Below, piece after piece: positions 1-64,000 of a stretch of DNA of 64,000 nt. The translations under genes and the position numbers were made by a program. Source of the stretch: a bacterium (GTDB taxonomy: Bacteria; UBA8248); NCBI GenBank assembly GCA_963692865.2, contig OY843592.1, positions 1,376,001 to 1,440,000 on the forward strand. The letters are read 5' to 3'. How positions within the stretch are numbered: the first letter of the stretch is position 1; every line of letters begins with the position of its first letter. The notes under the pieces were generated by a model. The model was not told the origin of the DNA, did not search any database, and worked only from the letters and a program-made list of their open reading frames with translations.

Positions 1-5
1 GAAGG

Positions 6-308
6 TTAGGGAGCAATTATTCGCGATTTGAAAAAAAGTGTTTGTTTTTCAGCAAGGTGTTGTGAGGAAAGACTCATTCGTAATTGGATTTTTTCGTTGG
101 ATTTGCTCGCCTGAAAATACTTTTTCAACGACATAGGCAATTCGGGTGATGTCTTTGCCGAAACGTCGTATTGAGGCGTCTCGGCAGGGTAGTTATAAAG
201 ACTGACCAAACACCCATCGGTTTTACCGTGAGCTCCCGCAAGGGCTATACCGGACATACTCACAAGAAAAAAGAAAACGGTAAGTGCCACTACTTCCAGA
301 CAGCGCAT
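6..308 (-). CDS. hypothetical protein, possibly secreted
   Basis: 100-aa ORF with a signal-peptide-like N-terminus (VVALTVFFFLVSMSGIALA), divergent from the ABC operon; AT-rich, no recognised family. Confidence 0.35.
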   Translation of the reverse strand: MRCLEVVALTVFFFLVSMSGIALAGAHGKTDGCLVSLYNYPAETPQYDVSAKTSPELPMSLKKYFQASKSNEKIQLRMSLSSQHLAEKQTLFFKSRIIAP

Positions 309-547
309 GAAGAAACCCCATGAAAAAACCTGTCAAATTACATGTTTGATGATAATACCACATTAAAAGGGGATGATGAGTCCATTTTATCCCTAAAAAA
401 TACTGCATTGAAAAACAATCCCATCCCCGATAAGGTTTAGGTAAGTATTCAAAAACTGCAACTTTACAAACAAGGCACGTGGTGGTACGCATTCGTTCAC
501 TATAAATGTGGACAGTTATTCAAACCTTATTTTGGAAATAATATTTC

Positions 548-2506
548 GTGTCGGAATTTGCAAACTTGTTGAAAATGGAGAAAATCGACAAATCCTTTCC
601 AGGCGTTCATGCGCTCAAAGAAGTCGATTTCAATCTCGCCGAAGGCGAAGTTCACATCCTGTTAGGAGAGAACGGGGCTGGAAAATCCACGCTCATCAAA
701 ATTCTGGCGGGCATCTATCACGCCGACTCAGGTCAAATCGAAATCAGCGAAACTCCCACCGATATTCCCGACGCCAGAACGGGCCGCGATTTGGGAATCA
801 GCGTCATTTACCAGGAACTGAACCTGGTTCCCGATCTGAGCGTGGCCAAAAACATCTTCCTGGGTCGTGAGCCGGTCTTGCCCGGCGTAATGAGACGCGT
901 GGATTGGGCCAAAGTCGAAAAAGAATCCCGCGCAATCATGGAGCGTCTGGACGTGAGAATCGACGTCAATGCGCCGGTCCGCTCTTTAAGCGTCGCCGAT
1001 CAGCAAATGGTGGAGATTGCTCGCGCCCTCGCATTTGACTGCAAGATTTTGGTGATGGATGAACCTACGTCCTCTTTGAGCGGCCACGAAATCGAGGAAC
1101 TCTTCAAGGCCGTGAATCGACTGCGAGAGCATGGCGTCGGCGTTATTTACATTTCACATCGACTTGAAGAAGTCCACGAGATTGGAGATCGCGTCACCGT
1201 TTTACGCGATGGGGAATACATGGGCACTTGGGAAGTCAAGGAGGTGGAACTCGATTTCCTGATCACGCAGATGGTGGGGCGCACGCTTGATGAGAAGTTC
1301 CCCTGGGCGCCCCGCGAGCGAGGGGAAGTGGCGCTACGGGTACGTGGACTCACCCGAAACGGCGTATTCGAAGACATCAACTTTGATCTGCATTATGGTG
1401 AAATTGTAGGCCTCTCAGGTCTCGTAGGTGCTGGAAGAACCGAGGTGGCGCGCGCCGTCATGGGAGCAGATGCCGTTGATAACGGAACTGTCGAAATAAC
1501 CAATGCGACTAAAGAAAAAGAGGAGATACAAAATCTCCCTCACTATCCGCTTTGGATGGCGCTCGTCGATGTGGTTGTTTTCATACTGGCTTTGCCGTTG
1601 TTCACCGTGATCTTCCAGGGAATTTACGATCCTTTCACGCTCAATATGAACTCACCGCCCCCACTGTTCAGCGCTAATTGGTTTTACGAATGGATTCTTG
1701 GGGGACCGTTATACAACATACCAAACGGCCCCACTCCCTACATCGTCGCGACCGGGTTGGCAGTCATAAGACAATTGGGACTTTGGTTTCTCGAGCGGCA
1801 ATATCATTGGCGCACCTTGGTTATCGACTTTGCGAGTTGGTACGCCCTAGCGGTATGCGCGATGGTCTTTACGAGTCTTTTCACTCAGAATTTCGTTCTT
1901 GAATGGGTCATGATCTGGGGCGGCGTCGCCATGATTGTGATTCGATTCCTGACAATCCTTACCCATGAGCGCAAATGGACTCCAACCCTGGCTATACGAC
2001 GCGGGCTGGGGCTTTTACCCGAGGACAGAAAAACCCAGGGCCTCACCCAAGTTCTATCAGTTGCATTTAATACAACAAGCGCAAATCTCCGCCGCCTCAT
2101 CAAACGGTGGCTGCTCAATCTGAGTCTGGAAAAAGACTTCGTCGATGAGCACATCAATCAATTGAAAATCATGACGCCGGATCAGGAGACGCAAATACGC
2201 TTCTTATCAGGCGGCAATCAGCAAAAAGTCGTTCTCGCCAAATGGCTCTTCAGACGCGCCAACGTGCTCATATTCGATGAGCCGACTCGCGGGATCGACA
2301 TAGGCGCAAAATTCGAAGTTCACTCGCAAATGCTACAACTTGCAAAAGATGGCGCTGCGGTAATGATGATCTCGAGTGAACTGCCTGAGATACTGGGGAT
2401 GAGTGATCGTATCCTGGTAATGCGCGAAGGGCGACTCACTGCAGATATCGACCGAAACGATGCAACGCAGGAAGGAATACTACGCTACGCCATGACGGCG
2501 GATTAA
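548..2506 (+). CDS. sugar ABC transporter ATP-binding protein (RbsA/MglA-like, two NBDs) with a membrane-domain insertion
   Basis: Walker A GENGAGKS, LSVADQQMVEIA, MDEPTSSL, second NBD LSGGNQQKV and FDEPTRGID; ~150 extra hydrophobic aa between GTVEI and TPTLAIRRGLGLLPEDRK. Confidence 0.9.
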   Translation: MSEFANLLKMEKIDKSFPGVHALKEVDFNLAEGEVHILLGENGAGKSTLIKILAGIYHADSGQIEISETPTDIPDARTGRDLGISVIYQELNLVPDLSVAKNIFLGREPVLPGVMRRVDWAKVEKESRAIMERLDVRIDVNAPVRSLSVADQQMVEIARALAFDCKILVMDEPTSSLSGHEIEELFKAVNRLREHGVGVIYISHRLEEVHEIGDRVTVLRDGEYMGTWEVKEVELDFLITQMVGRTLDEKFPWAPRERGEVALRVRGLTRNGVFEDINFDLHYGEIVGLSGLVGAGRTEVARAVMGADAVDNGTVEITNATKEKEEIQNLPHYPLWMALVDVVVFILALPLFTVIFQGIYDPFTLNMNSPPPLFSANWFYEWILGGPLYNIPNGPTPYIVATGLAVIRQLGLWFLERQYHWRTLVIDFASWYALAVCAMVFTSLFTQNFVLEWVMIWGGVAMIVIRFLTILTHERKWTPTLAIRRGLGLLPEDRKTQGLTQVLSVAFNTTSANLRRLIKRWLLNLSLEKDFVDEHINQLKIMTPDQETQIRFLSGGNQQKVVLAKWLFRRANVLIFDEPTRGIDIGAKFEVHSQMLQLAKDGAAVMMISSELPEILGMSDRILVMREGRLTADIDRNDATQEGILRYAMTAD

Positions 2507-2528
2507 TCCGTATTCGGAGGTAAATTGA

Positions 2529-3542
2529 ATGAGCGCCGCCGCCTCTACAGGAAATGAGAAGCTCTTCTTGGGATATTCGGTCAAGGATATCCCCTGGGAG
2601 CGTATACTCCTCATTTCCGCGTTTGTCGTCTTGATGATCTTCTACACTTTTGCGACCGAAAATTTCCTCACCCTCGAAAACTTCGTGAATGTCGTGCGGC
2701 GTGACGCATGGCTCTTTTTCCTGGCCTATGCGCAAACATTGGTCATCGTTTCGGCGGGATTCGATCTTTCACAAGGCTCCATCATGAGCGTGGTAAGTGT
2801 CATGGCCTGGAGCGCGATGCTGCATTTCGGGTTTTTCGTCGGCCTCATTGCGGGCCTCGGTATCGGTCTGCTGTGCGGTGTCATCAATGGGTTTTTCGTC
2901 GGCGTAGTCAGGGTGCAGCCGTTCATCGCCACATTGGGGATGCTCTTTATCGGCAGCGGCACTGCCCAGCTTTGGACCGGCGGACTTCAGATGGGAGGCG
3001 CACGCGAGGGCGCAACGCTGCCCAAACACGTTGAAGAAGCATACGTTTTTCTGGCGAAGGGAAACCTAGGGCCCATCCCCTTCACTTTCATCTGGATAAT
3101 CATCGCGTTGGCCACGATGTGGTATCTGCTCAAATACACCCGTTTTGGCACGTATGTGTACGCCTTGGGTGGAAACGAACAAACGGCCATTTCCGCGGGC
3201 ATTAACTTTCCAGGCATGAAGATCGCCATTTTCGGCATAGGCGGTCTTCTATGCGGTTTCGCAGGGCTTCTTCTTTCAGCGAACGTCAGCGCTGCGGGCG
3301 AACCCAGGCTGGGCGGCGGCGATCAACTGCTCCAGTCGATCGGAGCAACCATCATCGGCGGCACGCATATTTTCGGCGGGCGAGGCGGCGTGCTGGGTAC
3401 GACGCTGGGTGTTTTCCTGATCATATTCCTGGTGAACGGGCTGAACATCATGGGAATCGACACTTACCGGCAACAAATCATCGTCGGCTTGGTGATTCTC
3501 GCCTCCATCTGGGTCAGCACCCTGCGTGAGCAAAAAAACTAA
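2529..3542 (+). CDS. sugar ABC transporter permease (RbsC-like)
   Basis: Multi-TM; GFDLSQGS, PFIATLG, TRFGTYVYALGGNEQTA and IGATIIGGT motifs. Confidence 0.92.
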   Translation: MSAAASTGNEKLFLGYSVKDIPWERILLISAFVVLMIFYTFATENFLTLENFVNVVRRDAWLFFLAYAQTLVIVSAGFDLSQGSIMSVVSVMAWSAMLHFGFFVGLIAGLGIGLLCGVINGFFVGVVRVQPFIATLGMLFIGSGTAQLWTGGLQMGGAREGATLPKHVEEAYVFLAKGNLGPIPFTFIWIIIALATMWYLLKYTRFGTYVYALGGNEQTAISAGINFPGMKIAIFGIGGLLCGFAGLLLSANVSAAGEPRLGGGDQLLQSIGATIIGGTHIFGGRGGVLGTTLGVFLIIFLVNGLNIMGIDTYRQQIIVGLVILASIWVSTLREQKN

Positions 3543-3557
3543 GGGAGATTCAATATC

Positions 3558-4553
3558 ATGGCGAATGTAGCGGAGGCTCCTGTCAGACCTTCTGCCTCCT
3601 TCTTGGCCAACTTCAATTACGAGAAATATGGTTTACTCGTCGTATTCATCATGATGATGATCATATTTTATATTCTCCAGTTGATGGGCTACGTGAACAA
3701 CTTCATCGAAGCCCATAATCTGACCAACCAACTCAGAAACGCATCTCTCCTGTTCTTCATCGTCGCCGGACAGAGCATGGTGCTCCTCGTTTCGGGCATC
3801 GATCTGAGCCAAGGTTCCTTGCTCAGCCTCTCGAGCGTCGTGATGGCGCAGGGCATACTGGACTTCGGCCTTGCCGTGGGCGTGTTGATGGGCATCGGAA
3901 TGGCGACGATTTTCGGTTTCATCAACGGCTACCTCGTGGGCCGCGTGAAGATACAGCCTTTCATCGTCACCCTGAGCATGCTCTTCATCTGCGCAGGCAT
4001 CGCCCTGGTATTCACGGGCGGACGCACTATCCACCAGTTCACGGGCGAGCAAAAAGATATCCTTCAAGCCATCGGCCTTACGGATCTCTTTCATATCCCC
4101 GGCACATTGTTCATCGCCATTTTCTTTTTCATCATTCTCCACCTGATGACGAAACGCACGGTGCTCGGCCGGGCAATCTATCTAACCGGCGGGAACGAAG
4201 AGGCCGCGCGCCTCTCAGGCATAGACACAGGCAAGGTGAAACTCATTTGCTATTTGATCAGCGGCATCTGCGTGGGCATCACTTCGTTCCTTTACCTGGC
4301 GAGACTCCCGGCCACGAACGGCCTCGCGGGATTCCAGCTTGAATTCCAATCTTTGGCGGCCACTGTGGTGGGAGGAACGACGTTTCACGGTGGCGAGGGC
4401 GGTGTAGCGCAAGCTGCGATCGGGACGCTGTTTCTGACTTTTCTGCTCAATGGCCTTATTCTCTTGGGCGTGGGAACATTCGCCCGGGAGGTGGTGGTGG
4501 GCTTGTTGCTCATTGCAGCAGTGGTTTTGAGTTCCCGCAAGCGGCGGGAATAG
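3558..4553 (+). CDS. sugar ABC transporter permease (second RbsC-like subunit)
   Basis: GIDLSQGS, PFIVTL, GGNEEAARLSGI and AATVVGGT motifs. Confidence 0.92.
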   Translation: MANVAEAPVRPSASFLANFNYEKYGLLVVFIMMMIIFYILQLMGYVNNFIEAHNLTNQLRNASLLFFIVAGQSMVLLVSGIDLSQGSLLSLSSVVMAQGILDFGLAVGVLMGIGMATIFGFINGYLVGRVKIQPFIVTLSMLFICAGIALVFTGGRTIHQFTGEQKDILQAIGLTDLFHIPGTLFIAIFFFIILHLMTKRTVLGRAIYLTGGNEEAARLSGIDTGKVKLICYLISGICVGITSFLYLARLPATNGLAGFQLEFQSLAATVVGGTTFHGGEGGVAQAAIGTLFLTFLLNGLILLGVGTFAREVVVGLLLIAAVVLSSRKRRE

Positions 4554-4641
4554 GAAATATGCTCTTTCGGCAGTCATTTTCCCCTTTCGCGGAGGAGAGC
4601 CCTTCGTCCGTGAAACCCATTCTGCGACGAGGAGATTCAAG

Positions 4642-5700
4642 ATGAAAAAACTGTTCCGCACTTTCATGATTCTCGCTTCCGTCGTCACGTTCATGTTCGT
4701 GTCGATGGCAGCGACCCCGGACGCCGACGCCCGGGTGAAGGCGAAGAAGAAATACAAGATCGCCGTCGTCGTGCCGAACGGCGTCGATCCCTATTTCTTC
4801 TCGAAATGGTACGGCAGCGTTCAGGCGGCCAAAAAAGCCGGCGTGACGGTGACCATGTTCGACGCGGGCGGCTATGAATTCCTGCCCAAGCAGGTGGCCC
4901 ACGTGGAGGACATCATCGCGGCGAAGTACGACGGGATGATCATCTGCCCCATCAGCACCAAGGGCATGGTGGATGCGGTTCACAAAGCGATGGACAAAGG
5001 CGTCAAGGTCGTCGTGGACAACATCGACCTCGACAGCGATCGCGTCAAAAACCGCGTCATGAAAAACAGCTACGAGCTGGGCGTTCTCATCGCCTCCACC
5101 CTGGCGCACGCCATCGACTACCAGGGCAAAGTCATGATGTTGCCCGGACCCAGCGGCATCGAGATGGTGACTTCCATGGCCAAGGGTTTTGAGGAATATA
5201 TGAGCCACTACCCGAAAATCAAGATTGTGGCCAAGGAATTCACCAAGTCCAACGTGCAGCACGCATTCCAGACGGCGGAAGACCTGCTCAAGAAACACCC
5301 CGACGTCAAAGGCATCTACCCCTGGGCGACGCTCATCGCCCGCGGCACGGTGGACGCCGTGAAAGCCGCCGGTTACAAGCCCGGTCAGATCAAGATCGTG
5401 ACGCACAACCTCGTCGTCGGCATCGAGAAAGACATCCGTGACGGCTGGGCGCATGCGGCCGTTTTGGCCGAGCAAATCGCCATGGCGAGTGAAGCAGTTT
5501 ACAACGTGATCGATCTCATCGAGGGACGCCAGCCTCCCGGCACGCCCTACCGTGGCGGCACGCTCAGCTACATCCAGAATTACATGGCCTATCAGCACAA
5601 TCTCGACATTCTGGATCGCAGCGGCATCGAAGCGCCCAAGAATTGGATGATCAAGCGCCAAAAACGCGCGGCGAACATCGTGGGCGGCAAACGCCGCTAA
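4642..5700 (+). CDS. sugar ABC transporter periplasmic substrate-binding protein (RbsB-like)
   Basis: Signal peptide; IAVVVP..DPYF, DGMIICP and HPDVKGIY patterns; operon context. Confidence 0.88.
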   Translation: MKKLFRTFMILASVVTFMFVSMAATPDADARVKAKKKYKIAVVVPNGVDPYFFSKWYGSVQAAKKAGVTVTMFDAGGYEFLPKQVAHVEDIIAAKYDGMIICPISTKGMVDAVHKAMDKGVKVVVDNIDLDSDRVKNRVMKNSYELGVLIASTLAHAIDYQGKVMMLPGPSGIEMVTSMAKGFEEYMSHYPKIKIVAKEFTKSNVQHAFQTAEDLLKKHPDVKGIYPWATLIARGTVDAVKAAGYKPGQIKIVTHNLVVGIEKDIRDGWAHAAVLAEQIAMASEAVYNVIDLIEGRQPPGTPYRGGTLSYIQNYMAYQHNLDILDRSGIEAPKNWMIKRQKRAANIVGGKRR

Positions 5701-5720
5701 GTTTCATCCCCACTGAAAGA

Positions 5721-5752
5721 AAAAGCCCCGCCGATTACCCGGCGGGGCTTTT
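5721..5752. terminator. bidirectional rho-independent terminator
   Basis: aaaagccccgcc-gattaccc-ggcggggctttt between convergent genes. Confidence 0.8.
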
Positions 5753-5768
5753 GCATAAGCCGCCTCGC

Positions 5769-6851
5769 CTACAACCCCTTCACGTATATGCTGAGTCCCA
5801 TCCGCCCCGTCGAGCCGCCGGGCTTGGGATCGGAAATCTTATCCGTCTGGACTTCTACTGCGCCATCCATCGCTCGTACCGTCACGGGATAGAACCCGTT
5901 TCCCCAAAAGCGCATGGGAAACGCCCAGACGCTCCAGGCGAGAGGCCCCAGGGGCTTTTTGAGCAAGGCCGGCGCCCAGGGCCGCAATCGCTCTCCCTGC
6001 CCGTAGGTTACTTCCACCTTGCGGATTCCCCGCTCTCCCGCAAACGCCGAACCCACGAGCCAGATATTCGCCGTTCGAACCTCGACGCGCCTTCTGGGAG
6101 CCTCGAAACGGCTGAGCGTCTCGACAATCGCCTCATCCGACCAGCCGCGCCTTTGCCAATAGCCGCCGTGCCCCTTGGTAGAGATTTCGACCGATTCGAT
6201 CCACTTCACGTTCTTGAGGCCGTAGGTCCCCGGCACGAGGAGCCTGAGCGGAGCGCCATGGTCTCGCGGCAGATTTTCCCCGTTCATCCGGACGCAGAGA
6301 AGCGTTCTCGAATCCAGGGCCTGCTCCAGTGATATGGAATCATGATATCCATCCGCCGCGCGGAAAATGACCCTCGCGGATACCGAGCGGCGCACGCCTT
6401 CCGCTACGCCCGCGCGCTCGATGAGGCTTTTGAGCGGCACTCCCTCCCACAAGGCGTTTCCTATCTGGCCGCCGCCCACCGGGTTGCCGATGCAGGTCAT
6501 CGTCGCCCAGGTCTTCTCCTGCCCGAGCGCGCTCAACTCCGCAAAAGTAACGGAAAATGGCTGATTTACCTCACCTTTGATGTTTAACCGCCATTTGTTG
6601 CGGGAGATTCCCGGCGATGAATGGCCGATGCTCTGCACGTAGAACTCATCGTTCGCCGTAACCTCGGGAACGACGCGCGCGGCGAACTCGAGAATATCCT
6701 CCCCGGCTCCGGGCGTCTCGACGGGGCGGCTGTTGAGCCAGTCGAACAGGCGGCCCATCATGGAAGCCCCCGCGTCGCGCGGAATCCCGATCACGGCCAG
6801 GGGCGCGATTCCCGCCGCGGTGCGCAACAGACGGCGTCTGGAAACGTTCAT
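5769..6851 (-). CDS. Tat-exported molybdopterin-dependent oxidoreductase (sulfite oxidase/MsrP-like family)
   Basis: Twin-arginine SRRRLLR, Mo-ligand TCIGN, GNALWEGVPL, HGAPLRLLVPG.YG.KNVKW, GYWQRRGW; start placed at ATG 6851 after GAGGAG. Confidence 0.88.
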   Translation of the reverse strand: MNVSRRRLLRTAAGIAPLAVIGIPRDAGASMMGRLFDWLNSRPVETPGAGEDILEFAARVVPEVTANDEFYVQSIGHSSPGISRNKWRLNIKGEVNQPFSVTFAELSALGQEKTWATMTCIGNPVGGGQIGNALWEGVPLKSLIERAGVAEGVRRSVSARVIFRAADGYHDSISLEQALDSRTLLCVRMNGENLPRDHGAPLRLLVPGTYGLKNVKWIESVEISTKGHGGYWQRRGWSDEAIVETLSRFEAPRRRVEVRTANIWLVGSAFAGERGIRKVEVTYGQGERLRPWAPALLKKPLGPLAWSVWAFPMRFWGNGFYPVTVRAMDGAVEVQTDKISDPKPGGSTGRMGLSIYVKGL

Positions 6852-7352
6852 GGCGCTCCTCAAGGACGAAAACGCCCTGAATTCTACGATAAAACCGCCG
6901 ATTCACGAAATTTCCGCCCGCCTCTCCCGCAACTTCCCGCAAATCCCCGCATTTGCCGTCATCGCGTGAGGCGCGTATCGTGGCAGAATTCCCCTGCGCC
7001 CGGATTCCCCGGCGTCATTTCCCCAGGAAAAAATTGTCGGAAATCTACCGAAAACCCCCCTGAATTTATACAATTTTATCCAATTTTTCAGGAATTATTA
7101 TTTGCATTTTACACTTTCCGCGCCTCGCCCGAGCGGCGGCCCGGTTCCCGCCCTCCGCGCCGCCTTCGCCGCCGGAAAAAACGAAGGCCGGCGGGCGGCC
7201 TCTCCAGCGTACCCCGTCGACGCGAAAACCCGGCGGCGGCAATTGCGGGGAAATGCGTGCAGATCGTTATCGCCGAAGGAAAGTCGATCCTGACCCGCGA
7301 GGGGGGAATGGTTCTCTTTCTTCTCGTTGGTTGTGTCGAACCCTCCTTCCCC

Positions 7353-7556
7353 GGGGTTGTTGAAAAACCCTGTTCCAGGGTTGGGCGGACACACAGGTCC
7401 GCCCCTACGTTTCGTTTCGCAGAGGTTGGTAGGTCAGACATGTATGTCTGACATATCATGCGACCCGTATTATGAAGGCGTAAAGGCAGGGCCGCATGAT
7501 ATGCGGCCCCTACGGTGAGATCCCGATCGGCCCGCAAGGACTTTTTCAACAGTCCC
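7353..7556. mobile_element. non-autonomous MITE-like element with GGGGTTGTTGAAAAA-type TIRs enclosing GTAG-type REP palindromes
   Basis: Left ggggttgttgaaaaa (7353) and right tttttcaacagtccc (7542-7556); internal hairpins gggcggacacacaggtccgcccctac, gtaggtcagacatgtatgtctgac and gggccgcatgatatgcggcccctac. Confidence 0.65.
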
Positions 7557-7658
7557 TCCCCGGTCGGGTTCGGCCTCGTTCATGGGGACTGATTCAACAA
7601 CCCCTTATGCGGTCCCGGCATTCCTCATCGCGCTGCATGAAGCGTTCGTGAATTCCCC

Positions 7659-8324
7659 CTAATCCGGGTTCTCGCCGACCCGGGGGTAGGCGACCTTGCC
7701 CCAGTTGGTCTTGGGGCTTTCATCCATAACGTCATCCATGACGTCTAGAATCGCCGGAACGATGTCCTCCATGATGAAGCGGCCTTGTGAAAGCTGCGTC
7801 CGGCCCCATCCTTCGGCGAACGTCACGCCCCCGTGGAAGACCTGGTTGCGGAGTTGATAAAGCCGCCAGAAGACTTCCCGAAAGACGCTTGATACTTTTT
7901 CGTTCTCAAAGTCTTCCCATGCGCTGTCGTTTTTTTGTTTGAATCGCTTGCTCCAGGCCATGCCCTCCGGCTCGCCGCGCACCCATTGCCAGAATGGTTT
8001 GAACGCATATCGATTGTCGAGAAGGTCCTGGATATGCTTGTTGTAAGCTGGACTCCAAAGAATGGCTCTTATCTTCCCCTTCTGCTTGTTGTCGTGATAT
8101 ATGACCTTATTCAGGAACGTATTGATTCTCTGGGTTTCGCTGGATCCGTCGCCATCCGCGCCGGTCGGATCGCCTCCGTAGGCCGCGTTGAAGGCGATCC
8201 ACAGGCAGATGAATTTCTCCTCGTCCGAGGCGACGTTTCCGCTCCGCTCCTGCCAACTGCGCGCTCTGCGCATGCGGTGTTCGTTATGCTCGCCTTGAGG
8301 TATCTCGTCGCTGGTTCGGGTCAT
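7659..8324 (-). CDS. HEPN domain-containing protein (putative RNase/toxin)
   Basis: FICLWIAFNAAYG N-terminal helix and HEPN Rx4H motif LYQLRNQVFHGG. Confidence 0.75.
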   Translation of the reverse strand: MTRTSDEIPQGEHNEHRMRRARSWQERSGNVASDEEKFICLWIAFNAAYGGDPTGADGDGSSETQRINTFLNKVIYHDNKQKGKIRAILWSPAYNKHIQDLLDNRYAFKPFWQWVRGEPEGMAWSKRFKQKNDSAWEDFENEKVSSVFREVFWRLYQLRNQVFHGGVTFAEGWGRTQLSQGRFIMEDIVPAILDVMDDVMDESPKTNWGKVAYPRVGENPD

Positions 8325-8411
8325 CGCTGCGGTTCCTTTTTATTGTTTGATGAATGCGGATCACGAAAAGCGGTTTCCCCGATTGTTCCGGCGACGGTTT
8401 CAACAGCCCCT

Positions 8412-8438
8412 GTAGGGGACGCATATATGCGTCCCTGC
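8412..8438. repeat. GTAG-family REP-like palindrome
   Basis: gtaggggacgcatatatgcgtccctgc; related copy at 29852. Confidence 0.7.
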
Positions 8439-8488
8439 TTTTTCGTCGTGGGAACACGGGTCGCATGTATGTGTGGGGCGCTCCCGAG

Positions 8489-8532
8489 GAGCAGGTTCCG
8501 ACCGAGGAGGGAGCAGGTTCCGACCGAGGAGG
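8489..8532. repeat. 22-bp tandem duplication
   Basis: gagcaggttccgaccgaggagg x2. Confidence 0.85.
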
Positions 8533-8593
8533 GAGGAACCGCCGCCTACGGAACCATCACGGCGCGGGCCGGGCCTTTCGGCCTCCCCCCCGC

Positions 8594-9379
8594 CTAGAAG
8601 GCGTAGCGCAGGGAAATCCATACGCCGTGGCCGGCGAGGCGCGCGCGCGTTTTGCCGATGAGGATCGAGCGGTCGCTGTCCGGGCGCAGGACGCGGATGT
8701 TCCCCTGATCGGTTTCCACGGCGCCCGAGTCCTCGTAGCGCCAGGCGACGTCCAGGGTGAGCCGCTTGGTGAGCGGTTTTGCGACGCCCGCCGAGACGCT
8801 CCAGGCGAGGTTGATGCTTCGTCCGCCCGGCACGGTGGTCGTCTGCGAGAGGCCCGGAAAACGCATGAGCGTCCGGCCGATGCGGGCGTACGACAGGCCG
8901 CCGCCCAGCCCGATGAACGGGCGCAGGCCGCCGATTCGCGGGAGGTCGAGCCAGGCCGTCAGGATGGCCGAGGTCGTCGAGAGGTCGGCGGTGACGGACT
9001 GGCTGCCCGGGGTATTGCGGTAGTTGGCTTCGCCCTCGAAGGCGAGGTCGGGGCGGTGCGCGACGGCGGCTTCCAGGCGCAGGGAGGGAGCGACGGCGCG
9101 GCCCAGGCCGAGGGCGAAGCCCGCCCCGGCGCCGAAGTCGCCCACAGCCTGCGTCGGATTTCCGTCGTTCCCGGTTCCGCCTCCGTAGAGGGCGGCGACG
9201 TCCTCGCGCGTGGGGTCGACGTCGCGAAAGCGCGTCTCCCGCGTCCAATCGACGCCCAGGGCGGCGCGGACGTAGAAACCCTCCGCTCCGGCTGAGACGC
9301 AGGAGAGCAGGAGGATCGCCGTCAGGATCGGGAGAACGGTCCACCGCTTCGGCGCGGCGGCGGGAGTGCGGTTCGGCAT
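8594..9379 (-). CDS. outer membrane beta-barrel protein (opacity/OMP_b-brl-like)
   Basis: Signal peptide, GFYVRAALG, LRLEAAVAHR, PFIGLGGG, LTLDVAWRY, C-terminal SLRYAF. Confidence 0.82.
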   Translation of the reverse strand: MPNRTPAAAPKRWTVLPILTAILLLSCVSAGAEGFYVRAALGVDWTRETRFRDVDPTREDVAALYGGGTGNDGNPTQAVGDFGAGAGFALGLGRAVAPSLRLEAAVAHRPDLAFEGEANYRNTPGSQSVTADLSTTSAILTAWLDLPRIGGLRPFIGLGGGLSYARIGRTLMRFPGLSQTTTVPGGRSINLAWSVSAGVAKPLTKRLTLDVAWRYEDSGAVETDQGNIRVLRPDSDRSILIGKTRARLAGHGVWISLRYAF

Positions 9380-9691
9380 GGGAGTTCCCCTCGGGCGCGA
9401 AGGGTTTGCGCGCGGCCCTCGGGGGGCCGCCGTCTTTCGGGAAACTATTACGGACTCCGCCGCCCGTCAATCCGGAGAGGGGGACCGCGCGCCTTCGATG
9501 CGGCGCGCGAGCGCGATGGTTTTGTAGCGGCTGCCCCTCCTTGAGGCTGCCCACAGCCGCGCTGCGGGGGAATCCCTACCGGGGAGCGTTTGACCGGAGG
9601 CGCGCGCTCTATCTATAGTCGCATACGATGTTCATGACGGTCATGAGCGTACGCGAGGTTTCCGAGAGGCCCGCTTCCGGTGGAGATACGC

Positions 9692-9991
9692 ATGACGACG
9701 TATGAACGCCTCAACCTCATCGCCGCCTATTTGAACCTCATCGCCTCCTACGGCGGCCTCGCGCTCATCTACTACGGCATCCGCGAGATGGCCAGGGGCG
9801 CCGACCTGCGCGCCGCCGATTCCCGGCGCAAGCACGACGAGGCGATGACAGAATCCGAGCGCAGGCACAACGAAGCGATGGCCGAATCCCGCCGCCGGGA
9901 AGAGGAAGGCGTCCGCAGGCACGAGGAGGCGATGGCCAGACACGAGGAATCAATGGCGTCCCTGCGCGAGCTCATCGAGCGAACCAGATAA
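9692..9991 (+). CDS. small membrane-anchored protein with RRHEEAM-type coiled-coil repeats
   Basis: GGAG RBS before ATG 9692; N-terminal hydrophobic helix, then RKHDEAM/RRHNEAM/RRHEEAM/RHEESM repeats. Confidence 0.65.
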   Translation: MTTYERLNLIAAYLNLIASYGGLALIYYGIREMARGADLRAADSRRKHDEAMTESERRHNEAMAESRRREEEGVRRHEEAMARHEESMASLRELIERTR

Positions 9992-10020
9992 TCCGGCCCT
10001 CCCTCGGCTGAAAACCAACC

Positions 10021-10142
10021 CCCCTGCCCCCTTGTCAGGGGGGTAAAAGCGATACCCTCTGGCGAGGACTTTTTCAACAACCCCGTGTACGGCTCCCGCA
10101 TTCCTCATCACACCGTAGGGGAGCGTTTATGAACGCTCCCAC
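10021..10142. repeat. palindromic repeat cluster (CCCCCTTGTCAGGGGGG element, TIR-like end, GTAG REP)
   Basis: cccccttgtcaggggggtaaaagcgat is also at ~16147; tttttcaacaacccc; gtaggggagcgtttatgaacgctcccac. Confidence 0.65.
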
Positions 10143-10317
10143 ATTCGTGAACGCCCCCTTGCCCGCCGTCCGCGGATGGGTGATGGTCGGCTTCTTGTGA
10201 GGTGGACGCGCCGACCCCGTTACGCCTCTCTTCACTCCACGAGGCGGAAAATAATAAAGCAATATGCTTGTAATTATACAAGCTAATTGCTATATTCTTT
10301 GTGGGGCGGAGAACGCA

Positions 10318-10578
10318 ATGTACGAGTTGACGTTCAAGCGGCAAGCCATCAAGGCCCTGCGAAAAATGCCTGCTCGGGCGGCCTTGCGTATTCGCCATGA
10401 GTTGGACGAGTTGGCGGAAAGCCCAGACAGGCGGGACTCGGATGTCAGCTCGCTAAGAGGACGCCCCGGTTTCAGATTGCGCGTCGGCGAAATGCGAATC
10501 ATTTTCGAGCGAGACGACGATGCCCGCGTCATCGACGTGGTGCGCATCGCTCAGCGCGGTCAGACTTATAAGCGCTAG
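10318..10578 (+). CDS. type II toxin, RelE/ParE family
   Basis: MYELTFKRQAIKALRKMP...LRGRPGFRLRVGEMRIIF...IAQRGQTY. Confidence 0.85.
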   Translation: MYELTFKRQAIKALRKMPARAALRIRHELDELAESPDRRDSDVSSLRGRPGFRLRVGEMRIIFERDDDARVIDVVRIAQRGQTYKR

Positions 10579-10587
10579 GAGAAGCCC

Positions 10588-10959
10588 ATGAACAAGCCGC
10601 AGGTTATTCTGGACGAGGGCGGCCGGCCCGCGTTCGCCGTCATCCCGTGGCGCGAGTATGAGCGCCTCTCGGACGGGGACGCCGAGGCGCTCCTGAGCGA
10701 TGAGGAACTCTACGATCGCGCCAGGGAGGAGGGGGGCGAGTCCTTTCCCGCCCGAATTGCGGATCGACTCTTGGCCGGTGAAAACCCTGTTCGCGTTTAT
10801 CGTAGTCATCGCGGCATGAAACAGGGCGAGCTGGCCGCCGCAGTCGGCATCCACCCGGTCTACCTCTCTCAAATCGAGACGGGAAAACGCACGGGCTCCG
10901 CGAAGACGCTGGCCGCCATCGCCGGGGCGCTGGGCGTCGCCGTGGACGATCTGCTCTAG
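10588..10959 (+). CDS. XRE-family HTH antitoxin (toxin-first, HigBA-like arrangement)
   Basis: PQVI...PAFAVIPWREYE N-terminus; HTH MKQGELAAAVGIHPVYLSQIETGKR. Confidence 0.85.
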   Translation: MNKPQVILDEGGRPAFAVIPWREYERLSDGDAEALLSDEELYDRAREEGGESFPARIADRLLAGENPVRVYRSHRGMKQGELAAAVGIHPVYLSQIETGKRTGSAKTLAAIAGALGVAVDDLL

Positions 10960-10976
10960 CGAAATGAGCGTTCGCG

Positions 10977-11336
10977 GAGTTGCTGAAAAACCCCGTATGG
11001 GATCCCTGCAAGTTGATAGTCCGTAGGGACAGGTCGCGACCTGTCCTAGACCCCCGCGCCTGTCCGAGGTCGCGACCTTGGCCCGCTTACAAGAACGGCC
11101 CACTACGAGGCGATTCGGCTTTTTTCGTCATTCCGGTGTCAGACCCGACCAATGCGGGAGGGTTTGCGGAATCCATTTTTAGCCTTTGTTTTTTATTTTC
11201 TGAATGGTTCTTGCCGATGACGAGGAGATAAAAAGCCGGCGTATTGTCATTCCGCTTTTGAATGGATTCCGGCTTTCGCCGGAATGACGACGGTGGTCGA
11301 TTTCGACCGACCGAGGATGACTTTTCCAAAAACCTC
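10977..11336. mobile_element. composite MITE-like element (TIR shell with GTAG REP pair and GTCATTCC...GGAATGAC element)
   Basis: Left gagttgctgaaaaa, right cttttccaaaaacctc; inside gtagggacaggtcgcgacctgtcc and cgtcattccgg...tggattccggctttcgccggaatgacg. Confidence 0.55.
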
Positions 11337-11669
11337 ACGAACGCCCCACTTTCGCGAACATTTCTGCTTATTGTTTGACGAACAAGATCACAAAAAACGA
11401 CCTCCCGACTACTCCGCCAACGGATTGCGAAGCGGAGAGGACCCCTTGGTCCCTTGTCATCGGGGAGGAACCTTTAGACCATTAAGCAACAATATACTTC
11501 ACCCGGTATACGGGCTCCAGAGGCGGCGCGCATCCCGTAGGGGCAGTTCGCGAACAACCCCTTCGTCTCCATAATCGGTTGTTCCCCTCGACCTTGCCCG
11601 CTGCGCGTGGATGGGCGATAGTCGGCGCTTTCTGGTGTGCGGTTGGTCATTCAAGGAAAGGAAAACGCG

Positions 11670-12386
11670 ATGACGTATTTCTACAAGACCGACGAGATGG
11701 AGAAGAACCTCGCGGGCGCTGCCTACAGCTCGGCGGCGGGCGCGTGGGTGACGGGCGAGCGGCTCATATTCGGCAAGATGCGGATGCCCGCCGGCACGCG
11801 CTCGAGCGCGCACGCCCACGCGAACGAGCAGTTCGGCTACTGCCTCGCCGGCAGCTCCCGCCTGAACATCGAAGGTGACGTGCATGTCCTGACGCCCGGC
11901 GACATCGCCTACCGGCCCGCCAACGCCGTGCACGAGGCCGAGATACTGGGCGATACGGACTACGAGTTCATCGTGGCGAAAGACACCGCGACGACGATAG
12001 AAGGCACGCCCACGGAGATGAAACGGACCGCCGAGCACGTCCCTTACTTCTACGACACCGAGGCGATGGAAAAAGGCCTCGCCGGCGAGGCCTACAGCCC
12101 GACCGAGGGCGTCTGGGTTACGGGCGAGCGAATCATTTTCGGGAAAATGCGCATCCCGCCGGGCGGGAAGGCCGCGCCGCACTCCCACCCCAACGAGCAG
12201 TTCGCCATCGTCTTGTCGGGCGCCTGCCGCGCGACCATCGGCGGCGTGACCGAAACCGTCACCGCGGGCGACATCGTCCACATGCCCGCCGACGTCGTCC
12301 ACTCGGTCGAAATCCTGGGCGATGAGGACTACGTCTTCGTGACGGCCAAGGACACGTCGTGGGGGATTCAGGGGATTAGGGTGTAG
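11670..12386 (+). CDS. bicupin (tandem cupin domain) protein
   Basis: Two similar halves with HAHANEQ/HSHPNEQ and PANAVH/PADVVH cupin motifs; ATG 11670 after a purine-rich RBS. Confidence 0.88.
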   Translation: MTYFYKTDEMEKNLAGAAYSSAAGAWVTGERLIFGKMRMPAGTRSSAHAHANEQFGYCLAGSSRLNIEGDVHVLTPGDIAYRPANAVHEAEILGDTDYEFIVAKDTATTIEGTPTEMKRTAEHVPYFYDTEAMEKGLAGEAYSPTEGVWVTGERIIFGKMRIPPGGKAAPHSHPNEQFAIVLSGACRATIGGVTETVTAGDIVHMPADVVHSVEILGDEDYVFVTAKDTSWGIQGIRV

Positions 12387-12414
12387 GGCGGAGAGACTGA
12401 GATTCACGCTACTC

Positions 12415-13320
12415 TTATTTTGGTTTCACTCCTGCGTTTGTCGCGGCTACGATTTTTTTCTGCTTGGTGATATTTGGAGTAGATTTCTTAGTCACCTGAG
12501 CAAGTGCTGCACGCGTAGATACAGCGTCGATATTTGCTTTCACAATTTGGTCGAGTTCGCTCCCGTTAGTATATATAGCCGGGGCCACACAATTAACACG
12601 GCCTTCCGTGTAGTATCGATGTGCTTTGTTTTGGGCACCCCTGGTTTTTGGCTTGTACACTGCTATGGACAAACCACCTTCCTCCTTGACCAATCGAAAA
12701 CAAGGAATATCTGTCTCCCCATCCCCAATGAAGATCATGTTTTCGAACGGTATTGGGCGCTTATGCTTTTCGACAAACTGGTTGACCTTCCCGTCGTCGC
12801 TGAGGTCGTGTGCACCCTTGTTGATGCGGAAGAGGTACTGGGTCTTCGTCGTGTAGTTGATGGCTAACGCTGGCCACTCGGCTACACCATTTTCATCAAA
12901 TATAAACTTTGAGGCGTAGACTTCTTTGAATTTCGATGCGATTTTCGTGCCCGCAAAAATCTCGGCATTACCGGAGGAAATCAGATAATGTTCTACGTTT
13001 ACGCTCTTGGTACGGCCATATTGAGTAATCCGGTCGAACCATTCATCAACGCCTTCAAAGAGCTTAATTCCTTGACCGTGTTTCTTGAAATCTTCTCGCC
13101 GGACAGGAACGCCCGCCGCCGCAGCTTTTCTCAGCATTAAGTTCATGTAGACGAGAACCCCATCGGCTTGGTGCTTCTTGGTCCAACTAGTGACCTCGTC
13201 CCAGAATTTTTTGGGTTTCATGCCGATGTCTGGTATGAACTGGCGTTCCTGCATGTTTCCAGGGGCGAGGGTGCCGTCGAAGTCGTAAGCGATTGCCATG
13301 GAAGTGTTTTTTTTCGGCAT
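12415..13320 (-). CDS. HAD-family hydrolase
   Basis: Motif I YDFDGTL, ISSG, K of NYTTKTQYLFRINKG, motif IV IGDGETD; lower GC than neighbours. Confidence 0.85.
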   Translation of the reverse strand: MPKKNTSMAIAYDFDGTLAPGNMQERQFIPDIGMKPKKFWDEVTSWTKKHQADGVLVYMNLMLRKAAAAGVPVRREDFKKHGQGIKLFEGVDEWFDRITQYGRTKSVNVEHYLISSGNAEIFAGTKIASKFKEVYASKFIFDENGVAEWPALAINYTTKTQYLFRINKGAHDLSDDGKVNQFVEKHKRPIPFENMIFIGDGETDIPCFRLVKEEGGLSIAVYKPKTRGAQNKAHRYYTEGRVNCVAPAIYTNGSELDQIVKANIDAVSTRAALAQVTKKSTPNITKQKKIVAATNAGVKPK

Positions 13321-13677
13321 TAGTGCACCCCCCTCTTACCTGCCCCGAACAACGAATTTTACGTTACGCTACGTTTCAGACGGATGATGGTCTTGAGTTT
13401 TTCAATCCTTTCATCAAGTTCTTGCTAGATTTCGACCTATCTCACCGCACACCCAGTGGTGACTCAAAAAATATGGATACTCTGCAAAGAGAGTATCCGT
13501 TCGAAGTGAAGATTATTACCACAATATGTGGTGTGGTGGCAATGTATGCCTATCACATATTTAGTTTTTCATATTTTATTTTGCGCTCAATGGTGCGTCC
13601 GTCTAGTATCGGCAATCGATTTGAAAGATGGAACGAATAAAGCTGGAAAAACTACTTACTCATCCGCTCCCCTCGCT

Positions 13678-13935
13678 CTAATTAGCCCTTTTCATCGCCT
13701 GCGCGAAGTCGTAATCCGTCTGTAGGCCATACCACACCTCGGCGCCTCCGCCGAAAGCCTTGTCCAGGCGAATCGCCATCTCGGGCGGTATGCCCGAACG
13801 GCAGTTGACGAGGCTCGATAACTGTTTTCGGCTCACGCCGAGTCTCCGCGCGGCTTCCGTTACGCTTAAAGAAAGCGGGTCCAGGCAGTCATGGCGAATG
13901 GAAGGCCCCGGATGGGGCGGGTTCTTCATGGGCAT
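13678..13935 (-). CDS. higA: HigA-family antitoxin (orphan)
   Basis: [10 protein letters not shown]...[22 protein letters not shown]...[12 protein letters not shown]...WYGLQTDYD; no HigB upstream. Confidence 0.8.
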
Positions 13936-14024
13936 TTCTCAAATTTCCTCCTGTGACAAACCAAGATAATCATTTCGGCGTTGACTTTACCACGTAACCG
14001 AATTTTTCTTATATTCAATACAAA

Positions 14025-14080
14025 GGATTGGGACTTGCCCGGTCGACAAGAAGGCCCTGGAATTTTCGGGGCTTTTTTGT
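14025..14080 (+). ncRNA. candidate small RNA/leader with terminator, resembling the abiF RNA motif
   Basis: -10-like tatatt at 14010, then ggattgggacttgcccggtcgacaagaaggccc and hairpin ggccctggaattttcggggctttttt; motif identity is from recall only. Confidence 0.35.
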
Positions 14081-14082
14081 TT

Positions 14083-14745
14083 CTATGGCCCGAGTCTCTC
14101 GACCCGCCACCCACCGTCCGCCTCCAACGTGTAGCGCACCCTGTCGTGGAGGCGGCTGTCGCGGTGCTGCCAGAATTCCACGCAACGGGGTTTTAAGACA
14201 TAACCGCCCCAGTGGGGGGGACGCGGCACGTCGCGGCCCGCGTATTCGGTTTCCAGTGCGCGCTCGTTTTCTTCTAGGGAGGCGCGGGAGGGGACCACGC
14301 GGCTCTGGGGCGACGCCCACGCGCCTATCCGGCTGGCCCGCGGGCGGGTGGCGAAATAGGCGTCGGAAAACTCTTCGGGCAGTTTTTCTACTGAGCCCTC
14401 CACGCGCACCTGCCGGGCGGGGGGCTTCCAGTGGAAGACGAGGGCGGCCCTCGCGTCGCGCGCAAGCTGCTCGCCCTTGTCGCTCTCATAGTTCGTGAAG
14501 AAGGGAAAGTCGGGCTCCGCGTAGCCGAGATCCGAGAGGTCTTTGTAGAGTACAATCCGCGCCGCGGGCGCGCCGTCCGGCCCCAGCGTGGCGAGCGTCA
14601 TCGCGTCCTCACGGGGGATGCCTGCGCTCTTCGCCTGCGCGTACCAGCGGCGGAATTGCGCGATGGGGTCGCTGTCGACGCTCGCGACGTCGAGGGCTTC
14701 CGCTGCCATCTGTTCGATAAGTTCGTTGTTCAACTCGTTCATCAT
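14083..14745 (-). CDS. pdxH: pyridoxamine 5'-phosphate oxidase
   Basis: AMTLAT, ARIVLYK, FFTNYESDKG, RQVRVEG, YFATRPRASRIGAWASPQS, EFWQHRDSRLHDR. Confidence 0.95.
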   Translation of the reverse strand: MMNELNNELIEQMAAEALDVASVDSDPIAQFRRWYAQAKSAGIPREDAMTLATLGPDGAPAARIVLYKDLSDLGYAEPDFPFFTNYESDKGEQLARDARAALVFHWKPPARQVRVEGSVEKLPEEFSDAYFATRPRASRIGAWASPQSRVVPSRASLEENERALETEYAGRDVPRPPHWGGYVLKPRCVEFWQHRDSRLHDRVRYTLEADGGWRVERLGP

Positions 14746-14880
14746 TCAATGCTCAATCAGGCGGCGGATTCGGGAGTGTGGAAGAAGTCCCCCGAAAACA
14801 GAGAATGGATTTCTCAATCGCCATACGATTATGAAATGACGCCTTCTTGAGGGTCATCACCAATTCACGAGAGTACAAAG

Positions 14881-15055
14881 AACCACTCCCCCTTGAGGGG
14901 GAGTCAGTGAGCTAAGGGCGCAAGCCCGCAAGCGAACTGGTGGGGGGAGTTTTTTATTTGTTGAGAATCAATTCATTTTAGAACCATCCCCCCACCGAAT
15001 CGGCCTTCGCCCAAGGGCTCGGCCTCTTCGACTCCCCCTCAAGGGGGGAGTGGTT
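14881..15055. mobile_element. MITE-like element with ACTCCCCC(C)TTGAGGGGGAGTC terminal inverted repeats
   Basis: aaccactcccccttgagggggagtc ... gactccccctcaaggggggagtggtt; second copy at 29569-29754. Confidence 0.75.
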
Positions 15056-15158
15056 GTTGGTTGCTCTATAAGGGGGAGTGATGTCTCCTCCCTCCGCGCT
15101 TGGCTCCATACTTAAAATCACTCAACCAACACTTTTTTAACAGCTCCATTCAGCGACC

Positions 15159-15629
15159 CTATTTCCCCCCCGCCACGCCGACCTGCACGATGCGGGGCTT
15201 GTCCACGCCGGCGGCGCCCACGTACTTGAATGACTTCCCGTCCAGTACGCGCGGCTGAAAGCCCTGGACGACGACCTTCTTCGCTCCGCTCAGGAGCGCG
15301 GCGAAGGGCGCGGCCTGCGACTTGGCCTTGGGGTCGGTGGGGAACTTGAACTTCACGTCCGGGAAATTGGTGAACTCTATCCGGCCCTTCGCATCGCTCA
15401 CCCAGAACTCCGATATCGCCGATTCTTTCGCCACCCCGGCGAGGACGGCGTTGATTTCTTTTTTGCCCATGCCCGCCTTGACGGCCGCCGCGATGAAGTG
15501 CGCCGTCAGCTTGGCCTGCGCGACCATGTGCTTCGAGACGGCGTCGTCCATCGCGCGGGCCGTATTCACGCCGACGCCCAGGGTGAGGCAAAGGCTCAGG
15601 ATCACAGCGGCCAGAATGGTTTTTCTCAT
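15159..15629 (-). CDS. secreted stand-alone Cache/PDC-like sensor-domain protein
   Basis: Signal peptide; ISEFWVSDAKGRI...FKYVGAAGVDKPRIVQVG resembles extracellular sensor domains of chemoreceptors. Confidence 0.65.
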   Translation of the reverse strand: MRKTILAAVILSLCLTLGVGVNTARAMDDAVSKHMVAQAKLTAHFIAAAVKAGMGKKEINAVLAGVAKESAISEFWVSDAKGRIEFTNFPDVKFKFPTDPKAKSQAAPFAALLSGAKKVVVQGFQPRVLDGKSFKYVGAAGVDKPRIVQVGVAGGK

Positions 15630-15716
15630 CTTCCTCTCCTCATGGTTTCGGCGAACGCGGGAAGTTTTCCTCGAGATTCCGGCGGATGATACTAGGCGCG
15701 GAAACCAGCGCGCAAG

Positions 15717-16200
15717 GGAGGTGTTGAAAAAGCTCCCCTGAGGAGGGGGGTGGGGGTCGAACCCGACCGGGGAGGGGTTGTTGAAAAAACCCGTTTCGGA
15801 AGCGGGCGGTATGGAGGTTCACGTGGCGTGGGTGGGCGCGATGGTTTTGTAGCCGGACAACCCCTCCTCGGGGTTGTCCGGCCCTCCGTGGTTGTCCTTC
15901 GTCAGGACAGGCACGGAGGCCTGTCCCTACGGTGAACAATTCAATGATCGGGATTCCCTCCCTCCTCGGTCGGAAGTCACTCCTCGGGAGCGCCCTTCGA
16001 TACGCCGCCTCCGGCGGCTACTCAGGGTGAGGAGAAGGGGGTTTGCGGTCTCGGCGCTGTTCAGGGTGAGGAGAACAAACAACCCCCTCATCCCGAGTAG
16101 GCCCGCAAGGGCCGTATCGAGGGACGCCGGAAAACGACCCCCTGTTCCCCCTTGTCAGGGGGGTAAAAGCGATGCCCCCGACGAGGGGTTTTTTTACCAC
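15717..16200. repeat. cluster of palindromic repeats within TIR-like ends
   Basis: ggtgttgaaaaa/ggggttgttgaaaaa ends, ggacaggcacggaggcctgtccctac, an inverted cccttcgatacg...ctactc pair, cccccttgtcagggggg. Confidence 0.6.
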
Positions 16201-16233
16201 TGCGCAAGGGGGCGGCTCTCCGCCGCTCCGCGC

Positions 16234-16923
16234 TCAGGAACCCTTTTTCATCGCCTGGACGTCGTTCTGCGCGGGGTCGTTGGGGTGCACCCTGTCGGGC
16301 ATGATGTAGGGGGCCTGCATCTCGAAGATGTCCTGCGTGCGGCAGTACCGGGGGCCGCCCAGCCTGCCCACGGGCTGGAGCTTCGCCGGGTCGATGTATG
16401 CCTTCTCCTCGTCGGTGAGTATCAGATCCTCGCGCACGTGCCAGCGCAGCACTTCTCCGATAATGAGGTGCGTCACCCATTCGTCTCCGAAGGGGATCAT
16501 TCTCTCGAAGCGGCACTCCATCGCCACGGGCGCGTCCTTGATGCGCGGCGCGTCCACGAGGTCTGCGGGCACGGTCTCCAGGCCCGCCGCCTCGAACTCG
16601 CTCTCGTCCGGCGCGTAGTTGCCCGCGCAGACGTTCATCGCCTCCTCCCAGCCGTTCACCACCGTGTGGATGACGTAGCCCCTGGTGTCCAGGATGTTGC
16701 GCGCGGTGTCCTTGGGCTTGTTCTCGCGCTCGCCGACGGAAATCGACGCCATCGGCGGCTGGTGCGACACCATGGTGAAGAAGCTGAAAGGCGCGAGGTT
16801 CGGAACGCCGGCCTCGCTCATCGTGCTCACCCAGGCGATGGGCCGAGGGACGACCGAGCCGATGAGCAGGCGATAGATTTGCGAGTGGTCTATCTCGCGG
16901 GCATCGAAGACGCGGTAGTTCAT
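16234..16923 (-). CDS. flavin reductase family protein (DIM6/NTAB-like)
   Basis: YRLLIGSVVPRPIAWVST, NLAPFSFF, KDTARNI, PVGRLGGPRY. Confidence 0.9.
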   Translation of the reverse strand: MNYRVFDAREIDHSQIYRLLIGSVVPRPIAWVSTMSEAGVPNLAPFSFFTMVSHQPPMASISVGERENKPKDTARNILDTRGYVIHTVVNGWEEAMNVCAGNYAPDESEFEAAGLETVPADLVDAPRIKDAPVAMECRFERMIPFGDEWVTHLIIGEVLRWHVREDLILTDEEKAYIDPAKLQPVGRLGGPRYCRTQDIFEMQAPYIMPDRVHPNDPAQNDVQAMKKGS

Positions 16924-16932
16924 GTTTTGTCC

Positions 16933-18054
16933 TTACCTCGTGAGGGGGGAGGGCGCGGGTTCGCTCTCGGGGGATTCGAGCCGCGCGGGGTTCGTGTCTT
17001 TTAAGAGCGGCATCACCTCGCGCCCGAAAATCCCGGCTTCCTCCAGATGCGGCCAGCCGGAGAGGATGAAGTTGCGGACGCCCAGGTCGACGTATTCCTT
17101 AAGCGCCGCGGCCAGCATCTCCGGCGTGCCGACCAGCATGGCCGCCGCGCCCGAGCGCACCTTGTTCACGCCCATCCAGAGGGTATCGGTGAGCCAGGGG
17201 GAGCCGCCCTCATACAACTCGTTCATGCGGCGCTGGCCCTCGCTCTCGGAACGGTTCCGCTGGTCGGCCCACATCCCCGTGTTCTCGAGCGCGCTGTCCT
17301 CTAAAAGCGCCTCCGCCGCGCGGCGGGCCTCGCGTTTGCTCTCGCGGCACATCACGTGAAGGCGCAAGCCGAAGCGGAGGTCGCCGCGGCCTGCTTCCTC
17401 CGCGCGGCGGCGCATGTCGGCCGCGTCCTCGGCCACCTGCTCCGGCGCCACCGCCCACATCATGTGAACGTCGGCGTGCTTGGCGCCCACGCGGCGGCCG
17501 GCTTCGGAGCTGCCGCCCAGGAATATCGTGGGATGGGGCTTAGATACCGGCCTGGCGTAGAGCGTGGCGTTCTCGATTTGGTAGTATTCGCCCGAGTAGT
17601 TCACCGGCGCATCGCTCCTCCAGAGCGCCTTCACGACGTCCAGGAACTCCTCCGTCCGCGCGTAGCGCTCCGCGTGGGCGAGGTGATCGCCGTAGCGTTT
17701 CTGATCCACCGGCGTGGAGCCCGTCACCACGTTCACCGTGAGCCGCCCGCCCGTTACGGCGTCATACGTGTTTGCCTGCTGGGCGGTGAGCACGGGGCTG
17801 GCAAGTCCGGGCCGGAAGGCCACGCAGAACTTGATGCGGTCCGTGCGCTCCGCGACGGCCAGGGTGATCATCCAGGCGTCGAGGCAATGCGTGCCCGTCG
17901 GCACGAGCAGGTTCACGAAGCCCGCCGCTTCCGCCGCGCGCGCGACTTCTGAGATATACTCCACCGTCGGGGGACGCTCCGGCGTCTTGGCGTTGATGGT
18001 GTGCCCGTCGCCGTATCTTCCCGTCGGCAGAAACCATGCGTATTCGGTGCTCAT
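16933..18054 (-). CDS. LLM-class flavin-dependent monooxygenase (SsuD-like)
   Basis: WFLPT, AAEAAGF..LLVPTG..CLDAW, VAFRPG, GGRLTVNVVTG, FLGGSSEAG, FILSGWPHLEEA. Confidence 0.9.
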   Translation of the reverse strand: MSTEYAWFLPTGRYGDGHTINAKTPERPPTVEYISEVARAAEAAGFVNLLVPTGTHCLDAWMITLAVAERTDRIKFCVAFRPGLASPVLTAQQANTYDAVTGGRLTVNVVTGSTPVDQKRYGDHLAHAERYARTEEFLDVVKALWRSDAPVNYSGEYYQIENATLYARPVSKPHPTIFLGGSSEAGRRVGAKHADVHMMWAVAPEQVAEDAADMRRRAEEAGRGDLRFGLRLHVMCRESKREARRAAEALLEDSALENTGMWADQRNRSESEGQRRMNELYEGGSPWLTDTLWMGVNKVRSGAAAMLVGTPEMLAAALKEYVDLGVRNFILSGWPHLEEAGIFGREVMPLLKDTNPARLESPESEPAPSPLTR

Positions 18055-18063
18055 GCGGTTTTT

Positions 18064-18798
18064 CTATCCTTTGCGTCGCTTTGTGGTGGCCCTGCGCGGA
18101 CGACGCCCGCGGGCAACCCGCTTTATCAAGCGTTTAAGCTCTTTCATCTCCAGCCATGGCTGCTTCGCATGGATCATACTGTGGCAATTCGAACACAGTA
18201 AAACCAGATCGTTTAAGCGAGTCACGCTTCCGGGCTTCAAATCGCGCAACGGCTTGGTGTGGTGGCACTCGATGAAGCCTTCGCCTCTTTCTTCTCCATA
18301 CTTTTCCGTGAACTCGAACCCGCACGCTTCACAGACTAGCCGACCACTTTCTCGGCGTACTTTTTCCTTCTTCTTTTGGGCGAGTTTACGGTTTCGCTCT
18401 CGGACGATATGAGACTTGGTAAGAATTTTCCCCTCGGGAGCCTCGGCGATGAAGCCCATCAACTCCGTATCTTGCGCCGGTCCCGACTTTTGATCCGCCT
18501 TGAAATGTTGTTTTATGGTGTTGGCCGTGGAGCTTAGCCTGTCCGGGTCATCGGCGAACTCATCCCACACTTCTTGAACGAGTTTGGAACCCGATTCAAG
18601 ACCTTTGTGATCATTACTAGGATCATGAAAGGCGAAATTCCCTAATCTTGTCCGCACACTACCTTCGGATCTCCTCAAAAGGTTACACAATTCCTTGAAC
18701 TTTTCGGGGTCGCTCTTAAGGGGATTTTCTCCGAGGGAAAAATAGTCATTCAGCGTCAGAATTACTTCATCCCTGGTCCAATTATTTCGTTTGCTCAA
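18064..18798 (-). CDS. HNH endonuclease (McrA-like)
   Basis: NWTRDEVIL N-terminus; ERN..L, CEACGF, IECHHTKPL, LLCSNCHSMIH; TTG start after GGAGG; low GC. Confidence 0.82.
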   Translation of the reverse strand: MSKRNNWTRDEVILTLNDYFSLGENPLKSDPEKFKELCNLLRRSEGSVRTRLGNFAFHDPSNDHKGLESGSKLVQEVWDEFADDPDRLSSTANTIKQHFKADQKSGPAQDTELMGFIAEAPEGKILTKSHIVRERNRKLAQKKKEKVRRESGRLVCEACGFEFTEKYGEERGEGFIECHHTKPLRDLKPGSVTRLNDLVLLCSNCHSMIHAKQPWLEMKELKRLIKRVARGRRPRRATTKRRKG

Positions 18799-18871
18799 GC
18801 CCTTTCCTCCGCTTCGACTCGCTCCCGTTTCAACATCCCGAACGGTCGGCGATCCCCCGCGATGCGGACGG

Positions 18872-18899
18872 AAAAAGGCGGCCCGCCGCATGGGCCGCC
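18872..18899 (-). terminator. rho-independent terminator after the selenoprotein gene
   Basis: Minus strand ggcggccc-atgcggc-gggccgcc-ttttt. Confidence 0.65.
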
Positions 18900-18954
18900 C
18901 GCGCGTCCGCACATCGTTTGCGCCCCTCTCACGAGAGGCGGAAGCATCTTTTTG

Positions 18955-19605
18955 CTAGGCGGAAGCCGCCGCTTCGGCCTTCTGCTCGGCGAGCAGTTCA
19001 TCGAGCAACTCCTGGACGCGATCCGCTTCCATCCAGTCGGATTTGTAGGCGATCCTGCCTTCCTTATCCACAATGAACGTCATGTTCGGCATGCGGCCGA
19101 AGGCGTGCACCACGCTCTCGTCGAGGTCGTCGATGAGCACGGGCACCTTCATCCCGAACTCCTCCACGAGTTCCTGCGCATACTGTTTCTTGTGCTCATA
19201 CGTAGTGTGCTGCGCGTACTTCTTGAAATGGCTCGTCTCGCCCGCGTGGGGCTCCTTGGAGTAGACGACGAAGAAGACCACGTCCTCATCCCTGTATTTC
19301 TCCTGCAAATCCTCGACGCCGGCCACCTGCCGGCGGTAGGGGGGTCACGTGATGGCGCCGAACTCGACCACGATGTTCTTCTTCCCGAAGAAGTCCGAGA
19401 GGTCGAACGCGGCGTCCTCGGTGGTCTTGAGCCTTACGCCTGGCATCGGGTCGCCCGGCTTCAGCGCCTCGCGGAACGCCTCCTTGCGCTGCTTGCGGTA
19501 GCCCATGAGCATCCGCTTCGCGAACGCCACCTTGTCGATGTAGAACGCGCTCCAAAGCCCGAACAACGGACCCGGCGGCCTGTCGAACTCATCCGATACT
19601 CGCAT
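18955..19605 (-). CDS. deiodinase-like thioredoxin-fold selenoprotein (UGA=Sec at 19345-19347)
   Basis: Two same-frame ORFs join across one TGA: VEFGAIT-U-PPYRRQ...FFVVYSKEPH, matching deiodinase FGSxTUPPF and YIxEAH; hairpin 3' of the UGA. Confidence 0.82.
19317..19335 (-). promoter_or_regulatory. bacterial SECIS-like hairpin
   Basis: cgccggc-aggtg-gccggcg beginning ~10 nt after the UGA, with a G-containing loop. Confidence 0.65.
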
Positions 19606-19648
19606 AATCGCTCCAGATATGAGGGTGGATAGACGCCGCCCCATTAAA

Positions 19649-19737
19649 GACGAACGGGACGGGATAAGCAAGGGTCTCCCCCTCCCCTCCCCCCCAAATT
19701 CACGCAACCCCGCGAATCTGGTATGCTCGGCCCGTGG
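19649..19737 (+). repeat. imperfect direct repeat copy 1 (promoter-like)
   Basis: cccccaaattcacgcaaccccgcgaatctggtatgctcggcccgtgg; copy 2 at 21704-21778. Confidence 0.75.
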
Positions 19738-19807
19738 CGCGACTTGGAATCGGGCGGTTCGCCGCTTTTCGTTTCCGGGGATTCATTGATGATGCCGAGG
19801 GGACGGT

Positions 19808-20698
19808 GTGAGATACTCCTTGCCAGAGATTGATCTTGATTGGGAAGGCCGGGAGGGTTGGGAAGGTTTTGATGCGTTGGCGCGACTCCATGCGCAGACC
19901 AGAGATTGCTGTTTTCAAGACATAGAAATTGATATGGCCGAAACGCAGTGGTTTCAAGCCGATATGTGTGCAGCGTTCGGAGCCATCCTGTATCATTTGG
20001 GAAACAATCCGAATACAGTTCATTTAATGAATATTGACGAAAAGGTGGAGGATATCCTTTCAAGAAACGGTTTTCTGAGTCACTATGGAGGGAAGAAAAT
20101 CCCGGATTCCCGGGGAACGACGATTTCCTATCAACGATTCGATGTGGAGGATGGCCGTCATTTCTCCGGCTACATTGAGAGCGAGTTTATCCATCGTCCT
20201 GAGATTCCCGCCATGTCGCCGGGGTTGGTGAAAAAATTTCACCAGAGCATTTTTGAGATATTCAACAATGCAGTTCTCCATTCAGGCACCGTATCGGGGA
20301 TATTCAGTTGTGGGCAGTTTTTCCCGAAGCAGGAGAAACTCAATTTTACGGTGGCTGACTTGGGAGTCGGCATACCCCGAAACGTAAAAGACTACACAGG
20401 AAGACATTTGTCCTCAGTAGATGCGATTATTTGGGCCACACAGGACAATAATACGACAAAACGCGCTGGCGTATCGGGTGGCCTGGGGTTGAAATTGCTT
20501 GGCGAGTTCATTGAATTGAATGGCGGCTGCATTCGCATTGTGTCGGATGATGGGTATTGGGAAAAGAAAAAGAATGATATCTTTACCACAAAGTTGAGTC
20601 ACCCGTTTCCCGGCACCGTGGTGGGTATGGAAATCAATACAGCGGATACAAGTTCTTACGGTCTTGCTTCCGAAGTGAGTGCCGATGATATTTTTTAA
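19808..20698 (+). CDS. STAS-like + GHKL (HATPase_c) ATP-binding protein, anti-sigma-kinase-like
   Basis: N-box EIFNNAVLHS, G1 DLGVGIP, G2 GGLGL, C-terminal FPGTVV; N-terminal IEIDMAETQWFQA is STAS-like. Confidence 0.8.
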   Translation: MRYSLPEIDLDWEGREGWEGFDALARLHAQTRDCCFQDIEIDMAETQWFQADMCAAFGAILYHLGNNPNTVHLMNIDEKVEDILSRNGFLSHYGGKKIPDSRGTTISYQRFDVEDGRHFSGYIESEFIHRPEIPAMSPGLVKKFHQSIFEIFNNAVLHSGTVSGIFSCGQFFPKQEKLNFTVADLGVGIPRNVKDYTGRHLSSVDAIIWATQDNNTTKRAGVSGGLGLKLLGEFIELNGGCIRIVSDDGYWEKKKNDIFTTKLSHPFPGTVVGMEINTADTSSYGLASEVSADDIF

Positions 20699-20700
20699 GT

Positions 20701-21078
20701 ATGGGAACGATGATGCGAAAAGACATGGACATATCCATTTTTGAGGTGGTGGGCAGTCCGCTTTGCGTCGCTTCCGGCGATGGACAGAAGGTGTATGAGC
20801 GTCTCGCCCCCGTCATTGAGCAAGGGCGCGGCGCAGTGCTTTCGTTCCGCAACGTGGCCTTGTTGACTTCGGCCTTTTTGAATACCGCGATTGGTCAGCT
20901 GTATGGAAAATTCGATGAGGATCAAATTCGCTCCTCTCTTAAGATAGCGGATATGGAGCCCGACGATATCGCGTTGCTCAAGCGCGTCGTGGAGACGGCC
21001 AAGCGGTACTTCAAAGACCCGGAGAGATTCGACCGGACGGTTCGGGACGTGCTGGAAGACGAGGGCGATGCCTGCTAA
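20701..21078 (+). CDS. STAS-like domain protein (DUF4325-like)
   Basis: SGDGQKVYERL...LSFRNVALLTSAFLNTAIGQLY pattern. Confidence 0.78.
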   Translation: MGTMMRKDMDISIFEVVGSPLCVASGDGQKVYERLAPVIEQGRGAVLSFRNVALLTSAFLNTAIGQLYGKFDEDQIRSSLKIADMEPDDIALLKRVVETAKRYFKDPERFDRTVRDVLEDEGDAC

Positions 21079-21604
21079 GGATGTAAGGAAACACCGTTTT
21101 ACCGAATGAGACCGGTTGTTCCTGGATGCCAACGTCTGGTTGTACAACTTCTGTCCTGACGCGCAGCCACCCGGACCTTCTCCCAAAGTAGAGGTTTATT
21201 CGCAGGCGTTCACCGACATTCTTCAAGCGAAAAGCCAAATTTTTATCGATGTTCTCGTCACGTCGGAGTTCATCAACAGATACGCCAGACTGCGATGGGA
21301 AAATGAAGCGTCCGGCACGGAATTCAAGGTTTTTCGCAACAGCGCGGAATTCACGGATGTCGCTCGGGAAATCGCTTGTCAATCAGGGCGGGTAGTTAGT
21401 TTTTGTTCACGGTTGGAAAGCGGGTTTGTGAAGTTGCAGATAGACGATTTGCTCGACACCTACAGCGAGGGTGGATCCGATTTCAACGATCAGGTGATAG
21501 CGGAATTGTGCAAAAGAGAGGGCCTGACTCTACTCACGCACGACGGCGATTTCGAAAATCAGGAAATATCCATTCTGACCGCGAATCCGCGTTTGCTGAA
21601 TTAA
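21068..21604 (+). CDS. PIN domain protein; in-frame TGA at 21107-21109 (pseudogene or restart at TTG 21116)
   Basis: MPAKDVRKHRFTE*DRLFLDANVWLY...SEFINRY...DFNDQVI...LLTHDGDF PIN acidic motifs. Confidence 0.75.
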
Positions 21605-21703
21605 GACGGCGCCGTTTTCCGAAGCGCGCCGATTCGTGGCGCTTCGGATTTCGTCTCCTCCTCTCCCGATCGTGCGGGCCGTCCCCTCTGTCCGAATCGT
21701 CTC

Positions 21704-21778
21704 GACGAACGATGACGGATATCCCCCCGCCCCCCAAATTCACGCGGCCTTGTGAATCTGATATGCTCGGGCCGTGGG
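21704..21778 (+). repeat. imperfect direct repeat copy 2 (probable ftsH promoter)
   Basis: cccccaaattcacgcggccttgtgaatctgatatgctcgggccgtgg with ttcacg and TGnTATGCT. Confidence 0.72.
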
Positions 21779-21848
21779 TCCCCAAGTCTCGCGCCGCGCC
21801 GCCGCCGGATGAGCGAACCAGCCGCTATCCTCCCCCAAGGAGGGGACG

Positions 21849-23678
21849 ATGAACAAGAAAACGCAGTTTTCCATCGGGTATTTCCTTTTCATCTTCATTA
21901 TCATGTCCCTCATCCACACCCTCTTTTTCCAGGGGGCGCGCTACCAGCGCATCCCCTACAACGAGTTCCGCGCGATGCTCAAGGAAGGCGACGTGGAGCG
22001 CGTCGACATCCGTGGCGACCGCTTGCAAGGCGTCCTGAAACGCCGCGACGCCGACGGCCGGCAGCGGTTCTTCGAGACCGCGAAGGTGGCCGACCCCGAC
22101 CTCATCGAGCTCCTGGAAGGCGCGGGCGTCATCTTTCAGGGCCAGTTCGAGCCGCCCTGGCTGGTGCAGGTGTTTACGAGCTGGGTGCTGCCGCTGGCGA
22201 TCCTCTTCGCCATCTACGCCTTCGTGCTGCGCCGCATGGGTCCCGGCCAGGGGGTGATGGCCTTCGGCAAGAACAAGGCGAAGATATTTGCGGAAAAGGA
22301 AGTGGGGGTGCGCTTCGCCGACGTCGCGGGCGTGGACGAGGCCAAGGCGGAACTCGCCGAGGTGGTGGATTACCTCAAGAATCCGGATCGCTACCTGAGA
22401 CTTGGCGGCAAGATTCCGCGCGGCGTCCTGCTGGTGGGGCCTCCCGGCTGCGGGAAGACGTTGATGGCCAAAGCCGTGGCGGGAGAGGCGGGGGTCTTTT
22501 TCTTCAGCATCAGCGGGTCCGAGTTCGTGGAAATGTTCGTGGGGCTGGGCGCGGCGCGCGTGCGCGACCTGTTCGAGCAGGCGATGGAGAAGGCCCCCTG
22601 CATCGTCTTCGTGGACGAGCTGGACGCGCTGGGCAAGGCGCGCGGCGTGGGGAACATTGCGGGCGGGCACGACGAGCGCGAGCAGACGCTCAATCAGCTC
22701 CTGGTCGAGATGGACGGCTTCGACACCCGAAAGGGGGTCATCATCATGGCGGCGACGAACCGCCCCGAGATTTTAGACCCCGCCCTCCTGCGCCCGGGGC
22801 GCTTCGACAGGCAGGTGCTGGTCGACAAGCCGGACCTGAGCGGCAGGAGGCATATTCTGGAAGTCCACACGAAGGTGCTCGTGCTGGGCGGGGACGTGGA
22901 TATCGAGCGGCTCGCCGAGATGACGCCCGGCCTCTCGGGAGCCGACCTCGCCAATCTCGCGAACGAGGCGGCGCTCCTGGCGGCGCGCCACGACCGCGAC
23001 GCGGTGATGATGGCCGACTTCGAAGAGGCCTTCGAGCGCGTGGCGGCGGGCTTGGAGAAGCGCTCGCGCGTCATGACGAGCGAGGAGCGCCGCCGGGTGG
23101 CCTACCACGAACTCGGCCACGCCATGGTGGCCGAACTCGTCGGCACGGCGGACCCGGTGCAGAAGGTATCCATCATCCCGAGGGGCCTCGCCGCCCTGGG
23201 ATACACCCTGCAGCGGCCGACGGAGGATCGTTACCTGCTCTCCAAAAAGGAGCTAGAGGACAGGATCGCCGTCCTCCTCGCGGGCCGCGCGGCGGAAGAG
23301 GTGGTGTTCGGGGAGGTCTCCACGGGGGCGCAGAACGATCTTCAGCGCGCGACCGACATGGCGCGCTCCATGGTGACCGAATACGGCATGAGCGAGCGCT
23401 TCGGCCCCCACGCGATGGGAGGGACGCCGCGCTCGCTGTTCCTGGGCGGCGGGATGAACGGCGCGTCCCATCTCGACATCAGCGAGGCGACCCAGCGCGA
23501 GGTGGACGAGGAGGTGGAGAAAATCCTGGACGGCGCCTCTGTCCGCGCGAGGGAGATTTTGACCGAGCGGCGCGACGACCTCGAAGCCCTCACCGCGCGC
23601 CTGCTCGAGCAGGAAACCATCGGCGGGGACGAACTCCGCACAGCGCTGGGCGTGGGGGAAGCGCGAAGCGGAGGATGA
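21849..23678 (+). CDS. ftsH: ATP-dependent zinc metalloprotease FtsH
   Basis: Two TM segments, [51 protein letters not shown]. Confidence 0.96.
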
Positions 23679-23732
23679 GGCGGTAAGATTTTGTGTTGTG
23701 CAGAAGATAAATCGCTTGGTTGATTAGAGTGC

Positions 23733-24869
23733 TTAGTAATCCTCGGCGTATTCCTCATATTCTCCGATGATGGAATCGTTCATGTGTTCGAGGTCAGGTT
23801 TGTTTCCAAGTTCCTCCAAAGCATCGTAGGAAAGAAAAGAACAGTTTTCATATAAGGGGCCTCGTTCGAGCAGCGAGAACACCGGGCGCTTGATCTCACG
23901 CAGCACCTTTTCCCGTCTTTCATCCGGCGCGACGATATGAAGCCGGATATCCATATTGGGTTGGAGGGCCAGAAGGTCCGCCATTCTCAACAAACCGGAA
24001 TATATTGCCGTGGTGTGCTCGACTTCGAAGGCTCTCGCCATCGAGCGGCCCTTCAACCAGATAACGTCGATCTGCTCAATGGTTTGGATCGTGGTATCGT
24101 CGTAGTTGAGCGGTAGGTTTTCCAGAAAACGGAGTTTCACGGAGTCCTCTATTTCCGCGAGCACTCGATCTCTGTCGCTGCGCGGCACCCAAATTCGAAA
24201 GTCCATCTTTGCGCCGATTTCCGCAATTTTTGCCTGCATCCGTATTGATTTTCGGACCTCCGGAGACACTGCGGCTTTGACTATGGCTTCTCCCGCATCG
24301 CCGTTGTCCTCGTCGCCTACGGGGACTTCGACCGACACTTCGCCACTTTCAGTCCGAACCTTGAGGCTCTGGAGATGTTGCCGATCGGCATCCGTAAACG
24401 GATAATCAATTCGACTCTTGTCTTGTTCTTGCCGTTGCAAGCGGGGTACGAGGAAATCGCCGTCCGAGTCGGGTAGTTTCCGTAAAGAGTTGCCGAAGAG
24501 CATACCCCATCCCTTATACCCCTTTTCTTTCTCTTTGGTGATGGAAAGAGTGTTCCAGATTTCATCATCTTGGACAGGAATCGAGCTTTCCGGCTCAAGG
24601 AGAACAATTGGCTCTACCTTGAAATGCACCACGAAGGGAGAATTGGGATCTCCCCAAATCGGCGTATCACCTTCATGCGCATGGGATGCGATCCTCAACG
24701 CGCCGCACCAGCGTGATACGCGAACTAGGTAGCAAACGAAAATGTCGCCGGGCTTGATGTGCTCGTGTGCTCTCCTGCGTTGCGATTTTCGAAATCCACT
24801 AACGCTGGCGCCGTGGTCTTGGAAAGCTGACCAAGTTTCAGGGGTAAAAAGATTCAAAAAATAAGCCAT
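23733..24869 (-). CDS. EVE/PUA-domain + PD-(D/E)XK-like nuclease (putative modification-dependent restriction enzyme)
   Basis: N-terminal YFLNLFTPETW...IKPGDIFVCYL (EVE); C-terminal IEQIDVIW...AFEVEHTTAIYSGLLRMADL. Confidence 0.75.
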   Translation of the reverse strand: MAYFLNLFTPETWSAFQDHGASVSGFRKSQRRRAHEHIKPGDIFVCYLVRVSRWCGALRIASHAHEGDTPIWGDPNSPFVVHFKVEPIVLLEPESSIPVQDDEIWNTLSITKEKEKGYKGWGMLFGNSLRKLPDSDGDFLVPRLQRQEQDKSRIDYPFTDADRQHLQSLKVRTESGEVSVEVPVGDEDNGDAGEAIVKAAVSPEVRKSIRMQAKIAEIGAKMDFRIWVPRSDRDRVLAEIEDSVKLRFLENLPLNYDDTTIQTIEQIDVIWLKGRSMARAFEVEHTTAIYSGLLRMADLLALQPNMDIRLHIVAPDERREKVLREIKRPVFSLLERGPLYENCSFLSYDALEELGNKPDLEHMNDSIIGEYEEYAEDY

Positions 24870-24884
24870 GAACCAAGCCTCTCA

Positions 24885-24948
24885 GCGACAATATCTCGAC
24901 GTCCACGAACATCTGGTGTCTGTCGTGCCTACCCCAGATGCACGGCAT
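24885..24948 (-). pseudogene. 5' remnant of a gene coupled to the upstream small ORF
   Basis: ATG overlapping the end of 24929-25192 gives MPCIWGRHDRHQMFVDVEIL, then runs out of frame into the EVE gene. Confidence 0.4.
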
Positions 24949-25192
24949 AGGAATAGGAGCCCAGATTGGCGGGCGTGTCGTCGATTTTCTGGATAGAAAA
25001 GAGGCCGTCCTCGAAAAATCGGGCGCCCGCGGTCTGCGCGTCCCCGGCCGTATCGAAGACCGCGACCAGCTCCTTGTTCCTGAGAAGCGCGAATTTGCCG
25101 AAGTGGCGCTGCTTGAGGCGGGGAAGCTCCGCCAGGAAAAATTCGAGGTTGTCGTCGATTTCCCGCTCTTTTTGCTCTCGCGTCGGTTTCAT
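24929..25192 (-). CDS. small hypothetical protein (DUF5678-like)
   Basis: EIDDNLEFF...LPRL...HFGKFALLRN...FDT..DA...G...F..GLFSIQ pattern; GGAGG RBS. Confidence 0.65.
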   Translation of the reverse strand: MKPTREQKEREIDDNLEFFLAELPRLKQRHFGKFALLRNKELVAVFDTAGDAQTAGARFFEDGLFSIQKIDDTPANLGSYSYAVHLG

Positions 25193-25300
25193 TGCGGCCT
25201 CCTTCCCGCTTTTCCGAAACTATAGCATATCCTGGATAAATGCTCCGGAGAGCGCTTTGCGGCGGCGTCCGAATCCTCCATAAGCAGAATTGAGGGTTGC

Positions 25301-25470
25301 CGTCATTCCGGCGAATGCCGGAATCCAGAGCCGAGGAGAGTGGGGATGCGGCGGCGTTTCATTCCCTTTCCTATTGGTCGGGCAGACCCCTTCTCCTACG
25401 TCAGGATGGGCAGTAAAAAACGAAAAGCGAAAGGCGAATTCCCTGGATTCCGGCATTCGCCGGAATGACG
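25301..25470. mobile_element. MITE-like element with CGTCATTCCGGCGAATGCCGGAATCCAG inverted ends
   Basis: Perfect 28-bp inverted termini with an internal GTAG-type REP; related ends at 11263 and 29999. Confidence 0.78.
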
Positions 25471-25538
25471 ATCAAGAGCCGCGCTCGCAAACGGAAGATC
25501 ATCCTGTAGGAACTGGCCGCGACGTGTCCCCTGCCGTC

Positions 25539-26711
25539 TCAATCCTCATCACTCAGCGTGAACGCGCCGTCGCTCGCGGGGATGTAGGTCTCGGGCAGGC
25601 CGAGTTCTTTCTTGACGATGTTCGTCCCGCGCGCGAGGGCCACCATCTTGTAGAACGCGTGGCGGCGGCTCATGCCCTCCCGCCCGAAGCCGCAGTCGGT
25701 CGAGATGCAGAGCCGCTCGGCGGGAATCGTCTCGAGCGCCTTCCGGATGAGCGCGGCCACCTCTTCGGGGCGCTCCACCTGCAGCCCCCGGTGGTTGATG
25801 ACGCCGATGGCCACTTTGGGCCTGGTGATGCGCTTTCCGATCTCGCCTAAGTCCATCCCGCCCGTGCTCGCGCACTCGAAGGTGAGCACGTCCACGTCCA
25901 GTTCGTTCATGTACTCCAGGGCGGGCGCGTAGCTTTTGGACGACTCGTAGAACCGCTGCTGGGCCGGGTTTCCCCAGCAGGTGTGGCACCAGAGCTCCAG
26001 CTTGTCTCTTAAGCCCGCCACGCTCCGGTTGAACGCATCGACGTAGAACGCCATCGACATCTCCGAATCCTCGGCGTGGAAATCGAAGCGGTGCACCCAG
26101 GGTTCTTCGACCTGGAAAATCTGGCAGCCCGCGTCCGCCAGGCGGTGGAATTCGGCGCGCATGATCTCGCACAGGTCGAGGCATAGCTCGCGCCTGTCGT
26201 CATAGAACTCGTTCGAGACGATGGACTCCACGCAATCCGCGCTGATGGAGCCGAACTTGAGCGGCTTGTCCGTCATCGCCTGCGCGCAGCGCCACATCTG
26301 CGCATATTCGAGGGGGCCTTCGCCGACTTTCGAGGTGACCTTGGGCAGCATCCTCGCTTCGAGCACCTCGAACATGATCTCCCCGGGCACGGAGCCGCCC
26401 CAGGCGGCGTGGCTCCTCGATGTCTCATGGCCCGAGAAGCCGGCGAGCCTGTCGACGATGTAGCCCACCCAGTCGCGCCCGCCCACGTTGGTGTCGAAGC
26501 GCGCGTCGCCGTCGGTCACGATGTCGAGGCCCGCGCGCTCCTGATCCCGGATGACGCAGGAGACGTTGTCGAGATATTGCTCGCGGAAGTCCGCGTCTAT
26601 CATCGCTTCGCGGAACGTCCTGCGCCCGATGTTCCGGCGGAACCAGGCCGGTCGGGGCAGGGAACCCGTGATGGTGGTGGGGAGTATGAGGTCACTCGTG
26701 GCGATGTACAT
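25539..26711 (-). CDS. cobalamin-independent methionine synthase II family protein (MetE C-terminal-like)
   Basis: PTTITGSLPRP, DQERAGLDIVTDG, Zn ligands HTCWGN and STDCGFG. Confidence 0.88.
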   Translation of the reverse strand: MYIATSDLILPTTITGSLPRPAWFRRNIGRRTFREAMIDADFREQYLDNVSCVIRDQERAGLDIVTDGDARFDTNVGGRDWVGYIVDRLAGFSGHETSRSHAAWGGSVPGEIMFEVLEARMLPKVTSKVGEGPLEYAQMWRCAQAMTDKPLKFGSISADCVESIVSNEFYDDRRELCLDLCEIMRAEFHRLADAGCQIFQVEEPWVHRFDFHAEDSEMSMAFYVDAFNRSVAGLRDKLELWCHTCWGNPAQQRFYESSKSYAPALEYMNELDVDVLTFECASTGGMDLGEIGKRITRPKVAIGVINHRGLQVERPEEVAALIRKALETIPAERLCISTDCGFGREGMSRRHAFYKMVALARGTNIVKKELGLPETYIPASDGAFTLSDED

Positions 26712-26805
26712 GGTCGATTCCTCCGCTCGAAATGGTTTCGGCGAATCATCTTTTCGGATGGGCTTGAGTTTGCTGTTTCAATCCCTCCCTTACGCCCCGC
26801 GCGTC

Positions 26806-27801
26806 CTAGAGCTTCATGAGCCTGGCGGGCGTCTCGCGCAGGATTTTGTCCTGGGCCTCTTCGGTGAGTCCCGCACCCTCCACGAAATCCACGACGCGCT
26901 CCTGCATCATGTCGTAGGGGTAGTCCGTGCCGCACACGACGCGGTCGGCCCCCACCTCCTCGACCATCCATTTGAGGGCCGAGGGGTTGAACGTGATGAC
27001 GTCGAAATAGAGGTTCTTGAAATAGTGCCTCGGCGGATGCGGCGTGTGCGCCTTGGTTTCCGGCCGCACGTTCCAGCAGTGCTGGATGCGCCCGACCGAC
27101 CAGGGGAGGTTTCCGCCCGCGTGGGCGAGCAGGAGTTGTAGGTTCGGGTAGCGCTCGAAATGGCCCGAGAGGATGAGCCTTGTGACGGCGATCGTGGTAG
27201 AGAGCGGATTGCCGACGCAGTTCGCCATGTAATAGGGGAACAGCGGCTTGTAGTCCGCGAAATCGGGGTGGATGAACACCAGCGCGCCGAGCCGCTCCGC
27301 CGCCGCCCAGAACGCCTCGTACTGGGGCTCGTCCAGCGCGTGGGCGCCGATGCGGTCGGAGATGATGCAGCCGAGCAGGCCCGCCCCCATCGCGCGCTCA
27401 AGCTCGGCGGCTGCGGCCTCGCCCCCGTTCTGCATGGGCAGGTTGCAGAGGCCCCGGAAGTGCGCGGCGTTCTGGTTGCAGAAATCGACGACGCCGTCGT
27501 TTTGGATCCGGATGATCTCCTCGCCCGCCTTTCCTCCGATCCAGTAGTAGAACGTGGGCGGCGGCGGGGAGGCCAGCGCCATGTCGAGCCTGTCCGCCTT
27601 CATGTCGCTCAGCTTGCGTTCGGCGTCGGCGAGTTGCACCGCCCAGTTCTCCTCCGTCATCTTCGCGTTGTAGCGCGAGGAGACGGGCGGGAAGAACCCC
27701 TCGAAGCTGTCGGCGTGCTGGGGGCGTCTTTCGCGCTCTTTGGCGGCGAGCGCTTCCGCCTCGGGGATGTAGATGTGGTGATGCAGATCGATGTTGGGCA
27801 A
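26806..27801 (-). CDS. amidohydrolase family protein (ACMSD-like)
   Basis: IDLHHH, VFIHP, LAHAGGNLP, CGTDYPYD; TTG start. Confidence 0.88.
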   Translation of the reverse strand: MPNIDLHHHIYIPEAEALAAKERERRPQHADSFEGFFPPVSSRYNAKMTEENWAVQLADAERKLSDMKADRLDMALASPPPPTFYYWIGGKAGEEIIRIQNDGVVDFCNQNAAHFRGLCNLPMQNGGEAAAAELERAMGAGLLGCIISDRIGAHALDEPQYEAFWAAAERLGALVFIHPDFADYKPLFPYYMANCVGNPLSTTIAVTRLILSGHFERYPNLQLLLAHAGGNLPWSVGRIQHCWNVRPETKAHTPHPPRHYFKNLYFDVITFNPSALKWMVEEVGADRVVCGTDYPYDMMQERVVDFVEGAGLTEEAQDKILRETPARLMKL

Positions 27802-28016
27802 GGGGACTTCCCTCCGTTTGGGTTCTACCGGGGCGTCTTCGCGCCCGCCGGATTGTAGAAGTGATGAAGACCTTTTCGGAGAGAGTAGAAGCTGTCGAAT
27901 CCTGAGTCAATCGAGATTCGCGCCCGCATATTGACGCTCTCGATTCTGAGTGAGAAACTTCTGCCTCGCGGTCTCAGGGGCGCGCCGAGGAGAAATGTTC
28001 CGGCTCCCGGCCTTGC

Positions 28017-28370
28017 GTGGAGGGGACGATTCCGGTGAACGGCGAGGAAGCTCCCAGGCTGCCGCGCTCCTATGAGGGGCTGCGCACCCTGCAAGGCGAA
28101 TTCGCGCGCTATCAGGAAGAGGCGTTCCCGGAGCGCGAACCCCGGTTTTTCGCCTTGGAGCTTGCGGGCGAGACGGGCGAACTCGCGAACCTGGAAAAGA
28201 AGGAATGGAAGGGCCGCGCGGTGGAGCCTGCGGCCTATACGGACGAGGCGGCGGACGTTATGATCGCCGTGATGAACTACGCCAACGCGCGGGGGATCGA
28301 CCTGGGCGGGGCGGTTTCCGAGAAGATGGCCGAGATCGAGCGCATCAGAAGGGAGTCGCCCGAGAAGTAG
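28017..28370 (+). CDS. MazG-like nucleotide pyrophosphohydrolase
   Basis: LAGETGELANLEKK...DEAADV...GIDL ExxE/EEAAD motif. Confidence 0.78.
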   Translation: MEGTIPVNGEEAPRLPRSYEGLRTLQGEFARYQEEAFPEREPRFFALELAGETGELANLEKKEWKGRAVEPAAYTDEAADVMIAVMNYANARGIDLGGAVSEKMAEIERIRRESPEK

Positions 28371-28487
28371 GCCGCAGATTCCAACAGCTTTCATTCGGCG
28401 CTCGGGGCGGCGCCGGTAAGCGCGAGAACCACAAATCAAGCCGCTGGATGAATGTTCCGCCATGCGGAGCGGAAAGGATCAGATTCG

Positions 28488-29297
28488 ATGTCAGGCCTCC
28501 CGACGGAGCCGGCCGACCTCGCCGACGTGCAGGCGAGCGCGGATGAGCGCAACGTCAAGATAGACAAGGTGGGTGTCAAGAACATCCGCTATCCCATCGT
28601 GGTGAAGGACCGGGCGAAGGACGCCCAGCACACCATCGGCAACGTCAACATGTACGTGGACCTGCCGCACCACTTCAAGGGCACCCACATGAGCCGCTTC
28701 CTGGAGGTGCTGAACGAGCACACCGACGCCATCGGCGTGGACAGCGTGCCCTCGCTCCTGCAGACAATCCGAGAGCGACTGGACGCCCAGACGGCGCATT
28801 TCTCCGTGACCTTCCCCTACTTCATGCACAAGGCCGCTCCGGTGACGGGCGCGGAGGGCCTGATGGCGCTCGAATGCGGCTTCGAGGCTTCCGCCGGCGC
28901 CGTGGACGACTTCGTCCTGAGCATCATGGTGCGCATCGCCACGCTTTGTCCGTGCTCCAAGGAGATCAGCCTGCGCGGCGCGCACAACCAGCGGGGGCAC
29001 GTTCGCATCAAGGTGCGCTTCGACGGCGAGTTCTGGATCGAGGAGCTCGTCGAGGTCGCCGAGAGCGCGGGAAGCTGCGCGCTCTACCCGATCCTGAAGC
29101 GCGAGGACGAGAAGTTCGTCACAGAGACGGCTTTCGACAACCCCCGCTTCGTGGAGGACGTGGTGCGCGAGGCGGCCCTCCTGCTCCGGAACGACGAGCG
29201 CATCCGGTGGTTCCAGGTGGAGGTGGAGAACTTCGAGTCCATTCACGACCACAACGCCTACGCCTTCATCGAGGAAGAGGTGCGCCGCGGGGAGTAG
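28488..29297 (+). CDS. folE2: GTP cyclohydrolase IB
   Basis: DVQ..IDKVGVK, KGTHMSRF, TLCPCSKEIS..GAHNQRG, NPRFVED, ESIHDHNA. Confidence 0.95.
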   Translation: MSGLPTEPADLADVQASADERNVKIDKVGVKNIRYPIVVKDRAKDAQHTIGNVNMYVDLPHHFKGTHMSRFLEVLNEHTDAIGVDSVPSLLQTIRERLDAQTAHFSVTFPYFMHKAAPVTGAEGLMALECGFEASAGAVDDFVLSIMVRIATLCPCSKEISLRGAHNQRGHVRIKVRFDGEFWIEELVEVAESAGSCALYPILKREDEKFVTETAFDNPRFVEDVVREAALLLRNDERIRWFQVEVENFESIHDHNAYAFIEEEVRRGE

Positions 29298-29344
29298 TTC
29301 GTTTCTGGCGGGTGCTTGCTCGGGATGAGAGCGTTTGGATCAAG

Positions 29345-30190
29345 TAGGGGCGGTTCGCGAACCGCCCCTACGCTTTTTCCAGCCTATCGTCATTCCCGGC
29401 CAACGATGGAGAATCATACCGTAGGGACAGGTCGCGACCTGTCCCTACCACCGTGCTGCGTCTTCATTTCTCCATAGGGGACGCCTACGGGATTGTTGAA
29501 AAAGCCCGTTTTCGTGATTGTGCGTTGCGTATGGAGTGGAGTGGAGTCGACCGAAGAGAGAGGAGACATCACTCCCCCCTTGAGGGTCTGGCTTCCCGAG
29601 GGGAAAGCCAGACGATGAAGCCGAGCGGTTTGTGCGAAGGCTGAATCGGTGGGGGGTGAAACGCGTTTGATCGCCATTCCGAATTCTACCCCCCACCGCA
29701 TCGGATTTCGCCTAAAGGCTCATCCTCTGCGACTCCCCCTCAAGGGGGGAGTGAAATTCAGCTCGCTCCTTCTGAGGGCTTTTCCAACACCCCCCTGAAG
29801 TTTGCCCCCTCAAGAAGTTGTTGAAAAACTCTCATCAATCGGGTTTGGTCTGTAGGGGACGCATACATGCGTCCCGCATACCACGAGCCGGACGGGCCGC
29901 ATATATGTCGGACATATATGTCCGACCTACACCAGGCTTACGACCAAAACGACGGTGCGGGGTGAGGACGTGAAAGAAACGAAAAGGCAGAGTCAAAATG
30001 GATTCCGGCTTTCGCCGGAATGACGATGGGCTACGGGTCGAGGCGGCGCAGGGGCGGGTCGCGGACCCATGAGGGCCCCCTTCGACGGGCTTCGGGCAGG
30101 CTTTCGAGATACTGCTTTCGGCCGCTACTCGGGGTGAGGCTGCACGCGCGGCTAAGAGAGCGGCGGTATTCCATGCGTCGCGCGGCGGCA
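29345..30190. repeat. dense cluster of nested REP/MITE-like elements
   Basis: gtaggggcggttcgcgaaccgcccctac, gtagggacaggtcgcgacctgtccctac, TIR shell 29489-29794 around an ACTCCCCCCTTGAGGG element, tggattccggctttcgccggaatgac, cccttcgac motif. Confidence 0.75.
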
Positions 30191-30297
30191 CTCAAGATTC
30201 CCTCATCAAGTTTCGCGCTTTTCTCGCGCCGGAAAATCGCTTATAACCACTCCTCGGTTTGGGTTTTGGTCTTTAAGCATTTGATTCGGGATGGTTT

Positions 30298-34071
<3,774 letters not shown>

Positions 34072-34248
34072 TTTTGCCTTTCTCATCCGCACCCCGCCAC
34101 GGAGGCCGGACGCGTTCGGGATTCCGCGTTGACGGCCCGCCCGTGCGCGGCTAGATTGAGTGGCTCAGGCGCACCGCCCGGGGGACTCCCGAGGGGTGGT
34201 GGATTCGGACGTGGTTTTCGAGTATAAGCCTTTGCTCGCCAAGGGAAT

Positions 34249-34333
34249 GCGAGGGTGGCGGAACTGGTAGACGCGCTGGATTTAGGATCCAGTGCCTTCG
34301 GGCGTGGGGGTTCGAGTCCCCCCCTTCGCACCA
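34249..34333 (+). tRNA. tRNA-Leu(TAG)
   Basis: gcgaggg acceptor stem, anticodon arm ctgga-tttagga-tccag, long variable arm, gttcgagtc, CCA. Confidence 0.95.
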
Positions 34334-34383
34334 ATGGCCGTGATTTTTCATATTCTTGGGTTTGTGGTTCTGGAGAGTCAGGC

Positions 34384-35760
34384 ATGACCGGCACAGTGAG
34401 CGACATCGACGCCTGCACGAAGCGTCTCGAAGTCGCCGTCCCGCGCGCGGAGGTCGCCGACGAGATGGATCGCGCCTACAGGCGGCTATCGGGGCGCGTG
34501 AAGATGAAGGGCTTCCGGAAGGGGAAAATCCCCCGCCGCGTGCTCGAGCGCTACTACGGCGAGGAGGTGCAGGCCGAGGTTCTGAACCACGTGATATCGA
34601 CTTCCTACCGCAGCCTGCTGGAGGACAGGGGCATGCGCCCGGTGGGCGAGCCGAACGTGACCGACATCAATATGGACGACGACGCGCCCGAGTTGACGTA
34701 CAAGGCGACGGTGGAGGTGATCCCCCCCTTCGAACTCGGCGAGTACGAGGGGCTTAAACTCAAGGTCCAGCGCCGCGCGGTGACGGACGAGATGGTCGAC
34801 AAGCAGATCGAGGCGCTCCGGCAGCGCGCCGCCACGTTCGAGGACGTGGACAGGGAGGCCCGGGCGGGGGACTACGTTCTCTTCGACATCGAGGGCTTCG
34901 AGGATGAGGAGGCCGTGCCCGGCACCCGGGGGGAGAACCAGGCCCTCATGATCGGGGGCGATGAGAGCGAAAAGGAATTGAGCGACGCCCTCACAGGCAT
35001 GAGGACGGGCGAGGAGGCGGACGTCGATATCGACGTTCCAGAAGGCGCCTCGCCCAACATCGCGGGCAAGAGCCTCCGGTTCCACCTGCAGTTGAAGGAA
35101 GTGAAAGAAGCGCATCCGCCCGAACTGGACGAGGAGTTCGTCAAGTCCCTGGGCCGCGGCTACGCGAGCACGGAGGATTTGCGGGCGGACGTAGTCAAAG
35201 AGATGGAATCCATGGAGGATGCGAACGCGCGCGGCCAGGGGATATCCGAGCTCCTGAAATCGTTGCTGGAGGCGCATCCCTTCGAAGTCCCCCCCACGCT
35301 GGTCAAGGGGGAGGCGGATGAGCAGATTCGCGAGTACGAGCGCAGGCTGCGCCAGGAAAACCCCGACGCTCAGCTTTCGGCAGCCAGGATCGAGGAGTTG
35401 CATGAGGAGGTGACGCCCCAGGCGGAGGAGCAGGTGCGCAGGCTCATCCTCGTGGAGCGCATCCGCGAGGCCGAGGAAATCGAGGCGAGCGCCGAGGAGG
35501 TCGAGGCGCAGATCAGGCTCTCGGCCGCGCGCTACGGCATGACGCCCGAGAAGCTTCGCGAGCGGATGATGACGACCGGGGCGATGGCCTCGCTCGTCTC
35601 GAACATCAACTACAACAAGACGGTGAGTTGGCTGTATGATCAGGCCGACGTGGAATTCGACGTTCACGATGCCGCCGAGCACGAGGCGCATTCCCCCGGC
35701 TCCGAAGAGGACTTGGGCGAGGAGCGCTCGGCAGACGGCGATTCGAAAGAGGATGGATGA
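34384..35760 (+). CDS. tig: trigger factor
   Basis: Ribosome-binding KGFRKGKIP, FKBP-like domain; tRNA-Leu-tig-clpP-clpX synteny. Confidence 0.94.
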   Translation: MTGTVSDIDACTKRLEVAVPRAEVADEMDRAYRRLSGRVKMKGFRKGKIPRRVLERYYGEEVQAEVLNHVISTSYRSLLEDRGMRPVGEPNVTDINMDDDAPELTYKATVEVIPPFELGEYEGLKLKVQRRAVTDEMVDKQIEALRQRAATFEDVDREARAGDYVLFDIEGFEDEEAVPGTRGENQALMIGGDESEKELSDALTGMRTGEEADVDIDVPEGASPNIAGKSLRFHLQLKEVKEAHPPELDEEFVKSLGRGYASTEDLRADVVKEMESMEDANARGQGISELLKSLLEAHPFEVPPTLVKGEADEQIREYERRLRQENPDAQLSAARIEELHEEVTPQAEEQVRRLILVERIREAEEIEASAEEVEAQIRLSAARYGMTPEKLRERMMTTGAMASLVSNINYNKTVSWLYDQADVEFDVHDAAEHEAHSPGSEEDLGEERSADGDSKEDG

Positions 35761-35763
35761 ACA

Positions 35764-36414
35764 GTGGCTCTCGTACCCATGGTGGTGGAACAGACGAACA
35801 GAGGCGAGCGGGCGTATGACATCTACAGCCGCCTGCTCAAGGAGAGGATCATCTTTCTGGGCACGGCGATAGACGACACCATCGCGAACCTCGTGACGGC
35901 CCAGCTTCTTTTCCTGGAGGCGGAGGAGCCCGATAGGGACATCGCCATGTACGTGAACAGCCCGGGCGGGGCCGTCACGGCGGGTCTCGCCATTTACGAC
36001 ACGATGCAGTACATCAAGCCCGACGTGTCGACCATCTGCATCGGCCAGGCGGCGAGCATGGGCGCGCTCCTGCTGACGGCGGGCGCGAAGGGCAAGCGCT
36101 ACGCCCTGCCCAACTCGCGCATCCTGATCCACCAGCCCCTGGGCGGCGTGCAGGGTCAGGCGAGCGACATCGACATCCAGGCGCGCGAGATTCTCCGCAT
36201 GCGCGAGGAACTCAACGAGATTCTCGCGAGGCACACCGGCCAGTCGATCAAGCGGATTGAAAAGGACACCGATCGGGACAATTTCATGACGGCCGAGCAG
36301 GCGAAGGACTACGGCCTGCTCGACGACGTGATCGTCGCGCGCACGGACGCGTCGAATCTCATTTCGGGCGACGGCATGGATGACGGCCAGAATCAGGAGA
36401 ACAACGGCTCCTGA
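35764..36414 (+). CDS. clpP: ATP-dependent Clp protease proteolytic subunit
   Basis: [34 protein letters not shown]. Confidence 0.98.
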
Positions 36415-36466
36415 CCGGGGCCGGGTTTCGTTTCAAGAAGCGTTCTTCACCGAGGGGGAATGATCG

Positions 36467-37708
<1,242 letters not shown>

Positions 37709-37867
37709 GCCGGCTCCCGCATCGTTTCTCCGTCAGTCGAGCGTTTCGTGAGTCTTTAGCCGCTTGGTCCGCTTCGCGCGGCATCCGGGGAGTCTGCCCC
37801 AAGGAGGGGGCGGGTTGGTTTTTTTCGTAAGGGGCGTTATTTTTCATTCGGGTGGGGAAGGCGCGCG

Positions 37868-37897
37868 TTGACAATGCGCGGGCCGCTTCCCTATCAT
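37868..37897 (+). promoter_or_regulatory. sigma70 promoter for tRNA-Val/thrS
   Basis: TTGACA-18 bp-TATCAT. Confidence 0.65.
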
Positions 37898-37923
37898 TTC
37901 GCTATGCCGGATATACCGGACGA

Positions 37924-37998
37924 AGGCGCGTAGCTCAGGGGGAGAGCGCTTGCTTGACACGCAAGAGGTCGGCGGTTCAAAACCGCCCGCGCCTACCA
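37924..37998 (+). tRNA. tRNA-Val(GAC)
   Basis: aggcgcg/cgcgcct stem, cttgc-ttgacac-gcaag, ggttcaa, CCA. Confidence 0.95.
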
Positions 37999-38092
37999 TC
38001 ATGGAATTGACGATGAGGCGAATCGCCGCCGCATCGTGGAGATAATTCAAGGAACTCGAAGAGGAGGTTGCGGCGCCAGCCAACGCCCGTTT

Positions 38093-39970
38093 ATGTCCCA
38101 GCAAACCCAGCAAAAAGACTTTCCCAAAGACGCCATCGCGATCAAGATTGGCGGCGCGACCGTTGATTTGAACCGCGGCCTTCCCGACGCCGCCGAACCG
38201 GAGTTCATCCTCCTCGATTCCGAGGAGGGACTGGAGATTCTGCGCCACAGCACGGCGCACCTCATGGCCCAGGCCGTGCAGGAGCTCTTCCCGGGCGCGC
38301 AGCTCACCATCGGCCCTCCCATCGAAAACGGGTTTTATTACGACATCGACGTCGATGCCGCCTTCACGCCCGAGGATTTGAAGACGATAGAGGCGAGAAT
38401 GAAAAAACTCGCCAAGAAGAAATACGCCATCGAGCGCGAGGACATCTCCCGCGCCGACGCGCTTGCCCTTTTCGAGGAAAGGGGCGAGAGCTACAAGATA
38501 GAGATGATCCACGATTTGCCCGAGGACGAGGCGCTTTCGGTCTACCGCCAGGGCGACTTCGTGGACCTGTGCCGTGGGCCGCACGTTCCCGGCACGGGCT
38601 GGCTGCGCAACTTCAAGCTCCTGAGCGTGGCGGGCGCATACTGGCGAGGCGACGAGAAGAACAAGATGCTCCAGCGCATCTACGGCACCGCCTTCGCGAC
38701 GAAAGAAGACCTGGCCGACCATCTGCAGAAACTCGAAGACGCGAGAAAGAGAGACCACCGCGTCATCGGCAAGCAACTCGGCATTTTCCTGGTCGATGAG
38801 GACGCGGGCGGCGGCCTCATCTACTGGCAGCCCCGGGGCGCGACCGTCAAGAAGGTGATCGAGCGCTTCTGGGAGGATGAGCACGTCAAGCGCGGCTACC
38901 AGCTCGTCTCCATCCCCCACATCACGCGCGACGTGCTCTTCAAGACCTCCGGCCATTATGATTTCTACCGGGAAAACATGTACGTCCTGAACATCGACGA
39001 GGATGAATACGTCCTGAAGCCCATGAACTGCCCGGGCCACATCCTCATCTACCAGCAGAAGATACACAGTTACCGCGATCTGCCCTACCGGCTGGCGGAA
39101 TTGGGCACGGTCTACCGCTACGAGCGCAGCGGCGCGCTGCACGGCATGCTCCGGGTGCGTGGCTTCACCCAGGACGACGCGCACATCTTCTGCACGCCGG
39201 AGCAGGCCGAAGACGAAGTGCTGGGCGTCATCGATCTGGCCCACTTCATGCTCAGGACGTTCGGCTACGAGGATTTCGAGACCGAGCTCTCGGTGCACGA
39301 TTCTTCTGATTTCAGCAAGTACGCCGGCGTGCTCGAGGACTGGGAGGCGGCGGAGGAGGCGCTCACCCGCGCACTCGAAAAACGCGGTATCTCCTATAAG
39401 CGCATCGAGGGCGAGGCGGCGTTCTACGGGCCGAAAATCGACATCAAGATGCGCGACGCCCTGGGCCGGGGCTGGCAGGGGCCGACCATCCAGTTCGACT
39501 TCAACCTGCCAAAGCGCTTCGATCTGAACTTCGTCGGCGCGGACGGCGCGCGACACAAGGTCATCATGATCCACAGAACCGTCATGGGTTCGATGGAGCG
39601 CTTCGTGGGCGGGCTGATAGAGCACTACGCGGGCGCGTTCCCGGCGTGGCTCGCGCCCGAGCAGGCGCGGGTCATGACGATCACCGACGATCACATCCCC
39701 TACGGCCGCGAGGTGGAGGGCAGGCTGCTCGCCGCGGGCTTCCGCGCGGAGGGGGATTTCCGAAACGAGAAGATTGGGTATAAAATAAGGGAAGCCCAGC
39801 GAGACAAGATACCGTACATGCTCATCCTCGGCGCGCGCGAGGCGGAAACGGGAGAAGTTTCCCTGAGGCTTCGCGAGCAAGGAGACGTGGGATCCATTTC
39901 ATTGGAGGAACTTATGCAGAGAATGCGAAGCGACATTGAAACGAAATCACTCACCGCGGGAGCGGTCTGA
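38093..39970 (+). CDS. thrS: threonine--tRNA ligase
   Basis: RHSTAHLMAQA, DLCRGPHV, KPMNCPGH, RYERSGALHG, IHR..GSMERF. Confidence 0.97.
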   Translation: MSQQTQQKDFPKDAIAIKIGGATVDLNRGLPDAAEPEFILLDSEEGLEILRHSTAHLMAQAVQELFPGAQLTIGPPIENGFYYDIDVDAAFTPEDLKTIEARMKKLAKKKYAIEREDISRADALALFEERGESYKIEMIHDLPEDEALSVYRQGDFVDLCRGPHVPGTGWLRNFKLLSVAGAYWRGDEKNKMLQRIYGTAFATKEDLADHLQKLEDARKRDHRVIGKQLGIFLVDEDAGGGLIYWQPRGATVKKVIERFWEDEHVKRGYQLVSIPHITRDVLFKTSGHYDFYRENMYVLNIDEDEYVLKPMNCPGHILIYQQKIHSYRDLPYRLAELGTVYRYERSGALHGMLRVRGFTQDDAHIFCTPEQAEDEVLGVIDLAHFMLRTFGYEDFETELSVHDSSDFSKYAGVLEDWEAAEEALTRALEKRGISYKRIEGEAAFYGPKIDIKMRDALGRGWQGPTIQFDFNLPKRFDLNFVGADGARHKVIMIHRTVMGSMERFVGGLIEHYAGAFPAWLAPEQARVMTITDDHIPYGREVEGRLLAAGFRAEGDFRNEKIGYKIREAQRDKIPYMLILGAREAETGEVSLRLREQGDVGSISLEELMQRMRSDIETKSLTAGAV

Positions 39971-39971
39971 T

Positions 39972-40703
39972 ATGGCGTCGCGCTTCAGAGGGCGGGACAT
40001 CCACCCGACGGCCACGGGCCCGAGAGCCAACCGCGACATCCGCGTTCCCATGGTGCGCGTCATCGACGAGGACGGCCAGCAGCTCGGCGTTCTCCCCGTG
40101 GAGGAGGCGGTGGAGGCCGCGGAAGACCGGGACTTGGACCTCGTCGAGGTGTCCCCCAACGCGGACCCGCCCGTGTGCAAGATCATGGACCTGGGCCGCT
40201 ACAAGTACACGCAGCAGAAAAAGGCGCAGGAAGCCAAGAAGAAACAGCGCGTGGTGGAGGTGAAGGAAGTCAAGCTTCGCATCAAGATTGAAGAGCACGA
40301 CTACGCGATCAAGCGAAGGCACGCGGAGCGGTTCCTGAACGACGGCAACAAGGCGAAGGTCACCATCATGTTCCGCGGACGCGAGGTGACGCACCCCGAC
40401 CTCGGACGAAAACTGCTGGAAAGAATGGCGAACGAACTCATCGAGATCGGCACGGTGGAGCAGTTCCCCAACCTCGAAGGCCGCAACATGACGATGGTGC
40501 TCGCGCCGAAATCGACAAAACCGCCCAAAAAGGATACAACGCCGCGCAAGAAATCGGGCAGGAAAGCAGAAGACGTCTCGGTGGACGACGGGAAACTGAC
40601 GGCTCCTCTGGCCGATGCGCTTAAGGAAGCACAGATTGAACTCGGCCCGGACGGCGGGGCGGAGGACGAGAAACCCGAGGGAGAAGCGAAAGAAGATGCC
40701 TAA
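39972..40703 (+). CDS. infC: translation initiation factor IF-3 (C-terminal extension)
   Basis: [30 protein letters not shown]; start uncertain. Confidence 0.93.
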
Positions 40704-40893
40704 GATGAAGACGAACCGCGGAGCGGCCAAGCGTTTCAAGATAACGGCAACGGGCAAGGTGAAGCGGAACCGCTCCCATCACCGTCATATCCTGACGAAG
40801 AAGACGACGAAAAGAAAGAGGGAACTGCGCCACAGCATCATCGCGAACCCCACGGACGCGAAGATGATCAAGCGGCTGATACCTTATATGTAG
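40696..40893 (+). CDS. rpmI: 50S ribosomal protein L35
   Basis: [21 protein letters not shown]. Confidence 0.97.
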
Positions 40894-40972
40894 CCTTTTC
40901 GCAGGCGCGGTCATGGTTTCGCCCCGGGCGCGCGATGAACCCGCGCCGTCATTTCGCCGGAGCTGAGAAAAC

Positions 40973-41122
40973 ATGAGCAATCCGGTGGGCAATCTGAATG
41001 ACTTTATCAAGTCGATCTTGGGCGGGGTCGGATCATTCGTAGTGGAATATCCCTACGCTGCAGGGGCGGTCCTCTTTTTGGCCATCATTCTCAGGCGCAC
41101 CATCAAGCGCGCCAGAAGGTAA
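40973..41122 (+). CDS. 49-aa small membrane protein between rpmI and rplT
   Basis: MSNPVGNLNDFIKSILGGVGSFVVEYPYAAGAVLFLAIILRRTIKRARR; hydrophobic helix with basic tail; below the ORF-track cutoff. Confidence 0.55.
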   Translation: MSNPVGNLNDFIKSILGGVGSFVVEYPYAAGAVLFLAIILRRTIKRARR

Positions 41123-41272
41123 CGCGCCCCTTTTCCGCTTTTGTCATTTCGGGCTTGCGGTCATCCGGTTGTGCGGGTATATTCCCCCGGTCGGTCGCCG
41201 GAATTGCTTGATAATTCGCGGCGGCCTCCCGGGGAACGGAAGAAAATCATCGATTGAGGGAGTAACCGAATC

Positions 41273-41629
41273 ATGCCGCGTTCGACAGGAAAACCGGCTG
41301 CCAGAGAACGGCATCGCAGGCTTCTCAAGGAAGCGAAGGGCTATCGCGGCGCGCGCTCGAAGCGGTTCCGCTCCGCGAGGGAGTCCGTGCATCGCGCCCG
41401 CGCCTACGCCTATCGCGACCGCCGGGTGCGCAAGCGCGAGTTCAGGCGTCTTTGGAACGTTCGCATCAATGCGGCGGCCAGGCTGCACGGCCTCAATTAC
41501 AGCCGCTTCATCTGGGGGCTGGGCCAGGCGGGCGTGGAGGTCAACCGCAAGATTCTGGCCGAAATGGCGATTGCCGACCCCCAGGCTTTCGGCAAACTCG
41601 TGGAAATCGCCAAGGCGCAAGCCGCCTAG
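41273..41629 (+). CDS. rplT: 50S ribosomal protein L20
   Basis: [31 protein letters not shown]. Confidence 0.97.
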
Positions 41630-41653
41630 AGCCGGGCGAGAAAAGATGCTTCA

Positions 41654-41683
41654 GGCTCCACCCTGCCGGGTGGGGCCTTTTTT
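41654..41683 (+). terminator. terminator/attenuator between rplT and pheS
   Basis: ggctccaccc-tgcc-gggtggggcc-tttttt. Confidence 0.6.
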
Positions 41684-41719
41684 ATGCGGCCCCGAAATGA
41701 AGGGGATTGAGGAACGAGC

Positions 41720-42832
41720 ATGAGCGAAGATCGGCTTGTCGACATTATCCGTGAAGCCTCAGGCGCGTTGTCGGGCGCCTGGGCGGCGCGCGACTTGGGC
41801 GCGGCCGAGGGAGTGCGCATCCGCTATCTGGGCCGCAAGGGCGGTGAACTCAACGAGGTGATGCGGGGTCTCAAGGATTTATCCGCGGAGGAAAAGCGCA
41901 TCGTCGGGCCGCTTGCCAACTCCGTTCGCGCCTATATCGAGGCGAGCGTCTCGGCCATCAAGGAAAGCGACAGGGACAAGATAATCGAAGCGCACCGCGC
42001 CCTCGGTGAGAGCCTGAGAGGCAGGGAAGAGAACGGCGCGTTGGGCGAGATGATCGAGCAACGAGCGAGCGAGATTCTGGGCGCCGCCGACGTCGCCGCC
42101 GAATCGCGCTCGCGGCTCGACCTCACGATTCCAGGGCGCGCGCCGCTCATCGGCCACGAGCATCCACTCGTCCAGACGATGGAGGATTTGATCGAGGTGC
42201 TCACGCGTCTGGGCTATTCCGTGGCGGAAGGCCCCGAGGCGGAACTCGACTATTACAACTTCGAGGCTCTGAACATTCCCAAGGATCACCCCGCGCGAGA
42301 CATGCAGGACACGTTTTATCTGGCCGGCGACGCCCTTTTGCGCACGCACACCTCGCCCGTGCAGATCCGGGTGATGGAGAGCCGGCCGCCGCCCGTAAAG
42401 GTCATCGCGCCGGGCAAGGTCTTCCGCTGTGACGCCGACGTGACGCATTCGCCCATGTTCCATCAGATAGAGGGTCTCTACGTGGACGAGGGCGTTACGT
42501 TCGCCGACCTCAAGGGGACGCTCGAGGCCTTCGTGCGCGAAATCTTCGGGCCGGAGTACCGCGTGCGGTTGAGGCCCAGCTTCTTCCCGTTCACGGAGCC
42601 GAGCGTCGAGGTGGATATCGCCAGCGATCATGTGGCGGGCGGGGAATGGATGGAGGTACTCGGCGCGGGCATGGTGGACCCGGCGGTCTTCGAGGCGGTG
42701 GGGTACGACCCCGAGCGGTGGACCGGATTCGCCTGGGGTCTTGGAGTGGAGCGCATCACCATGCTGCGCTACGGCATCAGCGACATCCGACTTTTCTTTG
42801 AAAACGATTTGAGAATGCTGCGGCAATTCTGA
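41720..42832 (+). CDS. pheS: phenylalanine--tRNA ligase alpha subunit
   Basis: HPARDMQDTF, LRTHTSPVQ, FFPFTEPS, GFAWGLGVER. Confidence 0.97.
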   Translation: MSEDRLVDIIREASGALSGAWAARDLGAAEGVRIRYLGRKGGELNEVMRGLKDLSAEEKRIVGPLANSVRAYIEASVSAIKESDRDKIIEAHRALGESLRGREENGALGEMIEQRASEILGAADVAAESRSRLDLTIPGRAPLIGHEHPLVQTMEDLIEVLTRLGYSVAEGPEAELDYYNFEALNIPKDHPARDMQDTFYLAGDALLRTHTSPVQIRVMESRPPPVKVIAPGKVFRCDADVTHSPMFHQIEGLYVDEGVTFADLKGTLEAFVREIFGPEYRVRLRPSFFPFTEPSVEVDIASDHVAGGEWMEVLGAGMVDPAVFEAVGYDPERWTGFAWGLGVERITMLRYGISDIRLFFENDLRMLRQF

Positions 42833-42865
42833 TTTTCAGGATTGAACGCTCGATGAGGAACCCCG

Positions 42866-45280
42866 ATGCGGATTAGCCTGGAATGGCTCGCCGATTTCAC
42901 CGACCTGGATATGGAAGACCCCGAGTTGCCGGAACGTCTGGCGAACGGCCTGCTGCTCGCGGGTCTGGAGGTCGAGGCGCTCGAACGGCCCGAAGCGTCG
43001 TTCGAGGGGCTCGTGGTGGCCGAAGTCTTGTCGGTGGATTCCCACCCCAACGCGGACAGGTTGAAAGTCTGCCGCGTGGCCGACGGCGCGGGGGAGCGCT
43101 CCGTGGTGTGCGGCGCGCCCAACGTCGCGGCGGGCAGGCGCGTCGTGCTGGCGACGCCCGGGGTGCGGATGCCGGGCGGGATGAAGGTCGAGGTCGCGCG
43201 GATTCGCGGCGAGCAGAGCGAGGGGATGCTCTGCTCGGAGCGCGAACTCGGTCTGGGTACGGACCATAGCGGCATCATGGTGCTCGGCGAGAATCAGGAG
43301 ATCGGCGCGGACGCGGCGGAGCTTCTGGGGCTCAACGACGTGATTTTCGACATCTCGATCACGCCGAACCGGGCGGATTGCCTCTCCGTCCTGGGCGTGG
43401 CGCGCGAGGCGGCGGCCCTTCTGGGAACCTCGCTCGAGGCGCCCGGGATTTCAGTCGAAGAGGATGAGAACGCCTCCGCCGCTTCGGTATGCGCGGTGGA
43501 GATATGGGACCCGGACAAATGCCCGCGCTACGCCGCCCGCATCATCCAGGGGGTGGAGATCGGCCCATCGCCCGGATGGATGGCGCGGCGCTTGAGAGCA
43601 GCGGGAATGCGGCCGATCAACAACGTGGTCGACGTGACGAACTACGTGATGCTCTCGCTCGGCCAGCCGCTCCATGCGTTCGACCTGCACCGCCTCGCCG
43701 AGCAGAAAATCATCGTGAGAAGGTGGGCGGAGAGCGACGGCCCCTTCACCACGCTCGACGGCCAGAAGCGCGAGATGGACGATGAGGACCTCATGATTTG
43801 CGACGGGGAGAAACCCGTCGCCATCGGCGGCGTGATGGGGGGGCTGTACTCCGAGGTGAGCGGCGATACCCGCGACATCCTGTTGGAAAGCGCTTATTTC
43901 ACGCCCCAGACCATCCGGCGCACCCGCAGGCGTCTGGGCATGTCCACGGAAGCGTCGTATCGCTTCGAGCGCGGGGTGGACCCCTCCGGCACGGTGCGCG
44001 CGGCGGATTTGGCCGCTGAACTCATCCGCCGGACGGCGGGCGGCGCCGTCGCCCGGGGGGTGGTGGATGCGCATCCCGCGCCCGTCGCGCCCAGGCAGGT
44101 GCCGATTCGGGTGGCGCGCGCGTCGAGTCTGCTCGGCATATCCCTGGACGCCCCCCGGGTGAGGGAGAGCCTCGAATCCCTGGGGTTGCCCGTGAGCGAA
44201 AAAGAAGACGGCGTTTTCAGCGTCGAGGTCCCCACCTTCCGGCCCGACATCGAACGCGAGATCGACCTTATCGAGGAGGTGGGCAGAAGGGTGGGTTACG
44301 AGAACATTCCCGCCACCCTGCCGGCTTCGGGAAGCCCCGCCGCAAGGCCGGCGCGCACCCGCTCTTTGGAGCTTCAGGCGCGCCGGATCATGGTGGCAGG
44401 CGGGTTCAGCGAGGCTATCAACTACAGCTTCGTCAGCAGGGAGGCTCTTGAGCGGATGGGGTGGCGCGATGAGCAAATGGTGGCGCTGCGCAATCCCCTG
44501 AGCGGCGAAATGGACGTGCTCAGAACCACGCTGCTCGCCGGTTTGCTGGCGAACGTGGCGCACAACCTGAGCAGGGGAGTGGGCGGGATACGCCTGTTCG
44601 AATTGGGGCGCTCGTTTCATCCCGTCGAAGAAGAAGCCTTGCCGGATCAGGTGCTGCGCATGGCCGGCGTCGTCGTCGGTGAAGCGGCGTCTCAAGACGG
44701 CGTGTCGCTTCCGGAGGCTTTGTCCGACCTGAAAGGGGTGATCGAGCGCTTCCTGGAATCCCTGGGACTGGAAAACCTCCTGTTCGAACCTGTCGACGCC
44801 GCTCCGGGTTGGGAGCCGTCGGCGGTTTCGGGTATTCTCGCCGGCGGCGCGGCGGTCGGCCACGTCGGTTTGGTTTCGCGTGAGGTGTTGGGCGGCTGGG
44901 ACATCGAGGCGGGCGTGACCGCTTTCGAGCTGAGCCTCGCCGTTTTGGCCGAAATCGACCCCGCCCCCCGCCGCCTGACGCCTCTGCCGAGGTATCCGGC
45001 TTCGCTGCGCGACTTGGCGGTGGTGGTGGATGCCGCGCGGACGAATGGGGAAATTGAGGAGATCATCCATCGAGCGGGTGGAGACTGGCTCGAATCGGTG
45101 GATTTGTTCGACGTCTATCAGGATGCCGCCTTGAAGGCATCGGGCGAGAAGAGCCTGGCGTATTCGCTGGTGTTCCGACACCCGGAGGCGACGCTCACCG
45201 ACGCGCAGGTCGGCGAGGCGTTCGAGGCGATTGTGGAGGTCTTGGGCGCGCGTCTGGGCGCGCGTCTTCGCTCGTGGTGA
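42866..45280 (+). CDS. pheT: phenylalanine--tRNA ligase beta subunit
   Basis: HPNADRL, CGAPN, TPNRADCLS, EASYRFERGVD, DLIEEVGR. Confidence 0.97.
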   Translation: MRISLEWLADFTDLDMEDPELPERLANGLLLAGLEVEALERPEASFEGLVVAEVLSVDSHPNADRLKVCRVADGAGERSVVCGAPNVAAGRRVVLATPGVRMPGGMKVEVARIRGEQSEGMLCSERELGLGTDHSGIMVLGENQEIGADAAELLGLNDVIFDISITPNRADCLSVLGVAREAAALLGTSLEAPGISVEEDENASAASVCAVEIWDPDKCPRYAARIIQGVEIGPSPGWMARRLRAAGMRPINNVVDVTNYVMLSLGQPLHAFDLHRLAEQKIIVRRWAESDGPFTTLDGQKREMDDEDLMICDGEKPVAIGGVMGGLYSEVSGDTRDILLESAYFTPQTIRRTRRRLGMSTEASYRFERGVDPSGTVRAADLAAELIRRTAGGAVARGVVDAHPAPVAPRQVPIRVARASSLLGISLDAPRVRESLESLGLPVSEKEDGVFSVEVPTFRPDIEREIDLIEEVGRRVGYENIPATLPASGSPAARPARTRSLELQARRIMVAGGFSEAINYSFVSREALERMGWRDEQMVALRNPLSGEMDVLRTTLLAGLLANVAHNLSRGVGGIRLFELGRSFHPVEEEALPDQVLRMAGVVVGEAASQDGVSLPEALSDLKGVIERFLESLGLENLLFEPVDAAPGWEPSAVSGILAGGAAVGHVGLVSREVLGGWDIEAGVTAFELSLAVLAEIDPAPRRLTPLPRYPASLRDLAVVVDAARTNGEIEEIIHRAGGDWLESVDLFDVYQDAALKASGEKSLAYSLVFRHPEATLTDAQVGEAFEAIVEVLGARLGARLRSW

Positions 45281-45285
45281 TTTCC

Positions 45286-45314
45286 TTGACACCGCTTTTT
45301 TCCGAACCTAGAAT
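45286..45314 (+). promoter_or_regulatory. sigma70 promoter for zapB/zapA
   Basis: TTGACA-17 bp-TAGAAT. Confidence 0.7.
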
Positions 45315-45374
45315 TATTTCAATGCGTTGCCGAAATTCGTTTTCTTTTGTTACGCCCGTGGAAAGAGTGTCCGA

Positions 45375-45629
45375 ATGGTCATCGAAAAATTAAACGCACT
45401 CGAAACCGCGCTCTCGAACCTTTTGGAAGAACGCAACGCCCTCAGGCGCTCCCGGGCGGAACTGGAGTCGCAAATCGAGAGGCTGAAGGAAGAAGCCCGC
45501 GCCGATTCCGAGTCCGTCCGCGTCCAGGCCGATGAGTTGGCGAAGTGCCAGGCGGAGAACGCGCGGCTTCAAAAAGAACAGGTCGAGATTCGAGAGCGCG
45601 TGGAGAAGATTCTGACGCACATCGAATAG
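45375..45629 (+). CDS. ZapB-like coiled-coil cell division protein
   Basis: Short coiled coil ending RERVEKIL, immediately upstream of zapA. Confidence 0.7.
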   Translation: MVIEKLNALETALSNLLEERNALRRSRAELESQIERLKEEARADSESVRVQADELAKCQAENARLQKEQVEIRERVEKILTHIE

Positions 45630-45673
45630 TTCGCCGCAGGAAAATGCAGGATGACGGCATAAGGAGACAACTT

Positions 45674-45952
45674 ATGACCGGGGAGAATAAACTCATGGTG
45701 GAGATATTTGGCCAGTCCCTGAACCTGAGAAGTTCGGCCAATGCCGAATATACGTTGCAACTCGCCGAATATGTGGATTCTCAAATTCACAAGGTCTCGC
45801 GTCAGTCGAACGATCCGATCAAGGTCGTTCTTCTGGCGTCGATGAACATCGCCAATGAGTTGTTCGAAGAGAAAAGAGCGAAGGAAAAAAGTGAGGAAGC
45901 CCTCTCACAACGCGCCGATTCTCTTTTGGAGATGGTGAAAAGAGCGGACTGA
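45674..45952 (+). CDS. zapA: cell division protein ZapA
   Basis: VEIFGQ....LAEYVDSQI...VLLASMNIANEL; AAGGAG RBS. Confidence 0.88.
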   Translation: MTGENKLMVEIFGQSLNLRSSANAEYTLQLAEYVDSQIHKVSRQSNDPIKVVLLASMNIANELFEEKRAKEKSEEALSQRADSLLEMVKRAD

Positions 45953-46028
45953 ACCGAAATTTCTCTCCATGCGGCAGTTTCTCCTGGTATTCATGCCCTG
46001 ATTTTAGTGTCATAATGCGTCTTTGGCT

Positions 46029-46208
46029 TGACCCTGCCGTGTTCGTGATGGGGTAAAGCATTTTGACCCAGTACGAATGTAACGGGAGTCCTGCCCCGCG
46101 GTGGTGAGCTATTCCTCTCGGGGAGTTCGGCCTAAAGCCGCGGATATGGACGCCCACCTGGCGAAAGCTGGGTTCAAAGCGAACCTCACACGGCACAAGG
46201 CGGGGTCA
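46029..46208 (+). ncRNA. ssrS: 6S RNA
   Basis: Complementary termini tgaccctgcc/ggcggggtca, ~180 nt, cccacctg...gggttcaa motif; canonical position between zapA and fau. Confidence 0.85.
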
Positions 46209-46286
46209 TTACTGAAGTGGACCTCGGGCTGCGGACGGGAGTGTTCCTCGCGGCGGCGACCCGAGTGTGGCGTTGAAAGAGAGCGC

Positions 46287-46904
46287 ATGGCCGAATCGGA
46301 GATGGAGAAACGCGAAGTTCGGCTGAAGATGAAGGAGATGAGAGAACGATTTCCCCCTGCCGAGGCCGGCGTGTTGAGCCGCTTGGCGGGAAGGCGCCTG
46401 GATTCTTTTCTGGTTCTCATGGGCGCGCGCAGGGTGGGAATATATGCGGCGGTTCGCGGCGAGATGGATCTCTCGTCGCTCTGGAGTGAAGGTAGCGATG
46501 CGAAAAGGACATATTACTTCCCCCGGGTGGGGAAAGAGGTTTTGCATTTCTGTCCGGTGAATCATCCTGAGACGGAGCTTCGGCCTGGCGCGCTTCGAAT
46601 TCCGGAACCTGTTCGCGATATTCCAACCATTGATGTGAATGCGCTCGACGTGGTCGTCGTCCCCGGCCTTGCGTTCGATCCGTATGGCGGTCGGCTGGGA
46701 ATCGGCGGGGGATTTTACGATCGCACTTTTCAGGCCCGCCGCGGCGGCCCGGATGGGTCCGGGCCCCTGCTGGTGGGCGCCGGTTATGCGTTTCAGTTGC
46801 TCGTCGGCGAATTCTGGGGGCGGGATGTCTGGGATGTCGACGTTGATTGGGTGATAACCGATCGGGGGGCGCTGCGATGCCTCTCACGTGAATATATGCC
46901 CTAG
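46287..46904 (+). CDS. 5-formyltetrahydrofolate cyclo-ligase
   Basis: VVVPGLAFD..GGRLG.GGGFYDR, WDVDVDWVITD. Confidence 0.9.
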   Translation: MAESEMEKREVRLKMKEMRERFPPAEAGVLSRLAGRRLDSFLVLMGARRVGIYAAVRGEMDLSSLWSEGSDAKRTYYFPRVGKEVLHFCPVNHPETELRPGALRIPEPVRDIPTIDVNALDVVVVPGLAFDPYGGRLGIGGGFYDRTFQARRGGPDGSGPLLVGAGYAFQLLVGEFWGRDVWDVDVDWVITDRGALRCLSREYMP

Positions 46905-46913
46905 GAGGCGGAT

Positions 46914-48497
46914 ATGGATAACGTGGTTTTGTTGCAGGCAGTCGTTGTCGCCGTCGCCGTCGTTTGCGTGGCGGTGTTGTTCGTCATGCGGGCGATGAAG
47001 CGTCGGCATGAAGAGACGGTGGCCCGCCTGGAGGCGGAAGCCGAGGACCGGGTTCGGCAGGTCAACGAGAGCGCAACCAAGGAACTGTCCCAGAAGATTC
47101 AGGAGTCGCAGGTCGCGCACAAAGCGGAGTTGCTGCAGGAAAGGGAGCGCATCGAGCGGGAGAACAAATCCCGCGTGGATGAACTCCAAAAGCTCGAACA
47201 AAGGGTGAACCAGCGCGAAGAGATACTGGACAGGCGCCGCGAGAGCCTCGACGGCAAGGAAGCGGCCGTCGAGCGCCGCGACGCCGAATTGAGCGAAAAG
47301 GAACGGGAACTGAAGCGCGAGGAGGCGCGCTATAAACAACTCCAGGAAGAGGAGATCAGAAAACTCGAGGAAATTTCCGGCCTCAGCGTCGAGAGCGCGA
47401 AAAAAGAACTCATGGATCGTTTCATGGAGGAGGCGAAACAGGACATCGCCGCCGAGGTGCAGCGCCTCGAGCGCCGGGCCAGGAATACCGTGGAAGCCGA
47501 TGCGAAACAGGCGCTCGCCCTGGCCGTGGAGCGCTTCTCTTCCGAACATGTGGCGGAAAACCTGGTGAGCGTGGTGGATTTGCCGACCGATGAGATGAAG
47601 GGCCGCATCATCGGCCGCGAGGGCAGGAACATCCGGGCTCTCGAAATGGCGACCGGCGTGGACGTGATCATCGACGATACGCCCGAGGCCGTCGTCGTCT
47701 CGGGCTTCGACAAGGTGCGCCGCGAGACGGCGCGTCTGGCGCTCGAGGCGCTCGTGCAGGACGGGCGGATCCACCCGGGCAGAATCGAGGACATCGTCAA
47801 CAAGACGAAAAAAGACCTCGACTCCCAGATACGCCGGGCGGGTGAAGAGACCGTCATGGAACTCGGGGTGGGCGACGTGCATCCCGAACTCGTGAACATG
47901 CTGGGCCGCCTCAAATACCGCACGAGTTACAGCCAGAACGCGCTCATGCACTCCAGGGAGGTGGCCTATCTCGCCGGGATGCTGGCGGATGAGTTGCGCA
48001 TCGACCCCACGATGGCGAAGCGCGCCGGCTTGTTTCACGACATCGGCAAGGCGGCGACGCACGAGGTCGAGGGCTCCCACGTCCAGATAGGCTACGACAT
48101 CGCCAAGCGCTACAACGAACCCCCCGAGGTCTTGAACGCCATCGTCTCCCACCATGAGGACGAGGAGGCGAACTGCATCGAATCCGTCCTGGTGAAGGCG
48201 GCCGATACGCTCTCAGCCGCCCGGCCGGGGGCGAGGCGCGAGATGGTGGAGAGCTACATCAAGCGCCTGGAGGCGCTCGAGAAGATCGCCGAATCGTTCA
48301 ATGGCGTGGAGAAGTGCTTCGCCATCCAGGCGGGCCGGGAGATTCGCGTGTCGGTCCTGCCCGATGAGGTCACCGACTCGCAGGCCACCTTCCTGGCGCG
48401 GGACATCGCCAAGAGAATCGAGAGCGAACGCACGTATCCGGGCGAAATCCTCGTCACCGTCATTCGCGAAACCCGCCACGTGGCCACTGCGCGTTGA
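46914..48497 (+). CDS. rny: ribonuclease Y
   Basis: N-terminal TM, coiled coil, KH domain [16 protein letters not shown] motif HDIGK. Confidence 0.97.
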
Positions 48498-49291
48498 GGT
48501 CGTCTTTGAGGCTGCTCTTCATCGGAGACATCACGGGAAAAGTGGGCCGCCGGATGGCCTGCGCCCATCTGGGCGCGCTCAAGGAAAAACACGGGGTGGA
48601 CGTGTGCGTCATCAACGGGGAGAACGCGGCCGGCGGCTTCGGGATCAACAACGCGCACGTCGACGAGTTGCTCGATGCGGGAGTGGACGTCATCACCTCG
48701 GGGAACCACATCTGGAACCGCAAGGAGACGGCCGATTTCATTTTGCGCGAACCCCGCCTGCTCAGGCCCGGGAACTACCCTCCCCGAACGCCGGGGAAGG
48801 GCGTCTTCGTCCTGGAATGCGAAAAAGGCCGCCTCGCCGTCTTGAACCTCATGGGCCGCGTCTTCATGCCGCCCATCGAGTGTCCTTTCCGGGAAGCCGA
48901 TGAACTCGTGAGGACAGTGGGCCATGATACGAAAATGATCATGGTCGATTTTCACGCGGAGGCCACGAGCGAGAAGGTGGCGATGGGCTGGCACCTCGAC
49001 GGGCGAGTGAGCGCCGTCTTCGGTACGCACACCCACATTCAGACGGCGGACGAGCGGGTGCTGCCCAAGGGTACGGCCTTCATTACGGACGTCGGCATGA
49101 CGGGGCCGCGCAACTCCATCATCGGCATGAAAACCGAGATTGTTCTGGATAAATTTATCTCGGGGCTCCCACGCCGCTTCGAAGTGGCCGGAGGCGAGGG
49201 GCAACTGAGCGGCGCGCTCGTCGAGATAGCCCCCGATTCCGGAAAGGCGCTTTCCATCGAGCGCGTCCAGGTGCTGGAGGGGGAGCTCTAG
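48494..49291 (+). CDS. TIGR00282/YmdB-family metallophosphoesterase
   Basis: [34 protein letters not shown]. Confidence 0.93.
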
Positions 49292-49328
49292 CGAGCCGCC
49301 TGCTTTCGCTTCGCTCTTGAGAAGGCTT

Positions 49329-49934
49329 TCAATGTCCGTTCCTATGGGCGGACTTCTCGTAGTCGGTGATGGCGAATTTCGAGGGCTTGTCTTTTCTGAG
49401 AAACGCGAGCAATCGTTTCAGGCGCCATTCGAGAGAGCGCGACTCCAGGAAGGCCTGTTTTTCCCGAAGCGGCAGCCTGAGAACTTCGGCGACGGCGAAA
49501 GAGAGACGGAACGGGTCTTCCAGCAATTCCTCGGGCAGGTTCAAGGGCGCCGAATCGCTTTTTTCGAGAGCGTCCCACACCATTCGGCATAATTCCGTGG
49601 GGTCGTCTCCTTCTTCATCGTGAAAATCGCTTGCCTCCCCCTCGAAGAAGGGCCGGCTGTCATAGATTCGGAAAACCTCGAAGCGCTGCTCGCCCAGGGT
49701 CAGGATGTTCATCCTGCCGTCGGGAAATTTTTCGATCACCTGGGTGATGCGGGCCGCGCAGCCGATTTTATGGATACCGCTTTTCTCCACCAGAACGACT
49801 CCAAAGGGTGCGTCGTCCTCGATGCACTCGCCGATCATGATCTTATAGCGTTCCTCGAAAATGTGCAGGGGCAGTCGCTGACTCGGCAAGAGTACGACTT
49901 GAAGCGGGAACAGGGGCAGGCGATAGGTAGTCAT
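49329..49934 (-). CDS. LON peptidase substrate-binding domain protein
   Basis: LPLFPL.VVLLP...LPLHIFEERY...FGVV. Confidence 0.88.
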   Translation of the reverse strand: MTTYRLPLFPLQVVLLPSQRLPLHIFEERYKIMIGECIEDDAPFGVVLVEKSGIHKIGCAARITQVIEKFPDGRMNILTLGEQRFEVFRIYDSRPFFEGEASDFHDEEGDDPTELCRMVWDALEKSDSAPLNLPEELLEDPFRLSFAVAEVLRLPLREKQAFLESRSLEWRLKRLLAFLRKDKPSKFAITDYEKSAHRNGH

Positions 49935-50130
49935 GAAAAAAGTGTAACTTGAATCGCCCGATTTTGAAATTCACGCGAAGTTTCGGGAGGCCGGCGCCCG
50001 GAGTGGCGCATATCGCTCCCGGACTGGAACCTTCACCTCAAGCTGGCCTGATTGTGCGCGATTATGGTATTTTCTCTCCATCGGGACAGGAGCGTCTTTC
50101 AGTCTTTGGGTTTTGCGGAGGTTTCCCACG

Positions 50131-51759
50131 ATGAGCGAGCCGAGCATCGCTATGGCCCAAAGGGCGTGGAGCGAGCCTGGGGAGGAAGGCGGTAGAGCCA
50201 CCCTGTCGGGCATCACGCTTCCGGCGTTTTTCGGCCCCGGAGAGGTGGATTTGGAAAACTCCGACGAGAAGCCGGGGGCGCATCCCTACACGCGCGGCAT
50301 CTACGCGAACATGTACCGGGGCAAGCTCTGGACGATGCGCCAATACGCCGGTTTCGGCAGCGCGCGGGAGAGCAACCAACGCTACCGTTACCTCCTCGAT
50401 CACGGGCAGATGGGGATTTCCGTGGCGTTCGATCTGCCCACCCAGATCGGCTATGACCCGGGTCATCCTCTGGTATTTGGTGAAGTGGGCCGCGTGGGGG
50501 TGTCCATCGCCTCCATCGAGGACATGGAAGTTCTGCTCGATGACATCCCCCTGGACAAGATTTCCACGTCTATGACCATCAACGCCACCGCCCCCATCCT
50601 GCTGGCCCTCTACGTCGCGGTGGCGGAGAAGCGCGGCATTTCCTCCGAAGCCCTCAGGGGAACCGTGCAGAACGACATCTTGAAGGAATACATCTCGCGC
50701 GGAACCTACATTTATCCGCCCGAGGCGAGCTTGCGTCTCATCACCGACACCATGGAGTTCTGCAAGGACAGGGTGCCGAAGTGGAACGCCATATCGATCA
50801 GCGGCTACCACATCCGCGAGGCGGGATCGACCGCGGTTCAAGAGGTCGCCTTCACGCTGGCGAACGCCATTACCTACGTGGAGTCCGCGGTGGACGCGGG
50901 GCTGAACGTGGATGAACTCGGCTCGCAGATATCGTTTTTCTTCAACGTCCACAATCATTTTCTGGAGGAGATCGCAAAATTCCGCGCCGCGCGCAGGCTT
51001 TGGGCGCGAATCATGCGCGAGCGGTTCGGGGCGCGCACGGAGAAGGCCTGCATGCTGCGGTTTCATTCCCAGACCGCCGGCAGCGCGCTGACGGCCCAGC
51101 AGCCGAAGAACAACGTCGTGCGCGTCGCGCTTCAGGCGATGGCCGCCGTGCTCGGAGGCACGCAGTCGCTTCACACGAATTCGATGGACGAAGCCCTCTC
51201 CCTGCCCACGGAGGACGCGGCGAGGCTCGCCCTCAGAACCCAGCAGATAATCGCCGAGGAGTCGAACGTGCCGAACGTGGCGGACCCGTGCGGCGGGGCG
51301 TACGCCATCGAGGCGCTCACTTCGGAGATCGTCTCTCGTGCGGAGGAGATGATCCGGCAAATCGACGAATCCGGCGGCATGCTCCACGCCATCGAAACGG
51401 GATGGGTGCAGCGCCAGATTCAGGAGAGCGCCTATACCTACCAACGTCTCGTCGATGAGGGGGAGATGGTCGTCGTCGGCGTGAACCGGTATCAACAGGA
51501 AGAAGAGTCGCCCATCTCGACGCTCCAGATTCGCCCGGAAGTCGAAGAAGAGCAAAGGGAGCGCGTCGCCTCGCTCCGGAGGAGGCGCGACGCCGCGCGC
51601 ACGAGCGATGCGCTCGACGCTTTGAGCCACGCGGCCAGGGGTGATGACAATCTTCTGCCCTACATTCTGAGGGCGGTGAAGGCCGAGGCCACCGTCGGGG
51701 AGATCGCGGACGCCATGCGCGAGGTTTTCGGCCTCTATCAGCAAGACGTCGCCATCTGA
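50131..51759 (+). CDS. methylmalonyl-CoA mutase, substrate-binding (large) subunit
   Basis: [38 protein letters not shown]; no B12-binding domain; start uncertain. Confidence 0.92.
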
Positions 51760-51827
51760 AGCGAAGCGGCGCCTCACCCGCCGCAGTGATTTTCAAGTCC
51801 AAGAGCGACATTTGGAGAAATCAGCCT

Positions 51828-54473
51828 ATGAAGGGCAATGAGGTCCGCCAGAAATTTCTCGAATTCTTCGCCGACGAGGCCCACAGGATCGTCCGCAGTT
51901 CCAGCCTGGTGCCCATGAACGACCCCACCTTGTTGTTCACCAATGCAGGCATGGTCCAGTTCAAGGACGTGTTCACGGGCTTGGAGAAGCGCGACTACTC
52001 CCGGGCGGTGACCTCCCAGAAATGCCTCAGGGTGAGCGGCAAGCACAACGACCTTGAAAACGTTGGCCGAACGGCCCGGCATCACACGTTTTTCGAGATG
52101 TTGGGCAACTTTTCGTTCGGCCAGTATTTCAAGGAAAAGGCGATCGAATTCGGCTGGGAGTTTTTGGTGAGCCGCGTGGGTCTCGACGGAGATCGCATGT
52201 GGATCACCGTTTTCAGGGAGGACGACGAGGCGGCGGAGCTTTGGCAGCGGCTGGTCGGCGTTCCGCCCGAGCGCATCGTCCGCATGGACGAGAAGGACAA
52301 CTTCTGGGCGATGGGGGACACCGGCCCCTGCGGCCCCTGCTCCGAGCTCATCTACGATCAGGGAGATCACATCGTCGGCGCGCCGCCGGGCAGCGGACAC
52401 GCAGATGAGGACGGAGACCGCTACCTCGAACTTTGGAACTTGGTGTTCATGCAGTTCAACCGGGAGGCTTCGGGCAAGATGGAGCCGCTGCCCAAGCCAT
52501 CCGTCGACACGGGAATGGGGCTCGAGCGCCTCGCGGCGGTGGTGCAGAAAGAAGACAGCAACTACCACACCGATCTTTTGATGCCGCTCATCCATTCGGT
52601 CGAGGAACGCTGCGGCAAGGAGTACACCGGCGGCGACGCGCCGAACGACGTTTCTTTCCGCGTCATCGCGGACCACGTTCGCGCGGTCAGCTTCCTCGTG
52701 GCGGACGGCGTTCTTCCAAGCAACGAGGGCCGCGGCTACGTGCTGAGGCGCGTGGCGAGACGGGCCTTGCGCCACGGCAGGATGCTGGGCATCGAGGGGC
52801 CGTTCCTGCATCAGACGGCGGGCGTGGTGGCCGACATGATGGGAGACGCCTTTCCCGAACTGAGCGAGGGTCTGAGCTACATCTCTCGCGTCACGCTGGC
52901 CGAAGAGGAGAGGTTCGCCAACACCCTGGCGCAGGGCCAGCCGCGTATGGACGCGCTTGCCGAGGAGGTGAAGTCATCGGGCGGCGTCACTATTCCGGGC
53001 GGGGAGGTGTTCACCCTGCTCGATACCTACGGCTACCCTTCGGATCTGGCGGTGGAGACGGCCGCGTTCCATGGCCTCGAAATAGATCAGGGCGGTTTCG
53101 ACGAGGCGATGGAGCAGCAGCGAGAGCGCGCCCGCGCCCATTGGAAGGGTTCGGGCGAGGCCGCCGTCGATGAAATCTGGCATCGGGTGCGCGACGAGGC
53201 GGGCGCGACGGAGTTCACCGGCTATCAGAACGATGAGCAGGAAGCCTGCGCGCGCGCCATCATCGTGGACGGCGCGCCTTGCGATGAAGCCGGCCCCGGC
53301 GAGGAGGCGCGCGTCGTGCTCGACAAGACGCCGTTCTACGGCGAGGCGGGCGGTCAGGAAGGGGACAGGGGCGGTTTCTCATGGCCCGATGGCGCCGCCG
53401 TCGTACTCGATACGCAAAAACCGCTTCCCGACGTGTACGTCCATCACGTCAAGGTGACGGAAGGAGCCCTCGATAAGGGACAAACCCTTACTGCTCGAAT
53501 CGACGCGGAAAGGCGCGACCTCCTGAGGCTCAACCACTCGGCCACCCACCTGCTGCAATACGCGCTTCGCCAGGTTCTGGGCGATCACGTGAAACAGGCG
53601 GGCTCCCACCTCTCGCCCGAGAGGCTGCGGTTCGACTACACCCACTTCGCGGCGATGACGACTCGCGAGCGCGAAAGGGTGGAAGATATCGTGAACGAGC
53701 GCATTCGCGAGAACGCGAGCGTGGAGACGCGCCACATGTCGATTGACGACGCGCTGGCCGCAGGGGCGACGGCGCTCTTCGGCGAGCGTTACGGCGAGGA
53801 CGTGCGGGTCGTCTCCGTGGGTGATTTCAGCATGGAGCTTTGCGGGGGCACGCACGCGCGCGCCGCGGGAGACATCGGGTTTTTCCGCATCCTGCACGAG
53901 GGCAGCGTGGCTTCGGGCGTACGGCGCATCGAAGCCCTGACGGGAGAGGGCGCGCTTCTTCAAGCTCGCAAAGAGCAACACGCGCTCTCGGAGATCGGGG
54001 AACTCACCCGGGCGGCGCCGTTGGAAGAAGCCGAGCGGGTGAGGCGACTGCTCGACCGCGTGAAGACGCTCGAGCGTGAACTCAAGGATTCGCGCGAGAG
54101 GCAATCGCGCGACGAGATGGGCGATCTGGCTTCGGAGGCCCGGGAGGTTTCGGGCGTCAAACTGATCGCCGTGCGGCGCGACGGCCTTCAGGCGGGCGAT
54201 TTGCGCGGCATCGTCGACGCGGCGAAGGGCAAGCTGAAAAGCGGCGTCGCGGTAGTCGCCGCCGTGACGGACGGGAAGGTCGCCATCGCCGCGGGCGTAA
54301 CGAAAGACCTCACGACTCGCATCCATGCCGGGAACCTGGTGAAGGAGGTGGCCTCGCTCGTCGGGGGCAGGGGCGGCGGCCGGCCGGACTTCGCCCAGGC
54401 GGGCGGCAAGGACGTCGAAAAAGTGGATGACGCTCTCGCTGCGGTTCCTGAGTTAATCGAGAAAATGACATAA
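51828..54473 (+). CDS. alaS: alanine--tRNA ligase
   Basis: DPTLLFTNAGM, HHTFFEMLGNFS, NHSATHLL, ELCGGTH, GGGRPDFAQAG. Confidence 0.98.
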   Translation: MKGNEVRQKFLEFFADEAHRIVRSSSLVPMNDPTLLFTNAGMVQFKDVFTGLEKRDYSRAVTSQKCLRVSGKHNDLENVGRTARHHTFFEMLGNFSFGQYFKEKAIEFGWEFLVSRVGLDGDRMWITVFREDDEAAELWQRLVGVPPERIVRMDEKDNFWAMGDTGPCGPCSELIYDQGDHIVGAPPGSGHADEDGDRYLELWNLVFMQFNREASGKMEPLPKPSVDTGMGLERLAAVVQKEDSNYHTDLLMPLIHSVEERCGKEYTGGDAPNDVSFRVIADHVRAVSFLVADGVLPSNEGRGYVLRRVARRALRHGRMLGIEGPFLHQTAGVVADMMGDAFPELSEGLSYISRVTLAEEERFANTLAQGQPRMDALAEEVKSSGGVTIPGGEVFTLLDTYGYPSDLAVETAAFHGLEIDQGGFDEAMEQQRERARAHWKGSGEAAVDEIWHRVRDEAGATEFTGYQNDEQEACARAIIVDGAPCDEAGPGEEARVVLDKTPFYGEAGGQEGDRGGFSWPDGAAVVLDTQKPLPDVYVHHVKVTEGALDKGQTLTARIDAERRDLLRLNHSATHLLQYALRQVLGDHVKQAGSHLSPERLRFDYTHFAAMTTRERERVEDIVNERIRENASVETRHMSIDDALAAGATALFGERYGEDVRVVSVGDFSMELCGGTHARAAGDIGFFRILHEGSVASGVRRIEALTGEGALLQARKEQHALSEIGELTRAAPLEEAERVRRLLDRVKTLERELKDSRERQSRDEMGDLASEAREVSGVKLIAVRRDGLQAGDLRGIVDAAKGKLKSGVAVVAAVTDGKVAIAAGVTKDLTTRIHAGNLVKEVASLVGGRGGGRPDFAQAGGKDVEKVDDALAAVPELIEKMT

Positions 54474-54519
54474 CCGCCGCACATCCGCGCCCGGGTCAGG
54501 CGGGCTGATTGCAGCATTC

Positions 54520-55722
54520 TTGTTTCGGAGAACGTTTTTGACGGATACGGCCGTGGCGGGCGCGGTTCCAGAGCGCCTCAAGAAAAGAAGAATTTCTCTG
54601 CTCATCGTAGCTCACGTCGCGAACGACAGCTATTTCGGTTTCCTCCCCCCGCTGCTTCCCCTCATCGTGGAGCGTCTCGATCTGCCCTTGAGTCTGGCGG
54701 GCCTTCTGGCCACCACGCTTTCCATCACGGGCGCCGTGGGCCAGCCCCTTTTCGGCTACTTCGCCGACAGGATCAAGAAAGGGTGGCTGCTGGCGCTCGG
54801 GCCGCTGGGCGGCGCGCTGTTGGCGTTCATGCTCTACATGCCGAATTTCTGGATACTCATGCTGCTCATGCTGATCGCGGGCTCGGGTTCCGCCTGTTTC
54901 CATCCCGTCGCCTCGGTCATCGCCGGCCAGTCGGCGGGCGCGAGAAAAGGCTTCGGCATGTCGCTCTACATCGCGGGCGGCCGTCTGGGCGTGGGACTGG
55001 GTTCGGGCATGGCGACCTTCATCGTAACGAGGTGGGGCATCGACGCCATTCCCTACGCGAGCCTCGTCGGCATCGTCGTCGGACTCCCCCTGTTCTTCAT
55101 CTCTCCGCCCATCCGGGACGTGGGGCGCACCACCGAACCGCAGAGTTTCATGCGGACGATTCAGATGCTCAGGCTCGTGTTCCGGCCGCTGTTTCTGCTT
55201 TGGCTCGTGAACTTGTGCCGCACGACGGTGACGATGACGGTGCAGGTCTTCTTGCCGATATACATCATCGCCAAGGGCGGTTCGCTGGCCGCGGGCGGAA
55301 CGGCCATCACCCTGTTTCTGGTCGCCGCGGCGGTGGGCGGCATCTACGGCGGGTATCTCTCCGACATCTTCGGCAGGCGGATCGTGACAATCATGGCCAT
55401 CTGCGTGGGCACGCCGGCATTGGGTCTGGTCTTTTTGTTCGACGAGCCTTGGCGCACGATCTTCGTCATGCTCTCGGGCGCGGCCTTCTACGCGCAGATG
55501 GGGGTTTCCGTGACGTACGCGCAGGAGATCGCCCCCGAGCACGCCGCCCTGGTGAGCAGCTTCATGCTCGGCGTGGTCTGGTTCGTGGCGAGCATCGGGA
55601 TGATCGCCGTAGGCGGTCTGGCCGACTACATCGGCGTGGAAACGGCCCTGCCGCTGGTCTGCATGGCGTTCGGCGTGGTGGGCTCGTTCATCTCCCTCGG
55701 ACTGCCGAAAGAGACTGCGTAG
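54520..55722 (+). CDS. MFS transporter (Fsr-like)
   Basis: AHVANDSY...LLP, QPLFGYFADR, FHP, GYLSDIFGRR; ~12 TM; start uncertain. Confidence 0.88.
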   Translation: MFRRTFLTDTAVAGAVPERLKKRRISLLIVAHVANDSYFGFLPPLLPLIVERLDLPLSLAGLLATTLSITGAVGQPLFGYFADRIKKGWLLALGPLGGALLAFMLYMPNFWILMLLMLIAGSGSACFHPVASVIAGQSAGARKGFGMSLYIAGGRLGVGLGSGMATFIVTRWGIDAIPYASLVGIVVGLPLFFISPPIRDVGRTTEPQSFMRTIQMLRLVFRPLFLLWLVNLCRTTVTMTVQVFLPIYIIAKGGSLAAGGTAITLFLVAAAVGGIYGGYLSDIFGRRIVTIMAICVGTPALGLVFLFDEPWRTIFVMLSGAAFYAQMGVSVTYAQEIAPEHAALVSSFMLGVVWFVASIGMIAVGGLADYIGVETALPLVCMAFGVVGSFISLGLPKETA

Positions 55723-55726
55723 AAAC

Positions 55727-56119
55727 ATGTCGAAAAAATTCAAACCCCTGGCCGTGGAGCGTGAGATAGCCGAAGAAATGGCCTCCACGCTCGGTCGTAT
55801 CGGCAGCGGATTCTCCAAGCGCCATAAAATGGCGTGGGCGGCCTTTCGCGCCTGGGAGAAGAGGGGAGAACGCAGCGCCACAATCAGGAAAAGGCTCGAG
55901 GACGCGCTCCACCAAGCGATGGACGAGGCGGAGCGCTATCGCTATTTTCTCATCGTACAGAGAGAGGCGATGGGGCTTCGAAACCACGCGGAGGTAAACC
56001 GCAAATACCCGCTGCCCCGCGTGCCGGGCAGGCCGCCCGCTGCGGGAGACCCCACTAGCCCTCGTCTCGCTTGGCCCGGAGGATTTTCACGAGGTTGGCG
56101 TAGGAAGTTCTCTGGATGA
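55727..56119 (+). CDS. hypothetical protein (DUF6665-like)
   Basis: EIAEEMASTLGR...FLIVQREAMGLRNH..V...YP.P. Confidence 0.65.
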   Translation: MSKKFKPLAVEREIAEEMASTLGRIGSGFSKRHKMAWAAFRAWEKRGERSATIRKRLEDALHQAMDEAERYRYFLIVQREAMGLRNHAEVNRKYPLPRVPGRPPAAGDPTSPRLAWPGGFSRGWRRKFSG

Positions 56120-56660
56120 TGGAGCGGAACTGGTCGCGGTAGTTTTTTACGAGGCTCACGCCCTCCACCACAACGTCATAGACGCGCCATTCACCCCCCA
56201 CTCTGTGCAGGCGGTAGAAGATGTCGACCTCTTTCTTGTCCGTCGTGATGATGACGGTATCGACCTTGGCGAATTCCGCGTCGCTGGTCTCTTTGCCGAA
56301 AACAACTTTCTCGTCGGTGTAGCTTTCCAATGTGCCGGCGTAGTTGCGTTCCATGAAGTAACTGAAAAGCTCGATGAATTCGGTCTTCTCCTTCGGCGTA
56401 CGTTTTCTCCACGCCCTCGCGAGGCTTCTTCGGGACATTTCCTCGAAATCGAAATACCGGTGGATGACCTTGCGCATCCGGTTTCTGCGCTCCGCCTTTT
56501 TCTCGGGGGCTTTTAAATCGGGTTGGCGAAGGATATCCAATACCCCGTGTATCCCCGTCCGCACCACTTCGGACGGCTCTCCCGCTTGAGCGAGCGGCGC
56601 GAGAAGCGCACAGGCGAACATTGCGGCAAAGAGTAGCGGCAAACGCTTTTTCAACAACAT
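56055..56660 (-). CDS. mlaC: MlaC/Ttg2D phospholipid-binding protein
   Basis: FDFEEMSRRSL, WRVYDVVVEGVSLVKNYRDQF. Confidence 0.9.
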   Translation of the reverse strand: MLLKKRLPLLFAAMFACALLAPLAQAGEPSEVVRTGIHGVLDILRQPDLKAPEKKAERRNRMRKVIHRYFDFEEMSRRSLARAWRKRTPKEKTEFIELFSYFMERNYAGTLESYTDEKVVFGKETSDAEFAKVDTVIITTDKKEVDIFYRLHRVGGEWRVYDVVVEGVSLVKNYRDQFRSIIQRTSYANLVKILRAKRDEG

Positions 56661-56834
56661 GGGCTATCCTCGTGGGGGAATGACTGCATTCGGAAATGGC
56701 GGCAAAACTTGGATGATGTGGTGATAGTTATATATTTTCCGGTTCTCTCGATTCTGAGTCCGCTGGCGCGAAGCACTCATTGACGAACAGATTATCGGTC
56801 ATCTTCTTGCGTTGTTTCAGGCGGCGATGCTCCT

Positions 56835-57287
56835 TTATTTCTTCTTCTTTACATTGCCGAAAATAAAGTCGCCGATGAGTTTCTCGATGTCAACCGGTGG
56901 TTCCGTCTCGCGAATCCGCCCGCCCGGGGGGATGATTTTTTCCGACCCTCCCTGGCTGAGGCTCACGTATTTGTCGCCCAGGACCCCTTTCGTTCGAATC
57001 GAGGCGATGGAATCCCGGGAGAGTTCAATGCTCTCATCGATGCGGAGCGTAATTTTCGCATCCTCCCCGTCGAGGGAGATTCCGCTCACCCGCCCGACGC
57101 GCACGCCCGCCATTTCCACCGACGCGCCACTTCTCAAGCCTGTCGCAGTCGTGAAATTCGCCGAGACTTCATACGCGCCGTCATCAAGAATTTCCAGACC
57201 GCCGAGGTTAATGGAGAGATAGGCGAGCGCGAGGATTCCCGCCAGAACGAATACGCCGACGCCGAATTCCACGTTTTTTCGGTACAA
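56835..57287 (-). CDS. mlaD: MCE-domain protein MlaD
   Basis: EFGVGVFV, GLRSGASVEMAGVRVGRV, IRTKGVLGDKYVSL; TTG start. Confidence 0.92.
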   Translation of the reverse strand: MYRKNVEFGVGVFVLAGILALAYLSINLGGLEILDDGAYEVSANFTTATGLRSGASVEMAGVRVGRVSGISLDGEDAKITLRIDESIELSRDSIASIRTKGVLGDKYVSLSQGGSEKIIPPGGRIRETEPPVDIEKLIGDFIFGNVKKKK

Positions 57288-57301
57288 GGCTCGTCCCTTC
57301 T

Positions 57302-58090
57302 TCAAATGAGAATCGAGGTGAGAAAATAATCGCCCACGAGTATCAGGACGGAAGACAGCACCACGGCCGAGGTGGTCGCCTTGCCCACTCCCTCGGCCCC
57401 GTGGCCGCAATGATACCCCTTATAGCAGCAGACCCATGTGACGATGAGGCCGAAGACGATGGACTTCCATAAGCCCACTTCGATGTCGACCATCTCGATC
57501 TTGTCCTGCATCTCCCCGAAAAAAGTGCCGGAGCTCAGGCCCATCAGCTCCACGCCCACGAGATAGGCCCCGAAAATGCCGATGAGGTCGCAAAGCGCCG
57601 TGAGCAGGGGGAATACTATCACGCCTGCGAGCAGCCGGGGAGAGACGAGGCGCTGCAGGGGGTTCACGGCCATGCTCTTCAGGGCGTCCACCTGTTCGGT
57701 GATCCGCATGATGCCGATCTCGGCCGTCATGGCCGAACCCGCTCTCCCGGTGACGACGAGGGCGGTGAGCACGGGCCCGAGTTCGCGGATGAGGCTGAAG
57801 GCGACGGCGGGGCCCAGAAAGGCTTCTGAGCCGAATTTTCTGAAAGCGTAAATTCCCTGCAGCGCCAGCACCATCCCGGTGAACAGGCCGCTCAGCAAGA
57901 CGATGGAGAGCGAGCCCGTACCGATGATGTATATCTGGCGCATCAGGAGAGAGGGCCGCCAGGGCGGCGCGAAAATCCACCGCACGGATTCGAGCAGGAA
58001 GATCGCGGCGCTTCCCATGCCGGCGACGGTCTCCATCGCGCGCCGACCCAGCGTTCGGATGCCTTGCGTCACCATTGTAGCGGAACTCAT
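57302..58090 (-). CDS. mlaE: ABC permease MlaE
   Basis: RELGPVLTAL..GRAGSAMTAEIG.MRITEQVDAL, GAEGVGKATT. Confidence 0.94.
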   Translation of the reverse strand: MSSATMVTQGIRTLGRRAMETVAGMGSAAIFLLESVRWIFAPPWRPSLLMRQIYIIGTGSLSIVLLSGLFTGMVLALQGIYAFRKFGSEAFLGPAVAFSLIRELGPVLTALVVTGRAGSAMTAEIGIMRITEQVDALKSMAVNPLQRLVSPRLLAGVIVFPLLTALCDLIGIFGAYLVGVELMGLSSGTFFGEMQDKIEMVDIEVGLWKSIVFGLIVTWVCCYKGYHCGHGAEGVGKATTSAVVLSSVLILVGDYFLTSILI

Positions 58091-58276
58091 GGGGCTTGCC
58101 TTCTATTCCTCATCATGAGCGAGTATAGTGATCTTAATCGATTGCGTGGTTGTTTCCACGAGCGGTTTCTCGCGATTCATGGGGCGGAGAAAATCGGTTC
58201 CTAGTGTATCGTTCCTGAAGGATGGAGATCAACGCTCATACGAGCGCCCATATTCTTCTAAGGGTTTGTTTTTTAT

Positions 58277-59101
58277 ATGAAAAATGCAGTAGTCGGCCCC
58301 TTGTCCAGATATATCGAGTATGGCGTGCGCAACCATATGGCGGATTTTGCGCAAATCACCCGCCTTTTCGTCATCATTTACGTGCCCGTATCCATGATGG
58401 CGCTCTCGGCGCATCCCTCGATCAAATCGCTTATCGACCCCGAAGCGAACCTCATGCTGCTCTTCCCCCTCATGATCGCTTCACAGTTGATTTTACGCGT
58501 ATTGCAGGTGTTCCTGTTTATCCTCCTGATCTTGCGGGTCGAATCCGAACGTGTGGGAGACGGGGCCGTTTGGGACATCGCCGAAGCGGTGAATCGCCTG
58601 AAATCCGTCGCCAAGGTGGATTTGGCGTATACCTTCGGCTTGCAGTTGCTGGGCGTCATCGGGTTTGCAGCGGCGCTGTTCATCTTCGGTTTTCTGTTCG
58701 GAGATTCGCCCATCGGTCTTCCGTTTGCCTTCGCCGTTACGGTTTTTCTCGTTCTCACGCCGGCGGTTCGGTATTATTTCTGCACCCTGACCGCGCTGCT
58801 GTATGGCGATGACTTCGCCCAGGCCTTCCGACGCGCCGGCGCGATATCGAGCGGGGGCGAGAGAACCGTCGTCGTCCTGGCGATGACCTATCTGCTGATC
58901 TGGTTCATACTCTGGCAAGTGATACAGGGGATTTTCGGCGGGGGTCTGTTGGGGCAGGTCCTGTTGCAGACGGGGGTGATGGTGACCTCGATCTCCTATT
59001 ATCTGGCGGGGTATCTGCTGTTCTCGGACCTTTGCGAGTCTGGGAGCGTAAGGCGGACGGATGAGGCGGAGCAAATCCCAGAAGATACGGGCGACGCGTA
59101 G
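58277..59101 (+). CDS. hypothetical integral membrane protein
   Basis: 274 aa with ~6 hydrophobic segments. Confidence 0.65.
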   Translation: MKNAVVGPLSRYIEYGVRNHMADFAQITRLFVIIYVPVSMMALSAHPSIKSLIDPEANLMLLFPLMIASQLILRVLQVFLFILLILRVESERVGDGAVWDIAEAVNRLKSVAKVDLAYTFGLQLLGVIGFAAALFIFGFLFGDSPIGLPFAFAVTVFLVLTPAVRYYFCTLTALLYGDDFAQAFRRAGAISSGGERTVVVLAMTYLLIWFILWQVIQGIFGGGLLGQVLLQTGVMVTSISYYLAGYLLFSDLCESGSVRRTDEAEQIPEDTGDA

Positions 59102-59109
59102 GGCGGCGT

Positions 59110-59892
59110 TTACAGGAAAACGTCGAAGTTCAGCCCGTCATACGCGAGCTCAACGCCGCCGGGCAGGTTCCGGTTCGTTTCGTGGTATTCGAGTTCGAAA
59201 TTGGTGTGGGTGAAATAAGTCTGCTCGGGCTCGAGCGCCTCGACGATTCTCAGCGCTTGGGCGACCGTGAAATGAGAGGGATGTTCCCGGTGGCGCAAGG
59301 CGTCCAGGATGAGGACGCGCACTCCTTTCAGGATTTCCATGGATTTTTCCGGGATCGCGTTGCAATCCGTCGCGTAAGCGAAGTCCCCCACCCGCAGGCC
59401 CATCACCATCATGCCGGCGTGTTCGAGTTCGAAGGGGATGACGTTCATGCCGGCCACACCGAAAGGGGAGTCTCGAATCTCCTCCAGCGTGAGTTGCGGC
59501 CTGAAGCCGCCGTAGTCCTTCGCGTCATTGAATATGTAGCTGAAATTCCTGCGTAGAATCTGCACCGTATTGGGATAGGCGTAACAGGGAATCGGCTTTC
59601 CCATCAGGAAGTTGAAGGCGCGCAAATCGTCGATGCCGTGGGTGTGGTCCGCGTGATAGTGGGTATAGACCACGGCGTCCACCCGGGTGATCTCGTGTCT
59701 GAGCGCCTGCTCGCGCAAGTCGGGACCCGTATCGACGAGCAGGTTTCGCCCGTTGTGCTCGATGATGATGCTCGGGCGCAGCCGCTTGTTCCTGGGGTCA
59801 TCCGAAAGACATGCGGCGGTAGCGCACCCGATGGAGGGAACGCCGGTGGAAGTGCCGCAGCCCAGAACGGTGACGCGAGCTTTCGAGTTCAT
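59110..59892 (-). CDS. MBL-fold metallohydrolase (PhnP-like)
   Basis: LGCGTSTGVP, DTGPDLREQ, THYHADHTHG. Confidence 0.92.
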   Translation of the reverse strand: MNSKARVTVLGCGTSTGVPSIGCATAACLSDDPRNKRLRPSIIIEHNGRNLLVDTGPDLREQALRHEITRVDAVVYTHYHADHTHGIDDLRAFNFLMGKPIPCYAYPNTVQILRRNFSYIFNDAKDYGGFRPQLTLEEIRDSPFGVAGMNVIPFELEHAGMMVMGLRVGDFAYATDCNAIPEKSMEILKGVRVLILDALRHREHPSHFTVAQALRIVEALEPEQTYFTHTNFELEYHETNRNLPGGVELAYDGLNFDVFL

Positions 59893-60923
59893 CTCACCGA
59901 ATCCGCCAGAACCCGAGCGGCGGTTTGCACGTCTTCCCTCGATACGTCCAGATGGGTGACGGCGCGGAGCATCTTCGCGTTCGGAACGGAGAAGGCGACC
60001 CCTTTTTCCATCATCGTTTCGTTGATCCGATGCGCCGTCTTGCCGGTTTCCGATACGTCGAGAAACACGAGGTTGGTGGGCGTGGTGTCATGGACGGGCC
60101 GAACACCCGGAACTCCGGCGGTGAGTTCGGAGAAAAGCTGGGCGTTGGCGTGATCGTCCGCCAGGCGCTCCACGTGGTTATCCAGAGCGTAGAGACCTGC
60201 GGCGGCGAGAACCCCCGCCTGGCGCCAGCCGCCGCCCCACATTTTCCAGTACCGGCGCGCCTCCTGGATGAACGCTTTCTCCCCGAGTAGAATCGAACCC
60301 ACCGGGCAGCCCAATCCCTTGGAGAAGCAAAAGCACATTGAATCGCAGCGCCTCGCCCATTCCTGCGGGGGGATGCCGGAGGCGACGATGGCGTTGAAGA
60401 TGCGGGCGCCGTCCATGTGAAGGGGGATGTTTTGCTCTTTTGAGAAGGCGCGCAACTCATCGAGTTGTTCGAGGGGGAACACGTGGCCCCCGCCCTGGTT
60501 GTGCGTGTTCTCCACCCAGAGCAGGGCGCTTGTGGGATATCCTCCCCTGGGGCGGAGCCATGCCTCGGCGTCTTCGCGGGCGAATGCCCCGCGTTTCGCC
60601 GCGATCAAGGCGAATTGAATTCCCGATAAGAATGGGCCTGCCCCCAGTTCGTTTCGAAAGGGATGGCAATGTGAATCGGCGATGATCTCATCGCCCGGGT
60701 TCGTGTGCACCTTGATGGCCAACTGATTGGCCAGCGAGCCCGATGAGACGAAAAGGCCTTCTTCCTTCCCGAACAGGGCGGCCGATTTTTCGATGAGTTT
60801 GTTGACGCTCGGGTCCTCTCTGAGCGTATCGTCGCCCACTGGAGCGGCGGCGATGACCTCTCGCATCGCCTGGGTGGGGCGCGTTGCGGTGTCGCTTCTC
60901 ATATCGATGAAATGACGGGACAA
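59889..60923 (-). CDS. ltaE: low-specificity L-threonine aldolase
   Basis: DMRSDT, VGDD...EDPSV, ENTHN, HMDGARIFNA, FSKGLG.PVGS; start estimated. Confidence 0.9.
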   Translation of the reverse strand: MSRHFIDMRSDTATRPTQAMREVIAAAPVGDDTLREDPSVNKLIEKSAALFGKEEGLFVSSGSLANQLAIKVHTNPGDEIIADSHCHPFRNELGAGPFLSGIQFALIAAKRGAFAREDAEAWLRPRGGYPTSALLWVENTHNQGGGHVFPLEQLDELRAFSKEQNIPLHMDGARIFNAIVASGIPPQEWARRCDSMCFCFSKGLGCPVGSILLGEKAFIQEARRYWKMWGGGWRQAGVLAAAGLYALDNHVERLADDHANAQLFSELTAGVPGVRPVHDTTPTNLVFLDVSETGKTAHRINETMMEKGVAFSVPNAKMLRAVTHLDVSREDVQTAARVLADSVR

Positions 60924-61080
60924 AGGAGAGACTCCCCGGTTGCCGGCCCCCGTCTCCGGGAGTCGGGTTTCAGGTACTCGTTTTGTTGAAATCCATTTGG
61001 TGGAGAATATATTTGCATAATCACAGGTGATTTGCCAGATTAACGCCCTGTGATTTTTTGCTTCTTCCGAATCCTCATTC

Positions 61081-62223
61081 ATGACCAGAGACCAAAACGA
61101 CATGCCGGATAGCGATGGGTTGCCCCTATTCGAGGACGAATTCATAAAGCGCGCGAGGGCGTATCAAATGCGGCGCCTGTCTGTGGGATTGGCGTCCTCA
61201 CTGCTGGAGTTTGGCGTCTTGTTGGCCTTCTCGTTCTGGTATCTGGGCGCAGGAGCCGGGATTTCGTCGCACGGTGCTTTCTGGAGCGGATTCATTGTTT
61301 TTTCCTTTATCGCACTCACAAAAACGCTGGTGTCTTTGCCCTTCGACTTCTACGGCGGTTACGTGCTCGCTCGCCGGGAAAATTTATCGAACCAGTCGCC
61401 GGCGGACTGGTTGTGGGACAGATGCAAAGGATTGGTTCTTCTCCTGCTTCTCGGAGGATCGGCCGGCGGTATTTTTTTGATGATCATGGTTCGGTGGCCT
61501 GTGTATTGGTGGTGGATTGCCGCGGTGGCTTCGGTCTTGCTGGTGATTTTCATCTCCCTTATCGCGCCCGTGTTGCTCGCGCCCATATTCTTCCGCTTCA
61601 AGCCTCTGGAGGATGAATGCCTCAAAGAGCGGCTCCTCGCCTTGCTGGAGAGAACGAAGGCGAGAGTATACGGCGGCGTGTGGGAGATGGATATGAGTTC
61701 CAAGAGCAAGGCTGCGAACGCCGCCCTGGTCGGCTGGGGGCCGTCGCGCCGGGTGGTTCTATCGGATACGCTGCTCGATTTCACGCCCGATGAGATCGAG
61801 GCGATTCTCGCCCATGAAATCGCGCATCACGTGGGCCGTCATATACCGGCCCTGATAGCGATGAAAAGCGCGATCTTGGTTTTCGGGATGTATCTCTCCC
61901 ACCATGCGCTGATATGGCCGGGCTCCGCTCTGGCGCAACCCGGAGAGCCTGCCTGCGTCGTGGTCTTGTGGATAGTCCTGAGTCTCCTGGGAGCGGTATT
62001 GTCTCCATTGGTTCTGGCGGTATCGCGTAACCTGGAGCATAGCTGCGATCGCTATTCCACCGAACACGCGCAGGCGCGGGGCGGTTTGTCTTCTGCCCTT
62101 ATCAAGTTATGCAGGCAAAACCTGACGGACCCTGATCCGCCCGGCTGGGTGGTCGTGCTCTTTCATTCCCACCCTTCGGTTTGCGACCGGTTGACCAGAA
62201 TCGAATCCTGGGAGAAGGCCTAG
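61081..62223 (+). CDS. M48 family (Ste24-like) membrane metallopeptidase
   Basis: ANAALVG.G..RRVVLSDTLL, HEIAH, E..CD, HSHP. Confidence 0.9.
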   Translation: MTRDQNDMPDSDGLPLFEDEFIKRARAYQMRRLSVGLASSLLEFGVLLAFSFWYLGAGAGISSHGAFWSGFIVFSFIALTKTLVSLPFDFYGGYVLARRENLSNQSPADWLWDRCKGLVLLLLLGGSAGGIFLMIMVRWPVYWWWIAAVASVLLVIFISLIAPVLLAPIFFRFKPLEDECLKERLLALLERTKARVYGGVWEMDMSSKSKAANAALVGWGPSRRVVLSDTLLDFTPDEIEAILAHEIAHHVGRHIPALIAMKSAILVFGMYLSHHALIWPGSALAQPGEPACVVVLWIVLSLLGAVLSPLVLAVSRNLEHSCDRYSTEHAQARGGLSSALIKLCRQNLTDPDPPGWVVVLFHSHPSVCDRLTRIESWEKA

Positions 62224-62231
62224 GTAATCCA

Positions 62232-63089
62232 TCAGCGTATTTTGCGAATGAAGGGGATGACCCAATTCGCGATGTTGGGATGCGTGAGTGATTCGAACGG
62301 TCCTTGTTTCTCTATCCTTTGCAGTTCCGCTCTCCCGCCGCTTTCCTTGATCGCTTTCAGGAAGGATTCGGCATCGCTGAGCGGGTAGGGCGCTCCTTGG
62401 CTGTGGAGCAGCAGAGTCGGGGCCTTGGTCTTGCCCGCCACACGGATGGGAGAGCGCTCACGATAGGATTCCCGTGATTGAGCGGGCGCGCCGCCGAGCA
62501 GCGCGCGTATTCTGCTCTTCCGATTTTGGGATAAGAGCGGGTAGTTTTTCTGCAGGTCATAAAATCCGTTTTCAAGAACGAGGCCCGAAATGCTCGCGCT
62601 CCTGGTCGCCGCGAGGGCCGCCACCGAAGCCCCCTGTCCGATTCCGTAGACGAAAATACCGTTTTTCTCGACGCTCTCCCTGGTGCTCAAATATCGGACT
62701 GCGCCGAGTGCGGCATCCACGCTTTTGGGTCCTGCGAAATCCTCTGGTCCTGTGGATGCGCCGAAACCGGGCAGCGAAATGCTCATCAGGATGAAACCAT
62801 CACGCGCATGAGCCAGCATGGCGCGCCGGAACCTTTGGGCGCGGGCGTCCGCTCCATGGAGCAGGAGAATCGCCGGATAGCGTCTCTGAGGAGGAAACCC
62901 TCTTTCAGGTGGTTGGATGGCGTATGCCTCCACGCGGCCCCAGGGAAATTCCAGAAACCATTCCCGGATTACATCGCCGCGAGCGGTCTTTGTCTCTTGA
63001 TCCAAGACGCATCCCGTGAGTAAAAACGTCGAAACCAGGAGAAAGCAAACGCCGGGGAAGATGTTTTTCCAGTTTTTTTTCAATTTCAC
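62232..63089 (-). CDS. alpha/beta hydrolase-fold lipoprotein (S9-like), catalytic residues degenerate
   Basis: Lipobox LLTGC; PAILLLHG, SLPGFGAS.G, ERSPI, PTLLLH; nucleophile elbow reads GIGQG. Confidence 0.75.
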   Translation of the reverse strand: MKLKKNWKNIFPGVCFLLVSTFLLTGCVLDQETKTARGDVIREWFLEFPWGRVEAYAIQPPERGFPPQRRYPAILLLHGADARAQRFRRAMLAHARDGFILMSISLPGFGASTGPEDFAGPKSVDAALGAVRYLSTRESVEKNGIFVYGIGQGASVAALAATRSASISGLVLENGFYDLQKNYPLLSQNRKSRIRALLGGAPAQSRESYRERSPIRVAGKTKAPTLLLHSQGAPYPLSDAESFLKAIKESGGRAELQRIEKQGPFESLTHPNIANWVIPFIRKIR

Positions 63090-63307
63090 GGCGGGTCCTT
63101 TTCATCTCTGCGAATGGTTCTCATGAAAATTTATTCCGAGCGGGACTGCATGTAAGATATAAATAACATCATCTTAACATATTGATATGATAGAACTAGA
63201 CGCATCTGGAAAAAAGGGGGTTGCATTTTATGGATTTTCGTATTATATTCGTATTATTGGTGAATATAAAAATTCTCCATATAGCAACAATTTTTAACCT
63301 GATTTTA

Positions 63308-63354
63308 ACACAAAATGTAGTGCATTATTGCAGGGCAGGCACTATATATAGATT
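63308..63354 (+). promoter_or_regulatory. tandem NrdR boxes
   Basis: acacaaaatgtagtgc and gcactatatatagatt, 31 bp start-to-start, matching acaCwAtATaTwGtg. Confidence 0.7.
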
Positions 63355-63406
63355 ATCAAGCTGCTCCCCTTCAGGTTAGAGGGGAAAGCGGAAAAGGAGG
63401 CCCGTC

Positions 63407-63628
63407 ATGGCGATGAGAACGCAAATACCCGGATACAGGACACATGGGACGAGCCGGACCTCGAAGCGCATTCACCAAGCCTGCATGCGGAATCTCGCCC
63501 TTTATTTACAAGGCCATATCTCTTATGAGGATTGGCAGACCCGACAAGAGGAGCTCGAATCGAGGCTTACGCCCGAGCCCGAGCTTCCCTTTGTGACGTG
63601 CGACCCCAAAACCCCCGAGGCCGCATGA
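63407..63628 (+). CDS. small hypothetical protein
   Basis: AAGGAGG RBS, 73 aa, downstream of an AT-rich promoter and the NrdR boxes. Confidence 0.6.
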   Translation: MAMRTQIPGYRTHGTSRTSKRIHQACMRNLALYLQGHISYEDWQTRQEELESRLTPEPELPFVTCDPKTPEAA

Positions 63629-64000
63629 TATATCCCTCGCCTGGGCGAAACGTCCCGGGCAAGCGCGTCGCTTCTCCCTGACGCGCTTACGCCGCTTTCT
63701 CCGCTCGGTCCTGCTCTGCAGCGGGGCATCGCCCGTAGGCGGCATGAGGGATGGGGAGAACCCGGAAATCAATCTCTCGCTCCATTTTGGCCCATGGATT
63801 GCCGAACCCACAGAGGGAAACCACGCTTTCGTCGTATGGGTGGCGTGGCGTAAAAGATTGTAAATCTTTATTTTTACCCCTTGCGCTTATTGGGAGTATC
63901 TGCTACGGTTTGGCGTCTTTTCCCACAATAGGTGTGGGTAAAAGGTTTGTGGGTATGCAGGACGAATGAAGATTCCCTTCCAAAGAGACGCTCCATTCAT

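Follow-up and report, generated by a model that had tools for sequence, protein, structure and literature searches.

Can a nucleotide-binding domain (NBD) of an ABC importer hold a membrane domain inside its own fold? This question is raised by a gene at positions 548..2506 of the DNA stretch that was analysed, which is 64,000 nucleotides long and is called the window in the following; all positions refer to the window, and all features given with coordinates lie on its + strand. The reading frame is open over 652 codons and encodes a CUT2-type double-NBD ATPase with a predicted internal membrane domain. The NBDs of ABC transporters are treated as soluble modules, which contact the membrane only via the coupling helices of separate or end-fused transmembrane domains (TMDs). 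The start codon of the gene is GTG at position 548; an ATG at position 575 (M10) corresponds to the start annotated in some homologues. The source name of the homologues is plainly "sugar ABC transporter ATP-binding protein".

The CUT2-family ATPase and its operon

The 652-aa protein is a tandem-NBD importer ATPase of the CUT2 family, similar to RbsA and AraG. The Pfam family ABC_tran matches it in three stretches (E 1.3e-47) which leave the insert unmatched, and the two NBDs expected of a CUT2 ATPase are thereby recovered. The NCBIfam models AraG (E 4.8e-165) and RbsA (E 2.7e-155), as well as XylG and MglA, each match in two stretches with a break at about aa 320. The bit scores lie under every equivalog cut-off (549.7 versus 689 for AraG, the best model, and 517.9 versus 745 for RbsA), and therefore the protein cannot be assigned to a CUT2 substrate subfamily. 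In the BLASTP comparison with RbsA of E. coli, aa 7–307 correspond to RbsA residues 4–301 and aa 467–649 to RbsA residues 308–492, with 44% and 41% identity on the two sides of the insert. The best Foldseek matches of the full-length model are fused double-NBD ATPases, which match over the NBDs only.

The motifs place NBD1 and the first part of NBD2 at aa 1–317 (548..1498). NBD1 contains the Walker A motif GENGAGKST, Q89, the degenerate signature LSVADQQ, D171-E172, and H204. The first part of NBD2 contains the Walker A motif GLVGAGRT, with R297 at the position where a lysine is expected, followed by the strand GTVEI. The remainder of NBD2, aa 480–652 (1985..2503), was located from its motifs and the RbsA alignment; it carries the Q-loop equivalent LPEDRK (490–495), the signature LSGGNQQK, the Walker B motif LIFDEPTRGID, and ISSELPE. 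All catalytic motifs common to 137 aligned family members are present in the ATPase. This includes the asymmetric CUT2 set, namely the Walker A lysine, the Q-loop glutamine and the H-loop histidine of NBD1 together with its degenerate signature, and GAGRT, PEDRK, LSGGNQQK, and ISSE of NBD2; in the alignment of the 137 sequences, the residues of this set show no or almost no variation. Clade-specific residues occupy 15 of the 492 positions outside the insert, none of them within the catalytic motifs. In fused ATPases of the RbsA type, one ATP site is consensus and the other degenerate, and the second Walker A motif lacks the lysine (PMC11466899). The same degenerate-site pattern is repeated in the 652-aa protein. 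The original prediction of an RbsA/MglA-like CUT2 ATPase with both NBDs intact is borne out by Pfam, NCBIfam, and the motifs. The protein departs from the family in its length and its predicted membrane segments: a CUT2 ATPase is a soluble subunit of about 500 aa with no transmembrane (TM) helix, whereas this one is 652 aa long and has four predicted TM helices.

The gene is followed by two permease genes (2529..3542, 337 aa; 3558..4553, 331 aa), whose products both match the full BPD_transp_2 profile, and by the gene of a 352-aa periplasmic substrate-binding protein (4642..5700), assigned to Peripla_BP_4 by Pfam/NCBIfam. The binding protein begins with a hydrophobic segment resembling a signal peptide, and its nearest solved relatives are CUT2 sugar-binding proteins. 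The operon therefore shows the composition typical of CUT2 systems, with BPD_transp_2 permeases and a Peripla_BP_4/1 binding protein. All 18 genome loci share the order ATPase–permease 1–permease 2; the gene of the binding protein and a convergent molybdoenzyme gene are retained in 17, because the contig of the remaining locus (L018) ends. Most likely, the system still imports a monosaccharide-like solute. The insert as a substitute for missing permease helices was considered and rejected: both permeases are full-length, and therefore the insert replaces none of their helices. A promoter and terminator scan of positions 200–6000 gave sites no more numerous than in shuffled sequences, and Rfam gave nothing near the operon.

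Position and predicted topology of the insert

NBD2 is broken by a conserved and selected segment of about 152 residues, which takes the place of a short beta-hairpin. The insert covers aa 318–477 (1499–1980). In the canonical relatives, the motifs "G.I.I.G" and "sP.dAI..G....PEDRK" are separated by about eight residues, and alignment with seven of these relatives makes the gap exact. The hairpin exchanged for the insert corresponds to RbsA residues ~312–319. The insertion site lies past the strand that follows Walker A of NBD2 and 12 residues ahead of the Q-loop equivalent.

The insert is strongly predicted to be an integral-membrane domain of four helices. All 19-aa windows with a Kyte-Doolittle value of at least 1.6 fall within aa 330–473, and the maximum elsewhere in the ATPase is 1.04. 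The four peaks are at 338–356 (2.71), 397–415 (1.35), 423–441 (1.83), and 454–472 (2.05). On a Hessa-type scale, the segments of the insert score 0.6, 6.0, 1.2, and 0.3, those of the two permeases range from −2.5 to 5.7, and none in the remaining ATPase scores below 7. The distribution of positive charges agrees with the positive-inside rule: the three segments predicted to be cytoplasmic have a mean K+R of 3.4, 2.1, and 1.9, compared with 0.4 for the 38-aa loop and 0 for the TQNF turn. AlphaFold2, run with the 137-sequence alignment, placed helices at 335–356, 376–384, 396–415, 421–445, and 451–475. The pLDDT per block of ten residues is 72–90 over aa 391–480 (helices 2–4) and 63–84 over helix 1; with a pTM of 0.53, the model does not fix the placement of the insert relative to the NBDs. 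This run superseded one on 20 close homologues, in which the mean pLDDT was 63. The prediction of a hydrophobic domain of about 150 aa and four helices within NBD2 holds, all four helices quoted in it being present.

The insert begins with a cytoplasmic N-linker, TNATKEKEEIQNLPHYP (aa 318–334, 1499..1549), in which P331, H332, and Y333 are invariant and the pLDDT is low at 321–323. The four helices were delimited from hydropathy, AlphaFold2, and conservation. Predicted TM helix 1 (aa 335–357, 1550..1618) runs from inside to outside and has the invariant D341 and the motif ALP.FT..FQ. It leads into a predicted periplasmic loop (aa 358–395, 1619..1732), identified from its K+R content, AlphaFold2, conservation, and dN/dS. 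The loop contains a short aromatic helix at 376–384 (NWFYEWIL), and 20 of its 38 positions are invariant among 36 unique sequences. TM helix 2 (aa 396–415, 1733..1792) is predicted to return to the inside. It is the least hydrophobic of the four and a marginal case, given its Kyte-Doolittle peak, its score on the Hessa-type scale, and the invariant R408 and Q409; W413 is invariant as well. The short cytoplasmic loop ERQYHWRT (aa 416–423, 1793..1816) connects it to predicted TM helix 3 (aa 424–445, 1817..1882, in to out), with D427, W431, M439, and V440 invariant. The turn TQNF (aa 446–449, 1883..1894), invariant and predicted to be periplasmic, precedes TM helix 4 (aa 450–470, 1895..1957), which is predicted to run from outside to inside and has E452, W453, M455, G459, M462, and R466 invariant. 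The short cytoplasmic C-linker LTHERKWTP (aa 471–479, 1958..1984) joins directly to the canonical "sP.dAI" helix of NBD2. Both ends of the insert are strongly predicted to be cytoplasmic (N-in/C-in), and, with the same strength, the aromatic and charge-poor TM1–TM2 loop and the TM3–TM4 turn are predicted to be on the periplasmic side. Estimates of depth suggest two ion pairs within the membrane, D341/R408 and D427/R466, all four residues being invariant; the pairs would probably lie near the cytoplasmic leaflet and hold the bundle together.

Conservation and origin of the insert

The insert is intact in all 18 species-level genome loci of Nitrospinota, complete chromosomes included. It is carried by 22 protein clusters, is conserved in 36 unique homologues, and was found only in one ATPase orthologue group of one clade of uncultured, marine-type Nitrospinota. 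In a tree built with the insert columns removed, the 38 insert-bearing sequences form a single clade with support 1.0 and a stem of 0.46 substitutions per site. The canonical relatives, 99 among the best 120 of 8000 scored, are 496–521 aa long, in agreement with the length of about 500 aa expected for CUT2 ATPases, and all are without the insert. Since these nearest relatives lack it and the library search returned only its own cluster, the insert is not a common feature of the family. A 759-aa relative (P0024) was considered as another long variant and rejected, since it has three NBDs and lacks the insert.

Pairwise dN/dS values (NG86, 17 genes, 136 pairs) indicate purifying selection on the insert (0.104, compared with 0.045 for NBD1 and 0.048 for NBD2). 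The periplasmic loop at 358–395 is as constrained as the NBDs (0.040). The TM helices, at 0.12–0.20, evolve two to four times faster than the permeases (0.043–0.052), which fits peripheral lipid-exposed helices and not tight packing. No clear one-sided conservation was seen on the helices: the observed helical moment was reached by 613, 61, 306, and 161 of 2000 shuffles for TM1 to TM4, respectively. The GC3 of the insert tracks that of the gene from 0.56 to 0.93 across the genomes. In the window, the GC content of the insert is 0.49 versus 0.53, as expected from the codons for hydrophobic residues. Internal stops were found neither in the window nor in the 17 loci examined, and no repeats flanking the insert were found.

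That the insert is an artefact or a selfish element, be it an assembly chimera, a mis-joined reading frame, an intein, or a functionless mobile insertion, is hardly credible. The same in-frame insert recurs in all 18 loci and in the 22 protein clusters, its dN/dS rounds to 0.10, its GC3 follows the gene, and its borders are free of repeats. Pfam gave no match to inteins, Hint/endonuclease domains, or transposases, and the plasmid and phage collections held nothing similar. The assembly chimera that had been raised along with the original prediction is excluded in practice by the 18 independent genome loci, in which homologues with the same insert in the same operon were found. Since the insert is real, conserved, and not common in the family, the reading of the protein as a membrane-anchored ATPase is well supported.

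No stand-alone or remote relative of the insert was found by any search. Pfam and NCBIfam gave no match to the insert alone, and phmmer against 1.84 billion representatives returned a single match, its own cluster. A profile of 20 inserts was compared with proteins of 88–280 aa; 2321 candidates were scored, none of them at E≤10. The Pfam matches of the 20 inserts at E≤10 were weak and are read as compositional: PDR_CDR in 5 of the 20 (best 0.0017), RseC_MucC in 3 (best 0.033), and seven further families, each in a single insert. The best match of the PDB profile search was EmrE (E 0.8), the ESM Atlas gave no usable match, and tblastn against the plasmid and phage collections gave no match to the insert. 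A duplicated permease segment was rejected as the origin, with hhalign probabilities of 0.2–0.3% against both permeases.

The original prediction had also likened the insert to the N-terminal four-helix domain of WcaJ/WbaP-type polyprenyl-phosphate sugar transferases, and homology to this domain would imply binding of a lipid carrier. The proposal came from an impression of similar D, W, and R spacing only, and the topology, with four helices and cytoplasmic ends, is compatible with it. The sequence comparisons do not support it: hhalign of the insert profile with E. coli WcaJ gave a probability of 0.2% (E 0.28), BLASTP aligned unrelated short pieces (best E 0.8), no transferase family was among the Pfam matches of the 20 inserts at E≤10, and no phosphoglycosyl transferase chain was among the PDB profile matches at E≤10. 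The catalytic domain Bac_transf is absent by Pfam from both the whole protein and the inserts. We consider this homology very improbable.

Possible role and comparison with known systems

We propose that the insert is a membrane accessory module within the degenerate NBD2, located beside the permeases, which would couple periplasmic or membrane events to the ATPase; to this role we give about an even chance. The four-helix domain would lie next to the permease heterodimer, where it would form a fifth transmembrane module of accessory nature, and would tether the degenerate-site NBD2 to the membrane. The periplasmic loop may be in contact with the permeases on their outer side or with the binding protein once this has docked. 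TM4 is predicted to pass with hardly a break into the helix and strand of NBD2 that lead to the PEDRK Q-loop equivalent, and therefore a moving bundle could modulate the binding of ATP or the closure of the NBDs. Such movements would provide an extra coupling route that canonical importers lack. A more specific version of the proposal, which we regard as doubtful, is that the ATPase spans the membrane as a sensor: the loop would sense the binding protein as it docks, or another periplasmic or membrane cue, and the bundle would relay it to the degenerate NBD2 site via the nine-residue link into the Q-loop strand. If true, signals would cross the membrane within an ABC importer along a path independent of the permeases, and NBD2 would be the first known nucleotide-binding domain with a transmembrane domain of its own.

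Two other roles have to be weighed against the coupling role. The helices might serve as a passive anchor only, holding the ATPase at the membrane or stabilising the permease assembly, for example under the conditions of the host, with neither signalling nor a specific periplasmic contact. The faster evolution of the TM helices (dN/dS 0.12–0.20 versus about 0.045 for the NBDs and permeases), the lack of a significant conserved face save weakly on TM2, and the unchanged catalytic motifs are consistent with such an anchor. However, an anchor has no need for a 38-residue loop with 20 invariant positions and a dN/dS equal to that of the catalytic domains, nor for the invariant TQNF turn or for D, R, Q, and E residues that are buried and invariant, and we regard it as rather unlikely. 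The insert might also be a separate module, such as a small ligand- or lipid-binding domain, a receptor domain, or a docking site for another envelope protein, which has the ATPase as its scaffold and acts outside the transport cycle. This would suit an orphan domain with no relatives found elsewhere and a strongly conserved extracytoplasmic loop, as well as full-length permeases in which nothing looks adapted to the insert. Independent modules are usually fused at a terminus, whereas the insert lies inside a folded NBD by the Q-loop equivalent; in addition, it was never seen outside one ATPase orthologue group, and the operon is invariant in all loci. A scaffold role is therefore unlikely.

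A full-text search that covered few subscription journals yielded no account of transmembrane segments inserted into the NBD of an ABC protein, and as far as could be found, a four-helix membrane domain spliced into NBD2 has not been described before. A selected transmembrane bundle within the fold of an NBD, adjacent to the Q-loop equivalent at the degenerate site, would break the rule that NBDs are soluble. It would also be a natural experiment on the role of degenerate sites in fused-NBD importers and on the coupling of periplasmic events to ATP hydrolysis. What the fusion of NBDs and the degeneracy of one site are for is described as unclear in the source cited above (PMC11466899).

The canonical CUT2 ATPases RbsA, AraG, XylG, and MglA (TC 3.A.1.2) likewise consist of two fused NBDs, with the same motif pattern and the same operon partners. 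They are 496–521 aa long (99 listed among the best 120 of 8000) and have a hairpin at the position where the 652-aa protein has the predicted four-helix membrane domain; the insert-bearing proteins form a clade separate from them on a long stem. MacB, with an N-terminal NBD and four TM helices, and the type IV exporters also combine ATP-binding and transmembrane parts in one polypeptide. Their TMDs are fused end-to-end, whereas the helices of the insert lie inside the NBD fold and are added to two complete separate permeases. Domains of the MacB/FtsX type have four helices and a larger outside loop between TM1 and TM2. The insert resembles them in topology alone, as the FtsX/MacB_PCD (type VII) profiles gave no Pfam match in the 20 inserts at E≤10.

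Among the accessory transmembrane elements with a modulating effect on ABC transporters are the LptC helix of LptB2FGC and CbiN of CbiMNQO, and the outside loop of CbiN is functionally important. The insert could likewise be placed alongside the core TMDs and modulate the ATPase activity or the entry of the substrate. LptC and CbiN are separate small proteins or TMD fusions, none of them within the ATPase polypeptide, and we know of no sequence relationship between them and the insert. The regulatory insertion in NBD1 of CFTR is, like the insert, an extra segment at a degenerate ATP site, located in the beta-subdomain of a single NBD, where it can modulate function. To our knowledge, the known NBD insertions are soluble or disordered. 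The CFTR insertion lies at another position, before Walker A, and is not membranous, whereas the insert of the ATPase described here is predicted to be a membrane domain.

The ATPase gene and its operon

The gene at 548–2506 (plus strand) encodes, by ORF translation, a CUT2-type ATPase of 652 residues. Pfam matches ABC_tran in three stretches of the protein, and the NCBIfam models AraG, RbsA, XylG, MglA and those of related CUT2 ATPases match it in two stretches with a break near residue 320. Every NCBIfam score lies under its cut-off (for AraG, 549.7 versus an equivalog cut-off of 689), and no substrate-specific cut-off is reached. Domain content, motifs and operon place the protein in the CUT2 ATPase family, and it violates the soluble architecture of roughly 500 residues that characterizes this family.

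Downstream of the ATPase gene, Pfam and NCBIfam identify two full-length BPD_transp_2 permeases, permease 1 (2529–3542) and permease 2 (3558–4553), followed by a Peripla_BP_4 binding protein (4642–5700). The N-terminus of the binding protein contains a hydrophobic segment resembling a signal peptide, and its closest solved structures are CUT2 sugar-binding proteins. Its top NCBIfam match is TorT, the TMAO-sensor partner; the score of 100.8 bits, versus a cut-off of 200, exceeds that of any sugar-binding equivalog.

Position and predicted membrane character of the insert

Residues 7–307 of the ATPase align to residues 4–301 of E. coli RbsA with 44% identity, and residues 467–649 to RbsA 308–492 with 41% identity. 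The site between them is defined by a multiple alignment that includes seven canonical proteins of the family: residues 318–477 (1499–1980), here called the insert, replace about eight canonical residues between the strand 'G.I.I.G' and 'sP.dAI..G....PEDRK'. The two alignments show the extra segment inside the second nucleotide-binding domain (NBD2), as the original prediction had stated. It lies between the strand next after Walker A (GLVGAGRT) and the Q-loop equivalent LPEDRK, 12 residues before the latter. All residues common to 137 family members are found in the ATPase, and only 15 of the 492 positions outside the insert are specific to the insert-bearing proteins, none of them in a catalytic motif. 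The Walker A of NBD2 has no lysine. The same degenerate-site pattern is described for RbsA-type fused ATPases in PMC11466899.

Kyte–Doolittle values of 1.6 or more occur only in 19-residue windows within the insert; elsewhere in the ATPase the maximum is 1.04. On a Hessa-type scale, the predicted helices TM1–TM4 score 0.6, 6.0, 1.2 and 0.3; the helices of the two permeases range from −2.5 to 5.7, and no remaining ATPase segment scores below 7. AlphaFold2, supplied with 137 sequences (38 insert-bearing and 99 canonical), placed helices at 335–356, 396–415, 421–445 and 451–475 and a short helix at 376–384 in the first loop. The mean pLDDT for the ATPase was 82.8, falling below 50 only at residues 1–3, 321–323 and 360–368; the domain placement is uncertain because of the pTM of 0.53. 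The mean number of lysines and arginines is 3.4 in the N-terminal linker, 2.1 in the TM2–TM3 loop and 1.9 in the C-terminal linker, versus 0.4 in the 38-residue TM1–TM2 loop and 0 in the TM3–TM4 turn. This distribution fits a topology in which both ends of the insert would be cytoplasmic and the long loop outside. Since the insert is continuous with a cytoplasmic NBD, an even number of helices is required. TM2, with marginal hydropathy and the invariant R408 and Q409, is the weak point of the membrane prediction. The strong prediction is that the insert forms an integral-membrane domain of four helices whose loop lies outside.

Distribution and origin of the insert

A search restricted to the insert yielded 22 protein clusters with 59–92% identity (643–670 aa in 19 clusters, shorter in three). 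Among genomes sampled at one per species, 18 insert-bearing loci turned up, several on complete chromosomes; all named records are Nitrospinota or Nitrospinaceae. The insert-bearing homologues stand in the same operon: the ATPase and both permeases are syntenic in 18/18 loci. In 17 of these they are followed by the binding protein and by a molybdopterin-oxidoreductase gene in convergent orientation, while the contig of L018 ends before them. The reading frame is uninterrupted in the window and in every one of the 17 loci checked; 16 of them have exactly 652 codons and one (L014) an additional codon. In a tree computed without the insert columns, the insert-bearing sequences, 38 in all, group in a single clade (support 1.0, stem 0.46 substitutions per site). 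Over the first 317 residues they share 76–94% identity, versus at most 58% for the nearest insert-less proteins among the best 120 of 8000 scored relatives. The GC3 of the insert follows that of the remaining gene across genomes (about 0.56 to 0.93), and no repeats were found at the insert borders. The single clade, conserved loci, intact frames, matching GC3 and repeat-free borders argue that the insertion happened once and long ago. On the same grounds, an assembly chimera, an intein and a mobile element were set aside. The ATPase gene beside the permeases has a GC3 of 0.58 to 0.89 in the 18 loci. One listed relative without the membrane insert, a 759-aa protein on a 6.5-kb contig (P0024), contains three tandem NBD-like units; it may have three NBDs in reality, or its contig may be mis-assembled.

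Pfam, NCBIfam, the ESM Atlas and plasmid and phage collections yielded no relative of the insert, nor did PDB, where profile matches reached E 0.8 at best. When 1.84 billion representatives were searched exhaustively with phmmer, its sole match was its own cluster, and its profile matched none of 2321 candidate proteins of 88–280 aa at E ≤ 10. Comparison with the two permeases of the operon revealed no relationship, and Foldseek with the full ATPase model returned fused-NBD ATPases only. The likeness to the N-terminal 4-TM domain of WcaJ/WbaP, put forward in the original prediction, fails at the level of sequence comparison.

Beyond the conserved molybdoenzyme gene, the downstream neighbourhood differs among genomes. 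A 221-aa ORF (7659–8324, minus strand) has near-full-length matches in 3/18 loci (44–72% identity) and a partial one at the edge of a fourth; a 261-aa ORF (8594–9379, minus strand) is found in three of the 18. Neither has a Pfam match. Upstream of the operon in a related genome (locus L001, 1–6996) are genes for an M24 creatinase/prolidase-like peptidase and for a TAXI-type TRAP transporter, which consists of a DctM-fused 1108-aa protein and an NMT1_3 binding protein; genes of sugar catabolism do not adjoin the operon there.

Elsewhere the window has the ordinary chromosomal content of a Nitrospinota-like bacterium, with metH, pheST, alaS, clpX, rny, mlaCDE, 6S RNA and two tRNAs. A zapA-like ORF (45545–45952), the 6S RNA (46028–46210, with an Rfam score of 87.5 bits) and an ORF for 5-formyltetrahydrofolate cyclo-ligase (listed at 46101–46904) are arranged one after another in the zapA-ssrS-ygfA order known from E. 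coli. The true start of the last is probably further downstream, because the listed ORF overlaps the 6S RNA. At E ≤ 1e-5, Pfam matches none of five long ORFs (461–678 aa; 21752–23686, 34486–36234, 37844–39880, 50062–51777 and 54496–55881); the extent of the third, on the minus strand, is doubtful because it overlaps a plus-strand tRNA (37924–37995). Among the unannotated ORFs, one with an HNH-endonuclease domain (18064–18912, minus strand) and one with a PIN domain (21116–21604, plus strand) may form a small mobile or toxin-antitoxin patch.

Selection on the insert and its possible role

Nei–Gojobori dN/dS was calculated for 17 genes (136 pairs), leaving out L014 (extra codon) and L018 (offset). 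The values are 0.045 for NBD1, 0.048 for NBD2, 0.104 for the whole insert, 0.12–0.20 for its four helices and 0.040 for loop 358–395 between TM1 and TM2; permease 1, permease 2 and the binding protein have 0.052, 0.043 and 0.076. Among 36 unique sequences, 20 of the 38 loop positions, all four of the TM3–TM4 turn TQNF, and D341, R408, Q409, D427, E452 and R466 within the helices are invariant. One-sided conservation on TM1–TM4 is not significant, as 613, 61, 306 and 161 of 2000 shuffles reached at least the observed helical moment. Both permeases (2529–4553) are unusually conserved in the clade, with a mean column identity of 95–96% and dN/dS of 0.04–0.05.

The protein is a CUT2 ATPase in which a defined site of NBD2 holds an additional segment that is under selection and specific to the clade. 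We propose that the insert acts as an accessory membrane module beside the permease pair. The constraint on the outside loop suggests a specific contact with the outer face of the permeases or with the docked binding protein. A purely passive membrane anchor is less likely, since an anchor would have no need of such a conserved outside loop. An unrelated, hitch-hiking function of the insert is possible; it leaves the intradomain position unexplained. In the proposed accessory module, TM4 would lead through a 9-residue link into a helix and a strand ending in the Q-loop equivalent, so that the bundle could act on the degenerate site, on its ATP binding or its closure.

A full-text search of literature that included a minority of the subscription journals turned up no account of a transmembrane domain within an ABC NBD. 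In its working the insert would at most be like the LptC helix, CbiN and similar accessory membrane elements, and it is reminiscent of NBD insertions such as that of CFTR; none of these is a known homologue.
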